DNA of 64,000 nt, taken from Dictyostelium discoideum (taxonomy: Eukaryota). The stretch covers positions 1,184,001 to 1,248,000 of the forward strand of contig CM000151.3 of the NCBI GenBank assembly GCA_000004695.1, read 5' to 3'. The notes under the pieces are model-generated. The model had not been told where the DNA came from. It searched no databases and saw nothing but the letters and a program-made list of their open reading frames with translations. Position 1 is the stretch's first letter. The number at the start of each line of letters is the position of its first letter. The translations under genes were made by a program, and so were the position numbers. Shown here piece after piece: positions 1 through 64,000 of this stretch.

Positions 1-1141
<1,141 letters not shown>

Positions 1142-1556
1142 TATTATTTAATTTCTTTTATTGCTTAAAAAAAAAAAAAAAAAAATAAATAAATAAAAAA
1201 AAAATAAAAAAATAAAAAAATAAAAAATGATATTGTTGCAAAAATAAAATAAAAAACATATAAAAAAAAAAATAAAAAAAATAAAATATTTTGCAATAAA
1301 AATAAAATTAAAAAAAAAAAAAATAAAAAAAAAAAAATAAAAATAAAAATAAAAAAAAATAAAAAATGACATCAGTTACATGATGCTATTTCAGTTTTTG
1401 TTGTTTTTAATTAAAAAAAAAAAAAAAAAAAAAAAAAATTAGTTAGAGTTTATTCTTTAGTAGTTGCGAAAATATTTAATTTGTTGTTTGGATGAGCGGA
1501 TGGAGTGTTGGCATTTAAGTGGAATTTACAGGTGGACATATTGAAAGTTGTTATTA

Positions 1557-1557
<1 letters not shown>

Positions 1558-1651
<94 letters not shown>
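1558..1651. repeat. (TTA)n/(TAT)n microsatellite, intergenic
   Basis: A perfect trinucleotide run; it generates the spurious ORFs at 1505..1748. Confidence 0.9.
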
Positions 1652-1841
1652 TTATTGTCTGTCGTTGCTGTTTATGTTTTTATATTTTTTGGGATATAAT
1701 AATAAAAATAAAAGATTAAAATTAAATCTAATTATGGGAATAAAATAACAAATAAAAAAAATAAAATAAAAATAAACAAAATAAAAGAGGATAGAAAAGA
1801 AGAGAAAAAAAAAAGAACAACATTATCGATCTAGATACATA

Positions 1842-2198
1842 CTATCTTATAATTAACTCGATTAGGTTATTGATATTCCCGATACCAACTAAAGGTGAGG
1901 GGACTCCTTCAACCGGTGGGATTTGTAGCTCTATAATGTGTTGGAGGAATAGGCTAGCTTCATTGCACAAATTGATATGACGTTTCTTCATTGAAGGAGA
2001 TGGGCTAAGGAATGTAAATCCTTTGGTCAAATCTGTCAATGGGTTTGGTAAACGTTCCAAATTTTGGTAGGTCCATGGAATTCCAATGTATTCTTCTTGC
2101 ATTCGTTTTAGATCAGCTAGTTGATCTTCAGCTTCAGCTAGTTGATCTTCAGCTTCACTAGACTGCATTCTACAATTGTTACTTTTATTGTTAAACAA
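1842..2198 (-). CDS. Hypothetical 118-aa protein of unknown function
   Basis: This ORF has noticeably higher GC than its flanks, and the peptide is non-low-complexity (..AEAEDQLAEAEDQLADLKRMQEEYIGIPWTYQNLERLPNPLTDLTKGF..). I recognise no family, and it could be an exon of a larger unit. Confidence 0.3.
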   Translation of the reverse strand: MFNNKSNNCRMQSSEAEDQLAEAEDQLADLKRMQEEYIGIPWTYQNLERLPNPLTDLTKGFTFLSPSPSMKKRHINLCNEASLFLQHIIELQIPPVEGVPSPLVGIGNINNLIELIIR

Positions 2199-2245
2199 TT
2201 GTTTTGTATTTATCCAATAATAAATAAATTTATAAACTTATATTG

Positions 2246-2276
<31 letters not shown>

Positions 2277-3038
2277 ATATACACAATATTTTTATATTTA
2301 TATTATATATATATATATACAAATATACCGGCGTTAGTATACCTGTTTATATATAATATTTATAAAATAATAATAAAAAACTATAAATGGTGGCGGAAGT
2401 GGTGGTTCTATCGTTATTATATTAATATATAATATTTGTAGTAAAAAAAAAAAAACAAAAAAAAAAAATATATAAACAAAAAAAAAAAAAAAAAAAATTT
2501 ATTAAAAAAAAAATAAAAATAAAAATAAAAATAAAAATAAAATTGAAAATAAAAATAAATTAAATTTTTTTTTCACACTAACATCAAAAAAAAAAAAAAA
2601 TCTCAATTGCTTTGGTTCAAATCCATCAAAAAAAAAAAGATTATGTCATATTTTAAATATAAACAAAAAAAAATTTTAAAAAATAAATTGAATATTTTAT
2701 ACAATGTTTGAACTCAATTAAAAATAAAAATAAATATTAAAATAGATCTAAAAAAAAAAAAAAAAAAAAAAAAATAAAGAAAAATAAAAAAATTAAAAAT
2801 TTAAAAAAATTAAAAAAAAAATTGAAATATGTATATTTTCACCCAGTTTGGAATATTCACATTTTGGAGAAGAGATCCTTAAAGGAAATCTCTTTTAATT
2901 TAGCTTTTTTTGGTTTTTAAATTTATGAATAGAAAAAATTATTATTTTCTTTTTTTTTTTTTTTTTTTTTATAAAATACAAAACTCGGAGTTTATTAAAT
3001 CTTGATATAAATTAAAAAAAAAAAAAAAAAAAGAAAAT

Positions 3039-5145
3039 TTATTTTACATTTAAAATATATTCCTCCATATTAAGAAAGTTGATAGAACCCAAACCTGTAT
3101 AATTTTATGTATTATTTTGAAAAAAAAAAAAAAAATTAATAAAAAAGATTAAAAAAAAAAAAACAAAAAAAAGAAAAGGAAGACTTACCAGTAGCGGGGT
3201 CATAACCAACAGCAGCAGAGAAACCATATTGGCAACAATAGGCTCTATTACAATTTATATTACCAGTAACAATGTCATTAAATACATTTGGTTGTTCCTG
3301 AGCAGCTTGATATAGTAATGGATTTAAGAAACCTAATTGTGATTTTCCTGCTGATAGTAGTTTATCATTTATCAATGCAAAAATACCAGCAACTGTAGGT
3401 GTTGAGGCAGAAGTACCATCTACATTAATTAAACCACATGGACAACTATCAAGTGATGAATCATTTGCTGAATAACCAATAGAATATTTATGAGCCACCA
3501 ATGAGATATCAGGATATGCACGTTTAGTTGGATCAAATGAAAATGATGGCGGTAGATTTTCAGCAGTTTCAAGATATTTAGCAACTGCAACTACTTGGTA
3601 ATATGGTTGAGATTGGGTTACTGCAAAACCACCACCTGACGTTACAGCTGCACCAGTGGAAGATGAACATACTATTTCATCTGGTTGGTTAGTAATAATT
3701 TGAGTTGCACCAACTGATGTAACATATGGTGAACTTGTTGGATATTGTGGTGAAAATAGTGAACCTGCATTTTCATCAAAACTATATCCTATAATTTTAA
3801 TTCCAAGTTCATCATTACTTGTTGGTATTAAATTTTCACACGAACAACTTGAATATAGATGAGGATTTTGTGAAAAATCTTCCTCAATACTCAAATCACA
3901 TTGCCAATTAGTTTTAATAAATTCATTAACTGCATCAACAAAACTTTGATTACTAAATAAAATACCTGTATTTGCCCCAATACCCTATGTCAATTAAAAA
4001 TATTAATAAATTATTAAATTACTATTATTATAATAATTATTTAAAAAATTATAATTACATTTGGGAAAATTGCAAGTGAACCATTGGATTGAATTATAGT
4101 TATTGATGGGCATTGAGTTATTGTATGATTACAACCACCGAGCGGACAATAATGATTTAAACCATCAATTGGGCAATTGCCTGAAGTTGAATAAAAAGAA
4201 GTAGAACCATCATCACCACTACTAACGAATATTGTTGTACCACGTAAACCAATCTTTTGAAATTCAATATTTGATCTTTGGATATAAATTTGGGAGTCAA
4301 TACCAAGTGTTGGACAAAATGAAGTTGCTTGACACTGTTCTAATTCAGCCCAACTATAAGATATTGATGCAATCTTTGGTATTGGATTAAATAATTGAAT
4401 CGATGATGCCCAATCTAAAACCCATTCGCCATTACCAGATGAAAGGAATAATGTAGATATATTATTACCAATTGCTGTAATGTATTGAATATCTAAATCA
4501 CTCTCTGCCTGGCCACAATAGTTTAATCCAAAACAATTAGGTCCGGAATTGTTTACTCTAATACTTGATGAGTCAATATTATATTCTGAATCGAAATAAC
4601 CTAATGCGCCAGCGGAATAGAAATCATTAAAAGATGCAACTGAAATAGAATTATTTTCATTTTCACCAACTTGATTGAAAGGTATACCATAATAGGATTT
4701 AATAAATGATGGTGTAATTGTAACGAATGAATCCTTTACATCAATTCTTGATTTAAACATTGTTTCATAGAATTTATTATCTTCAATGAAATCCGATAAA
4801 CCTAATATAAAATCAATTTTATTTTTTAAATACTTTGGAATTGATGCTGATTCAACAATTCTAATTCTTTGATCTAAACTATTTCTTATTGATTGATAAT
4901 ATGCGAATTCCGTTTCAAATAAATTTGATGCTTTCATAACATTTATTCTTAATTGAATAAAATCTGAATGAACCATCATTTCTTCTTTACCAATATCATT
5001 ACTTTTTAACCAATTTACAACTGTTTTGACATCTTCATTACTTGGAGAAACTAATAAATTTATTTCTTCTAAACTCATAAATTTACCATATATTTTACTT
5101 TTTGGATTTGATACTTCCCAAAATTTATTTTCTAATAAATCGAGA

Positions 5146-5209
<64 letters not shown>

Positions 5210-5413
5210 TAAATAAAAATAAATAATAAATCAATTAATGAAATTTACCTGTTTTAGAAAAATTTTAAATTTTAATTCTTCATTTTCTGTTACAAATTCC
5301 TTTTGAATAAAATTTACTCTGTTTTCGACTCTAGATATTGTTAAACGTTTTGCGCTTATAATATAAACAATTAAAAAAAAAATAACAATTATTGGTTTTA
5401 TTTGAATTATCAT
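3039..5413 (-). CDS. Tripeptidyl-peptidase I / sedolisin-family serine peptidase (MEROPS S53), secreted, 4 exons, ~702 aa
   Basis: Exons on the minus strand are 5413..5249 (Met plus signal peptide MIIQIKPIIVIFFLIVYIISA; donor CAG|GTAAAT), 5150..4059 (acceptor aaaaag|AGA; donor AAT|GTAATT), 3984..3189 (acceptor acatag|GGT; donor ACTG|GTAAGT, phase 1) and 3094..3039 (acceptor tatacag|GT..; stop TAA). All junction phases are consistent. Exon 3 carries GTSASTPTVAGIFALINDKLLSAGKSQLGFLNPLLYQ, and the spliced C-terminus reads GYDPATG-LGSINF. Both match the human TPP1 active-site Ser motif GTSASTPVFGGILSLIN..LGFLNPRLYQ and its C-terminal GWDPVTGWGTPNF. YPTSSPYVTSVGAT matches TPP1 FPASSPYVTTVGGT. Confidence 0.85.
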
Positions 5414-5649
5414 TTTTTTTTTTTTTTCTATAAATTTATGTATGTCATGAAGATCTTTGTTTTTAGTTATAAAAAATAAAAAAATAATAAAATTTTAAAA
5501 AAAAAAAAAAAAGTAAGCAACCTGGTCAAAAAAAAAAAAAAAAAAAAAAAAAACCAAAATAAAAATATCTTTCAAATAAAAATAATTATCCTGGTTTTTT
5601 TAAAGTTTAAAATGAAATTTTAAGTAATTTATTTATTCAATAAAATTTT

Positions 5650-6482
5650 TTAATTTCCGAAATATCTTGATGGTCTTGGACATTCACGTGACCATCCTTT
5701 TTGACATAATGGAGTGACACCCCAACCAGTTTCAGCTTGGTTACAAACGCTTGGGAAGAAAGTATCAGTAATATTATCTAAGACACCACCAATAACAACG
5801 ATGTTGTGGTTGATACCATAACCTAATTTGAAGATTTCATTTGAGTCCATTGGTAATTGATTGAAACAACGTTCACAATACATGTTTGAAACGTATGAGG
5901 CAAAGATAACTTTTTGGAATTTAGTCCACATAATAGCAGCAGAGCACCTAAAAATTATTTTTTAAAATTATTAAATTAGTAAGATAAATAAATAAATAAA
6001 ATCATTAAAATAAAAAATATTTACATTGGACATGGTTCACCAGTAGTGTACAATGAATAGTCTTCCCAGGTGGCTTGTTGATACATAGTAGTACAATTCA
6101 TGATAGCTTTAACTTCACCATGATACATTCTTGAACCACCAACGTTAACACCAGTACAGGCAACAGTACCATTTTTGTGGACGATTGCAGCAGCAAATTT
6201 GGAGTTATTTTCAATGGCAATATCAATTGCAATTTGCATATATTTTGAATGGTAAGCTAATTCGGCGGCTGATAAATCTTTAGCATGAGTAATATCAGAC
6301 TAATGGAAAATTAAATAATTAATAATCAATTTTTATTTTATTTTATTTTTTTTTTTTTTGTCAAAATAAATACATACTGGAGCTACATCAAAGTATGGTG
6401 ATGATGGGCATTTTGAGTGATCAGCAAATACTGATGAGAATGAAAGGGTGACTAATAATAATACAAATAAAAATAATCTCAT
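5650..6482 (-). CDS. Secreted CDA-fold zinc deaminase of the GuaD/TadA guanine/nucleoside deaminase type, with a C-terminal Cys-rich extension; 3 exons, ~225 aa
   Basis: Exons on the minus strand are 6482..6378 (MRLFLFVLLLVTLSFSSVFA signal peptide; donor CCA|GTATGT), 6299..6025 (acceptor ccattag|TCT; donor CCAAT|GTAAAT, phase 2) and 5947..5650 (acceptor tttttag|G TGC). The splice restores PCPM|CSAAIMW. The zinc motifs H-G-E (MYHGEVKAIMNC) and PCPMC are present. LYTTGEPCPMCSAAIMWTKFQKVIFAS aligns with B. subtilis GuaD LYTSCEPCPMCLGAIYWARPKAVFYAA. Confidence 0.8.
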
Positions 6483-7465
6483 TTTATTTTTTTGTTTATG
6501 ATTTTAATGTTACAAATTTAATGTTGGTAATGAAAAAAATATAAAAAAAAACTTTCCTTTTTATACACTTTTTTTTTCTTTTTTTTTTTCTTTTTTTCAT
6601 ATTTTTTTAATTATTTTAACAAAAAAAAAAAAAAAAAAAAAAAAAAAGAAAATTATAATAAATAAATATCTTAAAAAAAAAAAAATCTTTATTGTCTATT
6701 TTTCCGACCATTAATAATATTTTTATTATTATATTACTTATTTTTTTATTGATTTATTTTTTATTTTTTTCTTTTTAATTTTCCTTTATTTTTTTTTATC
6801 TGTTCGTTTATTGGGGGAAATTATCACCAATCTCTTTTAAAAAAAAATAATTTGCGAACGAAATCAATTGATTCCAGTGTGTCTCTTTTCGAAATGATAA
6901 ATCTTTGCAACGAGATTAAAAATCAAACCGACCAATCATTTTCACAAAGAAAAACTTTTTTATCCGAATAATAAAGAAAACTATAAGATTTATTTCAGAT
7001 ATTTTTTAAAACAGTTTTTTTTTTTTTCTAAAATTTTTATTTTTTATTTTCATACTATCAGAAAAATTAAGAAATCTTTTTTTTGAAATTTTGGATGACA
7101 AAAAAAAAAAAATAAAATAAAAACAAAATAAAATAAATTTACCAAATGATTGTTTTCAAAAAAAAATTTAAAAAAAAAAAAAAAAAATCAGATATTAAAT
7201 TTCGTGCTTTTTCGAATATTAACCAATCAAACCTAACGAGTTCGCTCGTTTTTTTTTCTGAAATAAAAAAAAAAAAAAGAAACAAAATCGTTATTTGTCC
7301 ACGTTGTCTGAAATTTTAGTTTATGCTGTACAAGTTTGAGTAAATATATATATTTTTTTTTTTAATCATTTTTCTTGAATCATTCTTTTTTTTTTTAATC
7401 ATTTTTCTTGTATCATTCTTTTTTTTTTTCAAAGAAAAAGGTTCATCGTTCGATTATTATTTTTG

Positions 7466-7471
<6 letters not shown>

Positions 7472-7529
<58 letters not shown>

Positions 7530-7532
7530 GTT

Positions 7533-7563
<31 letters not shown>
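7472..7563. repeat. (TTA)n microsatellite, intergenic
   Basis: A perfect trinucleotide run; it generates the spurious ORF 7408..7602. Confidence 0.9.
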
Positions 7564-7982
7564 TTTGATAACGTGGTGAAGGATTTGAAGTTGTTCACTT
7601 AATCTAAAATTTCCAAAACTAAACTTTGATGCATTAGTATTTGTAATCGAGAATGGATTATATGTTGGTTTAGTTGAAAATAGACCTCTATTTATCTATA
7701 TTAACTAATTTATTTAATTTACAAATTTTTTTTTAAATGTTTATTTATCTATTTATTCAACATATTTTTTGTTAAATAATAAAATAAAAATAACCACTAA
7801 AATTGATTAATTAACCATTGTTTTTGAATTTTATCAATTGTATTTTTTTTATAACATCATTAATGCCATTAAACTCATGTTACTTTTTTAAAAGTATTTG
7901 CTCTTTTTTTTAAGGTTTTTTTATTAAAATTGGGAGATTTTGAAGAATTATCAGGAACATATAATCTATCATTTGGTGAACA

Positions 7983-9170
7983 ATGAAGGCACAAGATGAT
8001 GAAATAATGAATGAATATTCAATAGATGATTATGATGCAAATGAAAGTTCAGATACTGATGAATACATATATGATGGTTTAGAACTTGAAGATAAAATTA
8101 GAACATACAACATACAAGTAATAATTTTATTTAAAAGAAATCAAATATTTCAAGTAATTGAAAAATTTAATAAAGATTCAAAGAATTTATCAAAAAACAA
8201 ACAATGTTCAATTGATTATTAGATTTAGAAAAAGTTCAAACTGGTATTATTGAAAATGAACAAGGTGCAAATTTAATATTAGATTTATTAGTAAAACCAA
8301 TAGCAAGATATAAAGATAATTCATATACCATCTTGGTTTAATAAATCAATTAAAGAAATTGCACCAAATCAAGTTAAATATATCAAAAAGGAAAGATTAC
8401 AACATTTTAAATTATATCCATTAGAATTTATTAAAAATTTAAAAAGTGGTTCAGAATTTTTAAATCATTTTACAGAACAAGATATTATAGAATCAATTAA
8501 TAATTTAAAAGAAGAAGAACAAGAATCAATTGATAGTAGTGATAAAGTTGATAGTATATTATATATGATCATTATTTATTAACAGCACACAAGTTAAATC
8601 CAGATAAATGGGAAGATTTTGGAGTTGTAGCAAAGTTATTGGATATTCAAACTCTTGATATTCAAGTAAACGTTGCTAGTAGTTTAAATCCACTCTCAAG
8701 TAATCATTCAAATTATCACCACCAGCACCAAATTCAACATCAATTACAACATCAAATAACCAGTATCACAATCGAAACAATTGCAGCTCATGAATCAATT
8801 CTTGATACTCTTCAAATCCAGTCAGTAAATGGTATCTCTGAAAAAGAAAATGAGACAAAATCTCAACAAGCCACCCTAGAGAATGAAATTACGCTCTAAA
8901 GTTGATTGATGCAACCCATTGTTATCACAGATGGTAGTAACAGAAGCACAAGCAACAATACCACCACTATAATCAGAATCCTTATAGTAGTCAATCACCA
9001 CTTCTACAGCCAATTATCGTGGAGCAATGAGACTTATAATATCAATTCAAAAGGATTTATACTTTGTAAAATAATAATAATAGTAGACAACAACAATAAC
9101 AACAACAACAACAGCAGCAACAACCATTCAACAAGTTTATCAAGTTTAAATTCTGTTGATGTGTTGTAGC
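7983..9170 (+). pseudogene. Fragmented coding-like region, either a degenerate gene or a gene whose intron structure I cannot resolve
   Basis: Several non-low-complexity peptide segments lie in three different plus frames, separated by stops: MKAQDDEIMNEYSIDDYDANESSDTDEYIYDGLELEDK.. (7983..8222), LLDLEKVQTGIIENEQGANLILDLLVKPIARYKDNSYTILV (8226..), ..IKEIAPNQVKYIKKERLQHFKLYPLEFIKNLKSGSEFLNHFTEQDIIESINNLKEEEQ.., and ..NPDKWEDFGVVAKLLDIQTLDIQ.. (8639..8899). The frame changes do not coincide with credible GT..AG introns of 60 nt or more. Confidence 0.25.
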
Positions 9171-9193
9171 GAATTTTTTCACCCACTGTATAA

Positions 9194-9224
<31 letters not shown>

Positions 9225-9465
9225 AAAAATATAAATAAAATATAATAATAAAAAAAAAAATAGTGCTAATAAAAAAAAAAAAAAAAAAAAAAATAATGAT
9301 AATAATAACAATTATAATTAATATAATGAATAATAAAAAAAAAAAAAAATAATAATAATAATAACAAATAATAATAATAATAAATAATAAAAAGAAAAAA
9401 AATTTGCATAATTCAATATAAAGCAAATTAAATTAAGTTTTGTTTATTTTAATTTTTTAATATTT

Positions 9466-10641
9466 TTATTTTGGTAGAGAACCTTCTAAAGCTAATAAAG
9501 AAAGGGGATGAATTGGTTTGTTTTTATCAACATAATTGAACCAAATTGTTGGTTCTTTACCACGTAAATTGAATGACGTTAATTGATCTAGTGGCACATA
9601 AATAGCGCCCATACTTTCATAATTTGGAATGAGACGAGGTGGTTGATTTTCATCGATTGGTTCAGCATAAAAAATGACACGCATTCGTGAGTAATTAACC
9701 ATTGGACTAAATTCCACTCTGAGTATACCTTTTAATTCAATGTCAATACCAGTTTCTTCTTTTGTTTCTCTGATAGCACATTGTTGTAAAGCTTCATTAA
9801 CATTTAATTTTCCACCAGGTAACCAATACCCACGACCTGCAGCTTCATTGACTAATAAATAAGTATTATTTGATCTTTTTCTAACTACAACCAAACAAAA
9901 TGCATATATTTTTGAGAGTGATAATTGCTTTTCAGTTGGTGCACCTTTTTCACCATGAGATTCATGTAAATGAACACCCATTCTTTCCATTGGTCTAATA
10001 TTACAAATTGGACATAACGGTATTGAATTTTCAATATCATTTAATGAACAATTACAATGAAATATGAAAATATGTTCCCTAAGATGATCTTGGGATAAAT
10101 TTGTTGCAAATCCACTCTTATGACAAATTGTACATTTAAAATCACCAGATTTATCAATTGATGTAGTTTCAACGATTTTCAATGACTCTATAACATCATT
10201 GATTTTATTTGTAACTAATGAACTACCATTTTTAAATAATTTACATAGAAACATTGGGAATAATTTATCATTAATTTCATCTCTTCTTTTAGATTCCATT
10301 GAAATAGTTGAGTCGTCAATATCAATAAAAGTAACAATGAATGAATTCATTTTTCTCTTTTCTCTATATTCCACAATTGTTTTAGTTTTATTATCTATGA
10401 ACTCCATAATAGAACTCTCATTTGAACTTACTTGTTTATCTATTAAAATATGAATTAAAATTGCAACAATTGGATAATCACTTTTATATTCATTTAATAT
10501 TTTATTAGTTTCATTTTCATCACTACTCTTTATTATCTCTTTAAATTTTCCTTGTTTTAAAAAATTATTTAAAAAATTATCTTTTTGATCTTTTGAACTT
10601 TCTTTATTTGAAAAAAATATTGATTCAATTAATAATGACAT
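9466..10641 (-). CDS. Nudix hydrolase-domain protein with an N-terminal Di19/KCMF1-type C2H2 zinc-finger pair; single exon, 391 aa
   Basis: A Nudix box GGKLNVNEALQQCAIRETKEETGI (G-x5-E-x7-REUxEExGU) lies in the C-terminal half. The zinc-finger pair is CTICHKSGF..HLREHIFIFH followed by CPICNIRPMERMGVHLHESHG, which fits the zf-Di19 C-x2-C..H-x3-H pattern. A real ATG is at 10641. Confidence 0.85.
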   Translation of the reverse strand: MSLLIESIFFSNKESSKDQKDNFLNNFLKQGKFKEIIKSSDENETNKILNEYKSDYPIVAILIHILIDKQVSSNESSIMEFIDNKTKTIVEYREKRKMNSFIVTFIDIDDSTISMESKRRDEINDKLFPMFLCKLFKNGSSLVTNKINDVIESLKIVETTSIDKSGDFKCTICHKSGFATNLSQDHLREHIFIFHCNCSLNDIENSIPLCPICNIRPMERMGVHLHESHGEKGAPTEKQLSLSKIYAFCLVVVRKRSNNTYLLVNEAAGRGYWLPGGKLNVNEALQQCAIRETKEETGIDIELKGILRVEFSPMVNYSRMRVIFYAEPIDENQPPRLIPNYESMGAIYVPLDQLTSFNLRGKEPTIWFNYVDKNKPIHPLSLLALEGSLPK

Positions 10642-11224
10642 TATATTATTTATTATTATTATATGTTGGGCTGTAACTAAATTTTTTTAAAAAAAAAAAA
10701 AATAAAAAAAACAAAATAAAAAAAAAAAAAAAAAAAGGGTGAGAAAAAATAAAGAAAAAATTAAATTAAAAAATTAAATTAAAAAAAAAGATATTTTCAA
10801 ATAATTTTTTAGAACTGAGGAGTATTAGTATACATTCTTTTTCTTTGAACATAATCCTATAGGCACCTGTAACAAAATCAAAACATTGTTTATACTTTTC
10901 ATAAGGTAATGACCAAATTATACCTTGATCTATATTTCTACGAACATCAGCAAAGTCACAAATATGAATTCCGTGTCACTATAATAACTTCCATACATTG
11001 CTTTTGGTATTAACTCCCATGCAACTCTATCTGGACCTTTTATTGAACGGTCAAATTGTACGATCATATGTTTTAACATCAGAGTATAAAAACAGTGAAT
11101 TTTACCACTCTGGTAATGGAGGATAAGTTTTACAAAGCTTTGGCCAGTCATCACATAAATAATCATTTTCGTATGAAAATCACAAAATAAATAAATTGTT
11201 AGGAAATACCTCAATTGAATTCTA

Positions 11225-11730
11225 GTTTTGTTGAAAAAGTCATTTCATCTGATAATGTTTCATTTATTAATGATTTATGCAAAACAATTAAAATCAATTC
11301 AAATGACGATCACAAAGAAGTGCAGTGTTTATAAAACAATTAAATAATTTTAAAGAATATTAAAAAAAGGATCATTTTTTTAAATAAAATAAATATAATA
11401 AAGTTTTTGTAAAAAAAAATTTTTAATTATTATTATTTATTTTTTTAAAAATTATTTAATTTTATTTATCATGGTTAATTTGCTTTAACTCTTATGCTTT
11501 AATTTCTTTTGTTAATTTTGAAGCCCACGGACACCAGAAGTAACTATTGAATCATTTATTTATTTTATTTTTAAAAAAAAATATGTTAAATTGTATTTTT
11601 TAATTTTCAAATTTTTATTTAATTGAATACATACCCTGGGAGGAAAGCTATTATTTATTGTTTTATAAATAATAAAAATAGTCATAATAAAAATAATAAT
11701 AATAATAATAATTATAATAATAATAATAAT

Positions 11731-11776
<46 letters not shown>

Positions 11777-11790
11777 GTGGAATTCATTCC
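11225..11790. repeat. Copy A of a ~560-bp dispersed/segmental repeat. Its left end holds a degenerate protein-kinase-like fragment and its right end runs into (AAT)n.
   Basis: It is collinear with 13621..14250. The conserved core reads ..atcatggttaatttgctttaactc..gttaattttgaagcccacggacaccagaagtaactattgaat...tacataccctgggaggaaagctattatttattgtttta, then (AAT)n from 11689 to 11776. Confidence 0.7.
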
Positions 11791-12033
11791 CCATCTATTT
11801 AATGATATTCACCCAAGATTAATTTTTTTTTTTTTAATTAATTATTAAAAAATTAATTTCATTGGCCCCACAAACCAAGATTTCATTTTTTTTTGAAATT
11901 ACATTTTATTAAGCTATAATTAAAATTTCAAACATAATTTATATTTTTTTTTTTTTTTTTTTTTTTTATTCTTCATAAAACAAACTACATTCTTATTAAT
12001 TTACTATACAAATTAATTTCAAATTTAAAAATA

Positions 12034-12612
12034 TGAAATTATTATATTTTATAGTGTTTTTATTAATTGCTTTAAAACTTTGTTTTTCAGAGTATTGCGG
12101 GGAGACTTATCGCAATACTCTGCCCAACAAAGTTTTAAAGCAATTATTAGAAAATAGAAATTGTTATTCATTTATAGGTTGTAGAAATTAAACATGTTTA
12201 TATGAAACAATAGATTTGGAAGATGAAGTTGATTGTACAGTCATGTATCGACTGTTTTGATAGATATGGTGTTAAAAATACTCCAAATGATTCATTATGC
12301 ACCATGTGATATGTTTCTATGTGATACTCAAATTGGTTGTGTTGCTATACCAAAAGCAAATTGTCCAGAACCAAACCAATGTTAAATTCCATTAGTCTGT
12401 AATAGAGAAACTGATATTTGCGAATACGATGAAATTGATTGTGATGATGATAATGAATGTACCAATGACTATTGTGACCCAATAATAGGAGAATGTGTCC
12501 ACTTTTCCAATGATACCATTTGTTCAACTAAAGCAAGTAACTTCTCTAGTTGTTTCCATAGTGGAATATGTGGTGAGTTTGGCTGTAAATTTATAGAAGA
12601 CAGTTGTTAATG
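12034..12612 (+). pseudogene. Degenerate fragment of a Dictyostelium extracellular Cys-rich 'CTDC' repeat protein (Pfam Dicty_CTDC-like)
   Basis: An N-terminal signal-peptide-like MKLLYFIVFLLIALKLCFS is followed by ..EYDEIDCDDDNECTNDYCDPIIGECVHFSNDTICSTKASNFSSCFHSGICGEFGCKFIEDSC (12425..12610), which has the C-x-D-x-N-x-C-T-x-D-x-C signature. The pieces are interrupted by multiple stops and frameshifts, and no intron model rescues them. Confidence 0.35.
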
Positions 12613-13599
12613 ATGGTTGTAATCCTTTTGATTTTAATAAGATTTTGTCAACTTTACAAATATTATTAAAAATTTTAATTTTATCTTGATCAGTATGATT
12701 TGAAATGAATGGTTCACTTTTTCTTGATAAAACTATTAATAAATTATCTATTGGTATTGTTGGATTTTTCCAAATTAATCTTACAACTCCAAATTTAATT
12801 CATTTATTTTTGATTTAAAATTTTTTATTCCTTTTTTTTATTATTTTTTTATACATTTTTTTTTTTTTTTTTTTTTTTTCACATTTCAACATTAGCGAAA
12901 AGTAATTCTATGAGGCGCTGGTGGGTTCAATTGAAAAATTTATAACTAAATAAGCTTATTCTAAAGTGAAAACAATAAACAAATATTTTAAAATAAATAA
13001 AATAACAAAATGATTTAAAATTACAAAATAAATAAAATGAAAAAACGATTTTTTATATTCATCTTTATAAACACTTAGTTTATTATTTATTTTCGTCATT
13101 TTAATCATTTTTGTTTTATTATTTATTTTCATCATTTTATAAAAATTATTAGATTAATGGTAAAAAATCAAATGTTATCCAAATTGATTCATCGTTCTTT
13201 GTTAAATTATCACCATCATCAGTTCTACATAATGGAGGTATAATGGACAGGTGGATGAATGGAACAAAAAGTACGGGTATACCCGAACCACTAACAGAAT
13301 CAACGGCGGCACAATTAGTTTCCAACTTTTTGTTTTAGTTTACATCATGGAACCATAACATAACGCATACCAAACTCTGGTTACGTTCTAAATTTAAATG
13401 AACATTCATGAAAATTCTTCTTTTTTTCTTTTGAATCTTTATCTTTTTTACTATTATTATTATTAATTATTATTATTATTTTTATTATTAATAATATTTC
13501 CAAAATAATATTTTTTTTTAATTTATTTTTGACTGGTTTATTTTTTAGGGAATAAAATAAAGTAGTTGGAGTAAAAAAAAAATTAAAAAATTGAAAAAA

Positions 13600-14250
<651 letters not shown>

Positions 14251-14278
14251 ATTAGTTTTTAATTAAAAGTTTATATTT

Positions 14279-14808
14279 TTATATGTTAAAATACTTACCA
14301 CCACAGGCCTCATCAAGGTGATCTTCTACATAATTAGTTGTGGCATCACAAACTTCAATAGCCATATTAAAAAATGTGACTGTATCTGGGTCAATAATAA
14401 AGGAATAATCTAAAAGTGATGAAATGAAATTAATAAAATAATTGAATAATAATTGATTAAATCTTAAATAAAAAATCAAAAGAATATTTACGTGGATTAT
14501 AGCTTTCATTTCTCTTTTTAATTCTACCCATTACATGAACTTCATCAGATTCCTCTATTTTAAATATTGTTAGCATATGTATTTATATAAAAAATGATGT
14601 TTATTATTGTTATTATCAATGTTTTATAAATTTTATACTCACTTCCAGACAAAATATCTCTGGCTTTTTTAATTTTTTCTGAATCAGTTAATTTGAAAAT
14701 AAAATCATTATGGTCTCCATAGGTTTTTAAACCAAAATAGGCTGTTTCAGATTGTACCAATAATGAAAATGTTAAAAGAAGAGATAATAATACTAATAAT
14801 AATTTCAT
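14279..14808 (-). CDS. Small secreted protein (~98 aa), 2 exons, unknown function
   Basis: Exon 1 is 14808..14643 ([20 protein letters not shown] signal peptide ... DILSG, donor A|GTGAGT, phase 1). Exon 2 is 14409..14279 (acceptor cacttttag|AT.., giving ..N YSFIIDPDTVTFFNMAIEVCDATTNYVEDHLDEACGGKYFNI*). The phases agree. The 233-nt intron is long for this genome, so the model is tentative. Confidence 0.45.
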
Positions 14809-15013
14809 TTTAATATTTTATTTTTTTATTTTATTTAAATTTGTTATTTACAATTGAATAATTATTTGAGAATGAAATAAATTTATTTTTTTCTATTGTT
14901 TAAATAGCTTTAAAAAAAAATAATATTAATAAAAAAAAAATTAATTACTTGAGTGTTTTTTAAACTGTTGGGATGATAAAAACGTAAAATAAATTTAACC
15001 CACTCATGGGGTA

Positions 15014-15059
<46 letters not shown>

Positions 15060-15092
15060 GTAAAAATATATTTTGCTCTTTATAATAATAAC

Positions 15093-15240
15093 AACTGAGG
15101 AAAAAAAATAATCACTTTAAATCTTCCGTGGTTGGATCTGTCAAAAAAAAAAAAAAAAAAAAAAAAAAAATAAAAATAAATATAACTGAGGAAAAAAAAT
15201 AATCACTTCAAATCTTCCGTGGTTGGATCTGTAAAAAAAA
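15093..15240. repeat. Tandem direct repeat, two copies of an ~89-bp unit
   Basis: The sequence ataactgaggaaaaaaaataatcactt[t/c]aaatcttccgtggttggatctgt[c]aaaaaaa occurs at 15093..15150 and again at 15182..15240. Each copy is followed by a poly-A run. Confidence 0.8.
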
Positions 15241-16151
15241 AAAAAAAAAAAAATTAATAAAAAAAAAAAAAAAAATAATAAATATTAATAAAAAATAAAA
15301 GTTAATTGAAATTTTGTAAAATAAAAATAAATATAAAAAAATATTCTTTCTATATTTAAAAAAAAATAAAAAAAATGCAATTATTATTTATCTATGTGGA
15401 AATAAAGAAAACAAAATTTTTTTTGGGCTAATAATTTTATTAAGAATCAAAAAAATTATTTCACCATTAATATTTATTTATCAGATATAGCTTCTAAAGA
15501 AAATAAATGGATTGAAAATCTTGGGATTGGTAATAGAATTACTGTGAATTCCTTTCCTGCATCAAATTTTTCAGTTTCAATTACAAATCTATCATACCAT
15601 TGATAAGTTCTATTTTGATGAAATGTCAAACGAGTAACCATATTTTTAATATATAGTAGAATAATTATAATGATAATGATAATTTATAATTATTCTACTA
15701 TATATTAATCTCACGTGTTTTATTATTATTATTATTATTATAATTATTATAATTATTATTATTATTATTATTATTATAATTATTATTATTATTATTATTC
15801 TTTTTAATAATTATTTTTATTGATTTTATATTGAGATTATTATAAATTAAATGACCTTAAAAATTTTTTATTAGCCAATTTTATCATATTAACTTTTGAT
15901 ACCAATTTTATCACATTAAATTCACCCCGCTAGTTTTACCATATTAATTTCAGCCTAAAAATAGGTGCTCTATGCATGCTAAAATTACCGATGTTAGTTA
16001 TTTTTAGTTTTTTATTTTTTTTATACTTCTTTATCAAAAATGATCTTTGGCGTGTGAAGGTTTCATAGAACCAATTGAACAATAAGAAAACTAAAAACCC
16101 AAGATGACCTTTTAAAAGCATTAACTAAATTAACCGAAACTAGAATTTTTT

Positions 16152-16700
16152 CTTTTAAAATATTTACAATGGAATTTTGCACGTATGTAAATTAAATTTA
16201 TTATTATAATTAATTTAAAAAAAGTAAAAAAATCTAACCTTTTAATTTTATTTTAGTAAATTATTAGAAGAGATTGAAAATTTTAAAAATACAGGAATAC
16301 CAACAGCAAGACCAAACTCTATGAATTATTATGGTGCAGTATACGTTGAAATGAGATTCACCGAATTTTTTAAACAACTTAGAGAAGATTATTTATCATT
16401 ATTCACATCAATTCTATATAAAGATTACAGTGGTGAAAAGTTAAATAGTCATCATGCATTTGCGGTTCAATATAAAATGGATTAAGAAAAAGAATTGATA
16501 AATCTGATATAACTGTAAATTTATGTTTAGGTAGCGAATTCACTGGTGGTTCTTTATACTTTAAAGGAATTTTAGATAAACCTGAAACTCAATAATGAAG
16601 ACTTTGAATTCAAACATATCCCAGGTGTAGCTTTAATTCATATTGGTGTTCATCGTCATGGTGCATTGGGTTTAACAATCAGAGTCAAAATTAGAATAAT
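16152..16700 (+). pseudogene. 2OG-Fe(II) oxygenase (prolyl-4-hydroxylase-like) pseudogene
   Basis: A possible ATG GAA TTT TGC AC|GTATGT mini-exon is followed by an intron and tttag|T AAA TTA TTA GAA (MEFCT KLLEEIENFKNTGIPTARPNSMNYYGAVYVEMRFTEFFKQLREDYLSLFTSILYKDYSGEKLNSHHAFAVQYKMD*). Then, in two other frames, come ..KRIDKSDITVNLCLGSEFTGGSLYFKGILDKPETQ* and ..EDFEFKHIPGVALIHIGVHRHGALGLTIRVKIRI. Together they show the HxD..S.ITxxLxL, GGxLxF and H..R signatures. The pieces are broken by two frameshifts or stops within about 120 nt. Confidence 0.4.
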
Positions 16701-17187
16701 AAATAATAATAATAATATTGTACACTCTAATAAACATTTGTACATAAGATGTTTTTTTTTTCTTTTTTTTTAATATTTAATTATACATGTTTTAAAATTA
16801 AATAATTATAATTTATTTTTTTTTTTTTTTTTATTAGTCAATAATAGCCTCAAAGGTCTTTAATAAATGGACGTAAAATCTTTCTATTCGTAAAATGAGT
16901 ATTGTAAATTTGAAGTATCAACAAATCTTTCAGTTTCAAAAACAAATCTATCATATATTGAATATTTTGAAATTTGCTGTTACTCTTGTACCATTATTCT
17001 AATTTTGATTTTATTTGAGGTATTATTAAGTCTATAAATTGGTACATGTCAATATTATAGTTTGGTTAAGTTTCCTCTTTTTGAAAAAGTCAATATTTTG
17101 AGTCTCATTATTGGAATTGTTGAACCTGTTGAAATCAGAAAATAATTTTCAAAGAAAAAAAAAAAAAGTTGTATATATTTTTATTTT

Positions 17188-17953
17188 TTATTTTTTATTT
17201 TTTTTTGAACTAAAAATATCTACAAATTTCTCACCAGATTCTTCAGCCTTTTTCTTTAAAATATGATTAATCTTTTGTAGTTGATGAGTTTCACTCTTTG
17301 CTTTTTTACGAGGATTATTTTCTTTAGTATTCTTTTTGATTTTATACATTTCATCTATTGATAATTTTGGTTTTTCACCACGTTCTCTATCGAAACCTGT
17401 AAATTCTGGATAATAATCATCACCATATGATGAATGTTGATCAAGAAGTTTTCTCTTCAATTGTTCGTTATTTGTATCCAATGAAATTATATTATCTTCT
17501 TCATCAGAACTTGATGAATCTTCATTAAATCTTTTATCTTGTTCTTTCATATAATCTTTTTCATGTTGTTCATAATTTTCATCAGTATTTGGATATGCAT
17601 ATTCATCTTCATTTTCATCTTGATCTTCATCTTGATCTTGATCTTCATCTATTCTATCGAATATTTGTACTTTCATAATATTTTCTTCACCTGGTACTAT
17701 TAAATCATAAAGCTGTTCATCATCATCATCATCTTGCTCTACTTCACCCTCTTCTTTAATTTCAGTGAATCTACGTTGTTTATTTTCATACTCTTCATAG
17801 TTTGCATCAGTATTTGGATATGCGTATTCATCTTCATCATCATCACCATCATCATTATCATAAATATCAATCTGTTGTTGTTGTTGAGGTTTATCTTTTT
17901 TATCATCATTCTTTTTAACTAATTCACCATCATCATTATCATAAATATCAATC

Positions 17954-18035
<82 letters not shown>

Positions 18036-19332
18036 CTTTTTTATCATCATTCTTTTTAACTAATTCACCATCTTGATTAATAAATATTTTAACAGTTTCA
18101 TCAACTTTGCTATTTGAATTTTCATCACCTTCTTTACCAATTGGTTTGAATTCATTTGAATAATCATCTTTGCTACCAAAATAATTATTACTATTATTAT
18201 TATTATTTACAAGTTTATTCGATGTTGTTGTTGTGGTTGTGGTGGTGGAAGTAGAAGGAGTGGTGGTAGTTGTCTTTTTATTATTAATTTCACATACATA
18301 TTCTTCAGTATCTGAAAATATATTATCATCATCTTCTTCATCAATTATATCTTTATTTTTATTTTTAATATTAATATCTTTATTAATTGTTGTATTTTCC
18401 TTTATATTTTCTGAATCTGAATCTGAAAATATATTATCATGGACATCATCATCAGCATTTTTAATGCTATTATTATTATTGTTATTAATATTATTATTTG
18501 ATGTAGAATCTTTGAAAAATAAATTTTTATCAGGATGATAATAATTTGTGAACATTTTCAATAATGTATTATTAATTGGTGCAGCCATTGTTTGTTTAAT
18601 TTTTGGACAATCCTCTTTACTATTTAAAATTGTAGTTGGTATATGTTGTGGAAAATCTGGGTCTAAATCAAATAGATATAACATTCTACTAGTTTGAAAT
18701 ATTTCTTTATTATATTGTTTCTGTTGTTGTTGTTGTTGTTGCTGTTTAAATTTAGTCTCTTTATCCAAAGATTGTAATTGTTGTGCTAATATTAATTTCC
18801 CAATTTCTGATTTACATTTTATTTTTGATAATCTTTCTTTTTCTTTTTCTTTTTGATTTTGTTGCTGTAATTGTAATTGTTGTTGTTGTTGTTGTTGTAG
18901 TTGATCATTTCCTTGTGATGTTGGTTGTTGTTGTTGTTGTTGTTGTTGCTGTTGTTTTAATTGCTCTTTTGTTGTATATAGTAAATTAAAATCTAAACCT
19001 TTTTTTAAAGTTGTTTCACTATTATCTACATCATTACTGTTATCATTATTATTATTATTACTACTACTACTATTGCTATTACTGTTATCATCATCATTTT
19101 TATTTTGTCTTCTTTCTCTTGCTCTATCTTTATAATTTGGGTCTATCTTTTCTGGGGCTGTTTGATAATATTCATAGTCTCTATCTATCCATTTCTTTTT
19201 TTTAGGTTTATTGTTATTTTTATTATTATTATTATTATTATTAGTATTAGTATTTTCACTATTATTGCTTGATTGACCTAATAGATTTCGAAAATCTTGG
19301 TTTGATAATTGTTTATTACTATCATTATTCAT
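17188..19332 (-). CDS. Low-complexity acidic poly-Q/poly-N protein (714 aa) with an internal duplication
   Basis: A single ORF runs from the ATG at 19332 to the stop at 17188. (CAA)n encodes Q26 and Q9 runs. DGELVKKNDDKKDK..QQIDIYDNDD occurs twice, and DEYAYPNTD[AE]NYE occurs twice. I recognise no domain. Confidence 0.7.
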
Positions 19333-19797
19333 TCAATAATTTATGGTTTTGTGATTTTGGATAAAAATAAATTTAAATAAAAAAAAAATGTAAAAAAAAA
19401 AATAAAAAAAAAAAAAAAAAAATGTAAAAAAAAAATAAAAAATAAAAAAAAAATAAATAAAATAAAAATATTCAAATAATGGTGAAACTTCTTCTTTGTA
19501 AAAAAAAAAATAAAAAAATAAAAATAAAACTTAAAAACATAAAATTGAACTTTTGAAAAAAAAAAAAAAAAAATAAAAATAAAACTAAAATTATTACAAA
19601 ATATAAAAATGAACTTCAAAACATAAAAATGAACTTCAAAAAAAAATAAAACTTAATAATTTATTAATAAAAAATAATTTAACATCAGAAATTAATAATA
19701 TTATTATATTTTTTTTTTTGTTGAAGATATTTTTCCTTGGAAATATCTCAATACCATTTTTTCAAATCTTTTTAAAACCCGTTACCGTAAAATTTTC

Positions 19798-19832
<35 letters not shown>

Positions 19833-19889
19833 TTACTATTTACCGAGTGATGGGGTGTCGATAATAAAATAGGATAAGAAAAAAAAAGA

Positions 19890-22800
19890 ATGAAAACAAT
19901 ATCATTGCTTTTCTTTTTAATTATTTTTTTTTTTATAATAAAGAATATAAAATCAGAACAAACTGAAATTTATAGTTATAATTTCAATAATAATAATAAT
20001 AACATTAATAATATTAATAATAGTAATAATTTAATAAATATTTATTTAAGTTTAAGATTTGGAAATGATTCGTCAGGAAATGGAACTTTATCAAACCCAT
20101 TTCAAACTTTTTGTAAAATAGAATCCGTGTTAAAATCACAAAATAATAATAATTTAACAATAACAGTAAATGTTGGATATGGTCTTTATGATCAATCAAA
20201 TTGTATCTATTTTTCATTAGATAATATTAATTATGATATTATTATAAAATCTTATAATGATAGTAATAATATTGGCAATACTATGGAAAGTATTAGTATT
20301 GGTGGTAGTGATGGTAGTGATGGTAGTAGTAGTAGTAGTGATAATAATGAAATTATAGAAGGAAAAGTTTTAATTCATATTTATTTAAATATTATAAATT
20401 GTAAAATAATATTTAAAGGACCATCAATAACAATATATACGTCTGGATTGGAAGTATATAATAATAGTATAATTGAATTTTCAAATGGAGTTCTAGTGAA
20501 TTTTGGATATGAAGATTTTATACATCAAATGATAAGTTCAAAATTGATTTTAATAAATTCATCAATATCATATAATTCATATGGAGCATTAGTATTGGAT
20601 GATTGTATAATGGATATTTTAGATAATAGTACATTAAATAATATTACATTTAGTTTTAATCCAAATGAACTTTCGGCACCATTCAAGGGTATTAAATTTA
20701 CAAATAGTTTAGCGGTGAATTCAATGTTTGGAATGGGTACTTATGATTTAAATGTGACAAATTCAATTCTTCAAGATTGTGTCATAGAAAGCTCAGGTTT
20801 CACAACAATTAGTAGATCAAGAATTGAACAAACAATATCCAATAATTTAAATTTAATTCAAACAATTGATACCAATTCAATGATAAATTTATATGCAACA
20901 GTTTATACTAAAAGATTTGGTGCAAGACTTTTTATCAATCATACCAAAATAATAACATCACCAACAATAAATGCATTACCAATTTTAGAAGTGTATGCCA
21001 ATTCTTATACAAATATTGCAAATTCATTAATTAGTGGTTATCGTAAAACTACACCAATAATTTTAGCGGAAAATGGTGGTGATAGTTGTACAGTGGAGTT
21101 GAAGCATGTTCATATAGAGAATTGTATCTCTTCATCATTGGCGTCTTTAGCTATGAGTACATTGACGATGTATAATATTAGCTTTAAAAACAATTACCTT
21201 GACTCAATGGTGGTTGCAAATGATGCATCTTCTATAGAGTTAAGTGACACAGTAATAAAATGTGAAGATAACAATCAATTCCTTTCAACTATAACAATGC
21301 CAATTAATCCCAATAGTCCATACAGCCGTCCATTCTCTTCAAGAAGTACAGTGGTATTGAGTAATATGAACTTGCAATGTGTTGGTCCATTTGATTTTCA
21401 AAATTCAACAGTCACTTTTTTAAATATAACAATGTCATCATTATTTCAAAGTGCCTATGTTTCTCTATATTCAAATACTACTTTAGATGTCGCCACAAGT
21501 AGTTTCTCTTCAAGCTCGTATAATGGTGGTCAATTGTTTAGTTTGGGCGATAGTGGTATTTTGTATATTCTATATTGTAACTTTAATCAAAGTGCATCAT
21601 CAATAGTCCAAGGAAATGAAGGCTCAACTGCATTCATTGATTATTCAAATTTTTACAACATAAAATCCGATTACAATGCATTATTTGTTATTGCAAACTC
21701 ATCATTGATCATTTCAAATTGTTACTTTGAAAATATTCAAACCTCTCAAACAAGTTTAATCTCTGGTACCGATTCAATCATTTCCATTGAAAATACCACA
21801 TTGAAACGTATTGGTGTCTATTTAATGGAAACGTCAGATTGTAAAATCTTTATCACTGACGTTACAATGACCAATTGCTTTACATTAATGAATAAGTTAT
21901 TCATTTCTGTACGTGACCATATCACAATTCATTCTTCAAGATTTATAGATAATCATGGATATGGTGGTACACTAATTTCAACATATTCCAGTACAATCAT
22001 CTTTTCTGTTGTTGAATTTAATGGTAATTCATTCACTCCACTACTAAGCTCATTAGGATCAAGTGTTTATCTTACAAATGTCACCTATTACAATAATTCA
22101 GGTTCATTCATTGGTAGTACTAGTGATTTGGTTGAAATTAATCAATTCCAATATGAAAATAATAAAGCACCTTGTGATTATCTATTCAGTTTATCTGGTT
22201 CCTCACCTGTGATCATGAAATCCATAACCATAGAAAATAATTACTTTTCACAATACCTCATTTTCTTTACAGAAGTACATGGTATAGAAATTTCCAATTT
22301 CCAATTCATTAACAATATTGTAGTTTCAGTTAATTCACCATCACCATTCTTTGGAATTGGTTATTTTAATGCAACTTTACAATTTACTTTATGTTCCAAT
22401 ATTTCTATAGATGGTCTTAGAGTAGAAAACAATTCAATAGGGTCTGTGTTTTTATCAAATTATCTTTCTGATTTGGTTTTAAATAATTTATTCATCTCTT
22501 CAAATACATTCTCTGATAAATTTGGTGACTTTTTAAAAAGTTCAAATTCAAGTCTAATAATTGAATCTTCAGATTTTCAAAATAACATTAATAGTATTGA
22601 CTCGGTTTTATTGTCAATCATTGATACTAATACTACAATTGATGATTGTATTTTCTTTGGAAATCAAAATCCAAATGGTATTGGATCGGTATTAAATTTG
22701 GCAATAGAAAACCAACTTTATTACTTTACAATTATCAATTCATTATTTGATTCAAATTTTGCTTTAAATGGTGGAGTATTTGGCTTTACTGGTATTTCAG

Positions 22801-24028
22801 ATTACAATGAAGATGCATTTATTAATCCATTATCTAAATTCAATAATAATACTTTTAAAAACAATTTTGCATCTCAAAAAGGTGGTGTAATCTATACTGA
22901 TTACTTTACATTTTCAAATAATATTTCAAATATTTTAAATTTAAATAATTTTGAAAATAATACTTCATTACTTGGTCCAAATTTTTCATCTGGTATGTAG
23001 TAAATAATTTTATTATTATTATTAAAATTTAAAATATATTATTAACTTTTTTTAAAATTTATTTATTAGAAATGAACTTTAATATTATTGAATTTTCAAA
23101 TTTACCAGATGGTTCAACAGCAATAATTAAATATAGATTTATTGATTATTATAATAATACATTTACACTTTATTCAGATGAATTAAATTTTAAAATTATT
23201 AGAAATTCAAATGATGATCAAATAATTTATGAAAATAATGTAATGGCAGGTCAAGGTAGTTTTTTTTATAATTTTCTTGGAAAAGCTGGTGAAAAGTATA
23301 CTTTTGAATTTAATAATCCATTCAGTTTTAATCAAACCTTTTTCGTTGGCGATTGTTTACCATACCAAATCTATTTAAATTCAAGTGAAACTTGTTCATA
23401 TTGTCAAAATAATTATGCATATAGTCAATCATATGGAAAATGCTATTCATGTGATTCAGAAATAATGACATGTTTAACCTCAACTGTATTTGCAATCGAT
23501 GGTTATTATATAGTGAATAATGATGTTTCAATGGTTGAACAATGTCCATTGGATATGTGTCTTTCTTATAATCTTTGTACATCAAATTCTAGTTTTGGTG
23601 ATTTATGCTTTAGTTGTAAAGATGAATATGGTAATTTAGTTCAAACAAAGAATGGTATAAGATGTTGCTCACATTTTAAACCAATACTTTTAATACCAAT
23701 TTTAGCATTCCATTTACTATTTTCATTAGTATTATCATTAATTAAACACAATAGTTTTAGAATACCAATTAATCAAATTATAATATTCCTTCAAATTAAT
23801 TCAGTAGTATTCTTTTCATATAGTGGTATTTACATTTTACCATTATTCAGAATGTCAGTAGATATGTTAGATGGTTATTGTCTATGGGAAGGTTTAAATT
23901 ATAATTTCAAAAGTTTTTTATCATTTTCAATTATAATTTCATTATTTTTAATTGATTCAACTGATATTACACCTTCAATTTTAATTAAAATTTATAAAAT
24001 AATTTTATCATCATCAACATTTTACAAA

Positions 24029-24082
<54 letters not shown>

Positions 24083-24907
24083 CATTTCAAAAATAATAAA
24101 AATATAAATATAAATAGTAGTAATAGTATTTCAATAACAAAATCAATTGAAAAAGAAATATTAATTGAAAAAAGGTATCCAAATTTTTTAAAAGTAATTA
24201 TTAAAAATAAGACATTTGATGAAAGATCAGAATCAAATATTTATTATTGGAAATCTATTTGGTCATTATTTCAATTATTTGTAATTCCATTGGCATTCAG
24301 TGCAATATCATCAGTAATATCAAAACAAATTAATGGTGTAAATTATTTATCAGTAGATTTTTCAATCAATTATAATCAATCAAATTCAAATCAAGCTTGT
24401 ATTATAATTTCAATCATTATTTTCATGATACTGTTGATAGTATTATTCATGCAATTAATATTATTATTGACATTTAATTATGGTAATCAATTATTTAAAA
24501 ATAGAATTACACTTTATCTTCACAAGATTCAACAAACATTAAACTATAAAGAAGGTCTTAAATGGTTTGATCTCGTTATAAACCTAAAGTCTATACTTTT
24601 TTGTATCCTATCGGTCACTATGTTATTTAAAATGCAATTCTATACCGCTGCAACCATTCCAGTTCAAATCGTTTATTCTATAATTTATCTACTTGTAAAT
24701 CCAATTAAAAAAGTTCCTTCAAGAGATCCAAACAACTATATAAACCTATTACTATTAATAATATTTGTTGTTGCAAATTCAAATTTTCTACAATTAAAAT
24801 CAATCTTTAATCAAGGTTTAGCAATAACTTGTCTTTCATTCTTTTTTGTTTTTATTTTAATTATTTTCGTATTTTTATTTGATGGTAAAAAAAATAAAAA
24901 AAATTAA
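19890..24907 (+). CDS. Large secreted protein (~1646 aa) with Pmp/parallel-beta-helix-like repeats, a Cys-rich module and a ~9-TM C-terminal region; 2 exons
   Basis: Exon 1 is 19890..22992 (signal peptide MKTISLLFFLIIFFFIIKNIKS; N/S/T/I-rich repeats with F-x-x-N and GG[VAT][IL] motifs, e.g. FKNNFASQKGGVIYTDYFTFSNN; donor TCT G|GTATGT, phase 1). Exon 2 is 23070..24907 (acceptor tttattag|AA ATG, so ..SSG-E-MNFNII..). The Cys-rich stretch is CSYCQNNY..CYSCDSEIMTC..CPLDMC..CFSCKDEYGN..GIRCC. Hydrophobic helices follow, e.g. ILLIPILAFHLLFSLVLSLI, IIIFLQINSVVFFSYSGIYILPLF, ACIIISIIIFMILLIVLFMQLILLLTF and LAITCLSFFFVFILIIFVFLF. Confidence 0.85.
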
Positions 24908-25396
24908 AAATTAAAAAAAAAAGAATATGATAAAAAATAAATTGTTTATTTGATGATAGTAATTCATTATTATCACTAATATGAATTATACATTTAAATT
25001 AATATCATAAATTTTTTTTTTTTTTTTTTTATAAAAAAAGACATTTCCCCAAGATTTATTTCAAAACAAAAAAACCAGAAAATGTCTTTTTTTAATTTAT
25101 GGTTAATGCTTTCTCAAATAATTGAGCACAAAGACTTTAAAAAGCCGGTGCCTTCATGACAAACCATGGTCATGATCCTACTAAATGGTCAATTTAATCA
25201 ATATTTAATATAAAATAAATGAAATAAAAAAATGCAAAACATAAATATAAATAAGTAAATAAAAGACATAAATAAAACAAATATTTATTCCATAACTTGT
25301 ATATCTCATTCCATGTTTTTTTAATTTCTTTTTAAAAAGGTTTTTATTTTTTAGTTTATTTATTTATTTTTTATTTTTTATTTTTTTTTAAAAGTG

Positions 25397-26102
25397 TTAC
25401 CTTTTTGTTTTTGGTGTTGTTTTAGAAGAAGAAGAGGATGTTGTGGTGGTTGTTGTTGCTGCTGGAGGGGATGATTTTTGGAGTAAATGAGCAGGAGGTG
25501 GATGGGGAACATCAATAATTTTGTAAACTTCAAGATTGACGATAAAGCAATTGTCAACCAAGAAACCATTATTAGGATCTTCTAAAATTGATTTTTTAAT
25601 GACAGTTGTTTCACCATAACCATAGTTATACATCACTTGACTACTGTTATTTAATAATTCATTATCCCAATAAACTCTAATACTCTTTTTTGGATCAACA
25701 TTTAATAATTCAATACCAAATGAAATTATGATTGATTCATTCTCTTTCTTACATTTGTTTAAGTAAAATGATAAATAATCCTTCTCATTTTCAGTTTCAC
25801 CATTTATAAACAACTCTGAATAGAATTTATATTTACCTATAGTATGATTGTGTTTGATTGATACACCAACACCATGTCTAGCATTTAACTTTGTAAAATC
25901 TTTAAATAAAATTTGGTTCCTAAAAATTGTATTACTTCTATCAACCATAGCCATTTTATCATCATCATCATTTACTTTATCTTCACTTCCCATTTTAACA
26001 TCACCATTATCATTGATTTTACCATTTTCATTTTTACTATTATTGTCATTACTATCTTCAACATTTTCTCTATTTCTATCCTTTTTGATATCATATACAT
26101 TT

Positions 26103-26197
<95 letters not shown>

Positions 26198-27121
26198 TGT
26201 ATCTTCTACACTTTTAATGTTGTTGTTTTTGTTATCTTCACTTTCATTACTATCTTCATTTTCTTTATTTTTTTTAATATCTTCTAAAATGTCATTAGTT
26301 GGTTCTGTATCATTTGAAGTGTTTATATTACTATTTTCTTTTTCATTTTCTTTTTCATTTACATTTGCATTTGCATTTTCATTTTCATTTTCATTTTCAT
26401 TTTCATTTTCATTTTCATTTTCATTTTCATTTTCATTTTCATTTCCATTTCCATTTTGATTTTTTTGTTCTTGTTCTTTTCCTTGTTTTAATAATGATTT
26501 AGTTGGGCTAGAAGACTCAACTATTGATTCAATTATTTTTGTTTCAATTGATTCTTTTATATTTGTTTCATTTTCTTTATCAGTAGTAATTTCTGGCTCT
26601 ATCATAGAGTTAGATAAAACTTTTAGTGAGCTTATTGTTGAATTTTCTGTTGAATTTAGGATTGAAAATGATTCTGTTGTTTCTAAACCATCTTTTCCTT
26701 TTTCTTCAACTTTTTCTGATGTCCTAAGGGTTATAGTTTCTGTTGAATTTACTGTTTCTGCTGCTGTAGTTATTGTTGTAGTTGTTGTTGTAGTTGTTGT
26801 TGTTGTTTCCGCTGTATTATTGGATTCTTCTGTGGATTCTGATGCAGTTGCTTCTGTTGTTTCCGCTGTTGTAGTTGTGGATGTTGTTTCATTTATATCA
26901 GTCATTGATGCTTCATTATTAGTACCATTTAATATGGTATGGGTACTAGTAGTATTTGAGTTATTGGTTGCAGTGGCGGCAGTAATATTATCATCATCAT
27001 TATTTTTATTATTATTATTATTATTTTCATTAATATTATTATTAATATTTTCATTAATATTTTCCATTTGAATATCATTAGTAATAGTTGTATTTTGTGG
27101 TGGTAGTGGTGTTGGTGGTGG

Positions 27122-27179
<58 letters not shown>

Positions 27180-28424
27180 CGTATTAAAGTTGGAATTGCA
27201 ATTGTTTCTTGTGATTTATTAAATATAAATTCACCAACGATTTGTGGTTCTTCTAAATCGAAATCATCCTCATCATCATCAAAAACCAAGTTATCAACAT
27301 CAGTTTTATTTGGTGATGTTATCATTGCATTATCTCCATTCACCTGATATGGTTCTACGTTATAATTTTTTCTAATCTCCTCTATAACACTATTTATATC
27401 AAATTGTTGAGATTTTATTTTAATAAGTTCTATTTGTTCTTTTATAAAACTGTTTATATTATTTTCTGCTTTATTTTCATTAATATTATTTTCATTATCA
27501 CTATTGCCAACAATATCAATATTTTCATTTTCGTTTGTATTTTCATTTGTATTTTCATTTTCATTTGTATTTTTATTATTATTATTATTATTACTATTAC
27601 TATTTTTATAATTATCAAAATTTGAAATGATATCAATTGTATTTGAAATATAATCCTCCAATTCATCAAATTCATGTAAACCAATGAAAGAATTATCAAC
27701 TCTTTTAATGATTTCAGTTAATTGTGATATCTTTTGATTTTTATTCTTTATTAAATATTTTTGAATGTTTACGATTGTATCTAAATCAATGAATTTCTTT
27801 GATAAATGATTCTCGATGAAATTATGTAACTCTTTGATATCTTGATTCTGTTCTTCGATTATTTTCGACATATATTGAGAATGATGATTCGCTGTAACCA
27901 AATGTTTGGACATATTGTATCTTTTTAATTTCTTTTGACAACCACCAGCAACATAGACACAATCAATTACTGATTCTGGACAATTTGATTCCTTATGTTC
28001 TTGTATATACTTTTTCTTGAATACATGTTTGCAATCTTCACATTTTATTGGTATATCACTACACCATTCCGATAAATGAATTTCGTGGTCGATTCTATTG
28101 ATTAATTCATTACAATGCTCACATGTTATAGTTTGATATAAACATTGTTCATCATGTTCATCCAATAAACTCTTATTAATCTTTCCACATCTCTTTAATA
28201 GTTTTTCATCAATTTGTGGATTTGCACGAATGAAATCATCATAATTTTTACAATCTGTATAAGTCAATGGACATTCCTTTATATGTTTTTCATATTCATC
28301 AACTCTAATTATCTCTTTACATCCATTCTCTTCATCAATTGTAAAATTTTTTGTTTCATAATATCTATTTTTACAATAAACCTAATAATAATAATAAAAT
28401 AAATGATAAAAGTTAATTAAATTT

Positions 28425-28456
<32 letters not shown>

Positions 28457-28729
28457 TACTTTATTAGCAGATATTTTTTGAGCAATATAAAGATTTAAAG
28501 ATAAATCTTTTATTGAAGATACTGGTACTTTGCATTGAAGACAATTTTTTCTAAGTTTTAAATGTTGTTCCCAACATTGTAAACATTTGGTATGACCATT
28601 TTTACATTGTAATGCCTTGAATTTTTCTGGATTAAAATTATTTATTAATAATTCGCCACAATCTGGGCAATAATATTTCTTTGATATTGAATCTTTTTCA
28701 ACTAATAATTTTATTATTGGTATATCCAT
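25397..28729 (-). CDS. TRAF-like protein of ~1084 aa: RING finger, TRAF-type zinc fingers, a long N/T/E-rich low-complexity linker and a C-terminal MATH (TRAF-C) domain; 2 exons
   Basis: Exon 1 is 28729..28460 (MDIPIIKLL..; C3HC4 RING CPDCGELL..CKNGHTKCLQCW..CLQCKVPV; donor AAT AAA|GTAAAA). Exon 2 is 28381..25397 (acceptor ttattag|GTT TAT TGT, phase 0). It holds TRAF zinc-finger motifs (CEHCNELINRIDHEIH..CEDCKHVFKKKYIQEHKESNC), a (GAAAAT)n repeat encoding (EN)n, an (AAT)n run encoding N32, and a MATH domain ..FRNQILFKDFTKLNARHGVGVSIKHNHTIGKYKFYSELFINGE..YWDNELL.. The 'M' shown on ORF 25397..28267 is a TTG codon, and the frame is open upstream to the acceptor. Confidence 0.85.
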
Positions 28730-29295
28730 TGTGAAATTTGAAAATAAAAAATAAAAAAAAAAAATAAAAAAAAAAAAAAAAATAAAAATAAAAAAAATTA
28801 TTTTCAAAAACAATTTATTTATTTTTTTTATTAATATTTTTATTATTATAATTTAAACCGCTTTTTTAAATATCTATAGAATCTTGATTTTAAGTTGGAA
28901 TTGGTTCATTTTTTTTTTTTTTTTTATTTATTTATTTCATAAAGTCCAACATTCCATAAAAAATTTTAAAAAAAAAAATGTTTTTTTTTTTTTTTGAACA
29001 GGTGGTAGAAAAAAAAAAAGAACTGTTATTTTTAAATTTTTTGTGGAGAGAAAATAAAAAAAAAAATAAATATAAATAAAAAAATAAAACGCTGTTTCAA
29101 TTTTTTTTTATTTTTTTGTTTGGTTTAAACAATGAATTTTTTTTATTATTTTTTATTTTGTTGTTTGATTTTAATTTGATTTATTTCATCTTATTTTTAT
29201 TTGTTTATTTATTTATTTTGAAATAAAAAAAAATAAAAAAAAAAAATTTTATTATATATTAAAATTTTGAAATTTTAAAATTAAAATTTCTGTTA

Positions 29296-29790
29296 CATTG
29301 GACCTATCTATGAATTAATTATAAGTAACTCTACATTTTTTAAAAAGATCGAGTTATCTGGGAATAAATCGAATTGTTTCAAAAAAAGTTTTTTTTTTTT
29401 TTTAATATAATGAATGACTTAAAAAACAAAATTTTTAAATAATATCAAACAATATTTGTTAAGACCTATTGTAGAATTAAATTTAGAATGTAATTATAGA
29501 GAAATAAATAAAATATAAAAAAATGAACTTTGAAAAAAAAAGAAATTTCAAAAAAAACAAAACAATTTTGTTTGAATACATAAAAAAAATATACAATTGT
29601 GAATAAATCATAAAATTGAAAAATAAAAAATAATATGGCCAATGAAATTTTTTTCGATAAATACAGCTTTTCCCGAATAACTCGATCTTTTCCCGAATAA
29701 CTCTATCTTTTCCCGAATAACTCGATCTTTTTCAAAAAAAAATTTTTTTTTTTCAAGATTAATTCAATTATTCACTGATAGGTCTTTTGT
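29296..29790. mobile_element. MITE-like non-autonomous element (~0.5 kb) with nested terminal inverted repeats
   Basis: The outer TIR is ggacctatctatgaattaatt (29297..) against aattaattcaattattcactgataggtc (..29790). The inner inverted pair is aaaagatcgagttatctgggaa (29346..) against 3.5 tandem copies of a 20-bp unit cccgaataactcgatctttt (29650..29725). The sequence is GC-richer than its flanks and has no ORF. Confidence 0.35.
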
Positions 29791-30215
29791 TGGGTATTTA
29801 TTTAATTTAGAAATTAAAAATTAGTAAAATTAATAAAAAGAAGATTTTTTTTTAAAAAATCTACAAAGGTTGAGTCAAAAATATAAAAAAATAAAAAAAA
29901 ATAAAAAACCATAAAATTTTAAAAAAAGATATTTTTTGTATAAAATAAAAAACAGATTTTTTTTTTTTTTGATATTTTCCAATGATGATGTAATTTAAAA
30001 TTAAAAAAGATATTTTTTTTAAAAAAAAAAATCTCAGTAAAAAAAGTCATAGATTTTTTTGTTTTTTCCAAAAAAAAAAAATAAACTTGAATATTAAGGG
30101 AAAACTAAATAAAATGAAAATCCATTAAAAAATAAGTTTAGGATATGAGTAGAAATTAATTAATCAATTTTAATAGAAAAAAACTTTTTTACTAGAATGT
30201 ATTAAAATAAAAAGT

Positions 30216-31418
30216 TTATTCATTTTGAATTATGTACAGGCCACGGTCATTAATTTGATTTATTGATTTAACATCAAGAGGATGTTTAAAGGAAGGGGAA
30301 CGACCCACAAATGAAACAGTGTTTGGGATAGAATCTTTTTCAAGTGGTTGAACTATATTATAGAAAAACACCTCTTTAACTGATTTTGGAATTATTCCCT
30401 TTGTAATTTTTTGACTAAATCCATCACAAAAGAAGAGTGTATCTACAGTTTCAGGAATTGAAGCCTCAGTCAATTGAAGACCAATGTTAAAAAGGTAAAG
30501 TGATCTAACAGTTTTTGGTAATGATATTAATGATTGATTAAATCCATTGGGCAATAATAATCTTTTGGTTGATTTTGGCATGGTTTTAGGTAGACGCTGT
30601 CCCTCTCCAATTGCAAGAGATTCTGTATCATCTGGTATACTATCACCATCATTGTAAACTGTAAATATAAATTTACCCCATCTGTATCTTGACAACTGTT
30701 TTAGAGGTGAATGTTCATTAGTAGGAGGCAATTGTCCATGGTATTTATCAATACTAATTATTAAATTAAACAAATCTTTAATTGAATTAAATGATGACTC
30801 TGAAATGGTAACCTTTGAACTTGAATAATCTGGCAAATCACTAAAATGACATGTCAAAATCTTTTTACTTTGATATGAATCTTTAATGATTTGAATGTGT
30901 TTATCATTTAAATTTTGGCTTTCATCAATGAAATTATAATCATTTTTTAGACTTATTACTTTTGATAAAACTTTTAATTCTTCCTTGACTTTTGTGTTGA
31001 AAACATCATTAATATCAGTATTTTCATCTAAATTTGTAATTAATTGTTGATTTAAATTATTTTCAACAGTTTGCAAAATTGTATGTAATTTCATAATTTG
31101 GCCACTGATAATTTGTAAATTTGATTTATGTTTTTCTTTAATTTCTTCATATTTTGTTAAATTACCTTTAAGTAAATCTTGATTGTTTTTTATTAATTCA
31201 TCAATTTTTGGTATTGTTTTTTCATTCATTTCTTTTAAAATTGGTAAAACACTTTCATCATCGATTTCTATAATATCATGACCAAAGTGAATACCCTTTA
31301 AAACCACACACTTATTGCAAGCAGGTGAAAATTTACATGAAGTGCAAATAAATGTTATTTCCTGTGTTGAATGAATGAGACAAAATGTATTTTGTTCATT
31401 TTCAACTTCTTTATTCAT
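30216..31418 (-). CDS. B-box zinc-finger + FNIP-repeat protein (400 aa), single exon
   Basis: A real ATG is at 31418. The N-terminal B-box-like cluster is FCLIHSTQEITFICTSCKFSPACNKCVVLKGIHFGH. The C-terminal FNIP repeats include LPKTVRSLYLFNIGLQL, IPETVDTLFFCDGFSQKITKGIIPKSVKEVFFYN and IPNTVSFVG. Confidence 0.8.
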   Translation of the reverse strand: MNKEVENEQNTFCLIHSTQEITFICTSCKFSPACNKCVVLKGIHFGHDIIEIDDESVLPILKEMNEKTIPKIDELIKNNQDLLKGNLTKYEEIKEKHKSNLQIISGQIMKLHTILQTVENNLNQQLITNLDENTDINDVFNTKVKEELKVLSKVISLKNDYNFIDESQNLNDKHIQIIKDSYQSKKILTCHFSDLPDYSSSKVTISESSFNSIKDLFNLIISIDKYHGQLPPTNEHSPLKQLSRYRWGKFIFTVYNDGDSIPDDTESLAIGEGQRLPKTMPKSTKRLLLPNGFNQSLISLPKTVRSLYLFNIGLQLTEASIPETVDTLFFCDGFSQKITKGIIPKSVKEVFFYNIVQPLEKDSIPNTVSFVGRSPSFKHPLDVKSINQINDRGLYIIQNE

Positions 31419-31481
31419 TTTTTAACTTTAGGAAAAAAAAAAAAATTAATGCACAAAAAAAATAAATATATATAAAGTGTT

Positions 31482-31514
<33 letters not shown>

Positions 31515-32064
31515 TAAAAAAATGAAAAAAGCTTTTGATTTAATTTTTTTTTAATTTTAAAAAAATTAAATACCCTCTGAAAAATAAAAAAAAAAAAACC
31601 TCCTTAAAAAATTAAGTGCTTCTTAAAAAGATATACCCCAACAAAATCTCAATATTTGCTTTTTTTTTTTTTTTCTTTAGAAAATAATTTTAATTAAATA
31701 ATTTCTAAATTTTATCTTGATATATGAATTTCGCTTTTGACAAATCTTTAAAAAAGTAATTATAATAACTTTGATTTTATTCATTGACAAAAAAAAAAAA
31801 ATAAAAAAAATAATGATTTTTAGGCTATCCAAAGGTGGGAAATTATGAACAAAAAAAACTCTTTAATTTTAAAAATGGTCGGAACTGAAATATCTTGCAA
31901 TCATAGCAATTGAGATATTTTTATTTTTTTTTTTAATTTTTTTTTTTTTTTAATTTTTTTTTTTTTTTTTACCTGAAACCACACCTATTTAATCATGATT
32001 AAAAGGTTTTTTTTTTTTTTTTTTTTTTTTTACTCTCACCTTTTAAAATAATAAATAAATAAAA

Positions 32065-32640
32065 ATGAAAATATTATATTTAATTTTTACAATTTTAATT
32101 TTAATTAATTTTACATTTGCAAATGATGGATTTGTTTTAGTTACACCAATGGGAACAGGAGAAGAATGTTCATCAACTCCATATGGTGAAGGATACTATT
32201 TACCAACTGGAACAGAGATTACAATCGATTATGAATGCTATCAATTTGATTTTGTAAACTCATCAACTCATTTACAAGTTCAATATTTAGGTAAAAACTG
32301 CACAGCTGAACATCCATCAGTCACTATTTTCCCAATGAACGAATGTGTTGATTTCAAAATTAAAGAAGACGACCTTTCATTTATGTCAATAATTACAGCC
32401 AATGATGTTATTCCAGAACAATCAATTTCATACGTTTATTATTACTATTCAAACTTTTGTAGTGGTCCAACTTACCAATTATTCTTTACAAATGGTTACT
32501 CAAATGAATATTCAAAATATCAATGTGTAAATGGTAAACCACAAGTTTTTGTTTGTACTGATTCCGGTTCTTGTACTCCAATCGATGCAAGTGGTTGTAC
32601 AAATAAAAATGTACCAATTCCATATAGAGTAGAATGTTAA
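32065..32640 (+). CDS. Small secreted cysteine-rich protein (191 aa)
   Basis: The signal peptide is MKILYLIFTILILINFTFA. The mature region has about 14 Cys (..GEECSSTPYGEGYY..YECYQF..CTAEHP..CVDF..CSGPTY..CVNGKPQVFVCTDSGSCTPIDASGCTNK..VEC*). It is a single ORF with a real ATG. Confidence 0.7.
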   Translation: MKILYLIFTILILINFTFANDGFVLVTPMGTGEECSSTPYGEGYYLPTGTEITIDYECYQFDFVNSSTHLQVQYLGKNCTAEHPSVTIFPMNECVDFKIKEDDLSFMSIITANDVIPEQSISYVYYYYSNFCSGPTYQLFFTNGYSNEYSKYQCVNGKPQVFVCTDSGSCTPIDASGCTNKNVPIPYRVEC

Positions 32641-32701
32641 AAAAATAAAATAAAATATAAAATAAAAATAAAATAAAATAAAAATAACTTTTTTAAAAAT
32701 T

Positions 32702-34187
32702 TTAAACTGCTTGTTTATTATCAATATTATTACTATTACTACTAGTTGTCGCTTGATAATCATAAATATCATTTGGATGATTTTCTATATTATTATTGTT
32801 ATTATTGTTATTATTATTATTATTATCCTTTGGAATTGATGATTGATTATCAATATTATTCATATCATTGTCAGAATTAAAATCATCATCATCAGGATGA
32901 TCATCGGTATTCTTTTTAATATTGAAAAGGATACGATGGAAAAGGTATTTCTTATTGATATGGCTACCCAAAACTTGACGAGCATAAACTGCATCTTGAT
33001 GAGCTGGTAATCTTCTGAAAAACATTAACCAGAAACACCAGAGGGCATAAAACATAATTAGAATGGCAATGATAAAGAGTAATGGAGTATTCCAATTTGC
33101 AATTTGTTGAAAAACACCTTGAAAACCCAATAGACCTGTATCTGGTTCAATTCCTTTATGAATATCGGCAACTGCCTTAATCAATACACCACCAAATGCA
33201 CCGAAAAACATTGATCTACCAACGGCACCAATTCTAGCGAAACCCAAAGCACCCCAATATAAATATTTATTCATACGTTCTGTTGAAAGTTCTCTCTTGA
33301 ATTTATCAGGTTTAATAAAGTAAACCAAGTACACTATTGACACCACAAAGAAAGTTACACCCAACACACAAACGATGATTTGTCCGAAAATATACTTGTA
33401 AAGGAAACCCAAGATATGGGATGTGCCACTTACCTCTTTTCTAGTGTGTGCCAATACTCTTGCAGCGTCAACACCCAATACAAAATAAAAACCACTTGAG
33501 AAAACTCTACCAAATCTCTTTAAAATTGCACCTGCACTTTTGTGTCCCAATTGATCAACATCGAATACAATATAAAAAATACCCCAACAACCATAACTCC
33601 ATAAACCGAGTAACAATAAGAATATTATACCACCACTAAACATTTCTTGTAATTCTTCAAATACACCATCTGGACCTGCTACTTTTCTTTCTTTATCAAC
33701 TGCTGCTGCTAATGATAATACACCTAATGAACAATATAAAATTGCTTTTTATAAAATAAAAAAAAAAAATAAAATAAAAAAAAATAAAAAAATAATTAAT
33801 ATTTGGTTTTGTTTTTTTTTTTTCTTTTTCCAAAAAAATATATATAATGTTACTTTTTGAAAGAAAACCAAATCTAGTAATAATTTGAGCTGCTAAATAA
33901 AATCTTTGATTTTGATTGATATCCCATTTATATTTATTTTTATTAAATATAAATTTAAAGTAACCCCATTTACTGGTTTCTTTTAATCTTTTTCTTTCAC
34001 TAAGTTCTTCATACTTTTTATTTAAATCTACATCTGGTTTAATACTTGGTGTTCCATGTTCACCATTCTCTCTATGTGAATCTCTATATTCATAATACTG
34101 TTTTCTATCATAATCCTCTTCAATTGGTGTTATATCGTCCCTATCTATAATTTTATAATTAATAATAATTTTTTTTTTATTATTCAC
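32702..34187 (-). CDS. Multi-pass membrane protein (~346-458 aa) of unknown family. Exon 2 is secure; the 5' exon and start codon are unresolved.
   Basis: Exon 2 is 33744..32702 (acceptor ttataaaaag|CA ATT.., reading ..ILYCSLGVLSLAAAVDKERKVAGPDGVFEELQEMFSGGIIFLLLLG.. with several TM helices and Gly-rich stretches such as GALGFARIGAVGRSMFFGAFGGVLIKAV). The putative exon 1 is 34187..33854 (..WGYFKFIFNKNKYKWDINQNQRFYLAAQIITRFGFLSK, donor A|GTAACA, phase 1, matching the acceptor). That frame begins with GTG and contains no ATG. Translation may instead start at M33643, or at a 5' mini-exon I did not find. Confidence 0.55.
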
Positions 34188-34305
34188 GTATATATAAAAT
34201 ATAAAAAAAAAAAAAAAAAATTTTTAAAGTGTTAGAGTTTTTTTTTTTTTTTTTTTTACATATAAAATTGTCAAGTCCAAAAGTTATTTTTTTTTTTTTT
34301 TCACC

Positions 34306-34349
<44 letters not shown>

Positions 34350-34426
34350 GCAAATGTGTATATGTTTTATGGTATTATTTTTATGTTATTATTATTATCA
34401 TTATTATTATTCTAAATAATTTATAA

Positions 34427-34581
34427 CTATATGGAAGAGGAGGGGAGGGATAAAAAAAAATAATAAAAAAATAGTAAACTATTATAATATTCACATTCAA
34501 CTTTTAAACCACTTGGTGATGAGTTTTCATTTGGGTTTTTTGATAAACTTGCTGAAATATCTTTTATATTATTGTTATCAC

Positions 34582-34629
<48 letters not shown>

Positions 34630-35488
34630 TTGTATTATTACTATCATCAATAGTATTTGGATTATCCATACTATCTAATGTTGTATTTGTTGTTGAAGTT
34701 GTAGTAGTAGTAGTTGTTGTTGTTGTTGTATTATTACTATCGTTATTGTTGTTTTCGTGAATGTCAAAACTATTAATAATTTTATTTTGTTCGGCCAAAT
34801 TGTTTTTTATTTTATTTTCGTCCAAGGTCAAAGTCGAATTCGGAGCAAGTTCACGTGCTTTTTTTCTTTTTGAGTTTTTTGTGTGGTGGTCTTTTGATGA
34901 TTTTTTTGATTTTTTTTGGATTTTATTTTTGTTTTTATTTTTATTTTCACTTGAAATATTTTCAGTGGTCGAATTGTTTTTATTTTCACCAGTGTTATCA
35001 CTACTACTACTACTACTACTATCACTATTATCACTGTTATCAATATCAATTTCTATGAAATCTTTATTTTTACTGAAGTTATTTAAACTACTACTATTAC
35101 TAAAACTATTATTATTACTATTATTACTGTTATTATTACTATTATTACTGCTACTGCTACTATTGTTGTTGTTGTTGTTGTTTTTGTTATATGAGGATGA
35201 TGTGAGGTGAGGAGTTATTGAGGATAACATATCCCTCATACTTTTTTTACGTAATGAACAATATTCGGTGGAATTCTCTAAATCGTCATGTTCCAAGTTT
35301 GCACCTTCTTTACCAAATTCTATATTTTTTAAGATTGGATCAGGTGATGTCCTAGTTGTAGTTGTTTTTTTAATATCGTTATCATCTTCTTCGTCAACTA
35401 CAATTGCACCATTTTTACTTAAATTTATATTATTATTATTATCATTATTATTATTTATATTATTATCATTTATATTATTATCATTCAT
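34427..35488 (-). CDS. Asn/Ser/Thr-rich low-complexity protein (353 aa), single exon
   Basis: An ORF runs from the ATG at 35488 to the TAG at 34427. The non-repetitive N-terminal part is ..GAIVVDEEDDNDIKKTTTTRTSPDPILKNIEFGKEGANLEHDDLENSTEYCSLRKKSMRDMLSSITPHLTSS.. I recognise no domain. Confidence 0.55.
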
Positions 35489-35581
35489 TATTTTAATAAA
35501 TTATTATTTTTAAAAATTAAAAACTAAAAATATATTATTATTATTTTTTATTTTTTATTATTTATTATTATTATTATTTTT

Positions 35582-35659
<78 letters not shown>

Positions 35660-36429
35660 ATTTTTTAAAGTTAATTAATTGTATAAATTGTAGTAGTTTA
35701 AATATTTATTGTTACAAAATTATTATTTTTAATTGATATTGATAGTTAAAAAAAATAAATAAATAAATATATAAATTATTATAAAACGGTGAATAAAAAA
35801 AAAAAATAAAAAAAAAAAAAAAATTAATGAATTATTATTTAATGTTAAAAATAGTAATAATAATAATCAACTATTTTATTTTAAATCTTATTTGATTGTA
35901 ATATTATTAATAAATAAATTTTGGAGTGTTTTTATTTTTAATTGTTTGTTTGGTTTGCGTTTGGGTGTTTTTTTTTTTATTTATTTATTTATTTATTTAT
36001 TTTTATTTTATTTTTTTATTTTTTTGATATATAATTATAATTATTGTTATATGAGTGTGTGTCTTTGATGTCAAAATGTATAAGAAAATTAATTTAAAAA
36101 ATAAAAAAGAGTAAAAAAAAATAAAATAAAAAAAATAAAAATAAAATAAAATAATAAAAAATTTAATAAATTAAAATTTTAATATACCCTAGATATTTTC
36201 GTGTAGCATTTAAAAGTGCAATATTCTTTTTTTCAAATTCTTTTTTTTTTTTTTTTCTTTGAGATTACAATGAATTTAAATGTTAATAAGTAAAAAAAAA
36301 AAAAAAAAAAAATAATAAAAATAAAAAAAAAAAAAAAAAAAAAAAATATTATTCATAACAATCTCCTTTTCAGACAAAAATAAAAAAAAAAAAAAAAAAA
36401 AAATAAAAAAAAATAAAAAGAATTTTTAA

Positions 36430-36480
36430 GGGGGTTTGCGAGAGAAATCGTCATTCTAACATTCAATGCAACCCCTATAA
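36430..36480. ncRNA. Candidate small structured RNA: a ~50-nt GC-rich island in poly-A-rich intergenic DNA, with a terminal stem
   Basis: The sequence is agggggtttgcgagagaaatcgtcattctaacattcaatgcaacccctat. The 5' aggggtttgc pairs with the 3' gcaacccct (a 9-bp stem), enclosing about 30 nt. Both flanks are A/T homopolymer. No upstream DUSE-like element is visible, so this is speculative. Confidence 0.2.
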
Positions 36481-36683
36481 AAAAAAAAAAAAAAAAATTA
36501 AAAAACAGAATTAAAAAAAAAAAATATAAAAATAAAAATAGAATAAAGTTAAAAATACATTAAAAAATTATTTCTAAAATTTTTTTTGTTTATTGTTTTT
36601 TTAATTATTATTATTTTAATTTTTATTATTTTTTATTTTTTATTTTTTTTATTTTTTTTTTATTTTTTTTTTATTTTATTTTT

Positions 36684-37324
36684 TTACATCCAATTATAAG
36701 ATGGAGTTAATGAACCTTCGAATTTAAGAATTGAATTAATGAAAGAATCAGTTTCTTTGGCATAAAGACGATTATCGATATGGATCATATCTTGATCAAT
36801 GTAGAAATCGATATCCAATTGATTATTCCATTTAGTTTCACCTTTACCTAAAACGTTGAATAATTTATGTTTGTAACAAGTGAGTTTAACACGTAAATCC
36901 TCTGGATCGATTTGAAGTAAACCAGCCAACTTTTGAATGGAGATAGTTGAATACAAAGTGATATAACTACGAATGGTTGTCAAGAGGGATTGTTGTTTGA
37001 CCTCCTCTAAAAACAATGATAATTGAAGACGATGTGGATCCAAAGCGGTTACATTGAAACCTGAAATGTATGGTGGTACTGGACCGATACAACGTGGGGC
37101 AGCAAATGTATACAATTCCTCATAAACTGAAAGATCACCCTTTTGTAATCTTAATAATTTATCACCAAATTTCTCTTTCAAATTATTACTAACATTTTCA
37201 TCAATCTTATTTGGATAAAGTGCTTGACAAATTGTTAATAATGCATACATTTTATCTGTTTTTTTCTCATTCTAAATAAAATAAATAAATAAATAATTAA
37301 TTAATATAAAATCTTTTCAATTTG

Positions 37325-37368
<44 letters not shown>

Positions 37369-37983
37369 TATTAATTATAAAAAACAACTTACATGATCAG
37401 ATTGGAAATTTTGAGATTTTGATTTTGAAGCAACAGAAACTAAAATTGTATTTAAAGCTTTAGTGGCTTCATTATATTTTCTTGACATAAGATAGGCGAA
37501 ACCCAAATAGTAGTAAAGGGTGATATGACAAGCGGTGACGTAGGTATACATGGCTTTCTTACCCATATCGATGAGTTCCAATGTTTTCAAGGCCAATGTG
37601 TAATCACCCAATAAACATTGAACACGTACTAAACTGATTACAGAGTAGTAACCCAACATTTTGTAGACTGGATGTGAACAGAAATCTTCAGATGATGATT
37701 CGAATCTATTGGTATTTGCACTGAAAATTTGTGATTTCTTAATGATATAATAAAGATAACGAATAACGTTTGTGGTATCCCAAATCTCTGGATTCTCTGA
37801 TAAAAAGTCAACATCTTGTTTCTTTAACTTAAATTTAGCAAAAGTATGATATTGATAAACGAATTCATCAACAAGATCCCATAACCATGCATTTGGTAAA
37901 TCAATTTCAACATCATTTGGTGAATTTGCACCTAAAAATAAATAAATAAATAAAAAAAAATAAAAAAATAAAAAATTAGTATG

Positions 37984-38028
<45 letters not shown>

Positions 38029-38754
38029 TTTAATTAATAACTTACTTAATAAAGTATGGAAAATTTGATAATAATTTTGCCATGATTCAACACAGGTGTT
38101 TATATTTGGTTGAAAAACTAAAGCATAATAATAACGATAATAGATTTCTTTGTATAATAAAACAAAGAAACGATCGGTGAAGGAGGATTCTTCAAATTTA
38201 TCACCCAAGATTGGAATTAAGTTTTCAATGGTTGGTAATGCGCAATGTGGATAATAGGTTTCACAACTCTTGAAGAAACTATCGTATGAAACTAAAATAT
38301 CTTGATGTGATTGTGATTTAAAGTTATTGTAGAGATTGATGAAATAGTTGATCACTGGTGTGTAAAGAGCTGTTGCTGGTGGTAAAAAGTTGCTTTGGAA
38401 TTGAGCTGATTGGTTTTGTTGAGTTTGTTGTTGATATGCTTGTAATTGTTGAACTTGTTGTTGTGATAAATTAATTGGGAAACTCTCGACATTTGATGGG
38501 GTTTTACCACCACGATGACCACCTTGTTTATTTTGTTGTTGATTGCCACCACCTTGTTGATTACCTTGTTGATTTTGATTACCTTGTTGATTTTGGTGTT
38601 TATTTCTATGTTGTTGTTGTTGTTGTTGTTGGCCACCTTGTTGTTGTTGGTTATTGTTATTTCTATTTTGATAGTTTTTATTATTACCTCCTTTACGATT
38701 ATTATTTTGATTGGTATTGGTATTTGTGGTACCAGCGTTATTTGTTTGACTCAT
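36684..38754 (-). CDS. eif3L: Eukaryotic translation initiation factor 3 subunit L (eIF3L, PCI-domain), 3 exons, ~611 aa
   Basis: Exons on the minus strand are 38754..38046 (poly-Q/N-rich N-terminus; donor TTA A|GTAAGT), 37931..37393 (acceptor tttttag|GT GCA; donor CAT|GTAAGT) and 37271..36684 (acceptor ttatttag|AAT GAG). Matches to human EIF3L are [18 protein letters not shown] for [53 protein letters not shown] for [52 protein letters not shown] for FLILYKELYYRHIYAKV, and the C-terminal [24 protein letters not shown] for LREKYGDKMLRMQKGDPQVYEELF. Confidence 0.9.
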
Positions 38755-39039
38755 TCTGTACAGAATCTATTTTTTGATTTTATTATAAATATAATAATTT
38801 AGACACACAAATGAATGTTATCTTTTTTTTTTTATAAGTATAAATAAAATAGTCAATCAAATTGAAAAAAAATAAAAATAAAAAAATAAAAAAATTGAAA
38901 AATTGAAAAAAATGAAAAATTTTTTTTTTTTTTTTTTTTCTTTTTTTTCCTAACAAAAAAAAAACGTGCAAGAAGTTCAAAAAAAAAAAAAAAAAAAATG
39001 GAAAATTTAAAAATAATTAAAAAAAAAACCAAATTTGTA

Positions 39040-39070
<31 letters not shown>

Positions 39071-39493
39071 TTATTATTATTATTATTATTAATAATTTAT
39101 TATTTAGTATTTTATTTTGTTTAGAAAAAAAAAATATACAATTATATATTTTTTTCTAACCAAAGTTAAATAATAATAAATTATTAATAAAAAAAATCAA
39201 TTATTTAATATGAAATTTATTAAATAATAAAAATAATAAAAAACCAATTAATTAATTTTTATAAAATTATTATTAAAAAATAAAAAATTATCTGATCAGG
39301 AATTGAAGTTATGATTGGGAACTTAAGTTAGGAAATAAAAAACGTGAAAAAAGCCCCTTTTTTTAATTTTTTTTTTTTTTTTAAAATTTTTTTTTTTTTT
39401 CGAATTTTAATATTTTTTTTTTTTTTTTTTTTTTTTTTTCTCAATTGATTATTTTCATTTATATAATTATTTCATTTTTATATAAATAAAAAA
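38755..39493. promoter_or_regulatory. Shared divergent (bidirectional) promoter region between eIF3L on the minus strand and eIF3A on the plus strand
   Basis: This 739-bp interval is more than 90% A+T and lies between two start codons that point away from each other. It has no ORF. It contains long (TTA)n and (TAA)n runs and poly-T tracts. Confidence 0.45.
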
Positions 39494-42400
39494 ATGTCAA
39501 CACAACAAGCATTAGCTCAGGCTAATGAACATGCTTTAAGCCAAGCAAATGGTAATGTTATTTAAATAAAATAAAATAAAAAATTATTTATTTATACTAA
39601 TTTTTCTTTTTTTTAAATATATATATATATATAGATTTAATTAAAGTTGGATCAAAATTAAGAGCATTAAGTGTCTTAAGAGATTTATTAAGTGATCGTA
39701 GTCAATGGCATTCAAGTTTAGAACAAATTATGTCATTATACGTTTCATTATGTGCTGAACAATTAGATTATCAATCATTAAGAGATGGTATTCATCATTT
39801 CAAAGTTTCAATCATGTCACAAAAGGAATTCTCAATTGTACCATTAGAAAATATCTTTAAAGAAATCATTACACCAATTGAACAAAAAGTAGACGAATTA
39901 AAAGAGAAAATTGAAAAAGAAAATCAAGAGAATCCATTAGTTGAACAAAATGAAATCTCACTCATTGATCCACAACAAACTCTCTTATTCTCTTATATGA
40001 AATATTTATTTGAAGCTTATAAAGCAATGATTGAAGTACTCACTCGTCAAAATACTAAATTTGAACATACTAAATTTGATCATTCTAAATTTGATTCAAC
40101 TTTACTTGTAAGTATTTTTTTATTTTAAAAATAACAAATATTTATTTATATATTAATTTTTATATTTATTTTTATTTTTTTTAAAAAGAAAATTTCAACT
40201 CAAGCATTAAATTATTGTTCAAAATATCAAAGAAAACCAGATTTTATGGTATTAACAGAATTATTTAGATCAAGTATTGAACAATTATTTAAAGTACCAT
40301 CATTGGATACAGTGAATACTCATATTGAAATTCGTTTCCATCAATTGACCGTTGCAATTTCATTGGGATTATATTTGATTGCTTACAAGTCAATTGAAGA
40401 TATTAATATTATGTTATTCTCATTGTTAGTTAAACCAAAGCCAGTAGTTTTAGCAACATACTATCAAAAGTTGGCTCAAGTCTATTGGATTACCAATGCT
40501 CATTTATTACATGCCTACGCATTATATAAACATTATGTTTACAATAAGAATTATAATATGAATTTCACACAAGCCGATTCTCAATTATACTCTTCAGTAT
40601 TATTGGTTGCTGCATTATCATCACCAATTCAAGAGGTTAATCAAAATCAATCATTATTACAATTTGATTCACAATCACAAAGAGCTATGGGATTGGCATC
40701 ATTGTTGTCACTCCAATCCATTCCAAAACGTGAAACTTTCCTCGTTGACGTTCGTAAGGTTACCAATGAAGTTTATCCAGAGTTGGCCGATCTCGCTTCA
40801 ATCTTTGAGAAGAAAACATCACCATTGATGTTTGCCAAGCTTTTAGAGCCAAAGATTAAATTCATCGAAGGTCACGCACAACTCTCTCAATACTTAAAAC
40901 CATTCCTTCGTGTAGTTTTCACAAAGATCGCTCTTCAAGTTAGCAAAGTCTACGAAGTTATCAAGATTGAAGAATTCATTAAATTGGTACCATTCTATAC
41001 AAAGACTCAAATTGAACTCTACCTTTTGGAATCAATAAAGAGAAAGTTAATCGGTGCTAGAATCGATCATAAGAATGGTGTAATTCGTTTCGGTCACTAC
41101 GACTTTGACTCTGCCAAAATCTCTGATCAATTATCAAACTTGGCCACTGGTGTTGGTAAAGCTTTGAATATGATTGAACCAGAAAAGAAACAACAACAAC
41201 ATGATAAACTCAAGAAAGAGGTCTACGTCAAGATCATCAATTCACTCCAAGATGAACATCGTCGTATTCTCGCTCGTAAGGAAATCATTGAAAAGAAGAA
41301 AATCTACATGGAACAACAAGATCGTATCAAGAAACAAAAAGAACATGAAGAACTTCAAAAGAAAATCCAAGAGAAAGTCGCTCGTGATCAACAACGTCTC
41401 AAAGAGGATATGGAACGTCGTGAAAAAGAACAAGCCGAAGAGGAATCACAACAAAATCAACTCGATCAAACCATCAATGCCATCGATAAAGCCAAGGTTG
41501 AAATGAAAGCCAAGATCGCTAAAATCGCCAAACAATTGTACATTCTCGAACGTGCCTACCGTGAAGAGGAATTACCAGTCGTTGAAAGCCTCCAAAAAAC
41601 TAAAGCCGTCGAAGATAAGCAATACTTTGAATCAACTCAAGCCGAATTCCTTAAACTCCATCGTGAAGTTCATGACCGTAATGTCACCGAAAAAGCTCGT
41701 CTCAACAGAATCGTACCAGAATATCAAAAATTCACTCAAGCCGTCATCGAAGAGAGAAAGAAACAATTACCAGCCCTTCAAAAGGAGCAAGAAAAGAGAT
41801 TCCAAGAGTTCCTCATTCAACAAGAACAAGATGTCCAAGAGAGAAAGGCAAAGAGAGAGAAAGCTCGTATCGCCGCTGCCCAAGAAAAAGCTAGAAAGGA
41901 AGAACAAGAAAGAGAAAGACTCGAACAAGAACATTTGGAACAAGAACGTTTGGAAGAAGAGAGAAAGAATGCTCCATACGTTCCACCATCTTCAAGAAGA
42001 ACTTTCAGAGACGACGATGATGAACGTGAAGAAAGTGGTAGATGGGGTGGTAGACGTGGTGGTGATGATTTCGGTAGATCCAAAGCTGATGAAGGTGATC
42101 GTTGGGGTAGACGTGAAGATGCTCCACCACCAAGACGTGACGAAGGTGGTGATCGTTGGGGTAGACGTGAAGATGCTCCACCACCAAGACGTGATGAAGG
42201 TGGTGACAGATGGGGTAAACGTGAAGATGCTCCACCACCAAGACGTGACGAAGGTGGTTGGGGTAGACGTGATGATGCTCCACCACCAAGACGTGACGAA
42301 GGTGGCGATAGATGGGGTAGACGTGATGATGCTCCACCAAGACGTGATGATGCTCCACCACCAAGACGTGATGATGCTCCACCACCAAGACGTGATGAAG

Positions 42401-42750
42401 GTGGTGATCGTTGGGGTAGACGTGATGATGCTCCACCAAGAAGAGATGGAGGTGGTAGTGGTGGTTTCGGTGGTAGACGTGATGATGCCCCACCAAGACG
42501 TGACGAAGGTGGTGATCGTTGGGGTAGACGTGAAGATGCTCCACCACCAAGACGTGACGAAGGTGGTGATCGTTGGGGTAGACGTGATGATGCTCCACCA
42601 AGAAGAGACGGTGGTGGTGGTAGTGGTTTTGGTAGAAATCAAGGAGCCCAAGGTGATCAAAACGATAGCTGGAGATCCGATAACAAAAAAGAAGAAAACA
42701 AAAAAGATGCTGATGGTTGGCAAACAGTTGGTGCCAAAAAGAGATATTAA
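39494..42750 (+). CDS. eif3A: Eukaryotic translation initiation factor 3 subunit A (eIF3a, PCI-domain, with a C-terminal R/D/W-rich decapeptide repeat array), 3 exons, ~1030 aa
   Basis: Exons are 39494..39551 (MSTQQALAQANEHALSQAN, donor G|GTAATG, phase 1), 39635..40107 (acceptor atatatatag|AT..; donor CTT|GTAAGT) and 40189..42750 (acceptor ttaaaaag|AAA ATT). Matches to human EIF3A are KISTQALNYCSKYQRKPDF for IAQQAFKFCLQYTRKAEF, EHRRILARKEIIEKKK for EHQRILARRQTIEERK, more than 12 tandem RRDDAPPPRRDEGGDRWG units for the human DDDRGPRRG repeats, and the end DADGWQTVGAKKRY* for DEDGWTTVRR*. Confidence 0.9.
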
Positions 42751-43401
42751 ACTCTTTATTCCACTCTTTTTTTAATCATTGTTTTTTAATTGTATATCAT
42801 TACTTATTATCTACATCTTTTAAAAAAAAAAAATCATTAAAATAAAAAAATAAATAAAAAAAAAAACTTATAAAAAAAAAAAAAATAGAACAAAACAATT
42901 AAAATCATAAAAATAAGTTAATGTTTTATTTGAGATTGTTGAAAGGATCGATTTCCAATCATTTAATAATTAGTCAAATATTTGACTATAGAACTATGAT
43001 TACTAAATAAAAAAGACATTAATTTAATTAATTTAAGCTTTCAAATAATTAATATGAATTTACCATATGGTAAATTTTGTGGGAAAGGTTAATACCACCA
43101 CATGTGGTTATTCTTCATATTTTTTTTTTTTTTTCCAACACATGTGGTTATTCTTCATATTCTTTTTTTTTTTTTTAAACTTATTCTATTTTTAAACACA
43201 CCTAAATATAATAAAAAAGCTATTTTTTTAAATTATTTTTATTATTATTTTTTTATTATTTTAATTAAATTTTTATTATTATTGTATTATTTATTTTGTA
43301 ATTATTAATATTATTTTTTTTATAATTTTTATTATTATATTATTATTTTTTTATTATTATTACTATTCAAAAAGGAAATATTTGGATAAAAATTATTGAA
43401 A

Positions 43402-43975
43402 ATGGTATTGATTTTTTTTTTTTTTTTAATTTTTGATTTTTTAAATATTCTTTTTCCTTTTTTTTTTTTTTTTTTTTTTTTCATTGTTGTAATTTTTTTT
43501 TTAATTTTAAAAATGTTTTTTATTAACACTGCTATTAATAAATTAAAAAAAAAAAGGAAATTAAAAAAAATAAACAGGAATTATTAACAACTGGTTTAAA
43601 TGAAATTTCAAGGGATTCAGTATATCAACCAATAATAAATATATTGAATAAAATTAGTAGTGATAGGAACAATTATAAATCATTCAAAATAAATTATTCC
43701 AAAGAAATTAGAGAGTTATTAGATATAATTAAACCAGCACAAAAATTAATTACAGAATCAACTCAAGTAAGAATAGATTTTATTCAGACAAAAAAGATTG
43801 ACCATGAAATATTTAAACCAATAATCATTAATATTGAAAGGGTTAATGAAATTAATTCTATTATAAAAGATAATGAAGAAAATGGTAGTGGTAAAAATGA
43901 ACAATTACCAACAACAACAACATCTCTAATGGATTATTCTAAAACAACTAAATCTCAATCATCAACATTATCATC

Positions 43976-44013
<38 letters not shown>

Positions 44014-47000
44014 ATTTAATAGTAGAATTAAAAAAACTATTAATAAAATATTCAGAACTTCATCAGATGTATATTAATCAACTTTTTGAAAAAGCAAACA
44101 AACGTGTAACCATTTTATTTGATGAATGTCCATTATTTATAAATGATAGTTTAATATTTAGAGAAATGGATTCATTAACAATGGTATACGATATTATATC
44201 ATATGATAGTCAAGAACATTGTTTCACAAAGAAATCTGAAAGAGGGACTTGCTCTGGTGTAATAATGAATAATGTATACTTTAAAACTGATAATGGCTGT
44301 GGATTACTTAGACCTGCAAAAGAGAATGCTGTATTTGAATTCTATAAAGATCTTTACCCTGAATCTTCAAAAGGTTCATCATTTGTTTCGCCAACTAGCT
44401 TTATGATTATTACTGAAATTCCAATTTTACCGTCATCTCCAATTGAATGTTCAAAAAGAAAAGAATTGATTGAATTTAAAAGTTTATATAAAACAAATCA
44501 TGCTAGATCAGTATACCTTAGAAATCTTGAGTTTGAACGTGATATTCTAAATTCAAGAGTTAGAACTAATGTATCGACCCAGGCTTCACTTTTAGTAAAG
44601 GGTGAACCACTTGATAAACTAATTGAAAAAAATCGTGATAGAATGGAACGATTTGAAGATTCATTAGATAATGAAAGTTTTGGTGCTCATATTTTATCAA
44701 GTTTATTATTGAATACAACAGATTATAAACCAGATAATATTTTCATTGAAAGTACTACAAATAAAATCATTGGTATTGATAATGATGAATGTATGGAATT
44801 TTATGAAATTCAACAAGGTGCAGATGGAAAACAATATGTCCATTTCAAAAATATATTATTTTTACTTAAGAAAAAAATGTCAACCAAAGTGAACCAAAAA
44901 ATTCGGGAACAATATTTGAAGCATCAACCAAATACTTTTATTTTATCTTGGTTATTAAAAATACTTGAAAAAGATAAGAATTATAAGAATTTAGTTGATT
45001 TAGCTTTTCCTGATGATCAATCACTACGTAATCAAACTAACAGTAGTTTAAAATTACCTTTTACATTTAAAAAAGGTTGGATAAATTCAATGTTATCAAG
45101 ATTTAAATTGATTAAAAGTTTATTAAAAATAAATAATTATAAAAATGGTGGGGAAATTGGTGGTGGCGGCGGTGGTGTTGGTGTTAGTAGTGGTAGTGGA
45201 AGTTTTTATGGAATAGTTAGTTATCAAGATTTATTTAAAGAGGTTTTGCCACTTGCATATATTTACTATCAACGATTGGAATCTGAAAGTATTGGAGACC
45301 CAATTAATCAAATTAAAATAGTATATGAAAGAGAATTTTCATTTGGAGATTTACTTTTTAAACATGATATTGAAGCAGAGCCAAATAAACATAAAACAAT
45401 GAAATTTGTTGAAAGTAAAGAAATATCAATTATTGAAACTATTAAAGAATTAATATTAAATTCAGGAGAAAATGATTTTGAATCACCATCTGATTTTATA
45501 AAATGGTTAGAACAAATTCTTATGTTTAAAAATTCTATTGATATTAGTAGTAGTAGTAGTAGTAGTGGTATTGGTGAAATTAAACTTCATGAATCATTTT
45601 ATAAATCAACAAAATCAATAATTGCAAATCTTTTTAAAGGTGAAGCAGATTTTAAATTAATTAATGATTTTATTAATTTTACAAATTTTAATATTAAAGA
45701 ATTATCAGAACCAACAGTATTTTCATCATCAAAAAATGATGATGGGGCTAATGAAATACAACAACCTTTACTTCATTCAACAATTTATTCAAAAAATTTA
45801 AAATTATTTGATCAAATCAAATTTATTATTAATAATTTAAATGTTAATATTGATTTAGTTAATGAAAAAGGTTTAACAGCATTAGATTTATCAGCAGAAT
45901 TAAATAATTTTAAACTTTTTATTTTATTAATTGAATTGGGTGGTGGTAAAGTTTTCAATTCATCAATTATTAGTAAATTTTATAATTCATTAAAAGCAAA
46001 AGAAAAATTAGAGTTTAAACCATATTTACAAGTTTTATTTCATACCAATCCAAATGCAGCATGGTGTATTTCTTTAAATTGTTTATTACCAGAATATAGC
46101 GGATCACAATTGGCTTTAAATAAACATATCAAAACCATTTCAACCGTTGTAAAAGGTAGAAGAAAAATTTCAGAAGAACATTTTTATTCATTGTTTGATA
46201 GATATGGAGAACCATTAAAAACAAATCAGTATGGTTCTAGTGCTGTACCTTCAATTAAAGATGAATATGGTAATTGTATTTACATTAAATTTAATCCACA
46301 ATTTCCAGGCACAGATATTGCAGTTACAAAATTATCAGAGTATTTATTTGGTCACTGTTCACCATGTTGTGAATTAGGTTCAATAGAAGAACTACCAGTT
46401 TTATTGGTTCAAGAGGTATATGGTGAACCATTAATTAATGTTTTAGAGAAAACACCGGAAATTATAGATAAACTTGATCCATTAAATATTTCAAAACAAT
46501 TAATAATGGGAATTTTAACAAATAATGCAGATGGTAATTTAGGTAATTTTATAATTACTTCAACACCTAAAAAACCAATTTCTAAATCAACAAATAATCT
46601 TGAAGAATCATGTGAAAATAAATTTAAAATTTATTCAATTGATAATGAACAATGTTTTATGCCATCAACTTCAAAACAAACAGAATCAGATACTTCACTT
46701 TTAAATAAATTTAAATTACAAGTAGAGACAGCAATTTTATTATTCAACCAAATGAATGACAATGTTCATCAAGAAGTAATTAAACGTATAAAATCATTAG
46801 ATATTAATGAATTTTGCGAAAAATGGTTACATTTTTTAGAGAAACAAAATTCATTATCATTGGTTCATTTTAAAGAATTGGGACAACAATTAAAAAATCA
46901 AAAGAAAACTATTGTCGGAGTAAATTTTATTAATGAAATGATGAAAACTTTTTATACAAAATTAGCAAGACTTCAACATCATTTAACAATTGCAGAAGAA

Positions 47001-49247
47001 AATATTACTCATTTACAATTATTAGAAAAATTAGAACCAATGATTGCAGAAAGAATTAAACCAATTTTAATTAGCTCAGCCAATGAATCAATTATTAAAA
47101 GATATTGGAAATTAAAAAATGGTTGTACACAAACTATTATTGTTAGAAATTCAAGTTATAATTTAGAACTTACTAGATCAAATAATCCTTCAGCATTTTT
47201 AGCACAACCAATTGATAAACTTAACCCACAAGATATTGAAAATCAACTTTGGGAAGGCCATTATGATCCTGAAAAAGCATTGAGAGAATTTAAAGAAATG
47301 AAAATAGAATTTTCAAAAATTAGTCAAATTTTTAATAATATTAATGATGGTGTCATTGATAGCATTTCTGATTTAGATTTAACAGAATTTTTAAAAAAAA
47401 CAAGTTTTGATAATTTAACAAAAGTCCAAAGTAATAAAATATTTGAAACTTTAAAATCAAGATCAATCAATATCATTCATATTAAGAATTGTGAATATTT
47501 AAAATTAAGAATTTTTAAACATTTTAATTTAGAGAAATTAACAGAAATTGATTTATCTGGTTGCACAAAATTGAAATGTATTAGAAATGGTTTAAATACA
47601 ACTTTAACATTGGCATCTCTAAAAATATTAATAGTTAGAAATTGTATAAAATTAATGGATTTAAAATTAAAAGCAGATAATTTAGAAACTTTAATAGCAT
47701 CAGATTGTTTTAAATTAAAAGAATTTGAAGTTAATTCACCAAATTTAAAAATTTTAAATTTAAATTCATCAATTAATAATCCTTTAATTTTCAATTGTTT
47801 AAACAAATATAAGAAATTAACATTTTTAGATATTTCAAAATCAAAGGGAATACCAGTGATTGAATTTGATTTTCAAGAATTAAAATTTTTAGATGCAAAA
47901 TCAATTGCAGGTTGTAATAAAGTAATTTTAGATTTACCAAAAATTGAATTAATAATTTTTGAAGGTTGTAAAGATTTGAGAGAAATTAAGTCAAAATCAA
48001 ATCATCATTTAACATGGAAGGCTTTAAAATCAAATTCAAATAAATTAATCTTTAATGAAAAACAAATTAATTTAAATTTAATTGGTCCAGATTTAAAAGA
48101 GTTACCAATTGGTTGTGAAAGTGAAATCGAATTAATTGATCCAAATCATTTTCAATTATATTATGGTGATGTTGATGAAATGAAAAATAATCAGGAAAAG
48201 AATTATTATAAAATTAAAAGTTTAGTAATTGGAAATATACCAAAAACTGTCAAATCTTTAATATTGCATGATTCATTTTGTCATTTATTATCACCTGGAA
48301 TAATACCTGATAGTGTAAAAACTTTAAATCTTTATGATATTAAAGCTCCATTAGATGTTGGTTCAATACCATCATCAGTAAAGAGTTTAATATTAAATAA
48401 AGGGTTTGGTCGTATACTAACAGAGGGTATCATACCAAATGGTGTTGAAAATTTAGATATATATGATATTAAACTTCAATTAGAGATTAAATCAATACCG
48501 TCATCAGTAATATCATTAAAATTTCATGATGGGTTTAATCATGATTTAAAACCTGGTATCATTCCAAATGGTGTTAGAAATTTACAAATTCAAAATTTAA
48601 AAAAACCATTGGTTATTGGCTCTATTCCTCAGTCTGTTAATAGGTTAACAATTAATCAATCAATACAATTTAAATTAATACCTGATATTATACCATCAAA
48701 TGTTAACTTTCTTTATTTATATGATGTTAAAGAAGAATTACAAATTGGTTCAATTCCTTCAAATGTAAAATCTTTAGCATTAAATTATAAATTTAATTCC
48801 CCATTATTACCAAAAATAATTCCAGATGGTGTGGAAACCTTAGATCTATATAATGTATTACAACCTTTACAGCGCGGTTCAATACCATCATCAGTTGATA
48901 CATTAACTATTCATGATGGATTCAATCAGATTTTAAGGAGATCAATCATTCCAAATAGCGTTAAAACTCTTCATCTACATGACATAAAACAAAATTTACA
49001 AATTGGTTCAATACCATCTTCAGTAAAAAAATTGATACTTCATGATAAATTCAATCAGAATTTATCTGTTGGTATTATTCCAGAAGGTGTTGAATATTTA
49101 TCTTTACATAATATCATACAAAATTTAGAAATTGGTTCAATACCAAAATCTATGTTACAAATTACATTTGAAAAAAGTTTTGATAAATCAGTACCTCCTT
49201 TTGTAATTCCTAGTGGCACTAAACTTTTATATGCAAATAAAAATTAA
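43402..49247 (+). CDS. Large FNIP-repeat / LRR protein (~1890 aa) with two atypical kinase-like catalytic motifs. The 5' end is modelled as an ATG|GT mini-exon.
   Basis: The main exon is open from 43578 to the stop at 49247, but it has no in-frame ATG before residue ~95 (the track's 'M' at 43644 is TTG). Proposed model: an ATG at 43402..43404 immediately followed by GTATTG, a 173-nt intron, and acceptor ataaacag|GAA at 43578 (phase 0). The body contains DYKPDNIFIES..IGIDNDECM and ADGNLGNFIITS..YSIDNEQCFM (catalytic-loop and DFG-like pairs). An LRR block is NCEYLKLRIFKHFNLEKLTEIDLSGCTKLKCI..LKILIVRNCIKLMDLKL... At least 14 C-terminal FNIP repeats follow, e.g. GIIPDSVKTLNLYDIKAPLDVGSIPSSVKSLILNKGF. 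Confidence 0.8.
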
Positions 49248-49469
49248 AATAAAAAAAAATTAATCATATTAAATAATATCAACAAAAAATTAGTATTTCT
49301 TTTTTATCTTTTTTAATAAATGAATTGATCTACTATTTCATCCTTATTCATTAATATTGAATCGATCAAGGGAAGTAATTATATTTGGAGATTTAAAATT
49401 AAACTTGTACATATTTATTTTATCAAAAGTTTATTTTTTCATCAGAATAAATAAAAATCTATTTTTAAA

Positions 49470-49512
<43 letters not shown>

Positions 49513-49761
49513 ATTGCGTTCCTGTTTTTAATTTATTAAAAAAATAAAAAAAAAATATTTTCAACAAAGCCCTATTTTTTTTTGATTAATTTTTTATTTA
49601 ATTTAATTACCAAGCACCAAAAATGTAATACGTTACTGTTTTTAAATTACTATTTTTTTAAAAAAAAATAATAAAAAAAAAAAAAAAAAAAAAAAAATCA
49701 TTTTTAAATTCGAAAAAATAAAAATATCATTTACAATTTTTTTTTTTTTTTTTTTTTTGAT

Positions 49762-52700
49762 ATGAATAAAATATTATACTATTTATTATTATTTATATTC
49801 TTCTTTGTACATTACCTTAATTCACAACCACAACAACCACAAGAACAACAACGAGAGCAACAACCACGACTACAACAATCACAAGATATCAATAATGATA
49901 TAATAAATATTTATGTAAATTCAAATTATACCAATAGCAATGGTAATGGTACCATAGTAAATCCATTTCAAAATTTATGTGTGCTTAATAATTTATTACC
50001 AAGATTAAACAATTTAAACAATACAATAATAATAATAAATATAGGATATGGTTTTTATGATATTAAAAAATGCACTTTTTCTCAATTAATAATAAAAAAT
50101 TATAACAATATAACTTTTATACCATATGATTTTAATAATGAGAATAATAATAATAATAATAATAATAACAATAAAATAGTTTTAAAAAATACATATTTAA
50201 TTATTACAAATTCAACAATTAATTTTCAAAATGAAATAATATTAAATTTAAATGGTTTTTCATTTTCTTTTAGTCACATAGAGTTTAATGATGGAGTTGA
50301 AATTAATTTTCAAGGAACTTTACCAACGATAAATTATTGTAATTTAAAATTTAAAAATTCAAAATTTAATTTTTTATACTCCACATCTCATATGGAATGT
50401 ACAAATAGTTTAATTGAATTCATAGGATCAACATTGGGAGGTGGGGAAATTATATTTTATTCAGGTTTAGAACCAATAAAAGATAGTGGTATTATATTTA
50501 GAGATAATAGTTTTTCAATAAAGAATAATTTGAAAATGGCAGTTTATAAATTACATGTTGAAAATTCAGTATGGATAGATTCAACAGTATCAAGTTTTTC
50601 AAGTATTCATTTCAATGAAACTAATATTTTTAAATCACAAAATCAAAATGATAATCAACAACAACAACAAATAGAAGAAGATAATCCAATGTTTTCATTA
50701 TCAAATCAAGATTTATTTAAGATTAATGTAATTTTAAATATAGTGAATTGTAAAATCAATTATATTGATCCACATCAAGGTGAGACAAGTTATTCAATGA
50801 TTTCAATTTTTTCAAGTTTTCAACCAGTTATTCAAATGATTTCAATAAGTAATGTGGAAATCTCAGGATTTAATAGTAAACAACCATTAATTTTTCAAAA
50901 AGGTGAATCAAGTTCATTAGAAATTAATAATGTTCTCATAGAGAATTGTACATCATTACAATTTATAGATTCACAATCTGGTGATATAAAATTAAGTCAA
51001 ATGAAATTTAGAAATAATAAATTTAAAATATTAATTGAAATTAGAAATTCAAATCTTTATTTCTATGAAACTGGAATACTTTGTAGTGATAATAATGATA
51101 TAGGTTTAATGGTATCTTTTGATACTACAACCTATTTGTTAACAGAGGATGTAGAAACAGCAATAACAACAACAACATATGGTCGTAATAATATTTTATT
51201 AGAGAATTTAGTTTTTCAATGTTCAGGTTTATTTAATTTCATTAAATCTGATATTAGAATTGAAAGTGTTAGAATGGAATCATCATTTAAAAATTCATTA
51301 ATTTCACTTTATAATGATTGTTCAGCACAAATATCCAATAGTCAATTACTTTCAAATTCATTTGAATCAAAGTCATTATTCTATATAAATTCAAGTCAAT
51401 TATTTATATTTAATAGTGACTTTAGTGGTAGTACTGCATCATTTGTTTCAGCATGGAAAGATTCAATAATTTATTTAGAATCTACAAGTTGGAATAAATT
51501 ATTCTCAAAGGGTAAACCAAATTTTATTATCGAGGAATCCTATTTACATATTACAAATTCAACATTTGATGGTGTTCAATCATCTAGTGCACTAATTGAA
51601 AGTTATAAATCATATATTGATATTAGTAATACAACGATTAATGCATTTGGTAGTAAATCAATTCTTTATAGTGAATCTTCTCAATATGTAATTCTTAGTG
51701 ATTTGGTTTTAAATGGTTGTTTCTCTCAAGATCAATTATTTTATATATATCAAGCTCAAACAGTTGATATAAAAAGATGTATTTTTAATAATAATCGTGG
51801 ATATGGTTATAATTTATTTAAATTTATAAATTGTACCACTGTGAATATAGAGTTTACAAAGTTTATTGGAAACTCATTCTCACCATTAATTCAAAGTTAT
51901 CAATCAAGTTTAATTTTACAATCGATTACATTGATTGGTAATTCAGGTTCGTTCATTAATAGTATTGGTGATGTCATTGTGAAAGTTTATAATTTAACTT
52001 ATACAGATAATTTAATAACCTATGACTATTTATTTGTTTCTGAAAATACTCGATCGATTATTCTAAATTCCATAACTATCAATAATAATTATTTCAATAA
52101 TTTTTTATTCATTTTTGATAATGTATCAAATTTATTTTTTAATGATTTCACTTTATCAAATAATCTATTAAGTGAAATCGATAAAAACGATACACCAATG
52201 ATACTTTTTCAAAATTGTCAAATCACTTCATTCATTAATTTCAATATTATTAATAATTCAATTTCAAAATCATTATTCAAGTCTACAAATTCTAGATTGG
52301 TTTTTGCTCGATTAATATTTTCATCAAATCAAATCACTGGTATTGATAATAGTTTCATTGATTCTTTAACTTCAAATATTATAATTACAAATTCAATAAT
52401 ATCAAATAATAATGGTAATTGTAAAAGTTTAATAAATTTAAATGCTTGTTCTTTAACTATAGATTCAACTAATTTCCAAGGAAATTATTTCATTCAAAAT
52501 GGTGATGGATCAATTATTTCTTATAAATCTATTATCAATGAAAAGATTGGTAATAACTTTTTTCAAATTTCAAATTCAATATTTTATAATAATTTTGGGA
52601 AATTTGGTGCTGTTTTTTCATTTTATAATTTCTCACTTTTAAATGATACAAAATATCCAATCATTAATAATAATAGTATATTCAATAATAATAGTTTTAT

Positions 52701-54792
52701 TTCAAATACTGCCACTCAACAAGGTGGTGTTTTCTATACAAAAAATTTTTTATTTAATTTAAATTCAACTTTATTTAATTCAAATATTTTTTTAAATAAT
52801 ATTGCATTTTGTGGTATAAATTTTTCTTCAGGTTAGTATTATATAATTTATATAATAAATTTATATTTTTTAAGATTTACTAATAATTATTAATTATTTT
52901 TAGAATTTAATAAAGTAATATTTAAAAATAAAAATGTAATTAATGGTTTAAATTCATTAATTGAATATAACCTTTTAGATTATTATGGTAATATTTTTAC
53001 ACCATTATCAACTACTGTTAATATTAGTATAACAAGAGTATCAAATATGAAATCAATTATAATACCAAGTGTTATTATTGTTGGAGTTGGAAATTTTAAA
53101 TATCAATTTATTGGTGATTTTGGTGAAAATTATATTATTGAAACTATTAATGGTGATAATGATGATGATAATGATAATGATGATGATAAATCAAATATTT
53201 CATTTAAAGAAACAATTATGGTTTTAGGTTGTTTACAATATCAATATTTTAATGAAACCAATGATAGTTGTAATTATTGTTCAGTTGATTTCTCTTACAG
53301 TCCTTCATTAAAAAAATGTTATCAATGTGATCCTGATAAAATATCTTGTTTAACTTCATCAGTTGTTACAAATGATGGTTATTATTTAGTGAATCAAGAT
53401 GTTTCCATGGTTGAAGAATGTCCAGTTGCAATGTGTCTATCAAATAATACTTGTCTTTCAAATAATAGTTTTGGTAATTTATGTTTTAGTTGTAAAGATC
53501 AATTTGGAAATGTAATACAGTCAAAAAATGGTATAAGATGTTGTTCAAGTTTTAAACCAAATTTAATCATACCAATATTAATAATAGTTTATTTAATTTT
53601 TGGTTTATCATTATCATTATTAAAATATAATCTACTTGAAAAACCAATTGGTCAAATTATAATATTCCTTCAAATTAATTCTGTGGTATTCTTTTCATAT
53701 AGTGGTGTTTACATTTTACCATTATTCAGAATGTCAATTGACCTATTTGATGGAGTTTGCCTATTTAAAGGTTTAAATGCAAATTATAAATTTTTCATTT
53801 CACTTTTTATTATTACCTCATTATTTTTCATTGGTTCAACTGATATTACATTAAATCTATTAGAATTTACTTTAAAAAGAATTTTCAAATTTTCAAATTA
53901 TCCAAACTTTTTAAATAAAATTTTAATTGGTAAAGTTAATCAAGGTAAAATTTATAAATGGAAATCAATTTGGTCATTATATCAAATATTTATAATACCA
54001 TTATTATTTAATTCAATTTGTTTCTTAATTTCAAAAACTATAAATAATATTGATTATTTATCAATTGATTTTTCAATTAATTATAAATCAAAAATTAATC
54101 AACTTTGTATTACTCTATCAATTATAATTATTTTAATGATATCATTAATTTCTATAATTTCAATTATATCATTTTTAATTTTCAAATTTAAAACTTTAAA
54201 AAGAATTTTAAAAATTAATAATAGTAATAATAACTCAAATGATAATAATAATAATAATCAAAATTCAAATAATAGAAAATTAAAATCATATTTCATTTCA
54301 AAATTAAATTTAATATTTTTAAATTTTTATAGATTACAATTACAATTAAATTATAAAAGAAATTTTAAATATTGGGATAATTTAATATTATTAAAATCAT
54401 TATTATTAGTGATATTATCAATTTCTTTTATTTTTAATTTTAGTCATTTTATGACTTTTGTTATAACAATTCAAATCATATATACAACAATTCACTTTCT
54501 TTTTAATCCAATTAAAAAAGAACTATTACCAATAACAAATTTTAATAATTTAACAAATCTATTACAATTAATTATTTTCATCATTTCAGATTCAACATTG
54601 CTTAAATCAGTTTCATTATTTAATCAAGGAAAAATTTTAACAAGTTTATCATTTTTATTTTCTTTATTTATTTGTTTTAGTTATTATTATTATTATTACT
54701 ATTATTATTTTAAAAGAAATAATTTTTCAACAACAACAACAACATCAACAAATAATTTTGATTTTAAATCAAATCAATTAAAAAAATTATAA
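49762..54792 (+). CDS. Paralogue of the 19890..24907 gene: a secreted Pmp/beta-helix-repeat + Cys-rich + multi-TM protein (~1652 aa), 2 exons
   Basis: Exon 1 is 49762..52831 (MNKILYYLLLFIFFFVHYLNS signal; donor TCA G|GTTAGT, phase 1). Exon 2 is 52904..54792 (acceptor ttatttttag|AA TTT). The splice lies at the homologous ..SSG|E.. position of the paralogue. The conserved Cys-rich block is CNYCSVDF..CYQCDPDKISC..CPVAMC..CFSCKDQFGN..GIRCC, followed by TM helices. Repeat motifs include FISNTATQQGGVFYTKNF. Confidence 0.85.
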
Positions 54793-54869
54793 TAAAAATA
54801 AATAATTATAGTAAACCAACCTTTATATAAAGTTTTTAATTTTTTTTTTTTTTTTCTTCTTTTATTTAA

Positions 54870-59718
<4,849 letters not shown>

Positions 59719-60093
59719 TATGTTATTTTATTTTGATTTGGTTCTTTTTTTTTTTTTTTTTGTTGTTACTATTCTTTTTATACTTTTTTTTTTTTTTTTT
59801 TTTTATTTTCTCCTGTATTCTTTTTATTTTATTTTTTTTTTCTATTTATTGTTTTTTTTTTTTTTTTTTTTTATTATTTTTTAATATTACAAAAATTACA
59901 ATTGTGCGCCTTAAAATGGTGGGGTGTGATTATTATTTACATAGAAAATGATTTTAATATATATTTATATTATAATATGTGTGTGATGTATAAAATTATT
60001 ATAGGTATCACTATTTTAATAGTGATGAAGTGGTGTGATTATGTACAAAAAGGATAGTGCTACTGTTAATAAATGAATATATCAAAATTTTTC

Positions 60094-60140
<47 letters not shown>

Positions 60141-61270
60141 AAAAAAAAAAAAAAACAAAATTTTTTAAAAAAAAAAAAAAAAAAAAAAAAGGCTAAAATT
60201 AGCTTTTTTTATTTATATGGGATTGTTTTTAAATTTTAAATACAAATAAATAATTAAATTAATTAAATTAATAAATAAATAAATAAATAATTAAATAAAT
60301 AGATTTTTAAAGGTTCTTTCTAAGGGAAAAAAAAAAAATAAAAAAAAATAAAAAAAATAAATCTGGATTTATTTTTATTAAAATTTATATATATGTTACA
60401 ATTATTTTTTTTTTTTTTTTTTTTCAATCAAAAAAAAAAAAAAATAACCAAAAAAAAAAAAATAGAAATAAAAAAAAAAAAACAAAAATAAAAAAAAACA
60501 AATTACCACAAAATTAAAAAAAAAAAAAAAAATTAAATAATTGAAAAAAAAAAAAAAAATATATATATTTAAATAAATAAATAAATAAAACTTTAATTCG
60601 AGTCTAATGATTAAAATTACTCACACCCACACATAAAACGTAAACCCCCAAAAAAAACCCAATATATTTATATTTATTTATTTATTTAAATTGTCTCCTT
60701 TGTTATTGCAATAATAATAATAATAATATTAATAATAATAATAATAATAATAAGTTATTAGATCTATCATATAAAATAAAAATTGTTTTAAATTTAGTTT
60801 ATAATAAATTATTTTCCTTTTTTTTTTTTTTTTTTTTTCATTTTTATTTTTTTTTCATTCTGTTTATTAATTTGTTTGATAAATATTGTTATTATAAAAG
60901 TAAAGTATGATTTTATAAATCATGATTTATAAAATTTTCTTTTTATGGTTAAAAAAAATATTTATTATTATGTTTTTTTTTTTTTTTTTTTTAAGATAAA
61001 AATAAAAAAATGAAAAATTAAAAAAATGAAAAAAATAAAAATAAAAATATCAAAGATTAACTTAGATTACCAAAAAAAAAATAAAAAAAAAAATAAAAAA
61101 AAATAAATTATTTTGGCGCGCGGCGTTTTATCCGAATGACTTGGAATAGTTGGAAAACCTAATTTTTACACAAAGATTCTTGTGTATACGATTTTTTTTT
61201 TTTTTTAAATTTCTTTGAATGACTTCTTAGTGATTTGAAAAAAAAAAACGGCTCAATTTTTAAAAACACA

Positions 61271-61306
<36 letters not shown>

Positions 61307-61424
61307 TATTATTCTTTACTTAACCTTATTTTTAAATTAATTTTTTTAAATCCATTTAATTTTTAATTTTTTTTTTTTGGGAATTTTGGAAAAAAATTTT
61401 TTTGAAATTAAAATAGGATTTTTG

Positions 61425-61467
<43 letters not shown>

Positions 61468-61701
61468 TAAAAATAATTTTTGTATCATTCCCATTTGCCG
61501 CAAAAAAAAGAAAAAAAAAATTTATTTAATTTAAAAATATTAAAAAAAAAAAATAATTTAATAAGATAGAAGCCTTATTATCTCACCCTCGAAAAAAAAC
61601 AAAACAAAAAAACAAATTTTCTAAAAACTTACATACATTCATTCATTCATACATATAGATAGATAGATAGATAGATAGACACAGATATATGCAACATTAA
61701 G

Positions 61702-64000
<2,299 letters not shown>

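What the first reader, a model, noticed from the sequence alone, without database searches (positions are those of the whole stretch)
5650..6482. Secreted GuaD/TadA-type zinc deaminase with a Cys-rich C-terminal tail
Joining three minus-strand exons gives a ~225-aa protein. Its core aligns well with bacterial guanine deaminase / tRNA adenosine deaminase CDA-fold enzymes (HGE...LYTTGEPCPMCSAAIMW against HAE...LYTSCEPCPMCLGAIYW). It starts with a clear cleavable signal peptide (MRLFLFVLLLVTLSFSSVFA). It ends with an extra ~80-aa segment carrying 6 Cys (..CERCFNQL..VCNQAETGWGVTPLCQKGWSRECPRP..). Housekeeping nucleotide and tRNA deaminases are cytosolic. An exported CDA-fold deaminase is the architecture of secreted deaminase toxins and effectors, and is unusual in an amoeba genome. 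It could be a horizontally acquired or defence-related enzyme.
Basis: partly seen in the sequence, partly recalled or inferred. Interest (0 to 1): 0.55.

Follow-up and report, generated by a model that had tools for sequence, protein, structure and literature searches.

The report
Exported zinc deaminase of social amoebae
This is a real, already annotated but unstudied Dictyostelium discoideum gene (DDB_G0272030) for a zinc deaminase that carries a secretion signal; it looks like an enzyme for small molecules outside the cell rather than a toxin, and its family is a testable candidate for the amoeba's never-cloned folate/pterin deaminase.

Summary
Three minus-strand exons (6482-6378, 6299-6025, 5947-5650) give a 225-aa protein identical to D. 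discoideum AX4 DDB_G0272030 (Q86JM0), annotated as a hypothetical protein. It has an intact HGE/PCxxC zinc site, a canonical N-terminal signal peptide and ten conserved Cys.

About 48 of the "extra 80 aa" are the ordinary second half of the TadA/GuaD-type fold. The true extension is about 33 aa (193-225). The region holds five Cys, not six.

The protein is not toxin-like:
- The Pfam MafB19 hit is generic; E. coli TadA scores far higher.
- Bacterial relatives have no conserved partner genes.
- dN/dS is 0.12.

It belongs to a monophyletic family found across dictyostelids. That family includes paralogues with hydrophobic GPI-like tails, CBM49 fusions and catalytically dead copies. The nearest relatives are bacterial "nucleoside deaminases", many with Tat or Sec signals, and secreted-looking fungal proteins. 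A bacterial origin is plausible but unresolved.

Best reading: an exported small-molecule deaminase. The most interesting testable candidate is the extracellular folate/pterin deaminase, which a 2021 review describes as "yet to be cloned". I put that at about 0.25. No substrate was tested.

The parts
5650..6482 (-). Whole gene DDB_G0272030, ATG to stop: three exons, two introns
   Evidence: the spliced translation is identical to XP_645389.1 / Q86JM0.
6378..6482 (-). Exon 1 (aa 1-35): signal peptide plus the start of the mature protein, including conserved Cys25
   Evidence: The D. firmibasis orthologue reads straight through this junction without an intron.
6423..6482 (-). Predicted signal peptide, aa 1-20 (MRLFLFVLLLVTLSFSSVFA), with predicted cleavage after VFA
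   Evidence: basic n-region, 18-residue uncharged core, small residues at -3 and -1. The pattern is conserved across the family. This is rule-based, not SignalP.
6300..6377 (-). Intron 1 (78 nt, GTATGT..TAG)
   Evidence: Absent in D. firmibasis.
6025..6299 (-). Exon 2 (aa 36 to the second base of codon 127): helix 1 to the zinc loop
6114..6122 (-). H95-G-E97: zinc ligand His and catalytic Glu
   Evidence: Sequence. H95 and E97 are invariant across the 38 sequences of A2.
5948..6024 (-). Intron 2 (77 nt, GTAAAT..TAG); it splits codon 127 inside the PCPMC motif
5650..5947 (-). Exon 3 (aa 127-225 plus stop): Cys128, the second half of the fold and the tail
5752..6272 (-). Deaminase fold proper, aa about 45-192 (interrupted by intron 2). 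It includes the family-specific 7-8 residue insertion with C151-x2-C154 and conserved Gln157.
5653..5751 (-). True C-terminal extension, aa 193-225, with C195, C208 and C216. No known domain; low model confidence.
   Evidence: C195 and C208 are nearly invariant in the dictyostelid family. C216 occurs in only some members, including the D. discoideum-type subgroup.

Best explanation
The gene encodes a catalytically competent zinc hydrolytic deaminase of the TadA/GuaD/FCY1/RibD (helix-4) branch of the CDA fold. It enters the secretory pathway and works outside the cytosol, in the medium, on the cell surface or in the endolysosomal lumen.

Mechanism, inferred from established chemistry of the fold: H95, C125 and C128 hold a zinc-bound water. 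E97 shuttles the proton. An exocyclic amino group on a heterocycle is replaced by oxygen, releasing ammonia.

The substrate is most likely a free small molecule (base, nucleoside or pteridine) rather than a nucleic acid. My leading specific candidate is the 2-amino-4-oxo-pteridine ring of folate or pterin, the same 2-amino-4-oxopyrimidine substructure that GuaD and RibD deaminate. On that reading, this protein and its paralogues would be the secreted and surface folate/pterin deaminases that inactivate these chemoattractants.

Shown: gene model, fold, intact catalytic residues, conserved signal-peptide-like N-terminus and Cys pattern, family distribution, purifying selection.
Inferred: export, disulfides, small-molecule substrate.
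Speculative: folate/pterin. The stated confidence applies to the general statement; folate/pterin specifically is about 0.25.
For: - Export, N-terminus: a conserved tripartite N-terminus, which is contiguous with the ORF in D. firmibasis.
- Export, Cys pattern: seven or eight non-zinc Cys are conserved, even in catalytically dead paralogues.
- Export, relatives: some have hydrophobic GPI-like C-termini, CBM49 or WSC carbohydrate-binding domains, or Tat/Sec signals in bacteria. By a crude score, 20 of the 30 best non-dictyostelid hits look exported.
- Not the housekeeping enzyme: NCBIfam TadA scores 29.5 against a cut-off of 150. Separate tRNA deaminase genes exist (PMC12711200).
- Not arms-race-like: dN/dS is 0.12.
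- Small-molecule leaning: the mature protein has pI 6.1, and helix 5 has no basic residues (sequence).
- Folate link: the folate deaminase is secreted and cell-surface (PMC4794234) and "yet to be cloned" (PMC8616412). No later cloning report was found. Pterin deaminase activity has been reported in D. discoideum, P. violaceum and D. lacteum (PMC13197243). Several paralogues would fit several enzyme forms.
Against: - No substrate, localisation or expression datum for this protein was found. The one secretome paper sought is not held.
- SignalP, NetGPI and disulfide geometry could not be computed.
- Known pterin deaminases are amidohydrolase-superfamily enzymes, not CDA fold.
- The reported folate deaminase is about 40 kDa. 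The mature polypeptide here is 22.8 kDa with four sequons, so a match needs a dimer or heavy glycosylation.
- I found no paralogue with a GPI-like tail in D. discoideum itself.
- Bacterial neighbourhoods give no pterin or purine hint.
Confidence: 0.6

Rival explanations
1. Exported salvage or detoxification enzyme for ordinary nucleobases or nucleosides (guanine, cytosine, adenine, guanosine and the like). These would come from digested bacteria in phagolysosomes or in the medium, with no role in chemoattractant turnover.
For: The best single-sequence PDB matches are cytosine deaminase (5e-8) and guanine deaminase (7e-8). A signal peptide also fits lysosomal enzymes, which Dictyostelium secretes. 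The syntenic neighbour is a sedolisin/TPP1-like protease. Soil fungi and bacteria with absorptive lifestyles carry exported relatives.
Against: Nothing distinguishes this from the pteridine reading. Surface-anchored (GPI-like) and cellulose-binding (CBM49) paralogues are less expected for a purely lysosomal salvage enzyme. The C-terminal substrate-lid residues of GuaD and yCD do not align.
Confidence: 0.25
2. Secreted nucleic-acid-editing deaminase used in defence or predation, acting on the RNA or DNA of bacteria, viruses or competitors. This is analogous to SNADs, dictyosteliid AID/APOBEC-like proteins or bacterial deaminase toxins, and is the first reader's idea.
Against: - The MafB19 and SNAD4 hits are weaker than those of housekeeping TadA, GuaD and FCY1.
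- There is no delivery or cell-entry domain.
- Bacterial relatives have no immunity-like neighbour.
- dN/dS is 0.12.
- The protein is mildly acidic and its helix 5 is not basic.
- The two T. lacteum family members found lie on LODT01000035 and LODT01000015, not on the AAD/perforin/peroxidase locus LODT01000051.
Confidence: 0.1
3. Ordinary cytosolic housekeeping deaminase (a Tad2, GuaD or FCY1 orthologue) whose hydrophobic N-terminus is a mis-annotated exon or a membrane anchor.
For: Strong profile similarity to TadA (1e-34) and GuaD (3e-32).
Against: - The N-terminal exon is contiguous with the ORF in D. firmibasis, and the N-terminal hydrophobic segment is conserved in the family.
- The catalytic His sits about 40 residues further from the N-terminus than in cytosolic homologues.
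- The Cys pattern is conserved.
- Separate tRNA deaminase genes are annotated.
- The NCBIfam TadA score is 29.5 against 150.
- The family forms its own clade at 97% bootstrap, away from the TadA, GuaD and FCY1 references.
Confidence: 0.03

Closest known systems
Bacterial 'nucleoside deaminase' proteins with Tat or Sec signals (e.g. Photorhabdus P0040; relatives in Alphaproteobacteria, Myxococcota, Nocardia, Streptomyces, Legionella santicrucis, Nostoc, Planctomycetes)
   Same: They are among the best-scoring relatives outside Dictyostelia (28-39% identity over residues about 40-192). They share the 7-8 residue insertion with the conserved Gln (G-x-x-Q-I-x-I). Many have an N-terminal export signal. 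They are stand-alone genes.
   Different: They are uncharacterised too. They lack the CxxC pair, the Cys-rich tail and the N-terminal Cys. They have no introns. No functional context is conserved.
TadA / ADAT2 tRNA adenosine deaminases
   Different: TadA is cytosolic, has a basic C-terminal helix for tRNA and carries the DPTAHAE motif. Here the motif is SRMYHGE, the loop is 3 residues shorter, helix 5 is not basic, and there is a signal peptide. The NCBIfam TadA equivalog is far below its cut-off.
CDA-fold guanine deaminase (B. subtilis GuaD) and yeast cytosine deaminase FCY1
   Same: Best single-sequence PDB hits (5e-8 to 9e-8). HGE as in FCY1. LYTTGEPCPMC is close to both. These are free-base deaminases acting on 2-amino-4-oxo or 4-amino-2-oxo rings.
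   Different: Their C-terminal lid or swap elements (GuaD Tyr156; FCY1 Trp152 and Asp155, numbering from my own knowledge) have no aligned counterpart. Both are cytosolic and have no disulfide-type Cys.
Secreted dictyosteliid AID/APOBEC-like deaminases and metazoan SNADs (Krishnan et al. 2018, PMC5889660)
   Same: Signal peptide, a Cys-bearing C-terminal region, paralogue expansion in dictyostelids, and a proposed bacterial origin.
   Different: - That family was reported only from D. fasciculatum, T. lacteum and Acytostelium, and is described as extremely divergent.
- The present family is plainly TadA/GuaD-like and is present in D. discoideum.
- It scores lower on SNAD and APOBEC models than TadA does.
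- Its T. lacteum members map to other contigs.
- The paper's supplement with accessions was not available, so non-identity is inferred, not proven.
Dictyostelium extracellular and cell-surface folate and pterin deaminases (biochemical activities, 1978-1987)
   Same: Extracellular and surface location, several forms, and hydrolytic removal of a 2-amino group from a 2-amino-4-oxo heterocycle. The gene is unknown.
   Different: No direct link. The reported size is about 40 kDa against a 22.8-kDa polypeptide. Characterised pterin deaminases elsewhere belong to the amidohydrolase superfamily.
Secreted-looking fungal and other eukaryotic relatives (Claviceps; Mucoromycota, e.g. 'secreted cytidine and deoxycytidylate deaminase' of Phycomyces blakesleeanus; a WSC-fused environmental protein)
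   Same: Signal-peptide-like N-termini, extra Cys, the same deaminase subfamily, and also uncharacterised.
   Different: They form separate clades. The Mucoromycota group clusters with a different dictyostelid paralogue, Heterostelium PPL_08516, at 99% bootstrap. Their tails differ.

Membership tests
CDA-fold zinc deaminase superfamily, helix-4 division (TadA/GuaD/FCY1/RibD branch) | H-x-E motif and P-C-x-x-C motif providing three zinc ligands and the catalytic Glu | tested here: met
   H95-G-E97 and P124-C-P-M-C128. They are invariant in A2.
CDA-fold zinc deaminase superfamily, helix-4 division (TadA/GuaD/FCY1/RibD branch) | Pfam PF00383 above the gathering threshold | tested here: met
   66 bits against 25.
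CDA-fold zinc deaminase superfamily, helix-4 division (TadA/GuaD/FCY1/RibD branch) | Five-stranded sheet with helix 4 before strand 5 | tested here: met
TadA/Tad2 tRNA adenosine-34 deaminase | Scores as an equivalog (NCBIfam PRK10860, cut-off 150 bits) | tested here: not met
   29.5 bits.
TadA/Tad2 tRNA adenosine-34 deaminase | Cytosolic protein with a basic C-terminal tRNA-binding helix | tested here: not met
   It has a signal-peptide N-terminus. Helix 5 (ITDTFFPSV) has no basic residues, and the mature protein has pI 6.1. D. discoideum has its own annotated tRNA deaminases.
CDA-fold guanine deaminase (GuaD) | Helical insert plus a swapped C-terminal segment that supplies a substrate-binding Tyr | tested here: inconclusive
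   The profile alignment to 1wkq stops at chain residue 128. The insertion holds a conserved Gln157 where HMMER places GuaD Asp114, but the alignment there is weak.
Polymorphic or secreted deaminase toxins (MafB19, DddA, SsdA and similar) | A specific match to a toxin-clade model, beyond what housekeeping enzymes give | tested here: not met
Polymorphic or secreted deaminase toxins (MafB19, DddA, SsdA and similar) | Delivery or pre-toxin domains, and an adjacent immunity gene in bacterial members | tested here: not met
   The protein is a 225-aa single domain. 150 genes flanking 77 of the 80 bacterial homologue loci share no conserved family.
AID/APOBEC-like secreted deaminases (SNADs, dictyosteliid AADs) | Significant match to AAD or SNAD models | tested here: not met
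AID/APOBEC-like secreted deaminases (SNADs, dictyosteliid AADs) | Pocket-limiting aromatic residue in loop 7 | tested here: not met
   By my hand alignment on the TadA register, the corresponding positions are Val146 and Ser147.
AID/APOBEC-like secreted deaminases (SNADs, dictyosteliid AADs) | Identity with the published dictyosteliid AAD set (T. lacteum locus LODT01000051.1) | tested here: not met
   The two T. lacteum members found map to LODT01000035.1 and LODT01000015.1, with unrelated neighbours. The published accession list was unavailable.
Dictyostelium folate/pterin deaminase (activity of unknown gene) | Secreted and cell-surface location | tested here: inconclusive
   A signal peptide is predicted by rule. 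Tails that look like GPI signals occur in relatives from other dictyostelids, but none was found in D. discoideum. No localisation data exist.
Dictyostelium folate/pterin deaminase (activity of unknown gene) | Deaminates folate or pterin at the 2-amino group | not testable with these tools
   This needs an enzyme assay.
Dictyostelium folate/pterin deaminase (activity of unknown gene) | Native size about 40 kDa | tested here: inconclusive
   The mature polypeptide is 22.8 kDa with four N-x-S/T sequons. It is compatible only as a dimer or a heavily glycosylated form. The size comes from PMC4794234.
Known pterin deaminases (amidohydrolase superfamily) | Amidohydrolase (TIM-barrel) fold | tested here: not met
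   This protein has the CDA fold. The literature places pterin deaminases in the amidohydrolase superfamily.

The most novel reading that the evidence does not exclude
DDB_G0272030 and its paralogues (the Q8T1Z7 gene, DDB_G0282171, DDB_G0272442, and the relatives with GPI-like tails in other dictyostelids) are the long-sought extracellular and cell-surface folate/pterin deaminases. These enzymes degrade the chemoattractant and allow self-generated gradients. If so, they are the first CDA-fold pteridine deaminases, derived from an exported bacterial enzyme family.
Probability: 0.25. Interest if true: 0.8.

Novelty: new variant of a known kind. Interest (0 to 1): 0.5.

Why it matters
Folate chemotaxis in Dictyostelium is the main experimental system for self-generated gradients. 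The attractant-degrading enzyme at its centre has been known only as an activity since about 1980, and a 2021 review calls it "yet to be cloned" (PMC8616412). A short list of four conserved, exported, GuaD-like deaminase genes makes that question directly testable by knockout and enzyme assay.

Whatever the substrate, the result defines a widespread but uncharacterised subfamily of exported TadA/GuaD-like deaminases in bacteria, fungi and social amoebae. It shows that the "toxin-like" Pfam label on such proteins is uninformative. It also adds a candidate case of ancient gene transfer followed by eukaryotic elaboration: introns, disulfide-type Cys, GPI-like and CBM49 variants, and dead paralogues.

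Tried and rejected
- Literature by gene or UniProt id: no paper mentions DDB_G0272030 or its paralogues in the main text.
- Secretome evidence: the Bakthavatsalam & Gomer paper (PMC2926150) and the Wurster 1981 deaminase paper (PMC216180) are not held. The supplement of Krishnan 2018 is not held.
- Gene neighbourhoods of the bacterial relatives were examined in three loci in detail, plus 150 flanking ORFs from the bacterial homologue loci scanned against Pfam. There is no conserved partner; only generic regulators and within-genus synteny turned up. One M20 peptidase neighbour is a single case and was not over-read.
- Toxin or defence membership was rejected.
- Phylogeny to find a donor: the first Biopython bootstrap run timed out. 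My own NJ tree with 200 bootstraps gives dictyostelid monophyly (97%), but deep nodes are below 25%, so no donor or direction can be named.
- Substrate from sequence: the aligned pocket positions (Asn87, Val146, Ser147, Gln157) are compatible with a bicyclic substrate but do not discriminate. I treat this as weak.
- Disulfide geometry could not be checked because model coordinates are not exposed.
- A second copy in the window was ruled out: tblastn finds only this locus.
Full report
**1. What is in the sequence**

The window has about 22% G+C and is Dictyostelium-like. On the minus strand an ATG at 6482 opens an ORF. Two short GT..AG introns (78 and 77 nt) interrupt it. The exons are 6482-6378, 6299-6025 and 5947-5650, the CDS is 678 nt and the protein is 225 aa.

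An in-frame TAA lies 8 codons upstream of the ATG, with no ATG between (read). The translation is identical, residue for residue, to D. discoideum AX4 DDB_G0272030 (XP_645389.1, UniProt Q86JM0). That entry is annotated only as a hypothetical protein or "CMP/dCMP-type deaminase domain-containing protein".

I found no paper that mentions it or its paralogues.

The D. firmibasis orthologue gives independent support for the first splice:
- It is 95% identical and sits in the same NUDIX, deaminase, sedolisin gene order.
- It has no intron 1, so the signal-peptide segment and the deaminase are one continuous ORF there.

**2. The deaminase**

The sequence evidence:
- Pfam dCMP_cyt_deam_1 matches residues 52-143 at 3e-18, 66 bits against a cut-off of 25.
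- H95-G-E97 and P124-C-P-M-C128 are the zinc and catalytic residues. H95, E97, C125 and C128 are invariant in a 38-sequence alignment that reaches bacterial relatives.
- The best single-sequence PDB matches are yeast cytosine deaminase variants (5e-8) and B. subtilis guanine deaminase (7e-8).
- With a family profile, E. coli-type TadA (1e-34) and GuaD (3e-32) score about equally.

The structural evidence:
- An AlphaFold2 model has mean pLDDT 84.7, with residues about 40-192 mostly above 90.

This is the helix-4 TadA/GuaD/FCY1/RibD branch of the fold.

**3. The "tail"**

The profile alignments to TadA run through to residue about 192. The model there shows the regular strand 4, helix 4, strand 5 and helix 5.

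What is special in that region:
- A 7-8 residue insertion relative to TadA. It carries C151-x-x-C154 in dictyostelids, and a Gln (Q157, motif G-x-x-Q-I-x-I) that bacterial relatives share.
- A real extension of about 33 residues (193-225) with C195, C208 and C216. It has no significant domain match and low model confidence.
- The last 80 residues hold five Cys, not six.

**4. Evidence for export**

I could not run SignalP. What I have is:
- The N-terminus has a basic residue, an 18-residue uncharged core and V-F-A at positions -3 to -1. The same tripartite pattern is present in every full-length family member examined.
- The catalytic His sits about 40 residues further from the N-terminus than in cytosolic homologues.
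- Besides the two zinc Cys, seven Cys (25, 83, 104, 151, 154, 195, 208) are conserved across 24 divergent dictyostelid members. They are kept even in copies that have lost the zinc Cys (P0071, P0075, P0077). That is what structural disulfides would look like.
- Several relatives end in hydrophobic tails that look like GPI signals (P0064-68, P0070, P0072, P0073).
- Others are fused to extracellular carbohydrate-binding modules: CBM49 in P0039 and T. lacteum DLAC_08229, and WSC in P0080.
- D. discoideum has separately annotated tRNA-specific adenosine deaminases (PMC12711200), and the NCBIfam TadA model scores only 29.5 against 150. So this is not the housekeeping enzyme.

**5. Family and origin**

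D. discoideum has four active paralogues that I found: this gene, the Q8T1Z7 gene (85% identity), DDB_G0282171 (63%) and DDB_G0272442 (58%). A dead copy (P0075) occurs in the related isolate D. cf. discoideum.

Members occur in D. purpureum, Polysphondylium, Cavenderia, Heterostelium, Tieghemostelium, Acytostelium and Synstelium. In a neighbour-joining tree the 28 dictyostelid sequences form one clade with 97% bootstrap support. No other amoebozoan appeared among the named hits.

Relatives outside Dictyostelia:
- Many of the best-scoring hits are bacterial "nucleoside deaminases" (28-39% identity) from many phyla.
- Many of these have twin-arginine or Sec-type signals. By a crude score, 20 of the 30 best non-dictyostelid hits look exported.
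- There are also secreted-looking eukaryotic proteins from Claviceps, Mucoromycota and soil metatranscriptomes. JGI already named the Phycomyces one "secreted cytidine and deoxycytidylate deaminase".
- A second dictyostelid lineage (Heterostelium PPL_08516) groups with the Mucoromycota set at 99% bootstrap.

Deep nodes have under 25% support. A bacterial origin of an already exported enzyme is plausible, but neither donor nor direction is established. The gene is fully domesticated, with introns and host base composition.

**6. Why not a toxin or defence effector**

- The Pfam MafB19-deam hit (41 bits) that suggests a toxin is non-specific. On the same model E. coli TadA scores 138 bits, GuaD 88 and FCY1 69. 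All three also beat this protein on SNAD4.
- There is no delivery domain.
- Bacterial relatives are stand-alone genes with no conserved neighbour.
- PADLOC and the anti-phage deaminase model give nothing meaningful.
- The D. discoideum and D. firmibasis pair has dS 0.37, dN 0.044 and dN/dS 0.12. That is purifying selection, not an arms race.
- The mature protein is mildly acidic (pI 6.1), and helix 5, which binds tRNA in TadA, has no basic residues.

Krishnan et al. 2018 described secreted AID/APOBEC-like deaminases with a four-Cys C-terminal domain in three other dictyostelids. This family fails the AAD tests above. The two T. lacteum members I found lie on contigs LODT01000035 and LODT01000015, not on the published AAD/perforin/peroxidase locus LODT01000051. 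I therefore treat the two as different families. The paper's accession list was not available, so this is inferred.

**7. Mechanism proposed**

- Shown: a conserved, intact CDA-fold active site on a protein with all the marks of a secretory-pathway protein.
- Inferred from established chemistry of the fold: a zinc-activated water attacks the carbon bearing an exocyclic amino group, Glu97 shuttles protons, and ammonia leaves.
- Inferred: the substrate is a free small heterocycle met outside the cytosol.

Two concrete substrate classes are plausible.

(a) Bases or nucleosides released from digested bacteria.

(b) Pteridines. Reading (b) is attractive for these reasons:
- Pterin deaminase activity has been reported in D. 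discoideum, P. violaceum and D. lacteum (PMC13197243).
- The enzyme "has been identified biochemically but is yet to be cloned" (PMC8616412, 2021). I found no later cloning report.
- The reaction removes the 2-amino group of a 2-amino-4-oxopyrimidine ring. As a matter of established knowledge, GuaD and RibD do this on their own substrates.
- A dictyostelid-wide family with soluble, GPI-like and wall-binding versions would match several enzyme forms.

Against (b):
- Characterised pterin deaminases are amidohydrolases.
- The reported size of about 40 kDa needs a dimer or heavy glycosylation of a 22.8-kDa chain.
- I found no paralogue with a GPI-like tail in D. discoideum itself.
- There is no experimental link.

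I put the general statement (exported small-molecule deaminase) at about 0.6 and the folate/pterin assignment at about 0.25.

**8. Verdict**

- The toxin and defence reading is not supported, and the "80-aa Cys-rich tail" is overstated.
- The gene is already annotated but functionally unknown. It represents an uncharacterised exported variant of a well-known enzyme fold.
- Its main value is as a concrete, cheaply testable candidate for a long-uncloned enzyme of Dictyostelium chemotaxis.

Noticed in passing
window 6300-6377 (intron 1) compared with L088:6001-6775: The D. firmibasis orthologue has a single 97-nt intron, at the position of intron 2, and lacks intron 1. This is an intron gain or loss between closely related species.
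   Followed up: partly
P0071, P0075 (Dictyostelium cf. discoideum, 429 aa) and P0077: These paralogues have the zinc-binding PCxxC replaced by PDSLS or PDPLA and HGE replaced by HSE or RSE. They keep the conserved non-zinc Cys, and the full-length copy P0075 also keeps the signal peptide. They are probably catalytically dead secreted pseudo-enzymes. P0075 also has a long low-complexity tail.
   Followed up: partly
window 3136-5078 (-): The downstream neighbour is a sedolisin/tripeptidyl-peptidase-like gene in at least two exon pieces (Pro-kuma_activ 5e-21; Peptidase_S8 2e-7). Its family includes secreted and lysosomal Tpp1 proteins. The gene order NUDIX, deaminase, sedolisin is conserved in D. 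firmibasis.
   Followed up: partly
window 9466-10641 (-): The upstream neighbour encodes a 391-aa NUDIX-domain protein (2.7e-12) with a Cys/His-rich middle region.
   Followed up: no
window 40001-44000: G+C rises to 0.30-0.34 against a background of about 0.22. I did not examine what lies there.
   Followed up: no
L003:3829-5151 (bacterial MAG contig carrying homologue P0044): An M20-family peptidase lies two small ORFs upstream of the exported deaminase. Carboxypeptidase G2, which cleaves folate, is an M20 enzyme. This is one locus only, and the pairing is not conserved across the 80 loci.
   Followed up: partly
P0165 (Heterostelium album PPL_08516), P0262, P0136, P0248, P0254, P0269 and P0276: A second, distinct clade of secreted-looking deaminases joins one dictyostelid protein with Mucoromycota fungi and environmental sequences (99% bootstrap). 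JGI had already labelled the Phycomyces member as a secreted deaminase.
   Followed up: partly
P0080 (metagenome, 364 aa): A eukaryote-like relative fuses the deaminase to an acidic linker and a C-terminal WSC carbohydrate-binding domain (8e-19).
   Followed up: no
L001 and L002 (Photorhabdus loci carrying P0040): The Tat-signal deaminase lies between a PemK-like toxin fragment, a histone-deacetylase-family gene and a large TcdA/TcdB-pore toxin gene. The context is not conserved elsewhere.
   Followed up: no

Follow-up and report, generated by a model that had tools for sequence, protein, structure and literature searches.

What do two very large, mutually related genes on Dictyostelium discoideum chromosome 2 encode, and to which protein family do their products belong? 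The window, i.e., the whole stretch of 64,000 nucleotides that was analysed, carries both genes on the + strand; they are referred to here as gene 1 and gene 2 (DDB_G0272102).

Gene models and paralogy

Each gene appears in the ORF listing as two ORFs on the + strand (19890..23000 and 23072..24907 for gene 1; 49762..52836 and 53047..54792 for gene 2), which are joined into the following two-exon models:

19890..22992, + strand: gene 1 exon 1, aa 1-1034 plus the first base of codon 1035; donor read as G/GTATGT
22993..23069, + strand: gene 1 intron, 77 nt, phase 1, GTATGT..TTAG, 6.5% GC
23070..24907, + strand: gene 1 exon 2, aa 1035-1646 plus the stop codon
49762..52831, + strand: gene 2 exon 1
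52832..52903, + strand: gene 2 intron, 72 nt, phase 1, GTTAGT..TTAG, 6.9% GC
52904..54792, + strand: gene 2 exon 2

The spliced products measure 1646 aa for gene 1 and 1652 aa for gene 2, the latter being letter-for-letter XP_645334.1 / DDB_G0272102 / Q55A59. The preliminary description of this locus had proposed two same-strand paralogous genes for proteins of ~1650 aa with the same module order, and this picture holds. Alignment of the two products gives 35.5% identity across 1148 aa (E 1e-153), and both run from a signal peptide through a ~1000-aa beta-solenoid, an Ig/FN3-like sandwich and a 12-Cys stalk to nine transmembrane (TM) helices. Genes 1 and 2 are real paralogous genes, encoding large, type-I-oriented polytopic surface proteins.

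The single homologous phase-1 intron described earlier is retained, with a correction to its reading frame context. In both genes the intron splits the GAA (Glu) codon directly after ..NFSS, and the spliced product reads ..SSE..; the glycine of the 'SSG/E' junction given before is the unspliced read-through codon. Existing annotation places an intron at the same phase-1 position in P0004 and P0006, one of them a D. discoideum paralogue and the other a D. purpureum homologue. In gene 2, the coding sequence (FNKVIF..DYYGN..) that starts at the acceptor, reaching to 143 nt ahead of the second ORF's first ATG, is conserved and aligns with homologues. Removal of the intron from both genes is thus predicted from annotation and conservation.

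Because only ~36% of residues are identical and about ten unrelated genes lie between the two gene starts, which are 29.9 kb apart, the duplication is old; the ectodomains have diverged. The same two observations speak against the earlier suggestion of local gene-family expansion as a recent event. At least seven paralogues make up the Dictyostelium family, and the subfamily comprises ~65 cluster representatives among 1.8 billion, mostly from Dictyostelia. Relatives of the same architecture are found across Dictyostelia and in other eukaryotes. A glaucophyte, Telonema and a malawimonad also have relatives.

Predicted structure of the ectodomain

The N-terminal segments of the two proteins, up to the sandwich, are the following:

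19890..19955, + strand: gene 1 signal-peptide-like segment (MKTISLLFFLIIFFFIIKNIKS), from hydropathy and the AF2 model
20028..22979, + strand: gene 1 right-handed beta-solenoid ectodomain, aa ~47-1030, from AF2, Foldseek and homologue Pfam matches
23099..23347, + strand: gene 1 Ig/FN3/macroglobulin-like beta-sandwich, aa ~1045-1127, between the beta-helix and the Cys-rich module
49762..49824, + strand: gene 2 signal peptide (predicted)
~49897..52821, + strand: gene 2 beta-solenoid
~52921..53217, + strand: gene 2 beta-sandwich

As had been proposed for each protein, a hydrophobic, signal-like N-terminal segment is present in both. Hydropathy of gene 1 peaks at 2.08 (aa 1-23), and its AF2 model places a helix at residues 2-20, followed by a disordered linker. 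The gene 1 solenoid opens with an NGNGTxxNPFQ cap motif, is modelled with short strands only (pLDDT 81.6, pTM 0.71), and bears FxxN..GGV[FI] in its final two rungs. When this ectodomain model is compared with the PDB by Foldseek, the top 50 matches are all beta-helix proteins (best E 7.3e-5), with PL6 lyases, AlgE4/AlgG, phage tailspikes, Fap2 and Ag43, all of them right-handed beta-helices, at the top. Pfam Beta_helix matches 4 of 11 homologue N-termini (best E 7.5e-15), and P0030 reaches 32.8 bits against a cut-off of 25.9; the profile has no match in gene 1 or gene 2 themselves, and neither protein reaches any Pfam gathering threshold. The combined evidence supports a predicted parallel beta-helix fold for both ectodomains, and to that extent the earlier comparison with 'chlamydial Pmp / parallel beta-helix' repeats is borne out.

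The fold alone would also suit a membrane-anchored carbohydrate-active enzyme, in which a catalytic beta-helix lyase, epimerase or hydrolase acts on matrix, cellulose or bacterial polysaccharide, and the nine-helix domain is a mere anchor or a polysaccharide export partner. The best structural matches are indeed enzymes, namely PL6 alginate lyases, the mannuronan C-5 epimerases AlgE4/AlgG, capsule depolymerases and tailspikes. However, these matches are at the level of the fold only (8-12% identity, TM-score <= 0.29, E >= 7e-5), the adhesins Fap2 and Ag43 match the model equally well, and there is no sequence match to any CAZy-type Pfam or PDB family. Moreover, the paralogue ectodomains are only 20-35% identical, few of their residues are invariant, and no cluster of acidic or basic residues is conserved, unlike what would be expected of a conserved active site. 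A catalytic role appears unlikely on these grounds. Compared with the 20-35% of the ectodomain, identity within the family rises to 62-96% over aa 1150-1350, which indicates a fast-evolving ectodomain on a strongly conserved stalk/TM1-3 core.

The Ig/FN3-like beta-sandwich had not been part of the preliminary description.

Cysteine-rich stalk and membrane domain

The remaining segments lie C-terminal to the sandwich:

23354..23668, + strand: gene 1 Cys-rich juxtamembrane stalk, aa 1130-1234, 13 Cys
23681..24892, + strand: gene 1 nine-helix membrane domain, aa 1239-1642, from hydropathy, AF2, loop charges and homology to cysteine repeat modular proteins (CRMPs)
24029..24082, + strand: gene 1 poly-Asn tract (18 N), in the cytoplasmic TM3-TM4 loop; absent from gene 2
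53230..53544, + strand: gene 2 Cys-rich stalk
~53560..54708, + strand: gene 2 9-TM domain, ending in a poly-Tyr run (54682..54708)

The Cys-rich module and the about nine hydrophobic helices noted before are both recovered. Twelve of the 13 stalk cysteines of gene 1 are invariant across 16 family members. Weak, sub-threshold stalk matches to DUF7630, TNFR_ELAPOR1 and Ephrin_rec_like occur in some relatives only, with none in gene 1 or gene 2. Hydropathy and AF2 modelling (pLDDT 77.6 for the membrane domain of gene 1) give nine hydrophobic helices in both proteins. The predicted topology has the N-terminus outside and the C-terminus inside, with loops that fit the positive-inside pattern. In gene 1, the TM3-TM4 loop is long and predicted to be cytoplasmic, the conserved cytoplasmic motifs read KWFD..LKS and NPIKK, and the poly-Asn tract has a pLDDT below 50.

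A long ectodomain on a polytopic membrane domain is also what would be expected of an adhesion-GPCR-like receptor acting via heterotrimeric G proteins, analogous to GrlP/Q/R of Dictyostelium. In GrlP, GrlQ and GrlR, a long PMP-like N-terminus is joined to a family-3 7TM domain (PMC1885808), and TgCRMPa and PfCRMP1 are labelled GPCR-like by PANTHER (PMC9670195). Yet genes 1 and 2 encode nine TM helices, not seven, Pfam 7tm has no match in either protein or in any of the 16 family C-termini, and the authors of the CRMP work state that CRMPs are not bona fide GPCRs (PMC9670195). Signalling of this kind strikes us as improbable, and assignment to the GPCRs (7TM; Dictyostelium Grl family 3) was rejected on helix number and profile result. 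The likeness to GrlP/GrlQ/GrlR is one of description, as both sets of Dictyostelium proteins join a long beta-helix or 'Chlamydia PMP-like' ectodomain to a polytopic receptor domain (PMC1885808), whereas the membrane domain is 7TM GABA-B-like in the Grl proteins and 9-TM CRMP-like, with no 7tm Pfam signal, in genes 1 and 2.

Homology to apicomplexan CRMPs

The CRMP TM sequences were taken from S2 Table of PMC9815656, and two profiles were used, A2 for the 16-sequence family and A1 for the close subfamily only. The A2 HMM scores TgCRMPA at 37.5 bits, PbCRMP1 at 24.8 and TgCRMPB at 18.5, compared with a maximum of 1.7 among 126 shuffled/reversed controls. By hhalign, A2 aligns with the CRMPs at 98.2% (E 4.3e-14) over 172 columns covering TM4-TM8, and the juxtamembrane Cys motif (the last stalk hairpin) at 94.1% (E 1.3e-7), collinear with the rest. 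The corresponding values for A1 are 83.5% and E 8.3e-6. Q86I19, which has already been named as a CRMP homologue (PMC9815656), scores 119 bits on the family HMM (positions 25-540), the match spanning the entire C-terminal module. In the reverse direction, a CRMP HMM was run on proteins retrieved by the window-derived profile and gives 61.7 bits for Cyanophora P0065, 54.8 for Q86I19, 47.0 for Telonema P0056, 42.0 for Gefionella P0043 and 37.4 for Dictyostelid P0027.

The C-termini of genes 1 and 2 are not scored directly by the CRMP-only HMM (-11 and -21 bits). Their link to the CRMPs is therefore transitive, via the Q86I19/P0027-like subfamily, with only a moderate direct profile-profile signal. 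As judged from these profiles, the Cys-stalk and 9-TM module of genes 1 and 2 is homologous to that of apicomplexan CRMPs and Q86I19, which is a new result.

The apicomplexan CRMPs (TgCRMPA/B, PbCRMP1-4, PfCRMP1-4) resemble genes 1 and 2 in their large extracellular N-terminus, Cys-rich juxtamembrane module and nine TM helices. In addition to the stalk and TM sequence homology, the cytoplasmic motifs WW(D/E)..R(K/S) and P(F/Y/I)(D/K)K(R/K) are common to both. In contrast, CRMP ectodomains are built of EGF, ephrin-receptor-like, Kringle, lectin or MAR modules, and those of genes 1 and 2 of a ~1000-aa beta-helix. CRMPs function where rhoptries are exocytosed, as A/B heterodimers together with MIC15 and TSP1 (PMC9815656, PMC9670195).

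Q86I19 / XP_643780.1 and its relatives (P0027-P0032, P0046) share with genes 1 and 2 a signal peptide, PbH1 beta-helix repeats, a Cys-rich stalk and 9 TM (S1 Data of PMC9815656), and Q86I19 matches gene 1 by BLASTP at E 1.7e-7. This group nevertheless stands as a subfamily of its own that is closer to the CRMPs and shares about 25% identity with gene 1. The Q86I19 stalk has recognisable ephrin-receptor-like CxxCxxGxYG repeats, and a P. violaceum relative has an intron after the signal peptide. Tetrahymena CRMP1/CRMP2, required for regulated (mucocyst) exocytosis, are CRMP relatives in a free-living protist and offer a precedent for a non-parasitic role (PMC9670195); they are set apart from genes 1 and 2, by description, by five predicted TM helices and a GAIN-like domain (PMC9670195). 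CRMP-like membership of the Cys-stalk and 9-TM module is absent from the preliminary description.

Proposed function

With a probability of roughly 60%, we read genes 1 and 2 as members of a Dictyostelid branch of the CRMP-like family, for which beta-helix ligand binding, 9-TM pairing and cytosolic signalling are postulated after the CRMPs. By sequence and modelling, a cleavable-looking signal peptide directs export of the ~1200-aa ectodomain, which consists of a long right-handed beta-solenoid, an Ig/FN3-like sandwich and a disulphide-rich 12-Cys stalk. The stalk joins the nine-helix membrane domain directly, and the C-terminus is cytoplasmic. By extension from CRMP biology (PMC9815656, PMC9670195), the beta-helix would bind a ligand outside the cell, with a polysaccharide or glycan on prey, substrate or other cells as the likeliest candidate, and the 9-TM domain may pair with that of a paralogue. 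The conserved cytoplasmic motifs (Y/F)xWW(D/E)..R(K/S) and (N/Q)Px(K/D)K(K/R) would relay the contact signal to the cytosol and so toward, for example, adhesion, uptake or regulated exocytosis. The diverged ectodomains of these old paralogues would fit a receptor family with diversified ligand specificity.

The receptor or adhesion family suggested at the outset is the most reasonable reading of the available evidence, and the two products are probably best described as uncharacterised CRMP-like surface contact or glycan sensors, a function assigned by analogy. We found no functional data in the literature on gene 1, gene 2 or any Dictyostelid homologue. What is proposed on ligand, dimerisation and signalling is carried over from the CRMPs of alveolates, which have different ectodomains. 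To our knowledge, Dictyostelium has no rhoptry- or mucocyst-type organelle and nothing comparable to the CRMP rhoptry-site complex, and we know of no solved structure for any CRMP homologue.

A more far-reaching proposal, which we regard as tentative and rather doubtful, is that the Dictyostelid beta-helix/9-TM proteins are working CRMP counterparts, i.e., 9-TM-paired paralogues that use rapidly diversifying beta-helix ectodomains to sense glycans on prey or neighbouring cells and trigger a cytoplasmic response, for instance uptake, adhesion or regulated secretion. The CRMP module would then be an ancient pan-eukaryotic contact sensor rather than an alveolate invention, because relatives exist in the glaucophyte, Telonema and the malawimonad. 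Without CRMPs, Toxoplasma cannot invade host cells and Plasmodium cannot be transmitted; if the proposal is true, CRMP-module signalling could be dissected in a genetically easy amoeba. Under the CRMP-like reading as such, two 'hypothetical proteins' become candidate surface sensors, and Dictyostelium a tractable free-living system for studying how the module dimerises, binds ligand and signals downstream.

Status of gene 1 and origin of the beta-helix

Gene 1 might instead be a copy that is not expressed or does not function, on its way to becoming a pseudogene, leaving gene 2 as the sole working gene. Neither its exact spliced product nor its exon-2 ORF product was found in protein collections, unlike gene 2; it is on record only as ORF-level calls from read assemblies, and DDB_G0272352 exists as a decayed fragment of a close relative. 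This absence may, however, only reflect a different annotated model. Both exons are open over 4.9 kb in a genome of ~22% GC, where chance stop codons are frequent, the splice sites are canonical, all 12 family-invariant cysteines and the TM motifs are kept, and the AF2 models are confident. We therefore hold decay of gene 1 to be improbable as well. For genome annotation, the family assignment suggests a protein-coding model for gene 1 and a name for the family as a whole.

Largely refuted is the idea that an adhesin domain of the chlamydial Pmp type arrived by horizontal transfer and became fused to a eukaryotic anchor: a sub-threshold Chlam_PMP match in gene 1 (aa 988-1003, E 0.06-0.11), weak matches in 2 of 11 homologues (best E 0.0029) and the FxxN..GGV[FI] of the last two rungs are outweighed by scores of 13.3-14 bits below the 20.6-bit cut-off, by FxxN counts near the composition expectation (16 in gene 1 and 17 in gene 2 vs 10.2 and 14.5), and by the same architecture across Dictyostelia and other eukaryotes, which indicates that a generic beta-helix was inherited vertically within eukaryotes. 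The F-x-x-N...GG[AV][IF] spacing said to run through ~1000 aa of repeats is not borne out either, as GG[AV][IF] is confined to the last rungs, with two copies in gene 1 and one in gene 2. Pmp membership, the other half of the earlier comparison, was rejected on the sub-threshold Chlam_PMP score, 1-2 GGxI motifs per protein, the lack of an autotransporter beta-barrel or a Pfam match to one, and an alpha-helical 9-TM C-terminus. Chlamydial Pmps, Ag43 and Fap2 do share with genes 1 and 2 a long right-handed beta-solenoid at the cell surface (the Foldseek matches include Ag43 and Fap2), but they use outer-membrane beta-barrel translocators and carry many GGA(I/L/V) and FxxN repeats, whereas genes 1 and 2 have one or two such motifs and an alpha-helical 9-TM anchor.

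Gene Models and Intron Position

With a G+C content of ~22%, the window harbors open reading frames (ORFs) rich in poly-Asn and poly-Gln. The two paralogous genes each appear as a pair of ORFs, and reading the junctions followed by splicing resolves each pair into two exons separated by one short intron.

Coding features of the two genes
19890..23000 and 23072..24907, forward strand, ORF pair of gene 1 from ORF reading
19890..22992, forward strand, gene 1 exon 1
22993..23069, forward strand, gene 1 intron, 77 nt
23070..24907, forward strand, gene 1 exon 2 (spliced product 1646 aa)
49762..52836 and 53047..54792, forward strand, ORF pair of gene 2 from ORF reading
49762..52831, forward strand, gene 2 exon 1
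52832..52903, forward strand, gene 2 intron, 72 nt
52904..54792, forward strand, gene 2 exon 2 (spliced product 1652 aa)

Both introns are bounded by GT..AG, have a G+C content of 6.5-6.9% versus 18-26% in the exons, lie in phase 1 and split the GAA codon directly after ..NFSS. The spliced gene 2 protein matches exactly the D. discoideum AX4 protein XP_645334.1 (DDB_G0272102) of the 8.48-Mb chromosome 2 record. Gene 2 has conserved coding sequence, alignable with the homologues, over the 143 nt that separate the acceptor from the first ATG of the second ORF. The equal phase-1 position is annotated in the D. discoideum paralogue P0004 (..NFSS|S..) and in the D. purpureum homologue P0006 (..YGS|G..). 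Because of this public gene model, the conserved coding up to the acceptor and the shared position, both introns are supported at the sequence level. The ORFs, the splicing and an identity of 35.5% over 1148 aa between the products thus bear out the preliminary description of two same-strand paralogues with a single phase-1 intron at a homologous codon.

In the relatives from Tieghemostelium lacteum and Polysphondylium violaceum (L003 1001..5553 and L004 1001..6761), the single intron directly follows the signal peptide and precedes the ..IYV..NGND.. cap. This makes the NFSS intron a trait of the Dictyostelium-proper clade rather than of the whole family, and intron positions vary among family branches between the beta-helix/stalk junction and the end of the signal peptide.

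Exact look-up in the protein collections finds the gene 2 product but neither the spliced product of gene 1 nor that of its exon-2 ORF. The sole record for gene 1 is P0003, in which exon 1 was called as an ORF on read assemblies; the Logan contig carrying this exon keeps the intron and is therefore genomic and uninformative on splicing. Gene 1 may carry a different annotated model or a pseudogene label, or it may lack any annotation. That it is non-functional seems quite unlikely. A literature search for the gene identifiers returned nothing.

Architecture of the Encoded Proteins

Hydropathy profiles of both proteins display a signal-like segment at the N-terminus and about nine hydrophobic helices at the C-terminus. 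The AF2 model of the ectodomain (gene 1 aa 1-1034, alignment of 11 family sequences; mean pLDDT 81.6, pTM 0.71) consists of short strands only, with a period of ~20-25 residues. Its best PDB matches are all right-handed parallel beta-helix proteins, namely PL6 alginate lyases, AlgE4/AlgG epimerases, phage tailspikes and the adhesins Fap2 and Ag43, a resemblance at the level of the fold only (best E 7.3e-5, 8-12% identity). A sequence search of the PDB with both family profiles gave nothing below E 0.09, and NCBIfam gave no match. Pfam Beta_helix is reached by neither window protein but is reached by 4 of the 11 family N-termini (best E 7.5e-15) and by P0030 of P. violaceum.

The C-terminal AF2 model (gene 1 aa 1036-1646, 16 sequences; pLDDT 77.6, pTM 0.71) starts with a series of disulphide hairpins harboring 12 family-invariant Cys. 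These are followed by nine membrane helices, in agreement with the count from hydropathy. The cytoplasmic loop that joins TM3 to TM4 is long and disordered and contains poly-Asn, TM4 and TM5 are linked outside the cell by a small hairpin (..VDFSI..), and the cytoplasmic tail is rich in Lys. The beta-helix ectodomain, Cys-rich module and nine helices of the preliminary interpretation are all recovered in the models.

Asn-rich low-complexity inserts are located in the TM3-TM4 loop of gene 1 (24029..24082) and in the TM5-TM6 loop of gene 2 (54180..54270); the two expansions arose independently and are tolerated because they face the cytoplasm. At the C-terminus of gene 2 (54600..54792), the AX4 model ends with 27 letters including a nine-Tyr run at 54682..54708. 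P0002, a 1624-aa protein from another D. discoideum assembly, equals gene 2 up to residue 1601 and then continues ..KIIFQQQQQHQQ.. The two differ either by an indel or in where the 3' end was predicted, which bears on the presence of TM9.

Family Size and Conservation

The family census rests on an exhaustive HMM search of 1.84 billion cluster representatives with a profile of the C-terminal ~600 aa of both window genes and three close relatives. Only 65 proteins were retrieved at E <= 1e-3, 36 of them at E <= 1e-10, and the named matches are all labelled "hypothetical". Among the Dictyostelids, matches stem from D. discoideum, D. purpureum, D. firmibasis, D. dimigraforme, Tieghemostelium, Acytostelium and Polysphondylium; weaker ones, full-length or partial, come from Gefionella, Telonema, Cyanophora and metagenome eukaryotes. 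D. discoideum has at least seven full-length subfamily members (gene 1, gene 2, P0004, P0005, P0007, P0008 and a third tandem gene), in addition to the type represented by Q86I19 and the decayed fragment DDB_G0272352.

In another D. discoideum assembly (GCA_054859355.1, JBTAPG010000079.1, 1..10847), a stretch of 11 kb holds three family genes of 1563, 1589 and 1588 aa in head-to-tail order; a 499-aa gene on the opposite strand separates the second from the third. This trio is a true tandem cluster, whereas the window pair is dispersed. DDB_G0272352 (P0012), a 313-aa "hypothetical protein" on AX4 chromosome 2 beyond the window, shares 91-93% identity with gene 1 between the last Cys hairpin and the end of TM3, after which most of the central TM domain is missing; it has the appearance of a close paralogue's copy that was truncated or has decayed.

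Conservation along the proteins is uneven. Paralogue identity in the beta-helix is 20-35%, while over aa ~1150-1350 (23420..24020; end of the Cys stalk and TM1-TM3) genes 1 and 2 share 62-74%. In this segment, gene 1 is 80-96% identical to D. discoideum P0007, compared with ~30% over the remaining protein, and the same pattern recurs with D. dimigraforme P0009 (about 78-92%). Receptor families that combine diversifying ligand-binding domains with a constrained signalling core give such a mosaic. It reflects either very strong constraint on the stalk and TM1-3 or gene conversion between paralogues, which could be a contributor.

Relationship to Cysteine Repeat Modular Proteins

The supplement of Singer et al. 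2023 (PMC9815656) gives the sequence of Q86I19, with a signal peptide, eight PbH1 repeats and TM helices, along with the TM-region sequences of the cysteine repeat modular proteins (CRMPs) TgCRMPA/B and PbCRMP1-4. Against the latter, a 16-sequence family HMM scored 37.5 bits for TgCRMPA, 24.8 for PbCRMP1, 18.5 for TgCRMPB and 15.9 for PbCRMP2, whereas all 126 shuffled or reversed control sequences stayed at or below 1.7 bits. The domain matches are collinear and take in both halves of the module. Alignment of this HMM with six CRMPs by hhalign (98.2%, E 4.3e-14) spans 172 columns covering TM4-TM8, including the motifs WW(D/E)..R(K/S) and P(F/Y/I)(D/K)K(R/K); the juxtamembrane Cys motif aligns at 94.1% (E 1.3e-7). 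The C-terminal part of Q86I19 scores 119 bits over HMM positions 25-540, and BLASTP relates Q86I19 to gene 1 at E 1.7e-7.

In the reverse direction, a CRMP-only HMM recognized, among proteins that the window-derived profile had picked up, Cyanophora P0065 (61.7 bits), Q86I19 (54.8), Telonema P0056 (47.0), Gefionella P0043 (42.0), P0027 (37.4) and P0031 (32.9), with shuffles at or below 2.0 bits. It gave no direct match to gene 1 or gene 2 (-11 and -21 bits), and the close-subfamily profile alone reaches the CRMPs at just 83.5% (E 8.3e-6, TM6-TM7). The window subfamily and the Q86I19/P0027-like subfamily match at E 1e-14 to 7e-21 in the whole-database search, full length and collinear. Judged from these comparisons, homology to the CRMPs is solid but transitive, via the latter subfamily, and we put the probability of membership in the CRMP superfamily at roughly 0.85.

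Beyond Amoebozoa and Alveolata, the CRMP-like stalk and TM module sits on very different ectodomains (metagenome eukaryotes P0057 and P0068, Cyanophora P0065, Telonema P0056, Gefionella P0043), one of which joins FG-GAP repeats, Ephrin_rec_like and Chlam_PMP. Such variety points to a module of ancient origin whose sensors have been swapped.

Functional Interpretation

Toxoplasma CRMPA and CRMPB form a heterodimer, with predicted pairing via the 9-TM domains and N-termini outside, and are required for rhoptry exocytosis on host contact; mucocyst release likewise requires Tetrahymena CRMPs (PMC9815656, PMC9670195). The Dictyostelium genes are uncharacterised, their kind having been remarked in passing in the CRMP literature, and their main value would be as a tractable system for studying a still unsolved module of parasite invasion.

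The predicted topology, domain order and family relationship are established from sequence and modelling. By analogy, we propose that the proteins act as surface contact or glycan sensors: the beta-helix would bind external polysaccharide, a rigid Cys stalk would join it to the 9-TM core, and conserved cytoplasmic motifs would pass the signal on. A generic receptor or adhesion role is somewhat favored; a heterodimer that triggers secretion or uptake in the specific manner of the CRMPs is a tentative idea. A membrane-anchored polysaccharide enzyme is improbable, the lyases and epimerases among the fold matches standing beside adhesins. GPCR-like coupling to G-proteins is similarly improbable, and a bona fide GPCR was rejected, with nine TM helices instead of seven and no 7tm Pfam match.

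The likeness to the repeats of chlamydial polymorphic membrane proteins (Pmp) in the preliminary description did not hold. Chlam_PMP scores 13.3-14 bits versus a cut-off of 20.6, gene 1 has two GG[AV][IF] motifs and gene 2 has one, all of them in the final rungs, FxxN counts are near expectation from composition, and the anchor is alpha-helical instead of an autotransporter barrel. The likeness is no more than any beta-helix would show, and Pmp/autotransporter membership therefore fails; a Pmp acquired by horizontal transfer is highly implausible.

Genomic Surroundings

The local gene-family expansion initially suggested was rejected in the sense of a recent tandem duplication: the pair is only 35.5% identical and unrelated genes lie in between. 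No third copy was found within the window. The genes between and around the pair encode RED-like, TRAF/MATH, eIF3a, FNIP-repeat and Kelch-RhoGAP proteins, which suggest no functional link, and no tRNA genes were found within the window. Two ORFs of 124 and 203 aa (25848..26459, forward strand) that lie opposite the TRAF/MATH gene are artefacts of low-complexity antisense sequence. The 1523-aa Kelch-RhoGAP ORF opens with a ~50-residue poly-Ile run (59300..59441, reverse strand), probably an AT-repeat that precedes the true start.

Follow-up and report, generated by a model that had tools for sequence, protein, structure and literature searches.

The window analysed here is a 64-kb stretch of Dictyostelium discoideum AX4 DNA with an overall GC content of about 23%. 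At 30216-31418, on the minus strand, it contains an ORF of 400 aa that is identical to DDB_G0272072, an FNIP/B-box protein encoded on chromosome 2. A spacer of 1.5 kb separates the 3′ end of this gene from the 5′ end of a TRAF-like gene, also located on the minus strand, whose start codon lies at about 28731 (position taken from the annotation of locus L001, see below). Within this spacer, at 570-1050 bp upstream from the start of the TRAF-like coding sequence, we found a block of 484 bp (29301..29784, not assigned to either strand) that begins with GACCTATC, ends in GATAGGTC, has a GC content of 19.8% and is non-coding. An earlier note on this DNA, made from the sequence alone, had placed a MITE-like element at 29296-29790; the features that it described are all present and only its coordinates were slightly off.

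To compare the spacer between species, syntenic regions were taken from other assemblies by way of the neighbouring proteins. These regions come from a second D. discoideum assembly, GCA_054883475.1 (loci L001 and L005), from two divergent assemblies labelled 'D. discoideum', which are the nearest relatives (L002 and L006), from D. cf. discoideum GCA_054859235.1 (L003, a locus of 21 kb) and from D. citrinum (L004). In the last two species, the FNIP gene and the TRAF-like gene are separated by a second FNIP-repeat gene (FNIP2). FNIP2 has been lost in AX4, L002 and L006, as seen when window positions 28980-29300 are compared with L003 11634-13253 and L004 11746-12975, and the element now occupies the former upstream spacer of the lost gene.

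Structure of the element

The 8-bp tips GACCTATC (29301-29308) and GATAGGTC (29777-29784) occur only once each in the 64-kb window. They close an imperfect inverted repeat, the left arm of which (29301..29366, plus strand) comprises the perfect 8-bp GACCTATC, a TGAAT..TAAT sequence, a run of T and an inverted 20-mer, and the right arm of which (29708..29784, minus strand) terminates in GATAGGTC. When 29301-29366 was aligned with the reverse complement of 29708-29784, 55 of the 80 columns matched over arms of about 66 and 77 nt, giving a score of 31. The maximum reached by 3418 control segments of the window was 16.5, and shuffled sequences scored 0.7 ± 3.4 in the same comparison. The inverted termini claimed in the earlier note, which might have sunk into the background of shuffled AT-rich sequence, are therefore present. 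The nested arrangement of terminal and sub-terminal repeats that it had described was confirmed by the inverted-repeat and 20-mer analyses, and what had been regarded as a 'TIR' and a 'sub-terminal repeat' is a single long imperfect inverted repeat.

The 20-mer TTCCCGAATAACTCGATCTT is found on the plus strand at 29670, 29690 (with one mismatch) and 29710, and a degenerate fourth copy, with about 15 of the 20 positions identical by hand count on the alignment, precedes them. Together these units form a tandem array at 29650..29729 (plus strand), of which TRF recovers 29667-29731 as 3.2 copies of period 20 with 95% matches. The array had been proposed as a unit repeated 3.5 times at 29650..29725; it is real, and its end has been moved by a few nucleotides. 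The reverse complement of the unit that had been noticed near the left end was also borne out, as a single inverted copy, TTCCCAGATAACTCGATCTT, at 29345..29364 on the minus strand with two mismatches. No 20-mer matches (0) were expected from shuffles.

Two further repeats had been overlooked. The first is a direct repeat (85%) between 29362-29400 and 29715-29753. According to the repeat analysis, its left member (29362..29400, plus strand) is a diverged direct copy of the 20-bp unit followed by an A7-G-T15 tract, and it makes a small palindrome with the inverted 20-mer. This left unit with its A7-G-T15 tract mirrors the last right-hand unit, which is accompanied by A9-T11, a palindromic tract at 29734..29753 (plus strand) between the array and the right terminus. 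The second is an additional copy of the terminal motif, the third in all, which is located internally (GACCTATTGTAGAATTAAAT, 29463..29482, plus strand). It falls within the best-conserved stretch of the AT-rich core of the element, which we call X (29384..29645, plus strand). The core has 14% GC, the end modules 25-27% and the flanking spacer 12-14%, so that the description of the block as relatively GC-rich applies to its end modules and fails for the core and for the element as a whole. A panhandle fold is predicted on both strands of the element, with a z of about -3.

In agreement with the earlier description of the block as non-coding, the longest ORF of the element is a low-complexity sequence of 58 aa, and none of its ORFs has a Pfam match. 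An exact protein look-up of the 58-aa ORF, made to find other copies, gave no record. Rfam returned no match for the whole window at the gathering threshold and none for 29150-29950 at E≤1, a tRNA scan found none, and published D. discoideum miRNAs mapped neither to the window nor to any of the loci fetched.

An empty site in the outgroup species

The second D. discoideum assembly, GCA_054883475.1, carries the element with a single SNP difference. In D. cf. discoideum, where each flank was searched separately against the whole 21-kb locus, the best local match of the left flank (29231-29293) was L003 11721-11659 and that of the right flank (29798-29870) was L003 11656-11581. The flanks are thus 2 nt apart in D. 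cf. discoideum compared with 504 nt in the window. When the AX4 flanks were joined and aligned with L003 and L004 (three species), the alignment ran unbroken across the junction. Because the flanks are adjacent in D. cf. discoideum and the alignment is continuous in both outgroups, the TIR-bounded block was inserted as one unit. Measured against these two species, it forms a discrete insertion on the AX4 branch, and of the genomes examined only those of D. discoideum sensu stricto carry it. The insertion breakpoints lie a few nucleotides from the inverted termini and are resolved to within about 7-13 nt of the TIR tips.

Did the insertion duplicate its target? The flank alignments provide a candidate left target-site duplication, TTACATTG (29293..29300, plus strand), and a candidate right one, TTTTGTTG (29785..29792, plus strand), which are identical at 5 of 8 positions, with p ~0.1 at this base composition by our own calculation. 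The search for a flanking duplication that had been suggested for each copy yields, at this copy, only this degenerate pair. Between the anchors TTTCTR and RTATTT, AX4 has TTACATTG, the element and TTTTGTTG, and the outgroups have one stretch of 10-11 nt. Relative to the outgroups, the AX4 junction has about 6-7 extra nucleotides, which is compatible with a decayed target-site duplication of 5-8 bp. A longer flanking duplication of 35-45 bp (29196-29232 and 29786-29822) was also considered and found unconvincing, since 21 of 2824 control segments scored equally and the empty site aligned far better to the left copy.

The two divergent assemblies, L002 and L006, were rejected as empty sites. 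In both of them about 700 bp, corresponding to window positions 29247-29946, is absent, with the element included (compared at about 11370-11309 in L002 and about 7350-7310 in L006). D. cf. discoideum, a more distant species, has kept part of the missing DNA (29815-29946), which indicates a deletion spanning the site and makes both loci uninformative on the element. The FNIP protein of these assemblies is 93% identical to that of AX4 and their spacers are 78-86% identical, a divergence that suggests cryptic species rather than strains.

A homologue of the core elsewhere in D. cf. discoideum

The 64-kb window contains no second copy of the element, and the related Dictyostelium loci L002-L007 (about 93 kb) contain no second complete copy. 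The core X, on the other hand, has a homologue at L003 17672-17365, with 82.8% identity over 174 nt (E 1e-43) and 81.8% over another 44 nt. One stretch of 55 nt is about 96% identical by hand count and contains the internal copy of the terminal motif. The homologue consists of the core only, without inverted ends and without 20-mers. It is located downstream of the TRAF-like gene, within an interval (L003 17056-18309) that is about 1 kb longer than the AX4 spacer 24909-25203 and has no significant similarity to it. Judged by synteny, the site is non-orthologous to that of the element.

The core in D. cf. discoideum lies between pieces of two further repeated units: a 5′-truncated copy of a unit of about 1.2 kb that encodes the C-terminal half of a TnpB/Fanzor-like protein (P0011, P0012 and P0015), and what is left of a functionally uncharacterised ORF (P0013 and P0014). 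The Fanzor-like half has the motifs INEDYTSQ, RCCKC and HRDDNAFGN, and P0015 matches Pfam PF07282 at 29.1 bits. In our view, the best reading of the D. cf. discoideum copy of X is that a fragment from the same element family has come to lie in a graveyard of transposons.

The interval itself is made up of three unrelated repeat fragments, namely the remnant of the P0013-like ORF, the X homologue and the Fanzor-like pseudogene. The TRAF-like gene is 1.25 kb away from the next gene in D. cf. discoideum compared with about 0.3 kb in AX4. The TRAF-like gene has different neighbours in D. citrinum and D. firmibasis, where it is followed by a TRAF/MATH gene and a gene for a mitochondrial carrier, so that this position looks like a synteny breakpoint.

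Searches beyond these loci gave no additional homologues. Comparison of the element with loci L019-L022 produced low-complexity matches only. A metagenome scan with a degenerate 20-mer returned 11 single matches, in contigs of 25-37% GC and with no extended homology, which we attribute to chance, and scans of prokaryote genomes and viruses with a conserved 22-mer of the core returned 0 matches. A full-text search of the literature for sub-sequences of the element also gave 0 matches, and our literature search found no paper describing Dictyostelium MITEs.

Discussion

What kind of sequence is the block at 29301-29784? Its inverted ends, the empty site in the outgroups, the lack of coding content and the presence of a core homologue elsewhere lead us to interpret it, with a probability of roughly two in three (0.68), as a class II (TIR) DNA transposon that is non-autonomous, either a MITE or an internally deleted form. 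The block is neither a gene nor a conserved regulator. The earlier note had also favoured a transposon, and this part of its reading is supported by the structure, by the discrete insertion and by the recurrence of the core at a non-orthologous site, whereas the designation of a strict, high-copy 'MITE' is unproven. Several observations weigh against a transposon: the absence of a clean target-site duplication (the best candidate being 5/8, p ~0.1), the fact that the D. cf. discoideum homologue is core-only, the uninformative state of the two nearest relatives, and the failure to find either a second complete copy in the 64-kb window and L002-L007 or an autonomous partner.

If the element is such a transposon, its history might be as follows. 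A transposase supplied in trans would recognise the 8-bp termini together with the 20-bp sub-terminal units, of which one inverted and one diverged would be used at the left end and three to four in tandem at the right. The enzyme would then pair the ends and excise the element by a cut and paste mechanism, and reinsertion would create a short duplication, probably of 5-8 bp. An insertion of this kind would have hit the spacer downstream of DDB_G0272072 on the branch that gave rise to D. discoideum AX4. At present, the element is probably immobile and neutral.

An alternative is that the block arose from a one-off, non-mobile event, in which filler or templated DNA was captured during the repair of a break, perhaps in the same rearrangement that removed FNIP2, and the palindromic organization was generated by local duplication and inversion. 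The spacer has indeed been remodelled, with the FNIP2 gene of D. cf. discoideum and D. citrinum missing in AX4; there is no clean target-site duplication; the core is the only part that recurs, and it does so in a patchwork of unrelated fragments; and the 64-kb window and the fetched loci yielded no further full copy. However, the breakpoints coincide with a highly significant inverted repeat, whose arms measure about 70 nt and whose 8-bp tips are perfect, which would be unexpected of random filler, and the 6-7 nt surplus at the AX4 junction also fits a decayed duplication. Taking these observations together, we regard a one-off insertion as unlikely.

A second possibility is that the element is composite, consisting of an inverted-repeat shell (29301-29388 and 29646-29784) with X as its cargo, where X would be a separate and possibly retroposed repeat. 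Several properties of X would agree with this. Its minus strand terminates in A15 in the window copy and in A16 in the D. cf. discoideum copy, as that of a retroposed sequence would; its boundaries are sharp in both species and fall at the inner edges of the end modules; the T15/T16 run marks one of these boundaries in both copies; and the D. cf. discoideum copy lacks the end modules. Nevertheless, oligo(dT)/oligo(dA) runs are ubiquitous in Dictyostelium spacers, and no target-site duplication is evident around X in either copy. Moreover, X holds a third copy of the terminal motif of the element, an argument for placing X in the family of the element itself. We therefore give the composite structure only a slim chance.

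With regard to a function for the host, the 20-mer does not appear to match the DUSE consensus, and its resemblances to STAT and E2F sites are partial and are treated as chance. That the block is a hairpin or small-RNA locus, or a set of 20-bp iterons acting as transcription-factor sites for the TRAF-like gene, is hardly credible: the stable predicted panhandle, T-runs like those preceding Dictyostelium transcription start sites (PMC6161686) and the position upstream of the TRAF-like start codon would suit such a role, but none of the other lineages examined has the block in its orthologous spacer, so that it is not a conserved regulator, and it matches no known RNA, with no Rfam hit at E≤1 and none of the published D. 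discoideum miRNAs mapping to it.

Coming back to a non-autonomous DNA transposon, the element resembles MITEs and internally deleted TIR transposons such as Ds-type hAT, dSpm/CACTA and P-element derivatives in that it is small and non-coding and has inverted termini. It also shares with this group short sub-terminal repeats in both orientations, unequal in number at the two ends as in Ds, dSpm and P derivatives, as well as an AT-rich interior, a position in a spacer beside a gene and the lack of the insertion in relatives. The termini as read here (GACCTATC) do not show the YARNG or CACTA signatures, and the target-site duplication is not clean. The comparison with hAT transposons, which are characterized by an 8-bp duplication and YARNG ends, yields a degenerate 8-bp candidate duplication and termini that read GACCT; an alternative start of the element, CAnnnGACCTATC, matches at 10 of 13 positions. 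As in foldback elements, the inverted ends are partly built of short tandem sub-repeats and a panhandle is predicted. In contrast to that class, the two arms account for only about 30% of its length, and sub-repeats in an array are confined to one side. We know of no autonomous element with termini that match.

The Tdd, DDT and thug families are class II elements of the same host. Tdd-4, with ITRs of 145 bp and 4-bp duplications, would not fit the flanks of the element (ATTG and TTTT). DNA transposons account for about 1.5% of the D. discoideum genome and their transposases are poorly understood (PMC5633606). The Tdd, DDT and thug transposases of D. discoideum are reported to resemble no known transposase (Glockner et al. 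2001, summarised in PMC5633606), and thug-S is a multicopy element with an intron (PMC4894637).

It is tempting to speculate that the element represents an uncharacterised DNA-transposon family of the D. discoideum complex, with a transposase that would recognise the 20-bp iteron (TTCCCGAATAACTCGATCTT) and with a core that is captured from, or shared with, debris containing Fanzor/TnpB sequences. We hold this to be quite doubtful; if it were true, the family would open a way to a transposase in a host in which the enzymes of DNA transposons reportedly resemble none known. A cleanly bounded element, an outgroup empty site and candidate iterons together would offer a handle for finding the autonomous partner, and the element would also help to date when DNA transposons were active in the D. 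discoideum complex. The very small space searched, which consisted of the transposon-like genes near the D. cf. discoideum homologue, yielded neither a transposase nor an autonomous partner.

The Fanzor-like fragment directly beside the core homologue recalls the chimeric Sola2-Fanzor1 transposons of social amoebae, which have short TIRs of 12-21 bp and a 4-bp AWWT target-site duplication (Bao & Jurka 2013, PMC3627910). Fanzor1 was earlier known from D. fasciculatum and P. pallidum and was not reported for the D. discoideum group in that study. Two differences separate our element from these transposons. The AWWT duplication is not seen at its flanks (ATTG and TTTT), and the Fanzor-like unit of about 1.2 kb, delimited by comparing L019 with L022, does not significantly match the element or its motifs. 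In both repeat units near the homologue, the Fanzor-like one (P0011, P0012 and P0015) and that of the ORF P0013/P0014, neither the GACCTAT motif nor the 20-mer nor any significant match to the element was found. A likeness between the 20-mer and an intron of the Fanzor-like gene was at background level, and X was not found beside the P0013-like ORF in L020 and L021, where it might have been the downstream flank of that ORF. Since the Fanzor-like unit is free of element motifs and X does not accompany the P0013-like ORF elsewhere, we rejected an origin of the element from either.

The copies of the Fanzor-like unit in D. cf. discoideum GCA_054859235.1 (L019 10029-11228, L022 5963-7206 and L003 17677-18169) are 88-93% alike, and their intron-containing gene encodes a product of 170-228 aa with a CxxC...CxxH zinc ribbon, for which we found neither a full-length relative nor an AX4 protein. 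A (TAA)n microsatellite of about 200 bp occupies the first intron of the copy in L019 (10300-10515). As to the other neighbour, a P0013-like ORF is present in a second D. cf. discoideum assembly, GCA_054859205.1 (L020, JBTAPH010000036.1, 1,555,059-1,575,523), in a cluster of short genes that also encodes proteins with Pox_VLTF3, deoxynucleoside kinase and YqaJ domains, and this cluster looks like an integrated virus-like or Polinton-like island.

Follow-up and report, generated by a model that had tools for sequence, protein, structure and literature searches.

A head-to-head eIF3A–eIF3L gene pair conserved in dictyostelids and two fungal phyla

Why are two subunits of one translation-initiation complex encoded head-to-head across a short spacer, and has the arrangement been kept for a reason? 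The locus lies in a window of 64,000 nucleotides, the whole stretch analysed here, from Dictyostelium discoideum AX4 chromosome 2. A first-pass annotation had placed eIF3L and eIF3A on either side of a single shared promoter and suggested that their pairing has functional meaning. We find the pair to be real and, with near certainty, conserved non-randomly; to explain this conservation we favour, with modest confidence, regulation that the two genes share or coordinate.

Gene identities, exon structure and the spacer

eIF3L runs on the minus strand from its ATG at 38754 to a stop codon at 36684-36686, and eIF3A on the plus strand from its ATG at 39494 to a stop codon ending at 42750, each in three exons, with products of 611 and 1030 aa, respectively (Table 1). 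The coordinates proposed at first pass all agree with these splice models. eIF3L matches the whole Pfam Paf67 profile (E=2.3e-136, residues 221-600) and human EIF3L chains (E~1e-100), and from residue 72 onward the model is identical to P0010, a D. discoideum protein of 611 aa. eIF3A matches Pfam eIF3a_PCI_TPR-like (E=1.3e-54), Pfam PCI and human EIF3A (E=3e-50), and its spliced 1030-aa product is residue-for-residue that of D. discoideum AX4 XP_645332/Q86B20. The two genes, both already annotated, are bona fide orthologues of human EIF3L and EIF3A, PCI subunits of the eIF3 octamer, and the identities first given to them hold on all of these grounds.

The ORF fragments from which the genes had been recognised (188+459 aa and 132+834 aa) match the ORF list exactly; the exon structures required revision. 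eIF3L had been read as two exons instead of three. Because its intron 1 (37932-38045) is free of in-frame stops, exons 1 and 2 appear as one ORF in the mechanical list, and the poly-F/K stretch of the 459-aa ORF is translated intron. eIF3A, taken as two ORF pieces, has a further, first exon of 58 nt. Its C-terminal array, described as a decapeptide repeat, has a period of 54 nt (18 residues), unlike the human eIF3A decapeptide; the array encodes GDRWGRRDDAPPPRRDEG repeats, and past it the protein ends in ...DADGWQTVGAKKRY.

Table 1 Features of the eIF3L–eIF3A locus, in window coordinates
Feature	Position	Strand	Details
eIF3L exon 3	36684..37271	-	Stop codon included; complete CDS 611 aa
eIF3L intron 2	37272..37392	-	GTAAGT..TTTAG; (ATT)n microsatellite inside
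eIF3L exon 2	37393..37931	-	Unbroken alignment to human EIF3L
eIF3L intron 1	37932..38045	-	GT..AG, 114 nt; GT at 38045-38044
eIF3L exon 1	38046..38754	-	Splice model; ATG 38754; N-terminal Q/N/G-rich tract, then conserved region begins
Divergent intergenic region	38755..39493		739 bp between start codons; 7-16% GC
eIF3L-proximal conserved block	38780..38930	-	78-92% identity to D. dimigraforme; putative 5'UTR and core promoter
Non-conserved AT-rich spacer	38931..39354		T20 run; GAAGTTCA (38972-38979); (TTA)n 39042-39116
eIF3A-proximal conserved block	39355..39493	+	76-86% identity to D. dimigraforme
eIF3A exon 1	39494..39551	+	58 nt; model identical to Q86B20
eIF3A exon 2	39635..40107	+	Splice model; model identical to Q86B20
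eIF3A exon 3	40189..42750	+	Stop codon included; complete CDS 1030 aa
eIF3A C-terminal tandem array	42094..42600	+	54-nt unit, 9.7 copies

The head-to-head layout and the very AT-rich spacer of exactly 739 bp were confirmed by coordinates and base composition. In line with the first-pass annotation, we detected no gene within 38755..39493: we found no tRNA, no Rfam match at E<=1, no ORFs other than 53-65-aa poly-K/F/I/Y translations of AT-rich DNA, and no gene called between eIF3A and eIF3L in any of eight annotated orthologous loci. Intergenic regions in the compact D. discoideum genome average roughly 739 bp, so the distance by itself is unremarkable.

The pair in other dictyostelids and in fungi

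The head-to-head junction is present in all seven dictyostelids examined, with groups 1–4 covered. Besides D. discoideum these are D. dimigraforme (gap 647 bp), D. purpureum (710 bp), T. lacteum (299 bp, both 5'UTRs included), P. violaceum (358 bp), H. album (384 bp) and C. fasciculata (436 bp), giving a range, D. discoideum included, of 299-739 bp. Orthology of eIF3A in the six other species was established by tblastn (47-90% identity). Collinear blocks that D. discoideum shares with D. purpureum have a mean of 2.8 genes (PMC3188802), and synteny between dictyostelid groups is reported to be essentially absent (PMC5097433). The genes flanking the pair are likewise reshuffled almost completely: tblastx with the pair masked, run as 28 pairwise comparisons of eight pair-bearing loci, found only two flanking genes in common. 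One of the two, a DUF1206 gene, is found on one side of the pair in D. discoideum and on the other side in C. fasciculata, showing that the neighbourhood was rearranged around an intact pair. A matched divergent junction, Q_salvage and its upstream partner, is not conserved and differs between H. album and C. fasciculata.

Dictyostelids were the only Amoebozoa in the comparison; the sample outside them comprised 19 loci. The same head-to-head pair was identified by Pfam and tblastn in two zoosporic fungi that belong to separate phyla: Chytridiales sp. JEL 0842, with a gap of 900 bp, and Gonapodya prolifera, with one of 1333 bp as annotated. The pair is missing from Physocladia, Umbelopsis and Capsaspora and from 14 environmental eukaryote contigs, and is thus dispensable in many lineages. 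The chance of head-to-head adjacency for a given pair in a genome of ~10,000 genes is about 5e-5, which gives about 1e-3 expected occurrences in the 19 non-dictyostelid loci, against two observed. The suggestion of a functionally meaningful pairing gains much stronger support than it first had from a junction held in 7/7 dictyostelids with scrambled flanks and in two fungal phyla. Conservation of the pair appears to be new, no earlier report having been found in the literature searched, and makes eIF3A–eIF3L a rare case of a deeply conserved eukaryotic gene neighbourhood.

Promoter anatomy

The spacer looks less like the one bidirectional promoter, shared by both genes, that was originally proposed than like two promoters: each of two separately conserved promoter-proximal blocks holds a predicted transcription start site (TSS), and these sites are about 577 bp apart. 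Within the eIF3L-proximal block, G/C positions are kept between D. discoideum and D. dimigraforme (6/7, 8/8 and 5/5). About 400 bp separate the two blocks, with no conserved G/C position across the AT-rich centre (38980-39204) and an island slightly richer in GC at 39290-39350.

Both TSS positions were predicted by applying a published rule that sets the TSS about 2 bp past the end of a poly-T tract on the sense strand (PMC3371697). On the eIF3L side, the sense-strand T-rich tract ends at TCAATTTGATT (38865..38855), placing the putative TSS at about 38864. On the eIF3A side, an 82-nt T-rich tract (39358-39439) ends at TCAATTGATT (39441-39450), which would put the TSS at about 39441 and yield a 5'UTR of about 52 nt. 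In both promoters, a poly-T tract on the sense strand gives way to TCAATT(T)GATT at the predicted TSS. This anatomy indicates that the D. discoideum pair probably has two separate back-to-back core promoters, arranged as mirror images, although it still counts as a bidirectional pair in the loose sense ('<1 kb'). With a core promoter for each gene, any sharing would concern upstream elements or chromatin state. In T. lacteum, where the whole spacer with both 5'UTRs is 299 bp, the two promoters must abut.

No motif common to all lineages reached significance. AASTTCA is present in 6/6 lineages (p about 0.14), and unbiased k-mer sharing among the lineages' spacers equalled the shuffled null. The ~400 bp of mid-spacer is unconserved even against the sister species, an observation that counts against coordinated regulation and is compatible with two independent promoters.

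Why the junction has been kept

If coordinated regulation is the reason, both genes would rely on one compact stretch of 5' regulatory DNA, made up of adjacent or overlapping nucleosome-free promoter DNA with upstream elements, through which their transcription would be coordinated. A rearrangement splitting the pair would then harm expression of one or both subunits, and selection would hold the junction. Functionally related genes are over-represented among conserved divergent pairs (PMC2871058; PMC3514665).

As to history, two readings stand out as likeliest: the pair has been retained since the common ancestor of Amoebozoa and Opisthokonta, or it was assembled convergently under selection. 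A single origin before that split, with subsequent loss in most lineages, is most likely: forming the specific adjacency independently is improbable and loss by rearrangement is the default, so one gain and several losses are likelier than two gains. Construction of the pair on two occasions, in the Dictyostelia stem and the chytridiomyceta stem, each fixed by selection for linked regulation, is a possibility that we regard as somewhat doubtful. The patchy distribution described above speaks for it, as does its absence, so far as is known, from human, where EIF3A maps to chromosome 10 and EIF3L to chromosome 22; so too does the gap to fungi, unbridged by a sample of Amoebozoa consisting of dictyostelids. 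Against it, one adjacency in one orientation would have had to form separately, at ~1e-4 per random neighbour draw. Gene transfer as the route left no sign in eIF3A identity, which is ~26% between the D. discoideum and chytrid proteins and ~48% between those of Capsaspora and the chytrid. Separate origins would concern history only and are compatible with the regulatory mechanism.

The junction might instead be retained passively, a reading that we consider unlikely. Breakpoints in a 5'-5' spacer would cut a gene from its promoter, so that promoter entanglement alone would preserve the pair and eIF3 membership would be incidental. At least one flanking gene, eIF3A, is essential, so that almost any breakpoint would be lethal. 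In favour of this reading, spacers in dictyostelids span no more than 299-739 bp, each gene seems to have a core promoter of its own, and no significantly conserved common cis-element was found among the spacers. Short spacing and divergent orientation are, moreover, general predictors of pair conservation (PMC2871058; PMC3514665). However, all intergenic regions are short here, yet inter-group synteny is essentially absent (PMC5097433), and the one matched divergent junction, that of Q_salvage, was not conserved. Nor would entanglement account for a partner drawn from eIF3 itself (with a prior of about 1% that any two eIF3 genes are adjacent) or for the identical pair in two fungal phyla.

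Chance adjacency in D. discoideum, without functional or evolutionary meaning, might be expected of a gene-dense genome with many unrelated head-to-head genes within 1 kb, and hundreds of multi-subunit complexes should yield a few adjacent subunit pairs; it is very improbable, and effectively refuted by the comparative data, given the seven dictyostelids with scrambled flanks and the two fungal phyla, against about 1e-3 occurrences expected in the non-dictyostelid sample. Least credible of all is a relic of local inverted duplication marking the birth of two PCI paralogues: Pfam PCI is matched by both proteins, eIF3L weakly, but pairwise comparison detects no similarity between them (best BLASTP E=1.9), and the divergence of the PCI subunits of eIF3, proteasome lid and COP9 signalosome is older than the last eukaryotic common ancestor, so that a duplication would predate all compared lineages and leave selective retention of the junction unexplained.

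Comparison with known divergent pairs

eIF3A–eIF3L belongs with the conserved head-to-head pairs of functionally linked genes, such as Hsp10–Hsp60. Like HSPE1–HSPD1, it joins non-paralogous genes of one complex 5'-5' across a short spacer. The Hsp10–Hsp60 promoter, in contrast, is experimentally proven to be bidirectional and its genes are co-expressed (r=0.81 in human). The Hsp pair is present in animals and mirrors the bacterial groES–groEL operon, while eIF3A–eIF3L is absent from Capsaspora, the holozoan examined, and, so far as is known, from human, and we know of no prokaryotic antecedent for it. The divergent histone pairs H2A–H2B and H3–H4 are also ancient and widely conserved, and encode stoichiometric partners in one complex. 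Histone partners heterodimerise directly at a strict 1:1 ratio, whereas eIF3a and eIF3l are, to our knowledge from structures and assembly studies, not direct partners in the octamer (the neighbours of eIF3l are eIF3k and eIF3e), and eIF3l is dispensable in some organisms. In C. elegans, eIF3l is reported to be dispensable (PMC5045169). Stoichiometry offers no evident ground for coupling a specifically with l.

Conservation of Hsp10–Hsp60 reaches from human to Capsaspora and extends to fungi (PMC3514665; PMC2871058). A survey of 64 genomes described a divergent translation-machinery gene pair whose conservation spans eukaryotic supergroups, with fungi and alveolates both carrying it, which resembles eIF3A–eIF3L in orientation but involves other genes and other taxa; eIF3A–eIF3L is not among the pairs listed in the available portions of its supplements (PMC2871058). 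In common with mammalian-type bidirectional promoters, the eIF3 pair is divergent, spans <1 kb (739 bp ATG to ATG, ~577 bp between predicted TSSs) and has functionally related partners. Classical bidirectional promoters consist of a single CpG-island nucleosome-free region whose TSSs usually lie no more than a few hundred bp apart, whereas the eIF3 pair has two poly-T/TSS modules around a non-conserved AT-rich spacer.

Gene models and surroundings of the divergent pair

The eIF3L and eIF3A genes lie 5′–5′ on opposite strands, with no gene between them and their start codons separated by 739 bp. Both are already annotated in D. discoideum, and it is not the genes themselves that are novel. All coordinates and ORF fragment lengths reported for them in the first-pass annotation proved correct on re-checking, and its identification of the two proteins is upheld by Pfam profiles and by matches to mammalian and yeast structures.

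For eIF3L, the Paf67 profile (PF10255) matched with E=2.3e-136 and 455 bits (cut-off 27 bits), spanning positions 2–397 of 397, and the best six solved-structure relatives are all EIF3L from mammalian eIF3 (E=1.8e-100 to 2.9e-86, residues 158–601). The model equals P0010, the 611-aa D. discoideum database eIF3L protein, from residue 72 on; all eight differences fall within residues 39–71, confined to the N-terminal Q/G/N repeat. Exon 1 carries a 30-nt coding tandem repeat (38518-38604) in this Q/G/N-rich N-terminus, which differs among D. discoideum strains. The ORF fragments of eIF3L had been given at their correct lengths, but the 459-aa ORF represents exons 1 and 2 fused through an in-frame intron. 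Intron 1 (37932-38045) contains no in-frame stop, and ORF calling therefore joins the two exons and adds spurious poly-F/poly-K sequence. The locus offers a lesson for annotation, as in-frame introns and tiny first exons conceal gene identity in AT-rich ORF views.

The eIF3A model agrees at every residue with D. discoideum AX4 Q86B20/XP_645332, an entry on the 8.48-Mb chromosome 2. Pfam assigned PF22591 (eIF3a_PCI_TPR-like, E=1.3e-54) to residues 12–389 and PF01399 (PCI, E=1.7e-06) to residues 406–479, and the best solved-structure relatives are eIF3a chains, from human (EIF3A, E=3.3e-50) and yeast (~1e-32). The architecture is that of eIF3a, with a charged, coiled-coil, spectrin-like middle, a C-terminal R/D/W-rich array and a DGW-TV end; the C-terminus reads DADGWQTVGAKKRY. 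The array and the DGWxTV end had been recognised previously, but the array was described as decapeptide. Its unit (42094-42600) is 18 residues (54 nt), GDRWGRRDDAPPPRRDEG, present in 9.7 copies with a sub-period of 8 residues, in contrast to human eIF3A, whose unit has 10 residues. In close relatives, annotated eIF3A lengths range from 1005 to 1173 aa, a spread which suggests that repeat number may evolve fast.

Searches of the spacer (38755-39493) revealed neither a tRNA nor any Rfam match (E<=1), and the mini-ORFs it contains are all of low complexity, in line with the intergenic region described earlier. Base composition across the window is dictyostelid-like, with 30–55% GC in coding and <15% GC in intergenic sequence. 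A wider cluster of translation genes can be rejected, since the genes around the pair are of the DUF1206, counting-factor-associated, MATH, FNIP-repeat and Kelch/RhoGAP types; no further translation gene is close by, and the two form a pair on their own. The counting-factor-associated gene is a 190-aa ORF (32065-32634, plus strand) of the counting factor-associated protein A/B/C family (PF11912, E=1.7e-26), and adjoins the DUF1206 gene.

Features of the eIF3L–eIF3A locus of D. discoideum and of the pair in other genomes
Genome	Feature	Position or length	Strand	Details
D. discoideum	eIF3L exons	38754..38046, 37931..37393, 37271..36684	minus	canonical GT-AG introns; 611-aa protein
D. discoideum	eIF3A exons	39494..39551, 39635..40107, 40189..42750	plus	1030-aa protein
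D. discoideum	eIF3L module	38865-38855	minus	T-rich tract, then TCAATTTGATT; ~101-111 nt before ATG
D. discoideum	eIF3A module	39358-39439, 39441-39450	plus	T-rich tract (82 nt), then TCAATTGATT; 53 nt before ATG
D. discoideum	sequence element	within spacer 38755-39493		GAAGTTCA
D. discoideum	TCAATT(T)GATT sites (examples)	451, 882, 6862, 8208, 8524, 13896, 24141, 26544, 38855, 39441, 54061, 57607
D. discoideum	GAASTTCA sites	14536, 19610, 19630, 41664, 55570; also 38972, 41350, 44055
D. dimigraforme	eIF3L-eIF3A spacer	647 bp		head-to-head
D. purpureum	eIF3L-eIF3A spacer	710 bp		head-to-head
T. lacteum	eIF3L-eIF3A spacer	299 bp		head-to-head
P. violaceum	eIF3L-eIF3A spacer	358 bp		head-to-head
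H. album	eIF3L-eIF3A spacer	384 bp		head-to-head
C. fasciculata	eIF3L-eIF3A spacer	436 bp		head-to-head
Chytridiales sp. JEL 0842	eIF3A	5414..9100	minus	gap to eIF3L 900 bp
Chytridiales sp. JEL 0842	eIF3L	10001..12762	plus
Gonapodya prolifera	eIF3A	4258..8667	minus
Gonapodya prolifera	eIF3L	from 10001	plus

Conservation of the pair in Dictyostelia and beyond

We took eIF3L orthologues from all four dictyostelid groups and inspected their neighbourhoods. In six of six further dictyostelids the first gene upstream of eIF3L is a divergent eIF3A orthologue, supported by tblastn at 47–90% identity across ~600–830 residues. Microsynteny in the sense of previous surveys (PMC3514665, PMC2871058), with non-paralogous orthologues adjacent, extends over seven dictyostelids from groups 1–4 and two fungal phyla, and the orientation is head-to-head in 9/9 pair-bearing genomes.

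The pair has outlasted the gene order around it. An all-versus-all tblastx of eight pair-bearing loci, with the pair masked, found two common flanking genes in 28 comparisons, in agreement with the published baseline for synteny between dictyostelid groups (PMC5097433). The DUF1206 gene (32705-35500, minus strand) lies 3′ of eIF3L in D. discoideum, and 3′ of eIF3A at the C. fasciculata locus (L006, 595-3035); the region has thus been rearranged around an intact pair. Such a change of side requires at least two inversions or one transposition. A Q_salvage gene adjoins eIF3L in both H. album and C. fasciculata, and its own divergent partner is unlike between the two, making this junction a small matched control in which the divergent partner was not kept.

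Outside Dictyostelia, the two pair-bearing zoosporic fungi belong to separate phyla, Chytridiomycota (JEL 0842) and Monoblepharomycota (Gonapodya prolifera). The pair is absent at the loci examined in Umbelopsis vinacea and Capsaspora owczarzaki, and human EIF3A and EIF3L are on different chromosomes. At the Physocladia obscura locus (L090), eIF3A is not beside eIF3L, and the divergent upstream position (8473-9740) is held by a gene for a 300-aa IF-2B-family protein (PF01008). Both eIF2B subunits and methylthioribose-1-phosphate isomerase fall within that family, so a further translation-initiation gene may occupy this position. Capsaspora eIF3A (L091, 10001-13951) is apparently divided between two neighbouring gene models (453 aa and 654 aa), the second of which contains the match to D. 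discoideum eIF3A residues 602–692; a Ribosomal_L23-family gene lies divergently upstream of it.

A metagenome survey returned 80 eIF3L loci, mostly of mRNA length. Of these, 14 contigs from environmental eukaryotes extend 5 kb or more upstream of eIF3L, and none held an eIF3A detectable with a chytrid eIF3A probe, which detects the Capsaspora protein at 1e-102. The amoebozoan loci in the sample are dictyostelids only: a representative search for amoebozoan outgroups yielded ticks, rusts, algae and one Mastigamoeba transcript without a contig. A word-indexed search with the PCI region of D. discoideum eIF3A (511 aa) recovered one distant match and missed its own cluster, probably because the low-complexity composition of the query swamped the candidate list; negatives for Dictyostelium proteins in such searches should be read with caution.

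Origin and retention of the linkage

D. discoideum has ~12,500 genes, 12–13 of which encode eIF3 subunits, giving a probability of ~1% that any two of these are adjacent by chance. Across all the complexes of a genome, some adjacencies of this kind should occur by coincidence, and the case against chance from a single genome is modest. For a pre-specified pair, the chance of a head-to-head arrangement is ~5e-5 per genome, or ~1e-3 expected occurrences in the non-dictyostelid sample, against two observed. Adjacency as a relic of duplication can be dismissed, as a BLASTP comparison of eIF3A with eIF3L (E=1.9) detects no paralogy. There is likewise no sign of gene transfer between lineages, D. 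discoideum eIF3A being ~26% and Capsaspora eIF3A ~48% identical to the chytrid protein.

One of two histories accounts for the distribution. The pair could have arisen twice, under selection, in convergent events; this is the less favoured alternative. We favour one ancient origin before the split of Amoebozoa and Opisthokonta followed by multiple losses, since loss is what is expected by default and the gain of a specific adjacency is unlikely. The fuller proposition, that the linkage descends from the Amoebozoa–Opisthokonta ancestor, more than one billion years ago, and that selection has preserved it in both Dictyostelia and chytrid-grade fungi, we consider evenly poised. If true, eIF3A–eIF3L would be among very few non-paralogous linkages conserved between eukaryotic supergroups, and would point to a specific, unrecognised regulatory coupling of the nucleation subunit eIF3a with the ‘dispensable’ peripheral subunit eIF3l. 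The finding would gain in interest if a broad census made the linkage ancestral to both clades.

The main rival to selection for co-regulation is passive retention, in which promoters become entangled next to an essential gene and the junction simply persists. This explains the persistence of the pair less well, since other short junctions were not kept. Nor does it account for the partner being another eIF3 subunit, or for the recurrence of the pair in fungi. The best-supported mechanism, selection for co-regulation, would have eIF3A and eIF3L rely on one compact 5′ regulatory region in common, leading to coordinated transcription, such that rearrangements splitting this region would be selected against. 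Adjacency, orientation and conservation are demonstrated, and co-regulation, with selection for it, is inferred. The idea that the pairing balances subunit dosage meets a caveat: the eIF3a and eIF3l subunits are not known to adjoin each other within the eIF3 octamer, and eIF3l is dispensable in some organisms (PMC5045169).

Eukaryotic gene order is usually viewed as neutral and soon scrambled, and only a handful of non-paralogous linkages are known to persist between kingdoms; their scarcity is stressed in PMC3514665 and PMC2871058. Hsp10–Hsp60, head-to-head and functionally linked from human to Capsaspora and in fungi, has a proven bidirectional promoter (PMC3514665), and the ribosomal protein pair L13/S16 is conserved head-to-head in fungi and alveolates (PMC2871058). 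Present in all social amoebae examined and two fungal phyla, eIF3A–eIF3L would add a translation-factor example. No report of this linkage was found in the literature searched, including the accessible portion of the supplements to a 64-genome gene-order survey (PMC2871058), and its conservation, as a further head-to-head pair of functionally linked genes, appears to be new. It also hints at a possible transcriptional tie between the level of core eIF3a and that of eIF3l, a subunit that has been linked in other organisms to lifespan and stress phenotypes. With its easy genetics and short spacer, D. discoideum is a tractable system in which to ask why such pairs are kept, whether because their regulation is shared, because the doses of complex subunits must be balanced, or simply through entanglement of their promoters.

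Promoter anatomy of the spacer

The first-pass annotation had described the pair as sharing one bidirectional promoter. That interpretation is partly supported: the pair is genuine, and its evolutionary constraint goes well beyond what reading the sequence alone could reveal, while a single shared bidirectional promoter and co-expression are hypotheses. D. discoideum genes begin ~2 bp past a poly-T tract on the sense strand, with a TATA box ~29 bp and the centre of a nucleosome-free region ~54 bp upstream of the site where transcription starts (TSS) (Chang et al., PMC3371697). Taking the ends of both poly-T tracts as a guide, we place the TSSs at about 38864 (minus strand) and about 39441 (plus strand), a predicted separation of ~577 bp that is below a 1-kb limit for divergent TSSs. 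This arrangement indicates two mirror-image core promoters at that distance rather than one shared core promoter, and any sharing between eIF3A and eIF3L would then lie in upstream elements or chromatin state.

Comparison with D. dimigraforme is consistent with this. Identity is 78–92% in the eIF3L-side block, where almost every G/C position is retained, and 76–86% in the eIF3A-side block; the middle ~400 bp (about 38931-39354), including a (TTA)n tract, does not align. In group 4, two separately conserved proximal blocks therefore flank a non-conserved 400-bp middle. In T. lacteum, with a spacer of only 299 bp, the two promoters must abut.

Each T-rich tract is followed by the near-palindrome TCAATT(T)GATT. 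The motif occurs 15 times in the window against 3.4 expected, an approximately four-fold excess reached in none of 100 shuffles, and this window-wide over-representation led us to reject it as an eIF3-specific element. Only the two spacer copies, of the 15, both follow dense poly-T (31 and 32 T in 40 nt), at a predicted TSS, and precede an ORF.

When spacers from six lineages of dictyostelids were compared, the sharing of exact k-mers (k=6–8) was no better than in shuffled sequences, and no cis-element common to all lineages was significant. AASTTCA, noticed by eye as GAASTTCA/AASTTCA, stands alone among one-degenerate 7-mers in occurring in 6/6 lineages; as a motif shared by all six arose in 28 of 200 shuffles, it is a weak lead as a candidate common cis-element. 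In the window, GAASTTCA was observed 13 times against 3.8 expected. Five of the sites form the 9-bp palindrome TGAASTTCA, counted on both strands, with the copies at 19610 and 19630 spaced 20 bp apart.

Follow-up and report, generated by a model that had tools for sequence, protein, structure and literature searches.

A giant LRR/FNIP repeat gene of Dictyostelium discoideum with a putative start-codon intron and two homologous kinase-like cores shared with bacteria

The window analysed here is a stretch of 64,000 nucleotides from D. discoideum, and all coordinates refer to it; residue numbers start at 1 with the E that opens exon 2 and are one higher in the full protein. On the plus strand a frame without stop runs from 43542 to a stop codon ending at 49247, and exon 2 (43578..49247, +) comprises 1,889 codons plus the stop, aligns with its relatives over the full length and makes a further intron unnecessary. 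As an earlier note on this DNA had pointed out, the frame begins without any ATG, and in fact this stretch is longer than the approximately 95 codons that it gave, for the earliest ATG in frame is 43929, codon 118 from 43578. Altogether 129 open codons without ATG precede 43929, which by the stop-codon frequency of this DNA would occur by chance with p of about 4e-6 to 8e-5. The N-terminal 117 codons (43578..43928, +) are predicted to be helical, and paralogues from D. purpureum and D. dimigraforme align with them at their own N-termini (IKPAQKL...HEIFKPI); judged from the sequence, this ATG-less stretch is coding. A protein search with the N-terminal query matched zero proteins, and the exact full protein was not found in a collection of 15 billion proteins. 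The locus is a real and intact protein-coding gene, the product having about 1,890 residues.

The best start model offered by the sequence is the ATG at 43402..43404 (+), which makes up the last three nucleotides of exon 1 in the context AAAATGgtattg and is followed directly by a proposed start-codon intron of 173 nt in phase 0 (43405..43577, +). This intron begins with GTATTG and ends with aataaacAG before the GAA at 43578, just as had been described earlier; with its GT...AG ends and its phase-0 position right after the ATG it restores the frame, while without splicing the same ATG is out of frame and meets a stop after 61 codons. With 10.4% the intron is poorer in GC than the 351 nt that follow (22.5%), and a branch-point-like TTAAC motif lies near 43527. 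The donor consensus in Dictyostelium is GTAAGT, from which GTATTG deviates. In the genome of a sister Dictyostelium (L001), which is 92-96% identical, the same ATG|GTATTG...cag|GAA is retained together with the donor, and the intron there has 156 nt, being 17 nt shorter, a difference that is not a multiple of three; the NCBI gene model of this sister (9216..9953, 193 aa) consists of M plus 192 codons from the acceptor. The D. purpureum paralogues are without a start-codon intron. The ATG at 43402 is not isolated as an ATG|GT, as the earlier note had it, since another is found upstream at 43067 (ATG|GTAAAT), which is not conserved in L001; and ATGGT appears at least once in 25% of the shuffles of the 827-nt upstream region, so that the pentamer alone proves little.

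Such a start, an ATG and then an intron, is a known and ordinary gene structure. Start-codon introns are a described class across eukaryotes (Nielsen and Wernersson 2006, PMC1626468), and the case here shares with them a phase-0 intron straight after the ATG and a first coding segment that is the ATG only, whereas the proteins reported in that survey, which did not include Dictyostelium, are short, lysine-rich and conserved and the protein here is long and fast-evolving. A length of 173 nt is normal for an intron of D. discoideum (PMC4683709). Transcription would start upstream of 43402, with exon 1 made up of the 5' UTR and the ATG, which means that the start-codon-only first exon proposed before stands for the coding part, the ATG being placed directly before the intron, and not for the exon as such. 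The 173-nt phase-0 intron would then be spliced out and the ATG joined to the GAA at 43578, or less likely to 43557. The importance of this intron is limited to annotation: in three related genomes the gene has been truncated or split by automatic pipelines because the start-codon intron was missed or mishandled.

The second junction arises from another phase-0 acceptor inside the intron, the AG at 43555-56 (aaaaaaaag|GAAATT), and it is in this respect that 43578 is the best start model rather than the only consistent one. With the same ATG and donor, its use would give a protein M-EIKKNKQ-ELLTTG with 7 additional residues. This acceptor is in phase, the frame behind it is open in the window as well as in L001, and it is the first AG past the TTAAC motif, nearer than the cag at 43577; the extra KKNKQ also resembles loosely the KRKDQ and DKNQ that D. 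purpureum paralogues have close to their N-termini, although this likeness may merely reflect A-rich DNA. We consider its use unlikely, because as an acceptor AAG is weaker than CAG, and the NCBI model in L001 uses CAG, its 193-aa product being compatible with that acceptor only.

A more radical view would place the start at the internal ATG 43929 (Met118), or regard the start as lost and the locus as an unexpressed pseudogene, with the upstream open frame as a relic. In fact codons 1-117 show a dN/dS of 1.55 against L001, with 3 synonymous and 19 non-synonymous changes among 22, and hence no sign of constraint in that segment; the chance occurrence of ATGGT noted above, the automatic annotation of two relatives (P0001 and P0002), which begins at internal Met codons, and the state of the gene in other genomes, frameshifted in L001 and truncated by a 5' deletion in L002, point in the same direction. 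However, a run of 129 open codons is very improbable by chance, the upstream region remains alignable with distant paralogues, the 18-nt indel between the window and L001 just past the acceptor is in frame, and the remaining ORF is stop-free over 1,889 codons with a dN/dS of 0.34, which together make a start at Met118 or a pseudogene quite improbable. Compared with a dN/dS of 0.044 for the neighbouring eIF3a gene, the value of 0.34 is high, and in the amoebae this is a fast-evolving gene that is lost at times.

Within exon 2, the two motif pairs that had been quoted as resembling a catalytic loop plus DFG are all present, and by their sequence they mark two homologous kinase-like domains. Core 1 (aa 185-530; 44130..45167, +) bears DYKPDNIFIES at aa 382-392 (DYKPDN, 44721-44738) and IGIDNDECM at aa 398-406 (IDND, 44775-44786) as well as an insert of about 45 aa; core 2 (aa 845-1135; 46110..46982, +) bears Lys904 in YIKF, ADGNLGNFIITS at aa 984-995 (DGNLGN, 46530-46547) and YSIDNEQCFM at aa 1019-1028 (IDNE, 46638-46649). 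Aligned with each other by hhalign, the cores reach a probability of 98% with E 1.4e-13. The PKL residue set, namely the beta-3 Lys, the acidic residue of the C-helix, the catalytic Asp and Asn and the metal-binding Asp, is found in both. Across 159 sequences of core 2, K904 is kept in 147, E/D913 in 146, D985 in 153, N990 in 150 and D1022 in 153, and across 92 sequences of core 1 the counts are 90 for D382, 88 for N387 and 89 for D401, while K236 is kept in all 52 that can be aligned there.

As for the family of these cores, no Pfam or PDB sequence match reached significance. The Act-Frag_cataly model gave no match at E <= 1 and the Pkinase model no match, with the whole protein or with the cores; PI3_PI4_kinase (PF00454) matched core 1 only, at 16.1-16.8 bits and E 0.007-0.011, below the cut-off of 27.1, and of nine core 1 sequences it matched three, again sub-threshold, while not one among 23 sequences of core 2 was matched. 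Membership by sequence in these three families is therefore rejected. On the other hand, structure prediction gives core 2 a bilobal kinase fold, in which an N-lobe beta-sheet with a C-helix is followed by a helical C-lobe with the catalytic loop; the model is of moderate quality (pLDDT 60, pTM 0.55), and in Foldseek its best 50 matches are all kinases, every E-value being above 1e-3. For core 1 the predicted model was of poor quality. By this model the core domain is structurally nearest to phosphatidylinositol 4-kinase type II-alpha, CotH and actin-fragmin kinase. The suggestion of an actin-fragmin-kinase-like module can thus be kept in part, as this kinase is among the four nearest solved structures, which are all active kinases, but besides the missing Pfam match the Physarum enzyme (PDB 1cja) has other accessory domains and is no closer than the other two. 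Phosphatidylinositol 4-kinase type II-alpha (PDB 4pla, 4hnd), with 13% identity, differs from the protein here in having no tandem duplication and no LRR or FNIP fusions, and the CotH spore-coat protein kinase (PDB 5jda) is a single domain without relationship to the cores at the sequence level. Both cores go back to an ancient duplication of a single protein-kinase-like domain, for which Pfam has no family.

That the cores are pseudokinases, the other proposal made beforehand, is unlikely from their sequences, because both keep the set of Lys, Asp-x4-Asn and Asp-Asn-Asp across about 150 relatives. Since the beta-3 Lys and the Glu after it, the Asp-x4-Asn loop and the metal site Asp-Asn-Asp are retained, we infer ATP-Mg binding and phosphotransfer, which both cores would carry out. 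A kinase-like fold need not act as a kinase: one or both cores might be pseudoenzymes, or perform a nucleotide-dependent chemistry of another type, as in the AMPylation by SelO and the glutamylation by SidJ (PMC6858067), and the family is indeed remote from every characterised kinase. Yet the Lys, Glu, D-x4-N and D-N-D are near invariant in both cores in bacteria and amoebae alike, the loop has the broad consensus DGKPDN, which mimics D-x-K-P-x-N in eukaryotic protein kinases, and the nearest structures are those of active kinases; such a departure from kinase action is accordingly given a low probability.

Around the cores, the product would be a cytosolic protein of about 1,890 residues laid out as an N-terminal helical region, core 1, a linker with helices and ankyrin-like repeats, core 2, a further helical region, cysteine-type LRR and sixteen FNIP repeats. 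In the linker, ankyrin-like repeats at aa 729-788 (45762..45941, +) are indicated by sub-threshold matches to Ank_2 and Ank_4, the former with 12.9-16.1 bits at a cut-off of 27.3, and Ank_2 is seen in the same linker of relatives, faintly in P0006 and, also sub-threshold, in the L012 ORF (E 0.0021, 19 bits). A block of leucine-rich repeats of the cysteine-containing type, at about aa 1291-1500 (47448..48077, +), is likewise sub-threshold, with LRR_At1g61320 at 23.1 bits and E 5.6e-5 (cut-off 26.9), LRR_4 at 21.6 bits and E 2.6e-4 (cut-off 27), and a match to the XopL LRR at E 0.0063; at the same position in the bacterial homologues, LRR_6 scores 133-170 bits in two of three, and L018 has just LRR_4 with 28.6 bits. 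The C-terminal FNIP repeats (48237..49244, +) are strong, Pfam FNIP (PF05725) giving 221.6 bits and E 8e-67 over 12 stretches at a cut-off of 21 bits, and IPxxVxxL units of 21/22 residues follow each other evenly from aa 1554 to 1884. The 14 or more FNIP repeats expected after the cores are thereby borne out, with their count set at 16, and the LRR block, also expected there, is likely.

FNIP (IP22) repeats are a subclass of the LRR solenoid, and in dictyostelid proteins where they are fused to kinase domains they have been proposed to confer the specificity of phosphorylation (PMC9525666). Those fusions have in common with the protein here a C-terminal FNIP solenoid on a kinase-type enzyme, but they are apparently ordinary protein kinases, the paper speaking of 'kinase domains', while here the module is tandem and atypical and has no Pkinase match. 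The LRR and FNIP solenoids would select the partner or substrate.

The module is not specific to this gene. Its family counts 955 clusters when the limit is E <= 1e-3 and 166 when it is E <= 1e-30, and the order of core 1 and core 2 is kept in most of the best 154 of the 955; the duplicated module proposed before is thus duplicated indeed, but as an old two-core module conserved in most relatives, bacterial ones included. The bacterial carriers belong to Chlamydiae, Alphaproteobacteria (some of them Paracaedibacteraceae), Dependentiae and Gammaproteobacteria, all four groups being known as carriers only from metagenome assemblies, with three ORFs examined for domain layout. These ORFs, of 2,130-2,426 aa, share the core order and end in Tox-ODYAM1, Patatin or WD40. 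The contigs have 42-50% GC and carry ORFs of several kb without interruption, which argues against contamination by amoeba DNA. Giant bacterial effector or toxin proteins of this sort are homologues in the true sense, arranged likewise as core 1, (ankyrin), core 2 and LRR, and they differ in their C-termini, which in place of FNIP have Tox-ODYAM1 with Sel1, Patatin, WD40 or HEAT, in the loop of core 2, DGKPDN against DGNLGN here, and in being encoded by intronless genes. A crude neighbour-joining tree places the dictyostelid sequences together in a single clade.

Several of these bacterial groups include intracellular associates of amoebae or other protists. The chassis of core 1, ankyrin, core 2 and LRR may be a reusable platform of host interaction that moved between bacteria and dictyostelids. 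A fuller scenario, which we put forward tentatively and hold to be somewhat less than even in probability, sees in it a large family of tandem atypical kinases, active and so far undescribed, that arose as a platform of host manipulation in amoeba-associated intracellular bacteria, with ends (toxin, lipase or propeller) that can be exchanged; it would have been captured once by dictyostelids, where the payload was replaced by FNIP and the copies evolve and are lost fast as in a conflict or immunity gene, and the cores, as relatives of type II PI4K, may act on phosphoinositides as kinases.

To our best explanation overall, that of an intact gene with a start-codon intron and twin atypical kinase cores joined to LRR and FNIP repeats on a chassis shared with bacteria, we assign a probability of about 65%. 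The protein looks like a member of an unnamed kinase-like family within an ordinary gene structure. At least 955 clusters share the twin kinase-like module, and no Pfam kinase model covers the sequences tested. If the cores are active, they would constitute a new branch in the protein-kinase-like superfamily, and moreover a candidate effector platform for the interaction of symbiont and host together with a probable example of a gene passed between bacteria and amoebae, questions for which Dictyostelium is a tractable genetic model.

Upstream of the gene, about 250-300 nt before the ATG, an element containing a palindrome, CCACATGTGGTTATTCTT, occurs in two copies 40 nt apart (43098..43155, +), against 0.01 matches expected by chance. 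It is present as a single copy in the sister genome L001, and it may be a promoter element.

In the gene at window positions 43402-49247 of the forward strand, whose product has about 1,890 residues, both kinase-like motif pairs quoted by the earlier note are present, as are the LRR block and the FNIP repeats that follow. As our results revealed, these motif pairs mark two homologous domains, for which profile-profile comparison gives a probability of 98% (E 1.4e-13 over 226 aligned columns); nine aligned relatives delimit core 1 as residues 185-530 and core 2 as residues 845-1135, numbered from the first codon of exon 2, with an insert of about 45 residues in core 1. Across about 150 diverse relatives the catalytic residues are near-invariant in both cores, namely K236, D382, N387 and D401 in core 1, and K904, E/D913, D985, N990 and D1022 in core 2. 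On these sequence grounds the conservation argues for two competent active sites and disfavours a pair of kinase and pseudokinase, and in this way it counters the pseudokinase reading offered previously.

The assignment of these cores to a known kinase family merits attention. In Pfam searches the protein gave no significant kinase match, the sole kinase signal being that of core 1 against PI3_PI4_kinase, with 16-17 bits and below the threshold of 27.1. The likeness to actin-fragmin kinase that had been proposed does not hold by sequence, since the cut-offs of Act-Frag_cataly and Pkinase are not reached, and with every model below its cut-off we reject membership in AFK, Pkinase and PI3_PI4_kinase alike. 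Against the sequences of PDB, phmmer and profile searches with the cores returned chance matches only, and the predicted structure of core 1 was of too poor quality for a fold search. The nearest structures include the phosphoinositide kinases PI4K2A and MavQ as well as the protein-phosphorylating actin-fragmin kinase, CotH, CtkA and Fam20; because these phosphorylate either kind of substrate, that of the predicted cores could be a phosphoinositide or a protein. The protein thus resembles the atypical kinases in the structural neighbourhood of PI4K2A, CotH and AFK, while it fails the sequence tests for PI3_PI4_kinase, Act-Frag_cataly and Pkinase. In the kinome of Dictyostelium, four actin-fragmin-kinase homologues have been reported, of which three belong to a set of seven borderline sequences (PMC1420674). 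FNIP repeats, of whose family the protein is a true member, form a subclass of LRR that is defined by structure, and their fusions with kinase domains have been proposed to give phosphorylation specificity (PMC9525666). We propose that the protein may be a cytosolic scaffolded enzyme, in which the two cores would act as ATP-dependent phosphotransferases, helical and ankyrin linkers would position both of them, and the long solenoid of LRR and FNIP repeats would pick partners or substrates; a role in host interaction is what we infer for it. Altogether the finding of the earlier reader is real, and the enzyme module belongs to the kinase-like superfamily as a widespread branch that has no name and is apparently undescribed, the tandem module having no description in the searchable non-subscription literature on the Legionella pan-kinome, polymorphic toxins, FNIP structures and the Dictyostelium kinome.

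The size of this family is taken from an exhaustive profile search with core 2, which gave 955 clusters at E <= 1e-3, 597 at <= 1e-10 and 166 at <= 1e-30; a word-indexed search with a diverse core 2 alignment gave only 6 proteins. The majority of the members are proteins of 1,500-5,000 residues, and the short ones bear no Pfam domain whatever. Most of the top 154 have core 1 ahead of core 2, separated by about 300 residues, which makes the tandem arrangement ancestral; since this two-core order is found family-wide, we reject a core duplication specific to the gene. Named members include those of D. purpureum, D. citrinum and a Paracaedibacteraceae genome, together with metagenomic proteins named for ankyrin or HEAT repeats. 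A search of the window found no additional copies of the cores.

In bacteria, a scan with one genome per species detected 20 loci, all in metagenome-assembled genomes, which belong to Paracaedibacteraceae, other Alphaproteobacteria, Chlamydiae, Dependentiae and Gammaproteobacteria, and often several family loci are found in one genome. Intracellular associates of amoebae and other protists are known from several of these groups, and such a distribution of the module between bacteria and amoebae is unusual. Three of the loci are uninterrupted ORFs of 2,426, 2,130 and 2,282 residues with a GC content of 42-50%, and they share the order core 1, (ankyrin), core 2 and LRR, where the LRR is a strong LRR_6 match in two of the three and a weak LRR_4 match in the third. 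Behind this common chassis of twin cores and LRR the ends differ: the ORF at L005 3817-11097 ends with Tox-ODYAM1 and Sel1, that at L012 4021-10869 with a patatin phospholipase, and that at L018 3046-9438 with a WD40 propeller. The bacterial homologues hence resemble the modular design of effectors or polymorphic toxins, in which the N-terminal part stays constant and the C-terminal part can be exchanged. A crude neighbour-joining tree puts all known dictyostelid domains into one clade with the loop DGNLGN, and every bacterial sequence that it contains into a separate and far more diverse group with the loop DGKPDN; one transfer between bacteria and dictyostelids, in either direction, would fit this tree. 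A scan of viral contigs with the catalytic-loop pattern found no relatives. Moreover, on a 28-kb contig of a Gammaproteobacteria MAG (L023), a 206-aa fragment of core 2 lies amid several IS3-type transposase genes (rve, HTH_Tnp_1), near one protein of >2,867 aa with HEAT and PP2C domains and another of 1,390 aa with Ras and WD40 domains, a setting that suggests a location of family members in mobile, eukaryote-like effector islands.

As for the N-terminus, the forward frame stays open between 43542 and the stop ending at 49247, and its earliest in-frame ATG is at 43929, i.e. codon 118 counted from 43578; the stretch lacking ATG described by the earlier note is therefore borne out, but it is longer than the roughly 95 codons given there. 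From the local stop-codon frequency, the chance of 129 open codons before the first ATG is about 4e-6 to 8e-5. The stretch also aligns with the N-termini of the paralogues in D. purpureum and D. dimigraforme, for example IKPAQKLITES..IDHEIFKPIIINI versus IKSPKQLLNIN..NNHQIFKPIHTNI, and its sole indel relative to L001, the locus of a sister genome (GCA_054859355.1, 92-96% nucleotide identity to the window), is of 18 nt, in frame and directly after the acceptor. Judged from the sequence comparisons, the stretch is coding. Because the D. purpureum N-termini start at most a few residues from the M+ELLTTG start, no large exon is missing upstream. As a caveat, the dN/dS of the first 117 codons against L001 is 1.55, with only 3 synonymous and 19 non-synonymous changes; the break of the gene in L001 could have relaxed the constraint on these codons there.

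The ATG at 43402 is followed by the GTATTG donor and a 173-nt interval (43405-43577) ending in the phase-0 acceptor aataaacag|GAA, all as claimed previously. The interval has a GC content of 10.4% versus 22.5% just downstream, and if unspliced, the ATG would be out of frame with a stop after 61 codons. ATGGT occurs at least once by chance in 25% of shuffles, so that alone it is weak evidence. L001 keeps both AAAATG|GTATTG and the acceptor aacag|GAATTA around an intron of 156 nt, and the difference of 17 nt is not a multiple of three. Moreover, the NCBI gene model of L001 (9216..9953) has a product of 193 residues, and since 9375-9953 translates to 192 residues and a stop, this model is exactly the ATG, the intron and exon 2; an independent pipeline has therefore arrived at the same start structure. 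Start-codon introns are a documented and over-represented class in eukaryotes (PMC1626468), and the length of 173 nt is normal for D. discoideum, whose introns have a mean of 133 nt and a median of 104 nt (PMC4683709). The ATG at 43402 with its start-codon intron is thus the best-supported start model, though not the only consistent one, since an alternative phase-0 acceptor at 43555-56 would lengthen the product by EIKKNKQ, and its frame is open in L001 too. Likewise the ATG does precede the intron, but the first exon consists of the 5' UTR plus ATG rather than three bases. The D. purpureum paralogues have no start-codon intron. Two other starts were rejected: ATG 43067|GTAAAT is unconserved, L001 reading GGTGGTAAAA, and requires a 508-nt intron, while ATG 43513 lies in another frame, lacks a usable donor and meets a stop at 43584-86. 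A word-indexed protein search for spliced products with the 130-residue N-terminus found none and missed the L001 fragment as well, and exact look-ups of the reconstructed protein (M+ELLTT...) and of its Met118 version found neither in the protein collection. Altogether the gene has an ordinary structure that is plausibly resolved.

Window positions 33-59 kb are collinear with the L001 contig, labelled Dictyostelium discoideum, at 88-96% identity, and L002, labelled Dictyostelium cf. discoideum, is similarly close; among the three, the intact copy is that of the window. Against L001 the dN/dS of the gene is 0.34 versus 0.044 for eIF3a, its upstream neighbour, with dS of about 0.06-0.08. In L001 the frame is broken within a (TCA)n(ACA)n repeat, and the annotation divides the gene into proteins of 193 aa and 1,719 aa. 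There, at 9780-9953 (homologous to window ~43960-44020), a short Ser/Thr-codon repeat has grown to about 35 TCA codons with CAA repeats behind them, and a frame shift there ends the N-terminal model at 193 aa; either this change has truly pseudogenised the gene, or the simple repeat was misassembled. In the L002 orthologue (9420-9990, 18818-19929), the promoter, ATG, intron and first ~40 codons are deleted, so the 3' end of eIF3a adjoins codon ~40; a stop arises there from the loss of 1 nt, the match to the FNIP-coding end comes some 5 kb later on the contig, and the NCBI model joins part of the gene to eIF3a (1,173 aa vs 1,020 aa). In D. purpureum, four paralogues lie on a single 285-kb scaffold.

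The element CCACATGTGGTTATTCTT, which includes the palindrome CACATGTG, occurs in two copies 40 nt apart (43098-43115 and 43138-43155) some 250-300 nt ahead of the proposed ATG, whereas 0.01 matches are expected by chance; L001 has a single copy owing to a 22-nt gap. The sequence may be a promoter element.

The window has a G+C content of about 22%, with homopolymer-rich spacers and trinucleotide repeats within coding sequence. The 3' part of eIF3a (42087-42620) consists of tandem repeats coding for RRDDAPPPRRDEGGDRWG-like units, which have a higher GC content (about 30-34%) than the rest of the window and cause multiple staggered BLAST matches between genomes. Downstream of the gene, at 49762-54792, two long ORFs of 1,024 and 581 aa have no kinase-like core and appear to be one gene of 1,674 aa in L001 (16058-21166), with no Pfam domain on record. 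Elsewhere in the window, the ORF 19890-23000 is encoded exactly by a 3.7-kb Logan contig from a public sequencing run (SRR26869268_3705338), where the next gene is also collinear, and public reads therefore exist for this strain or for one nearly identical to it.
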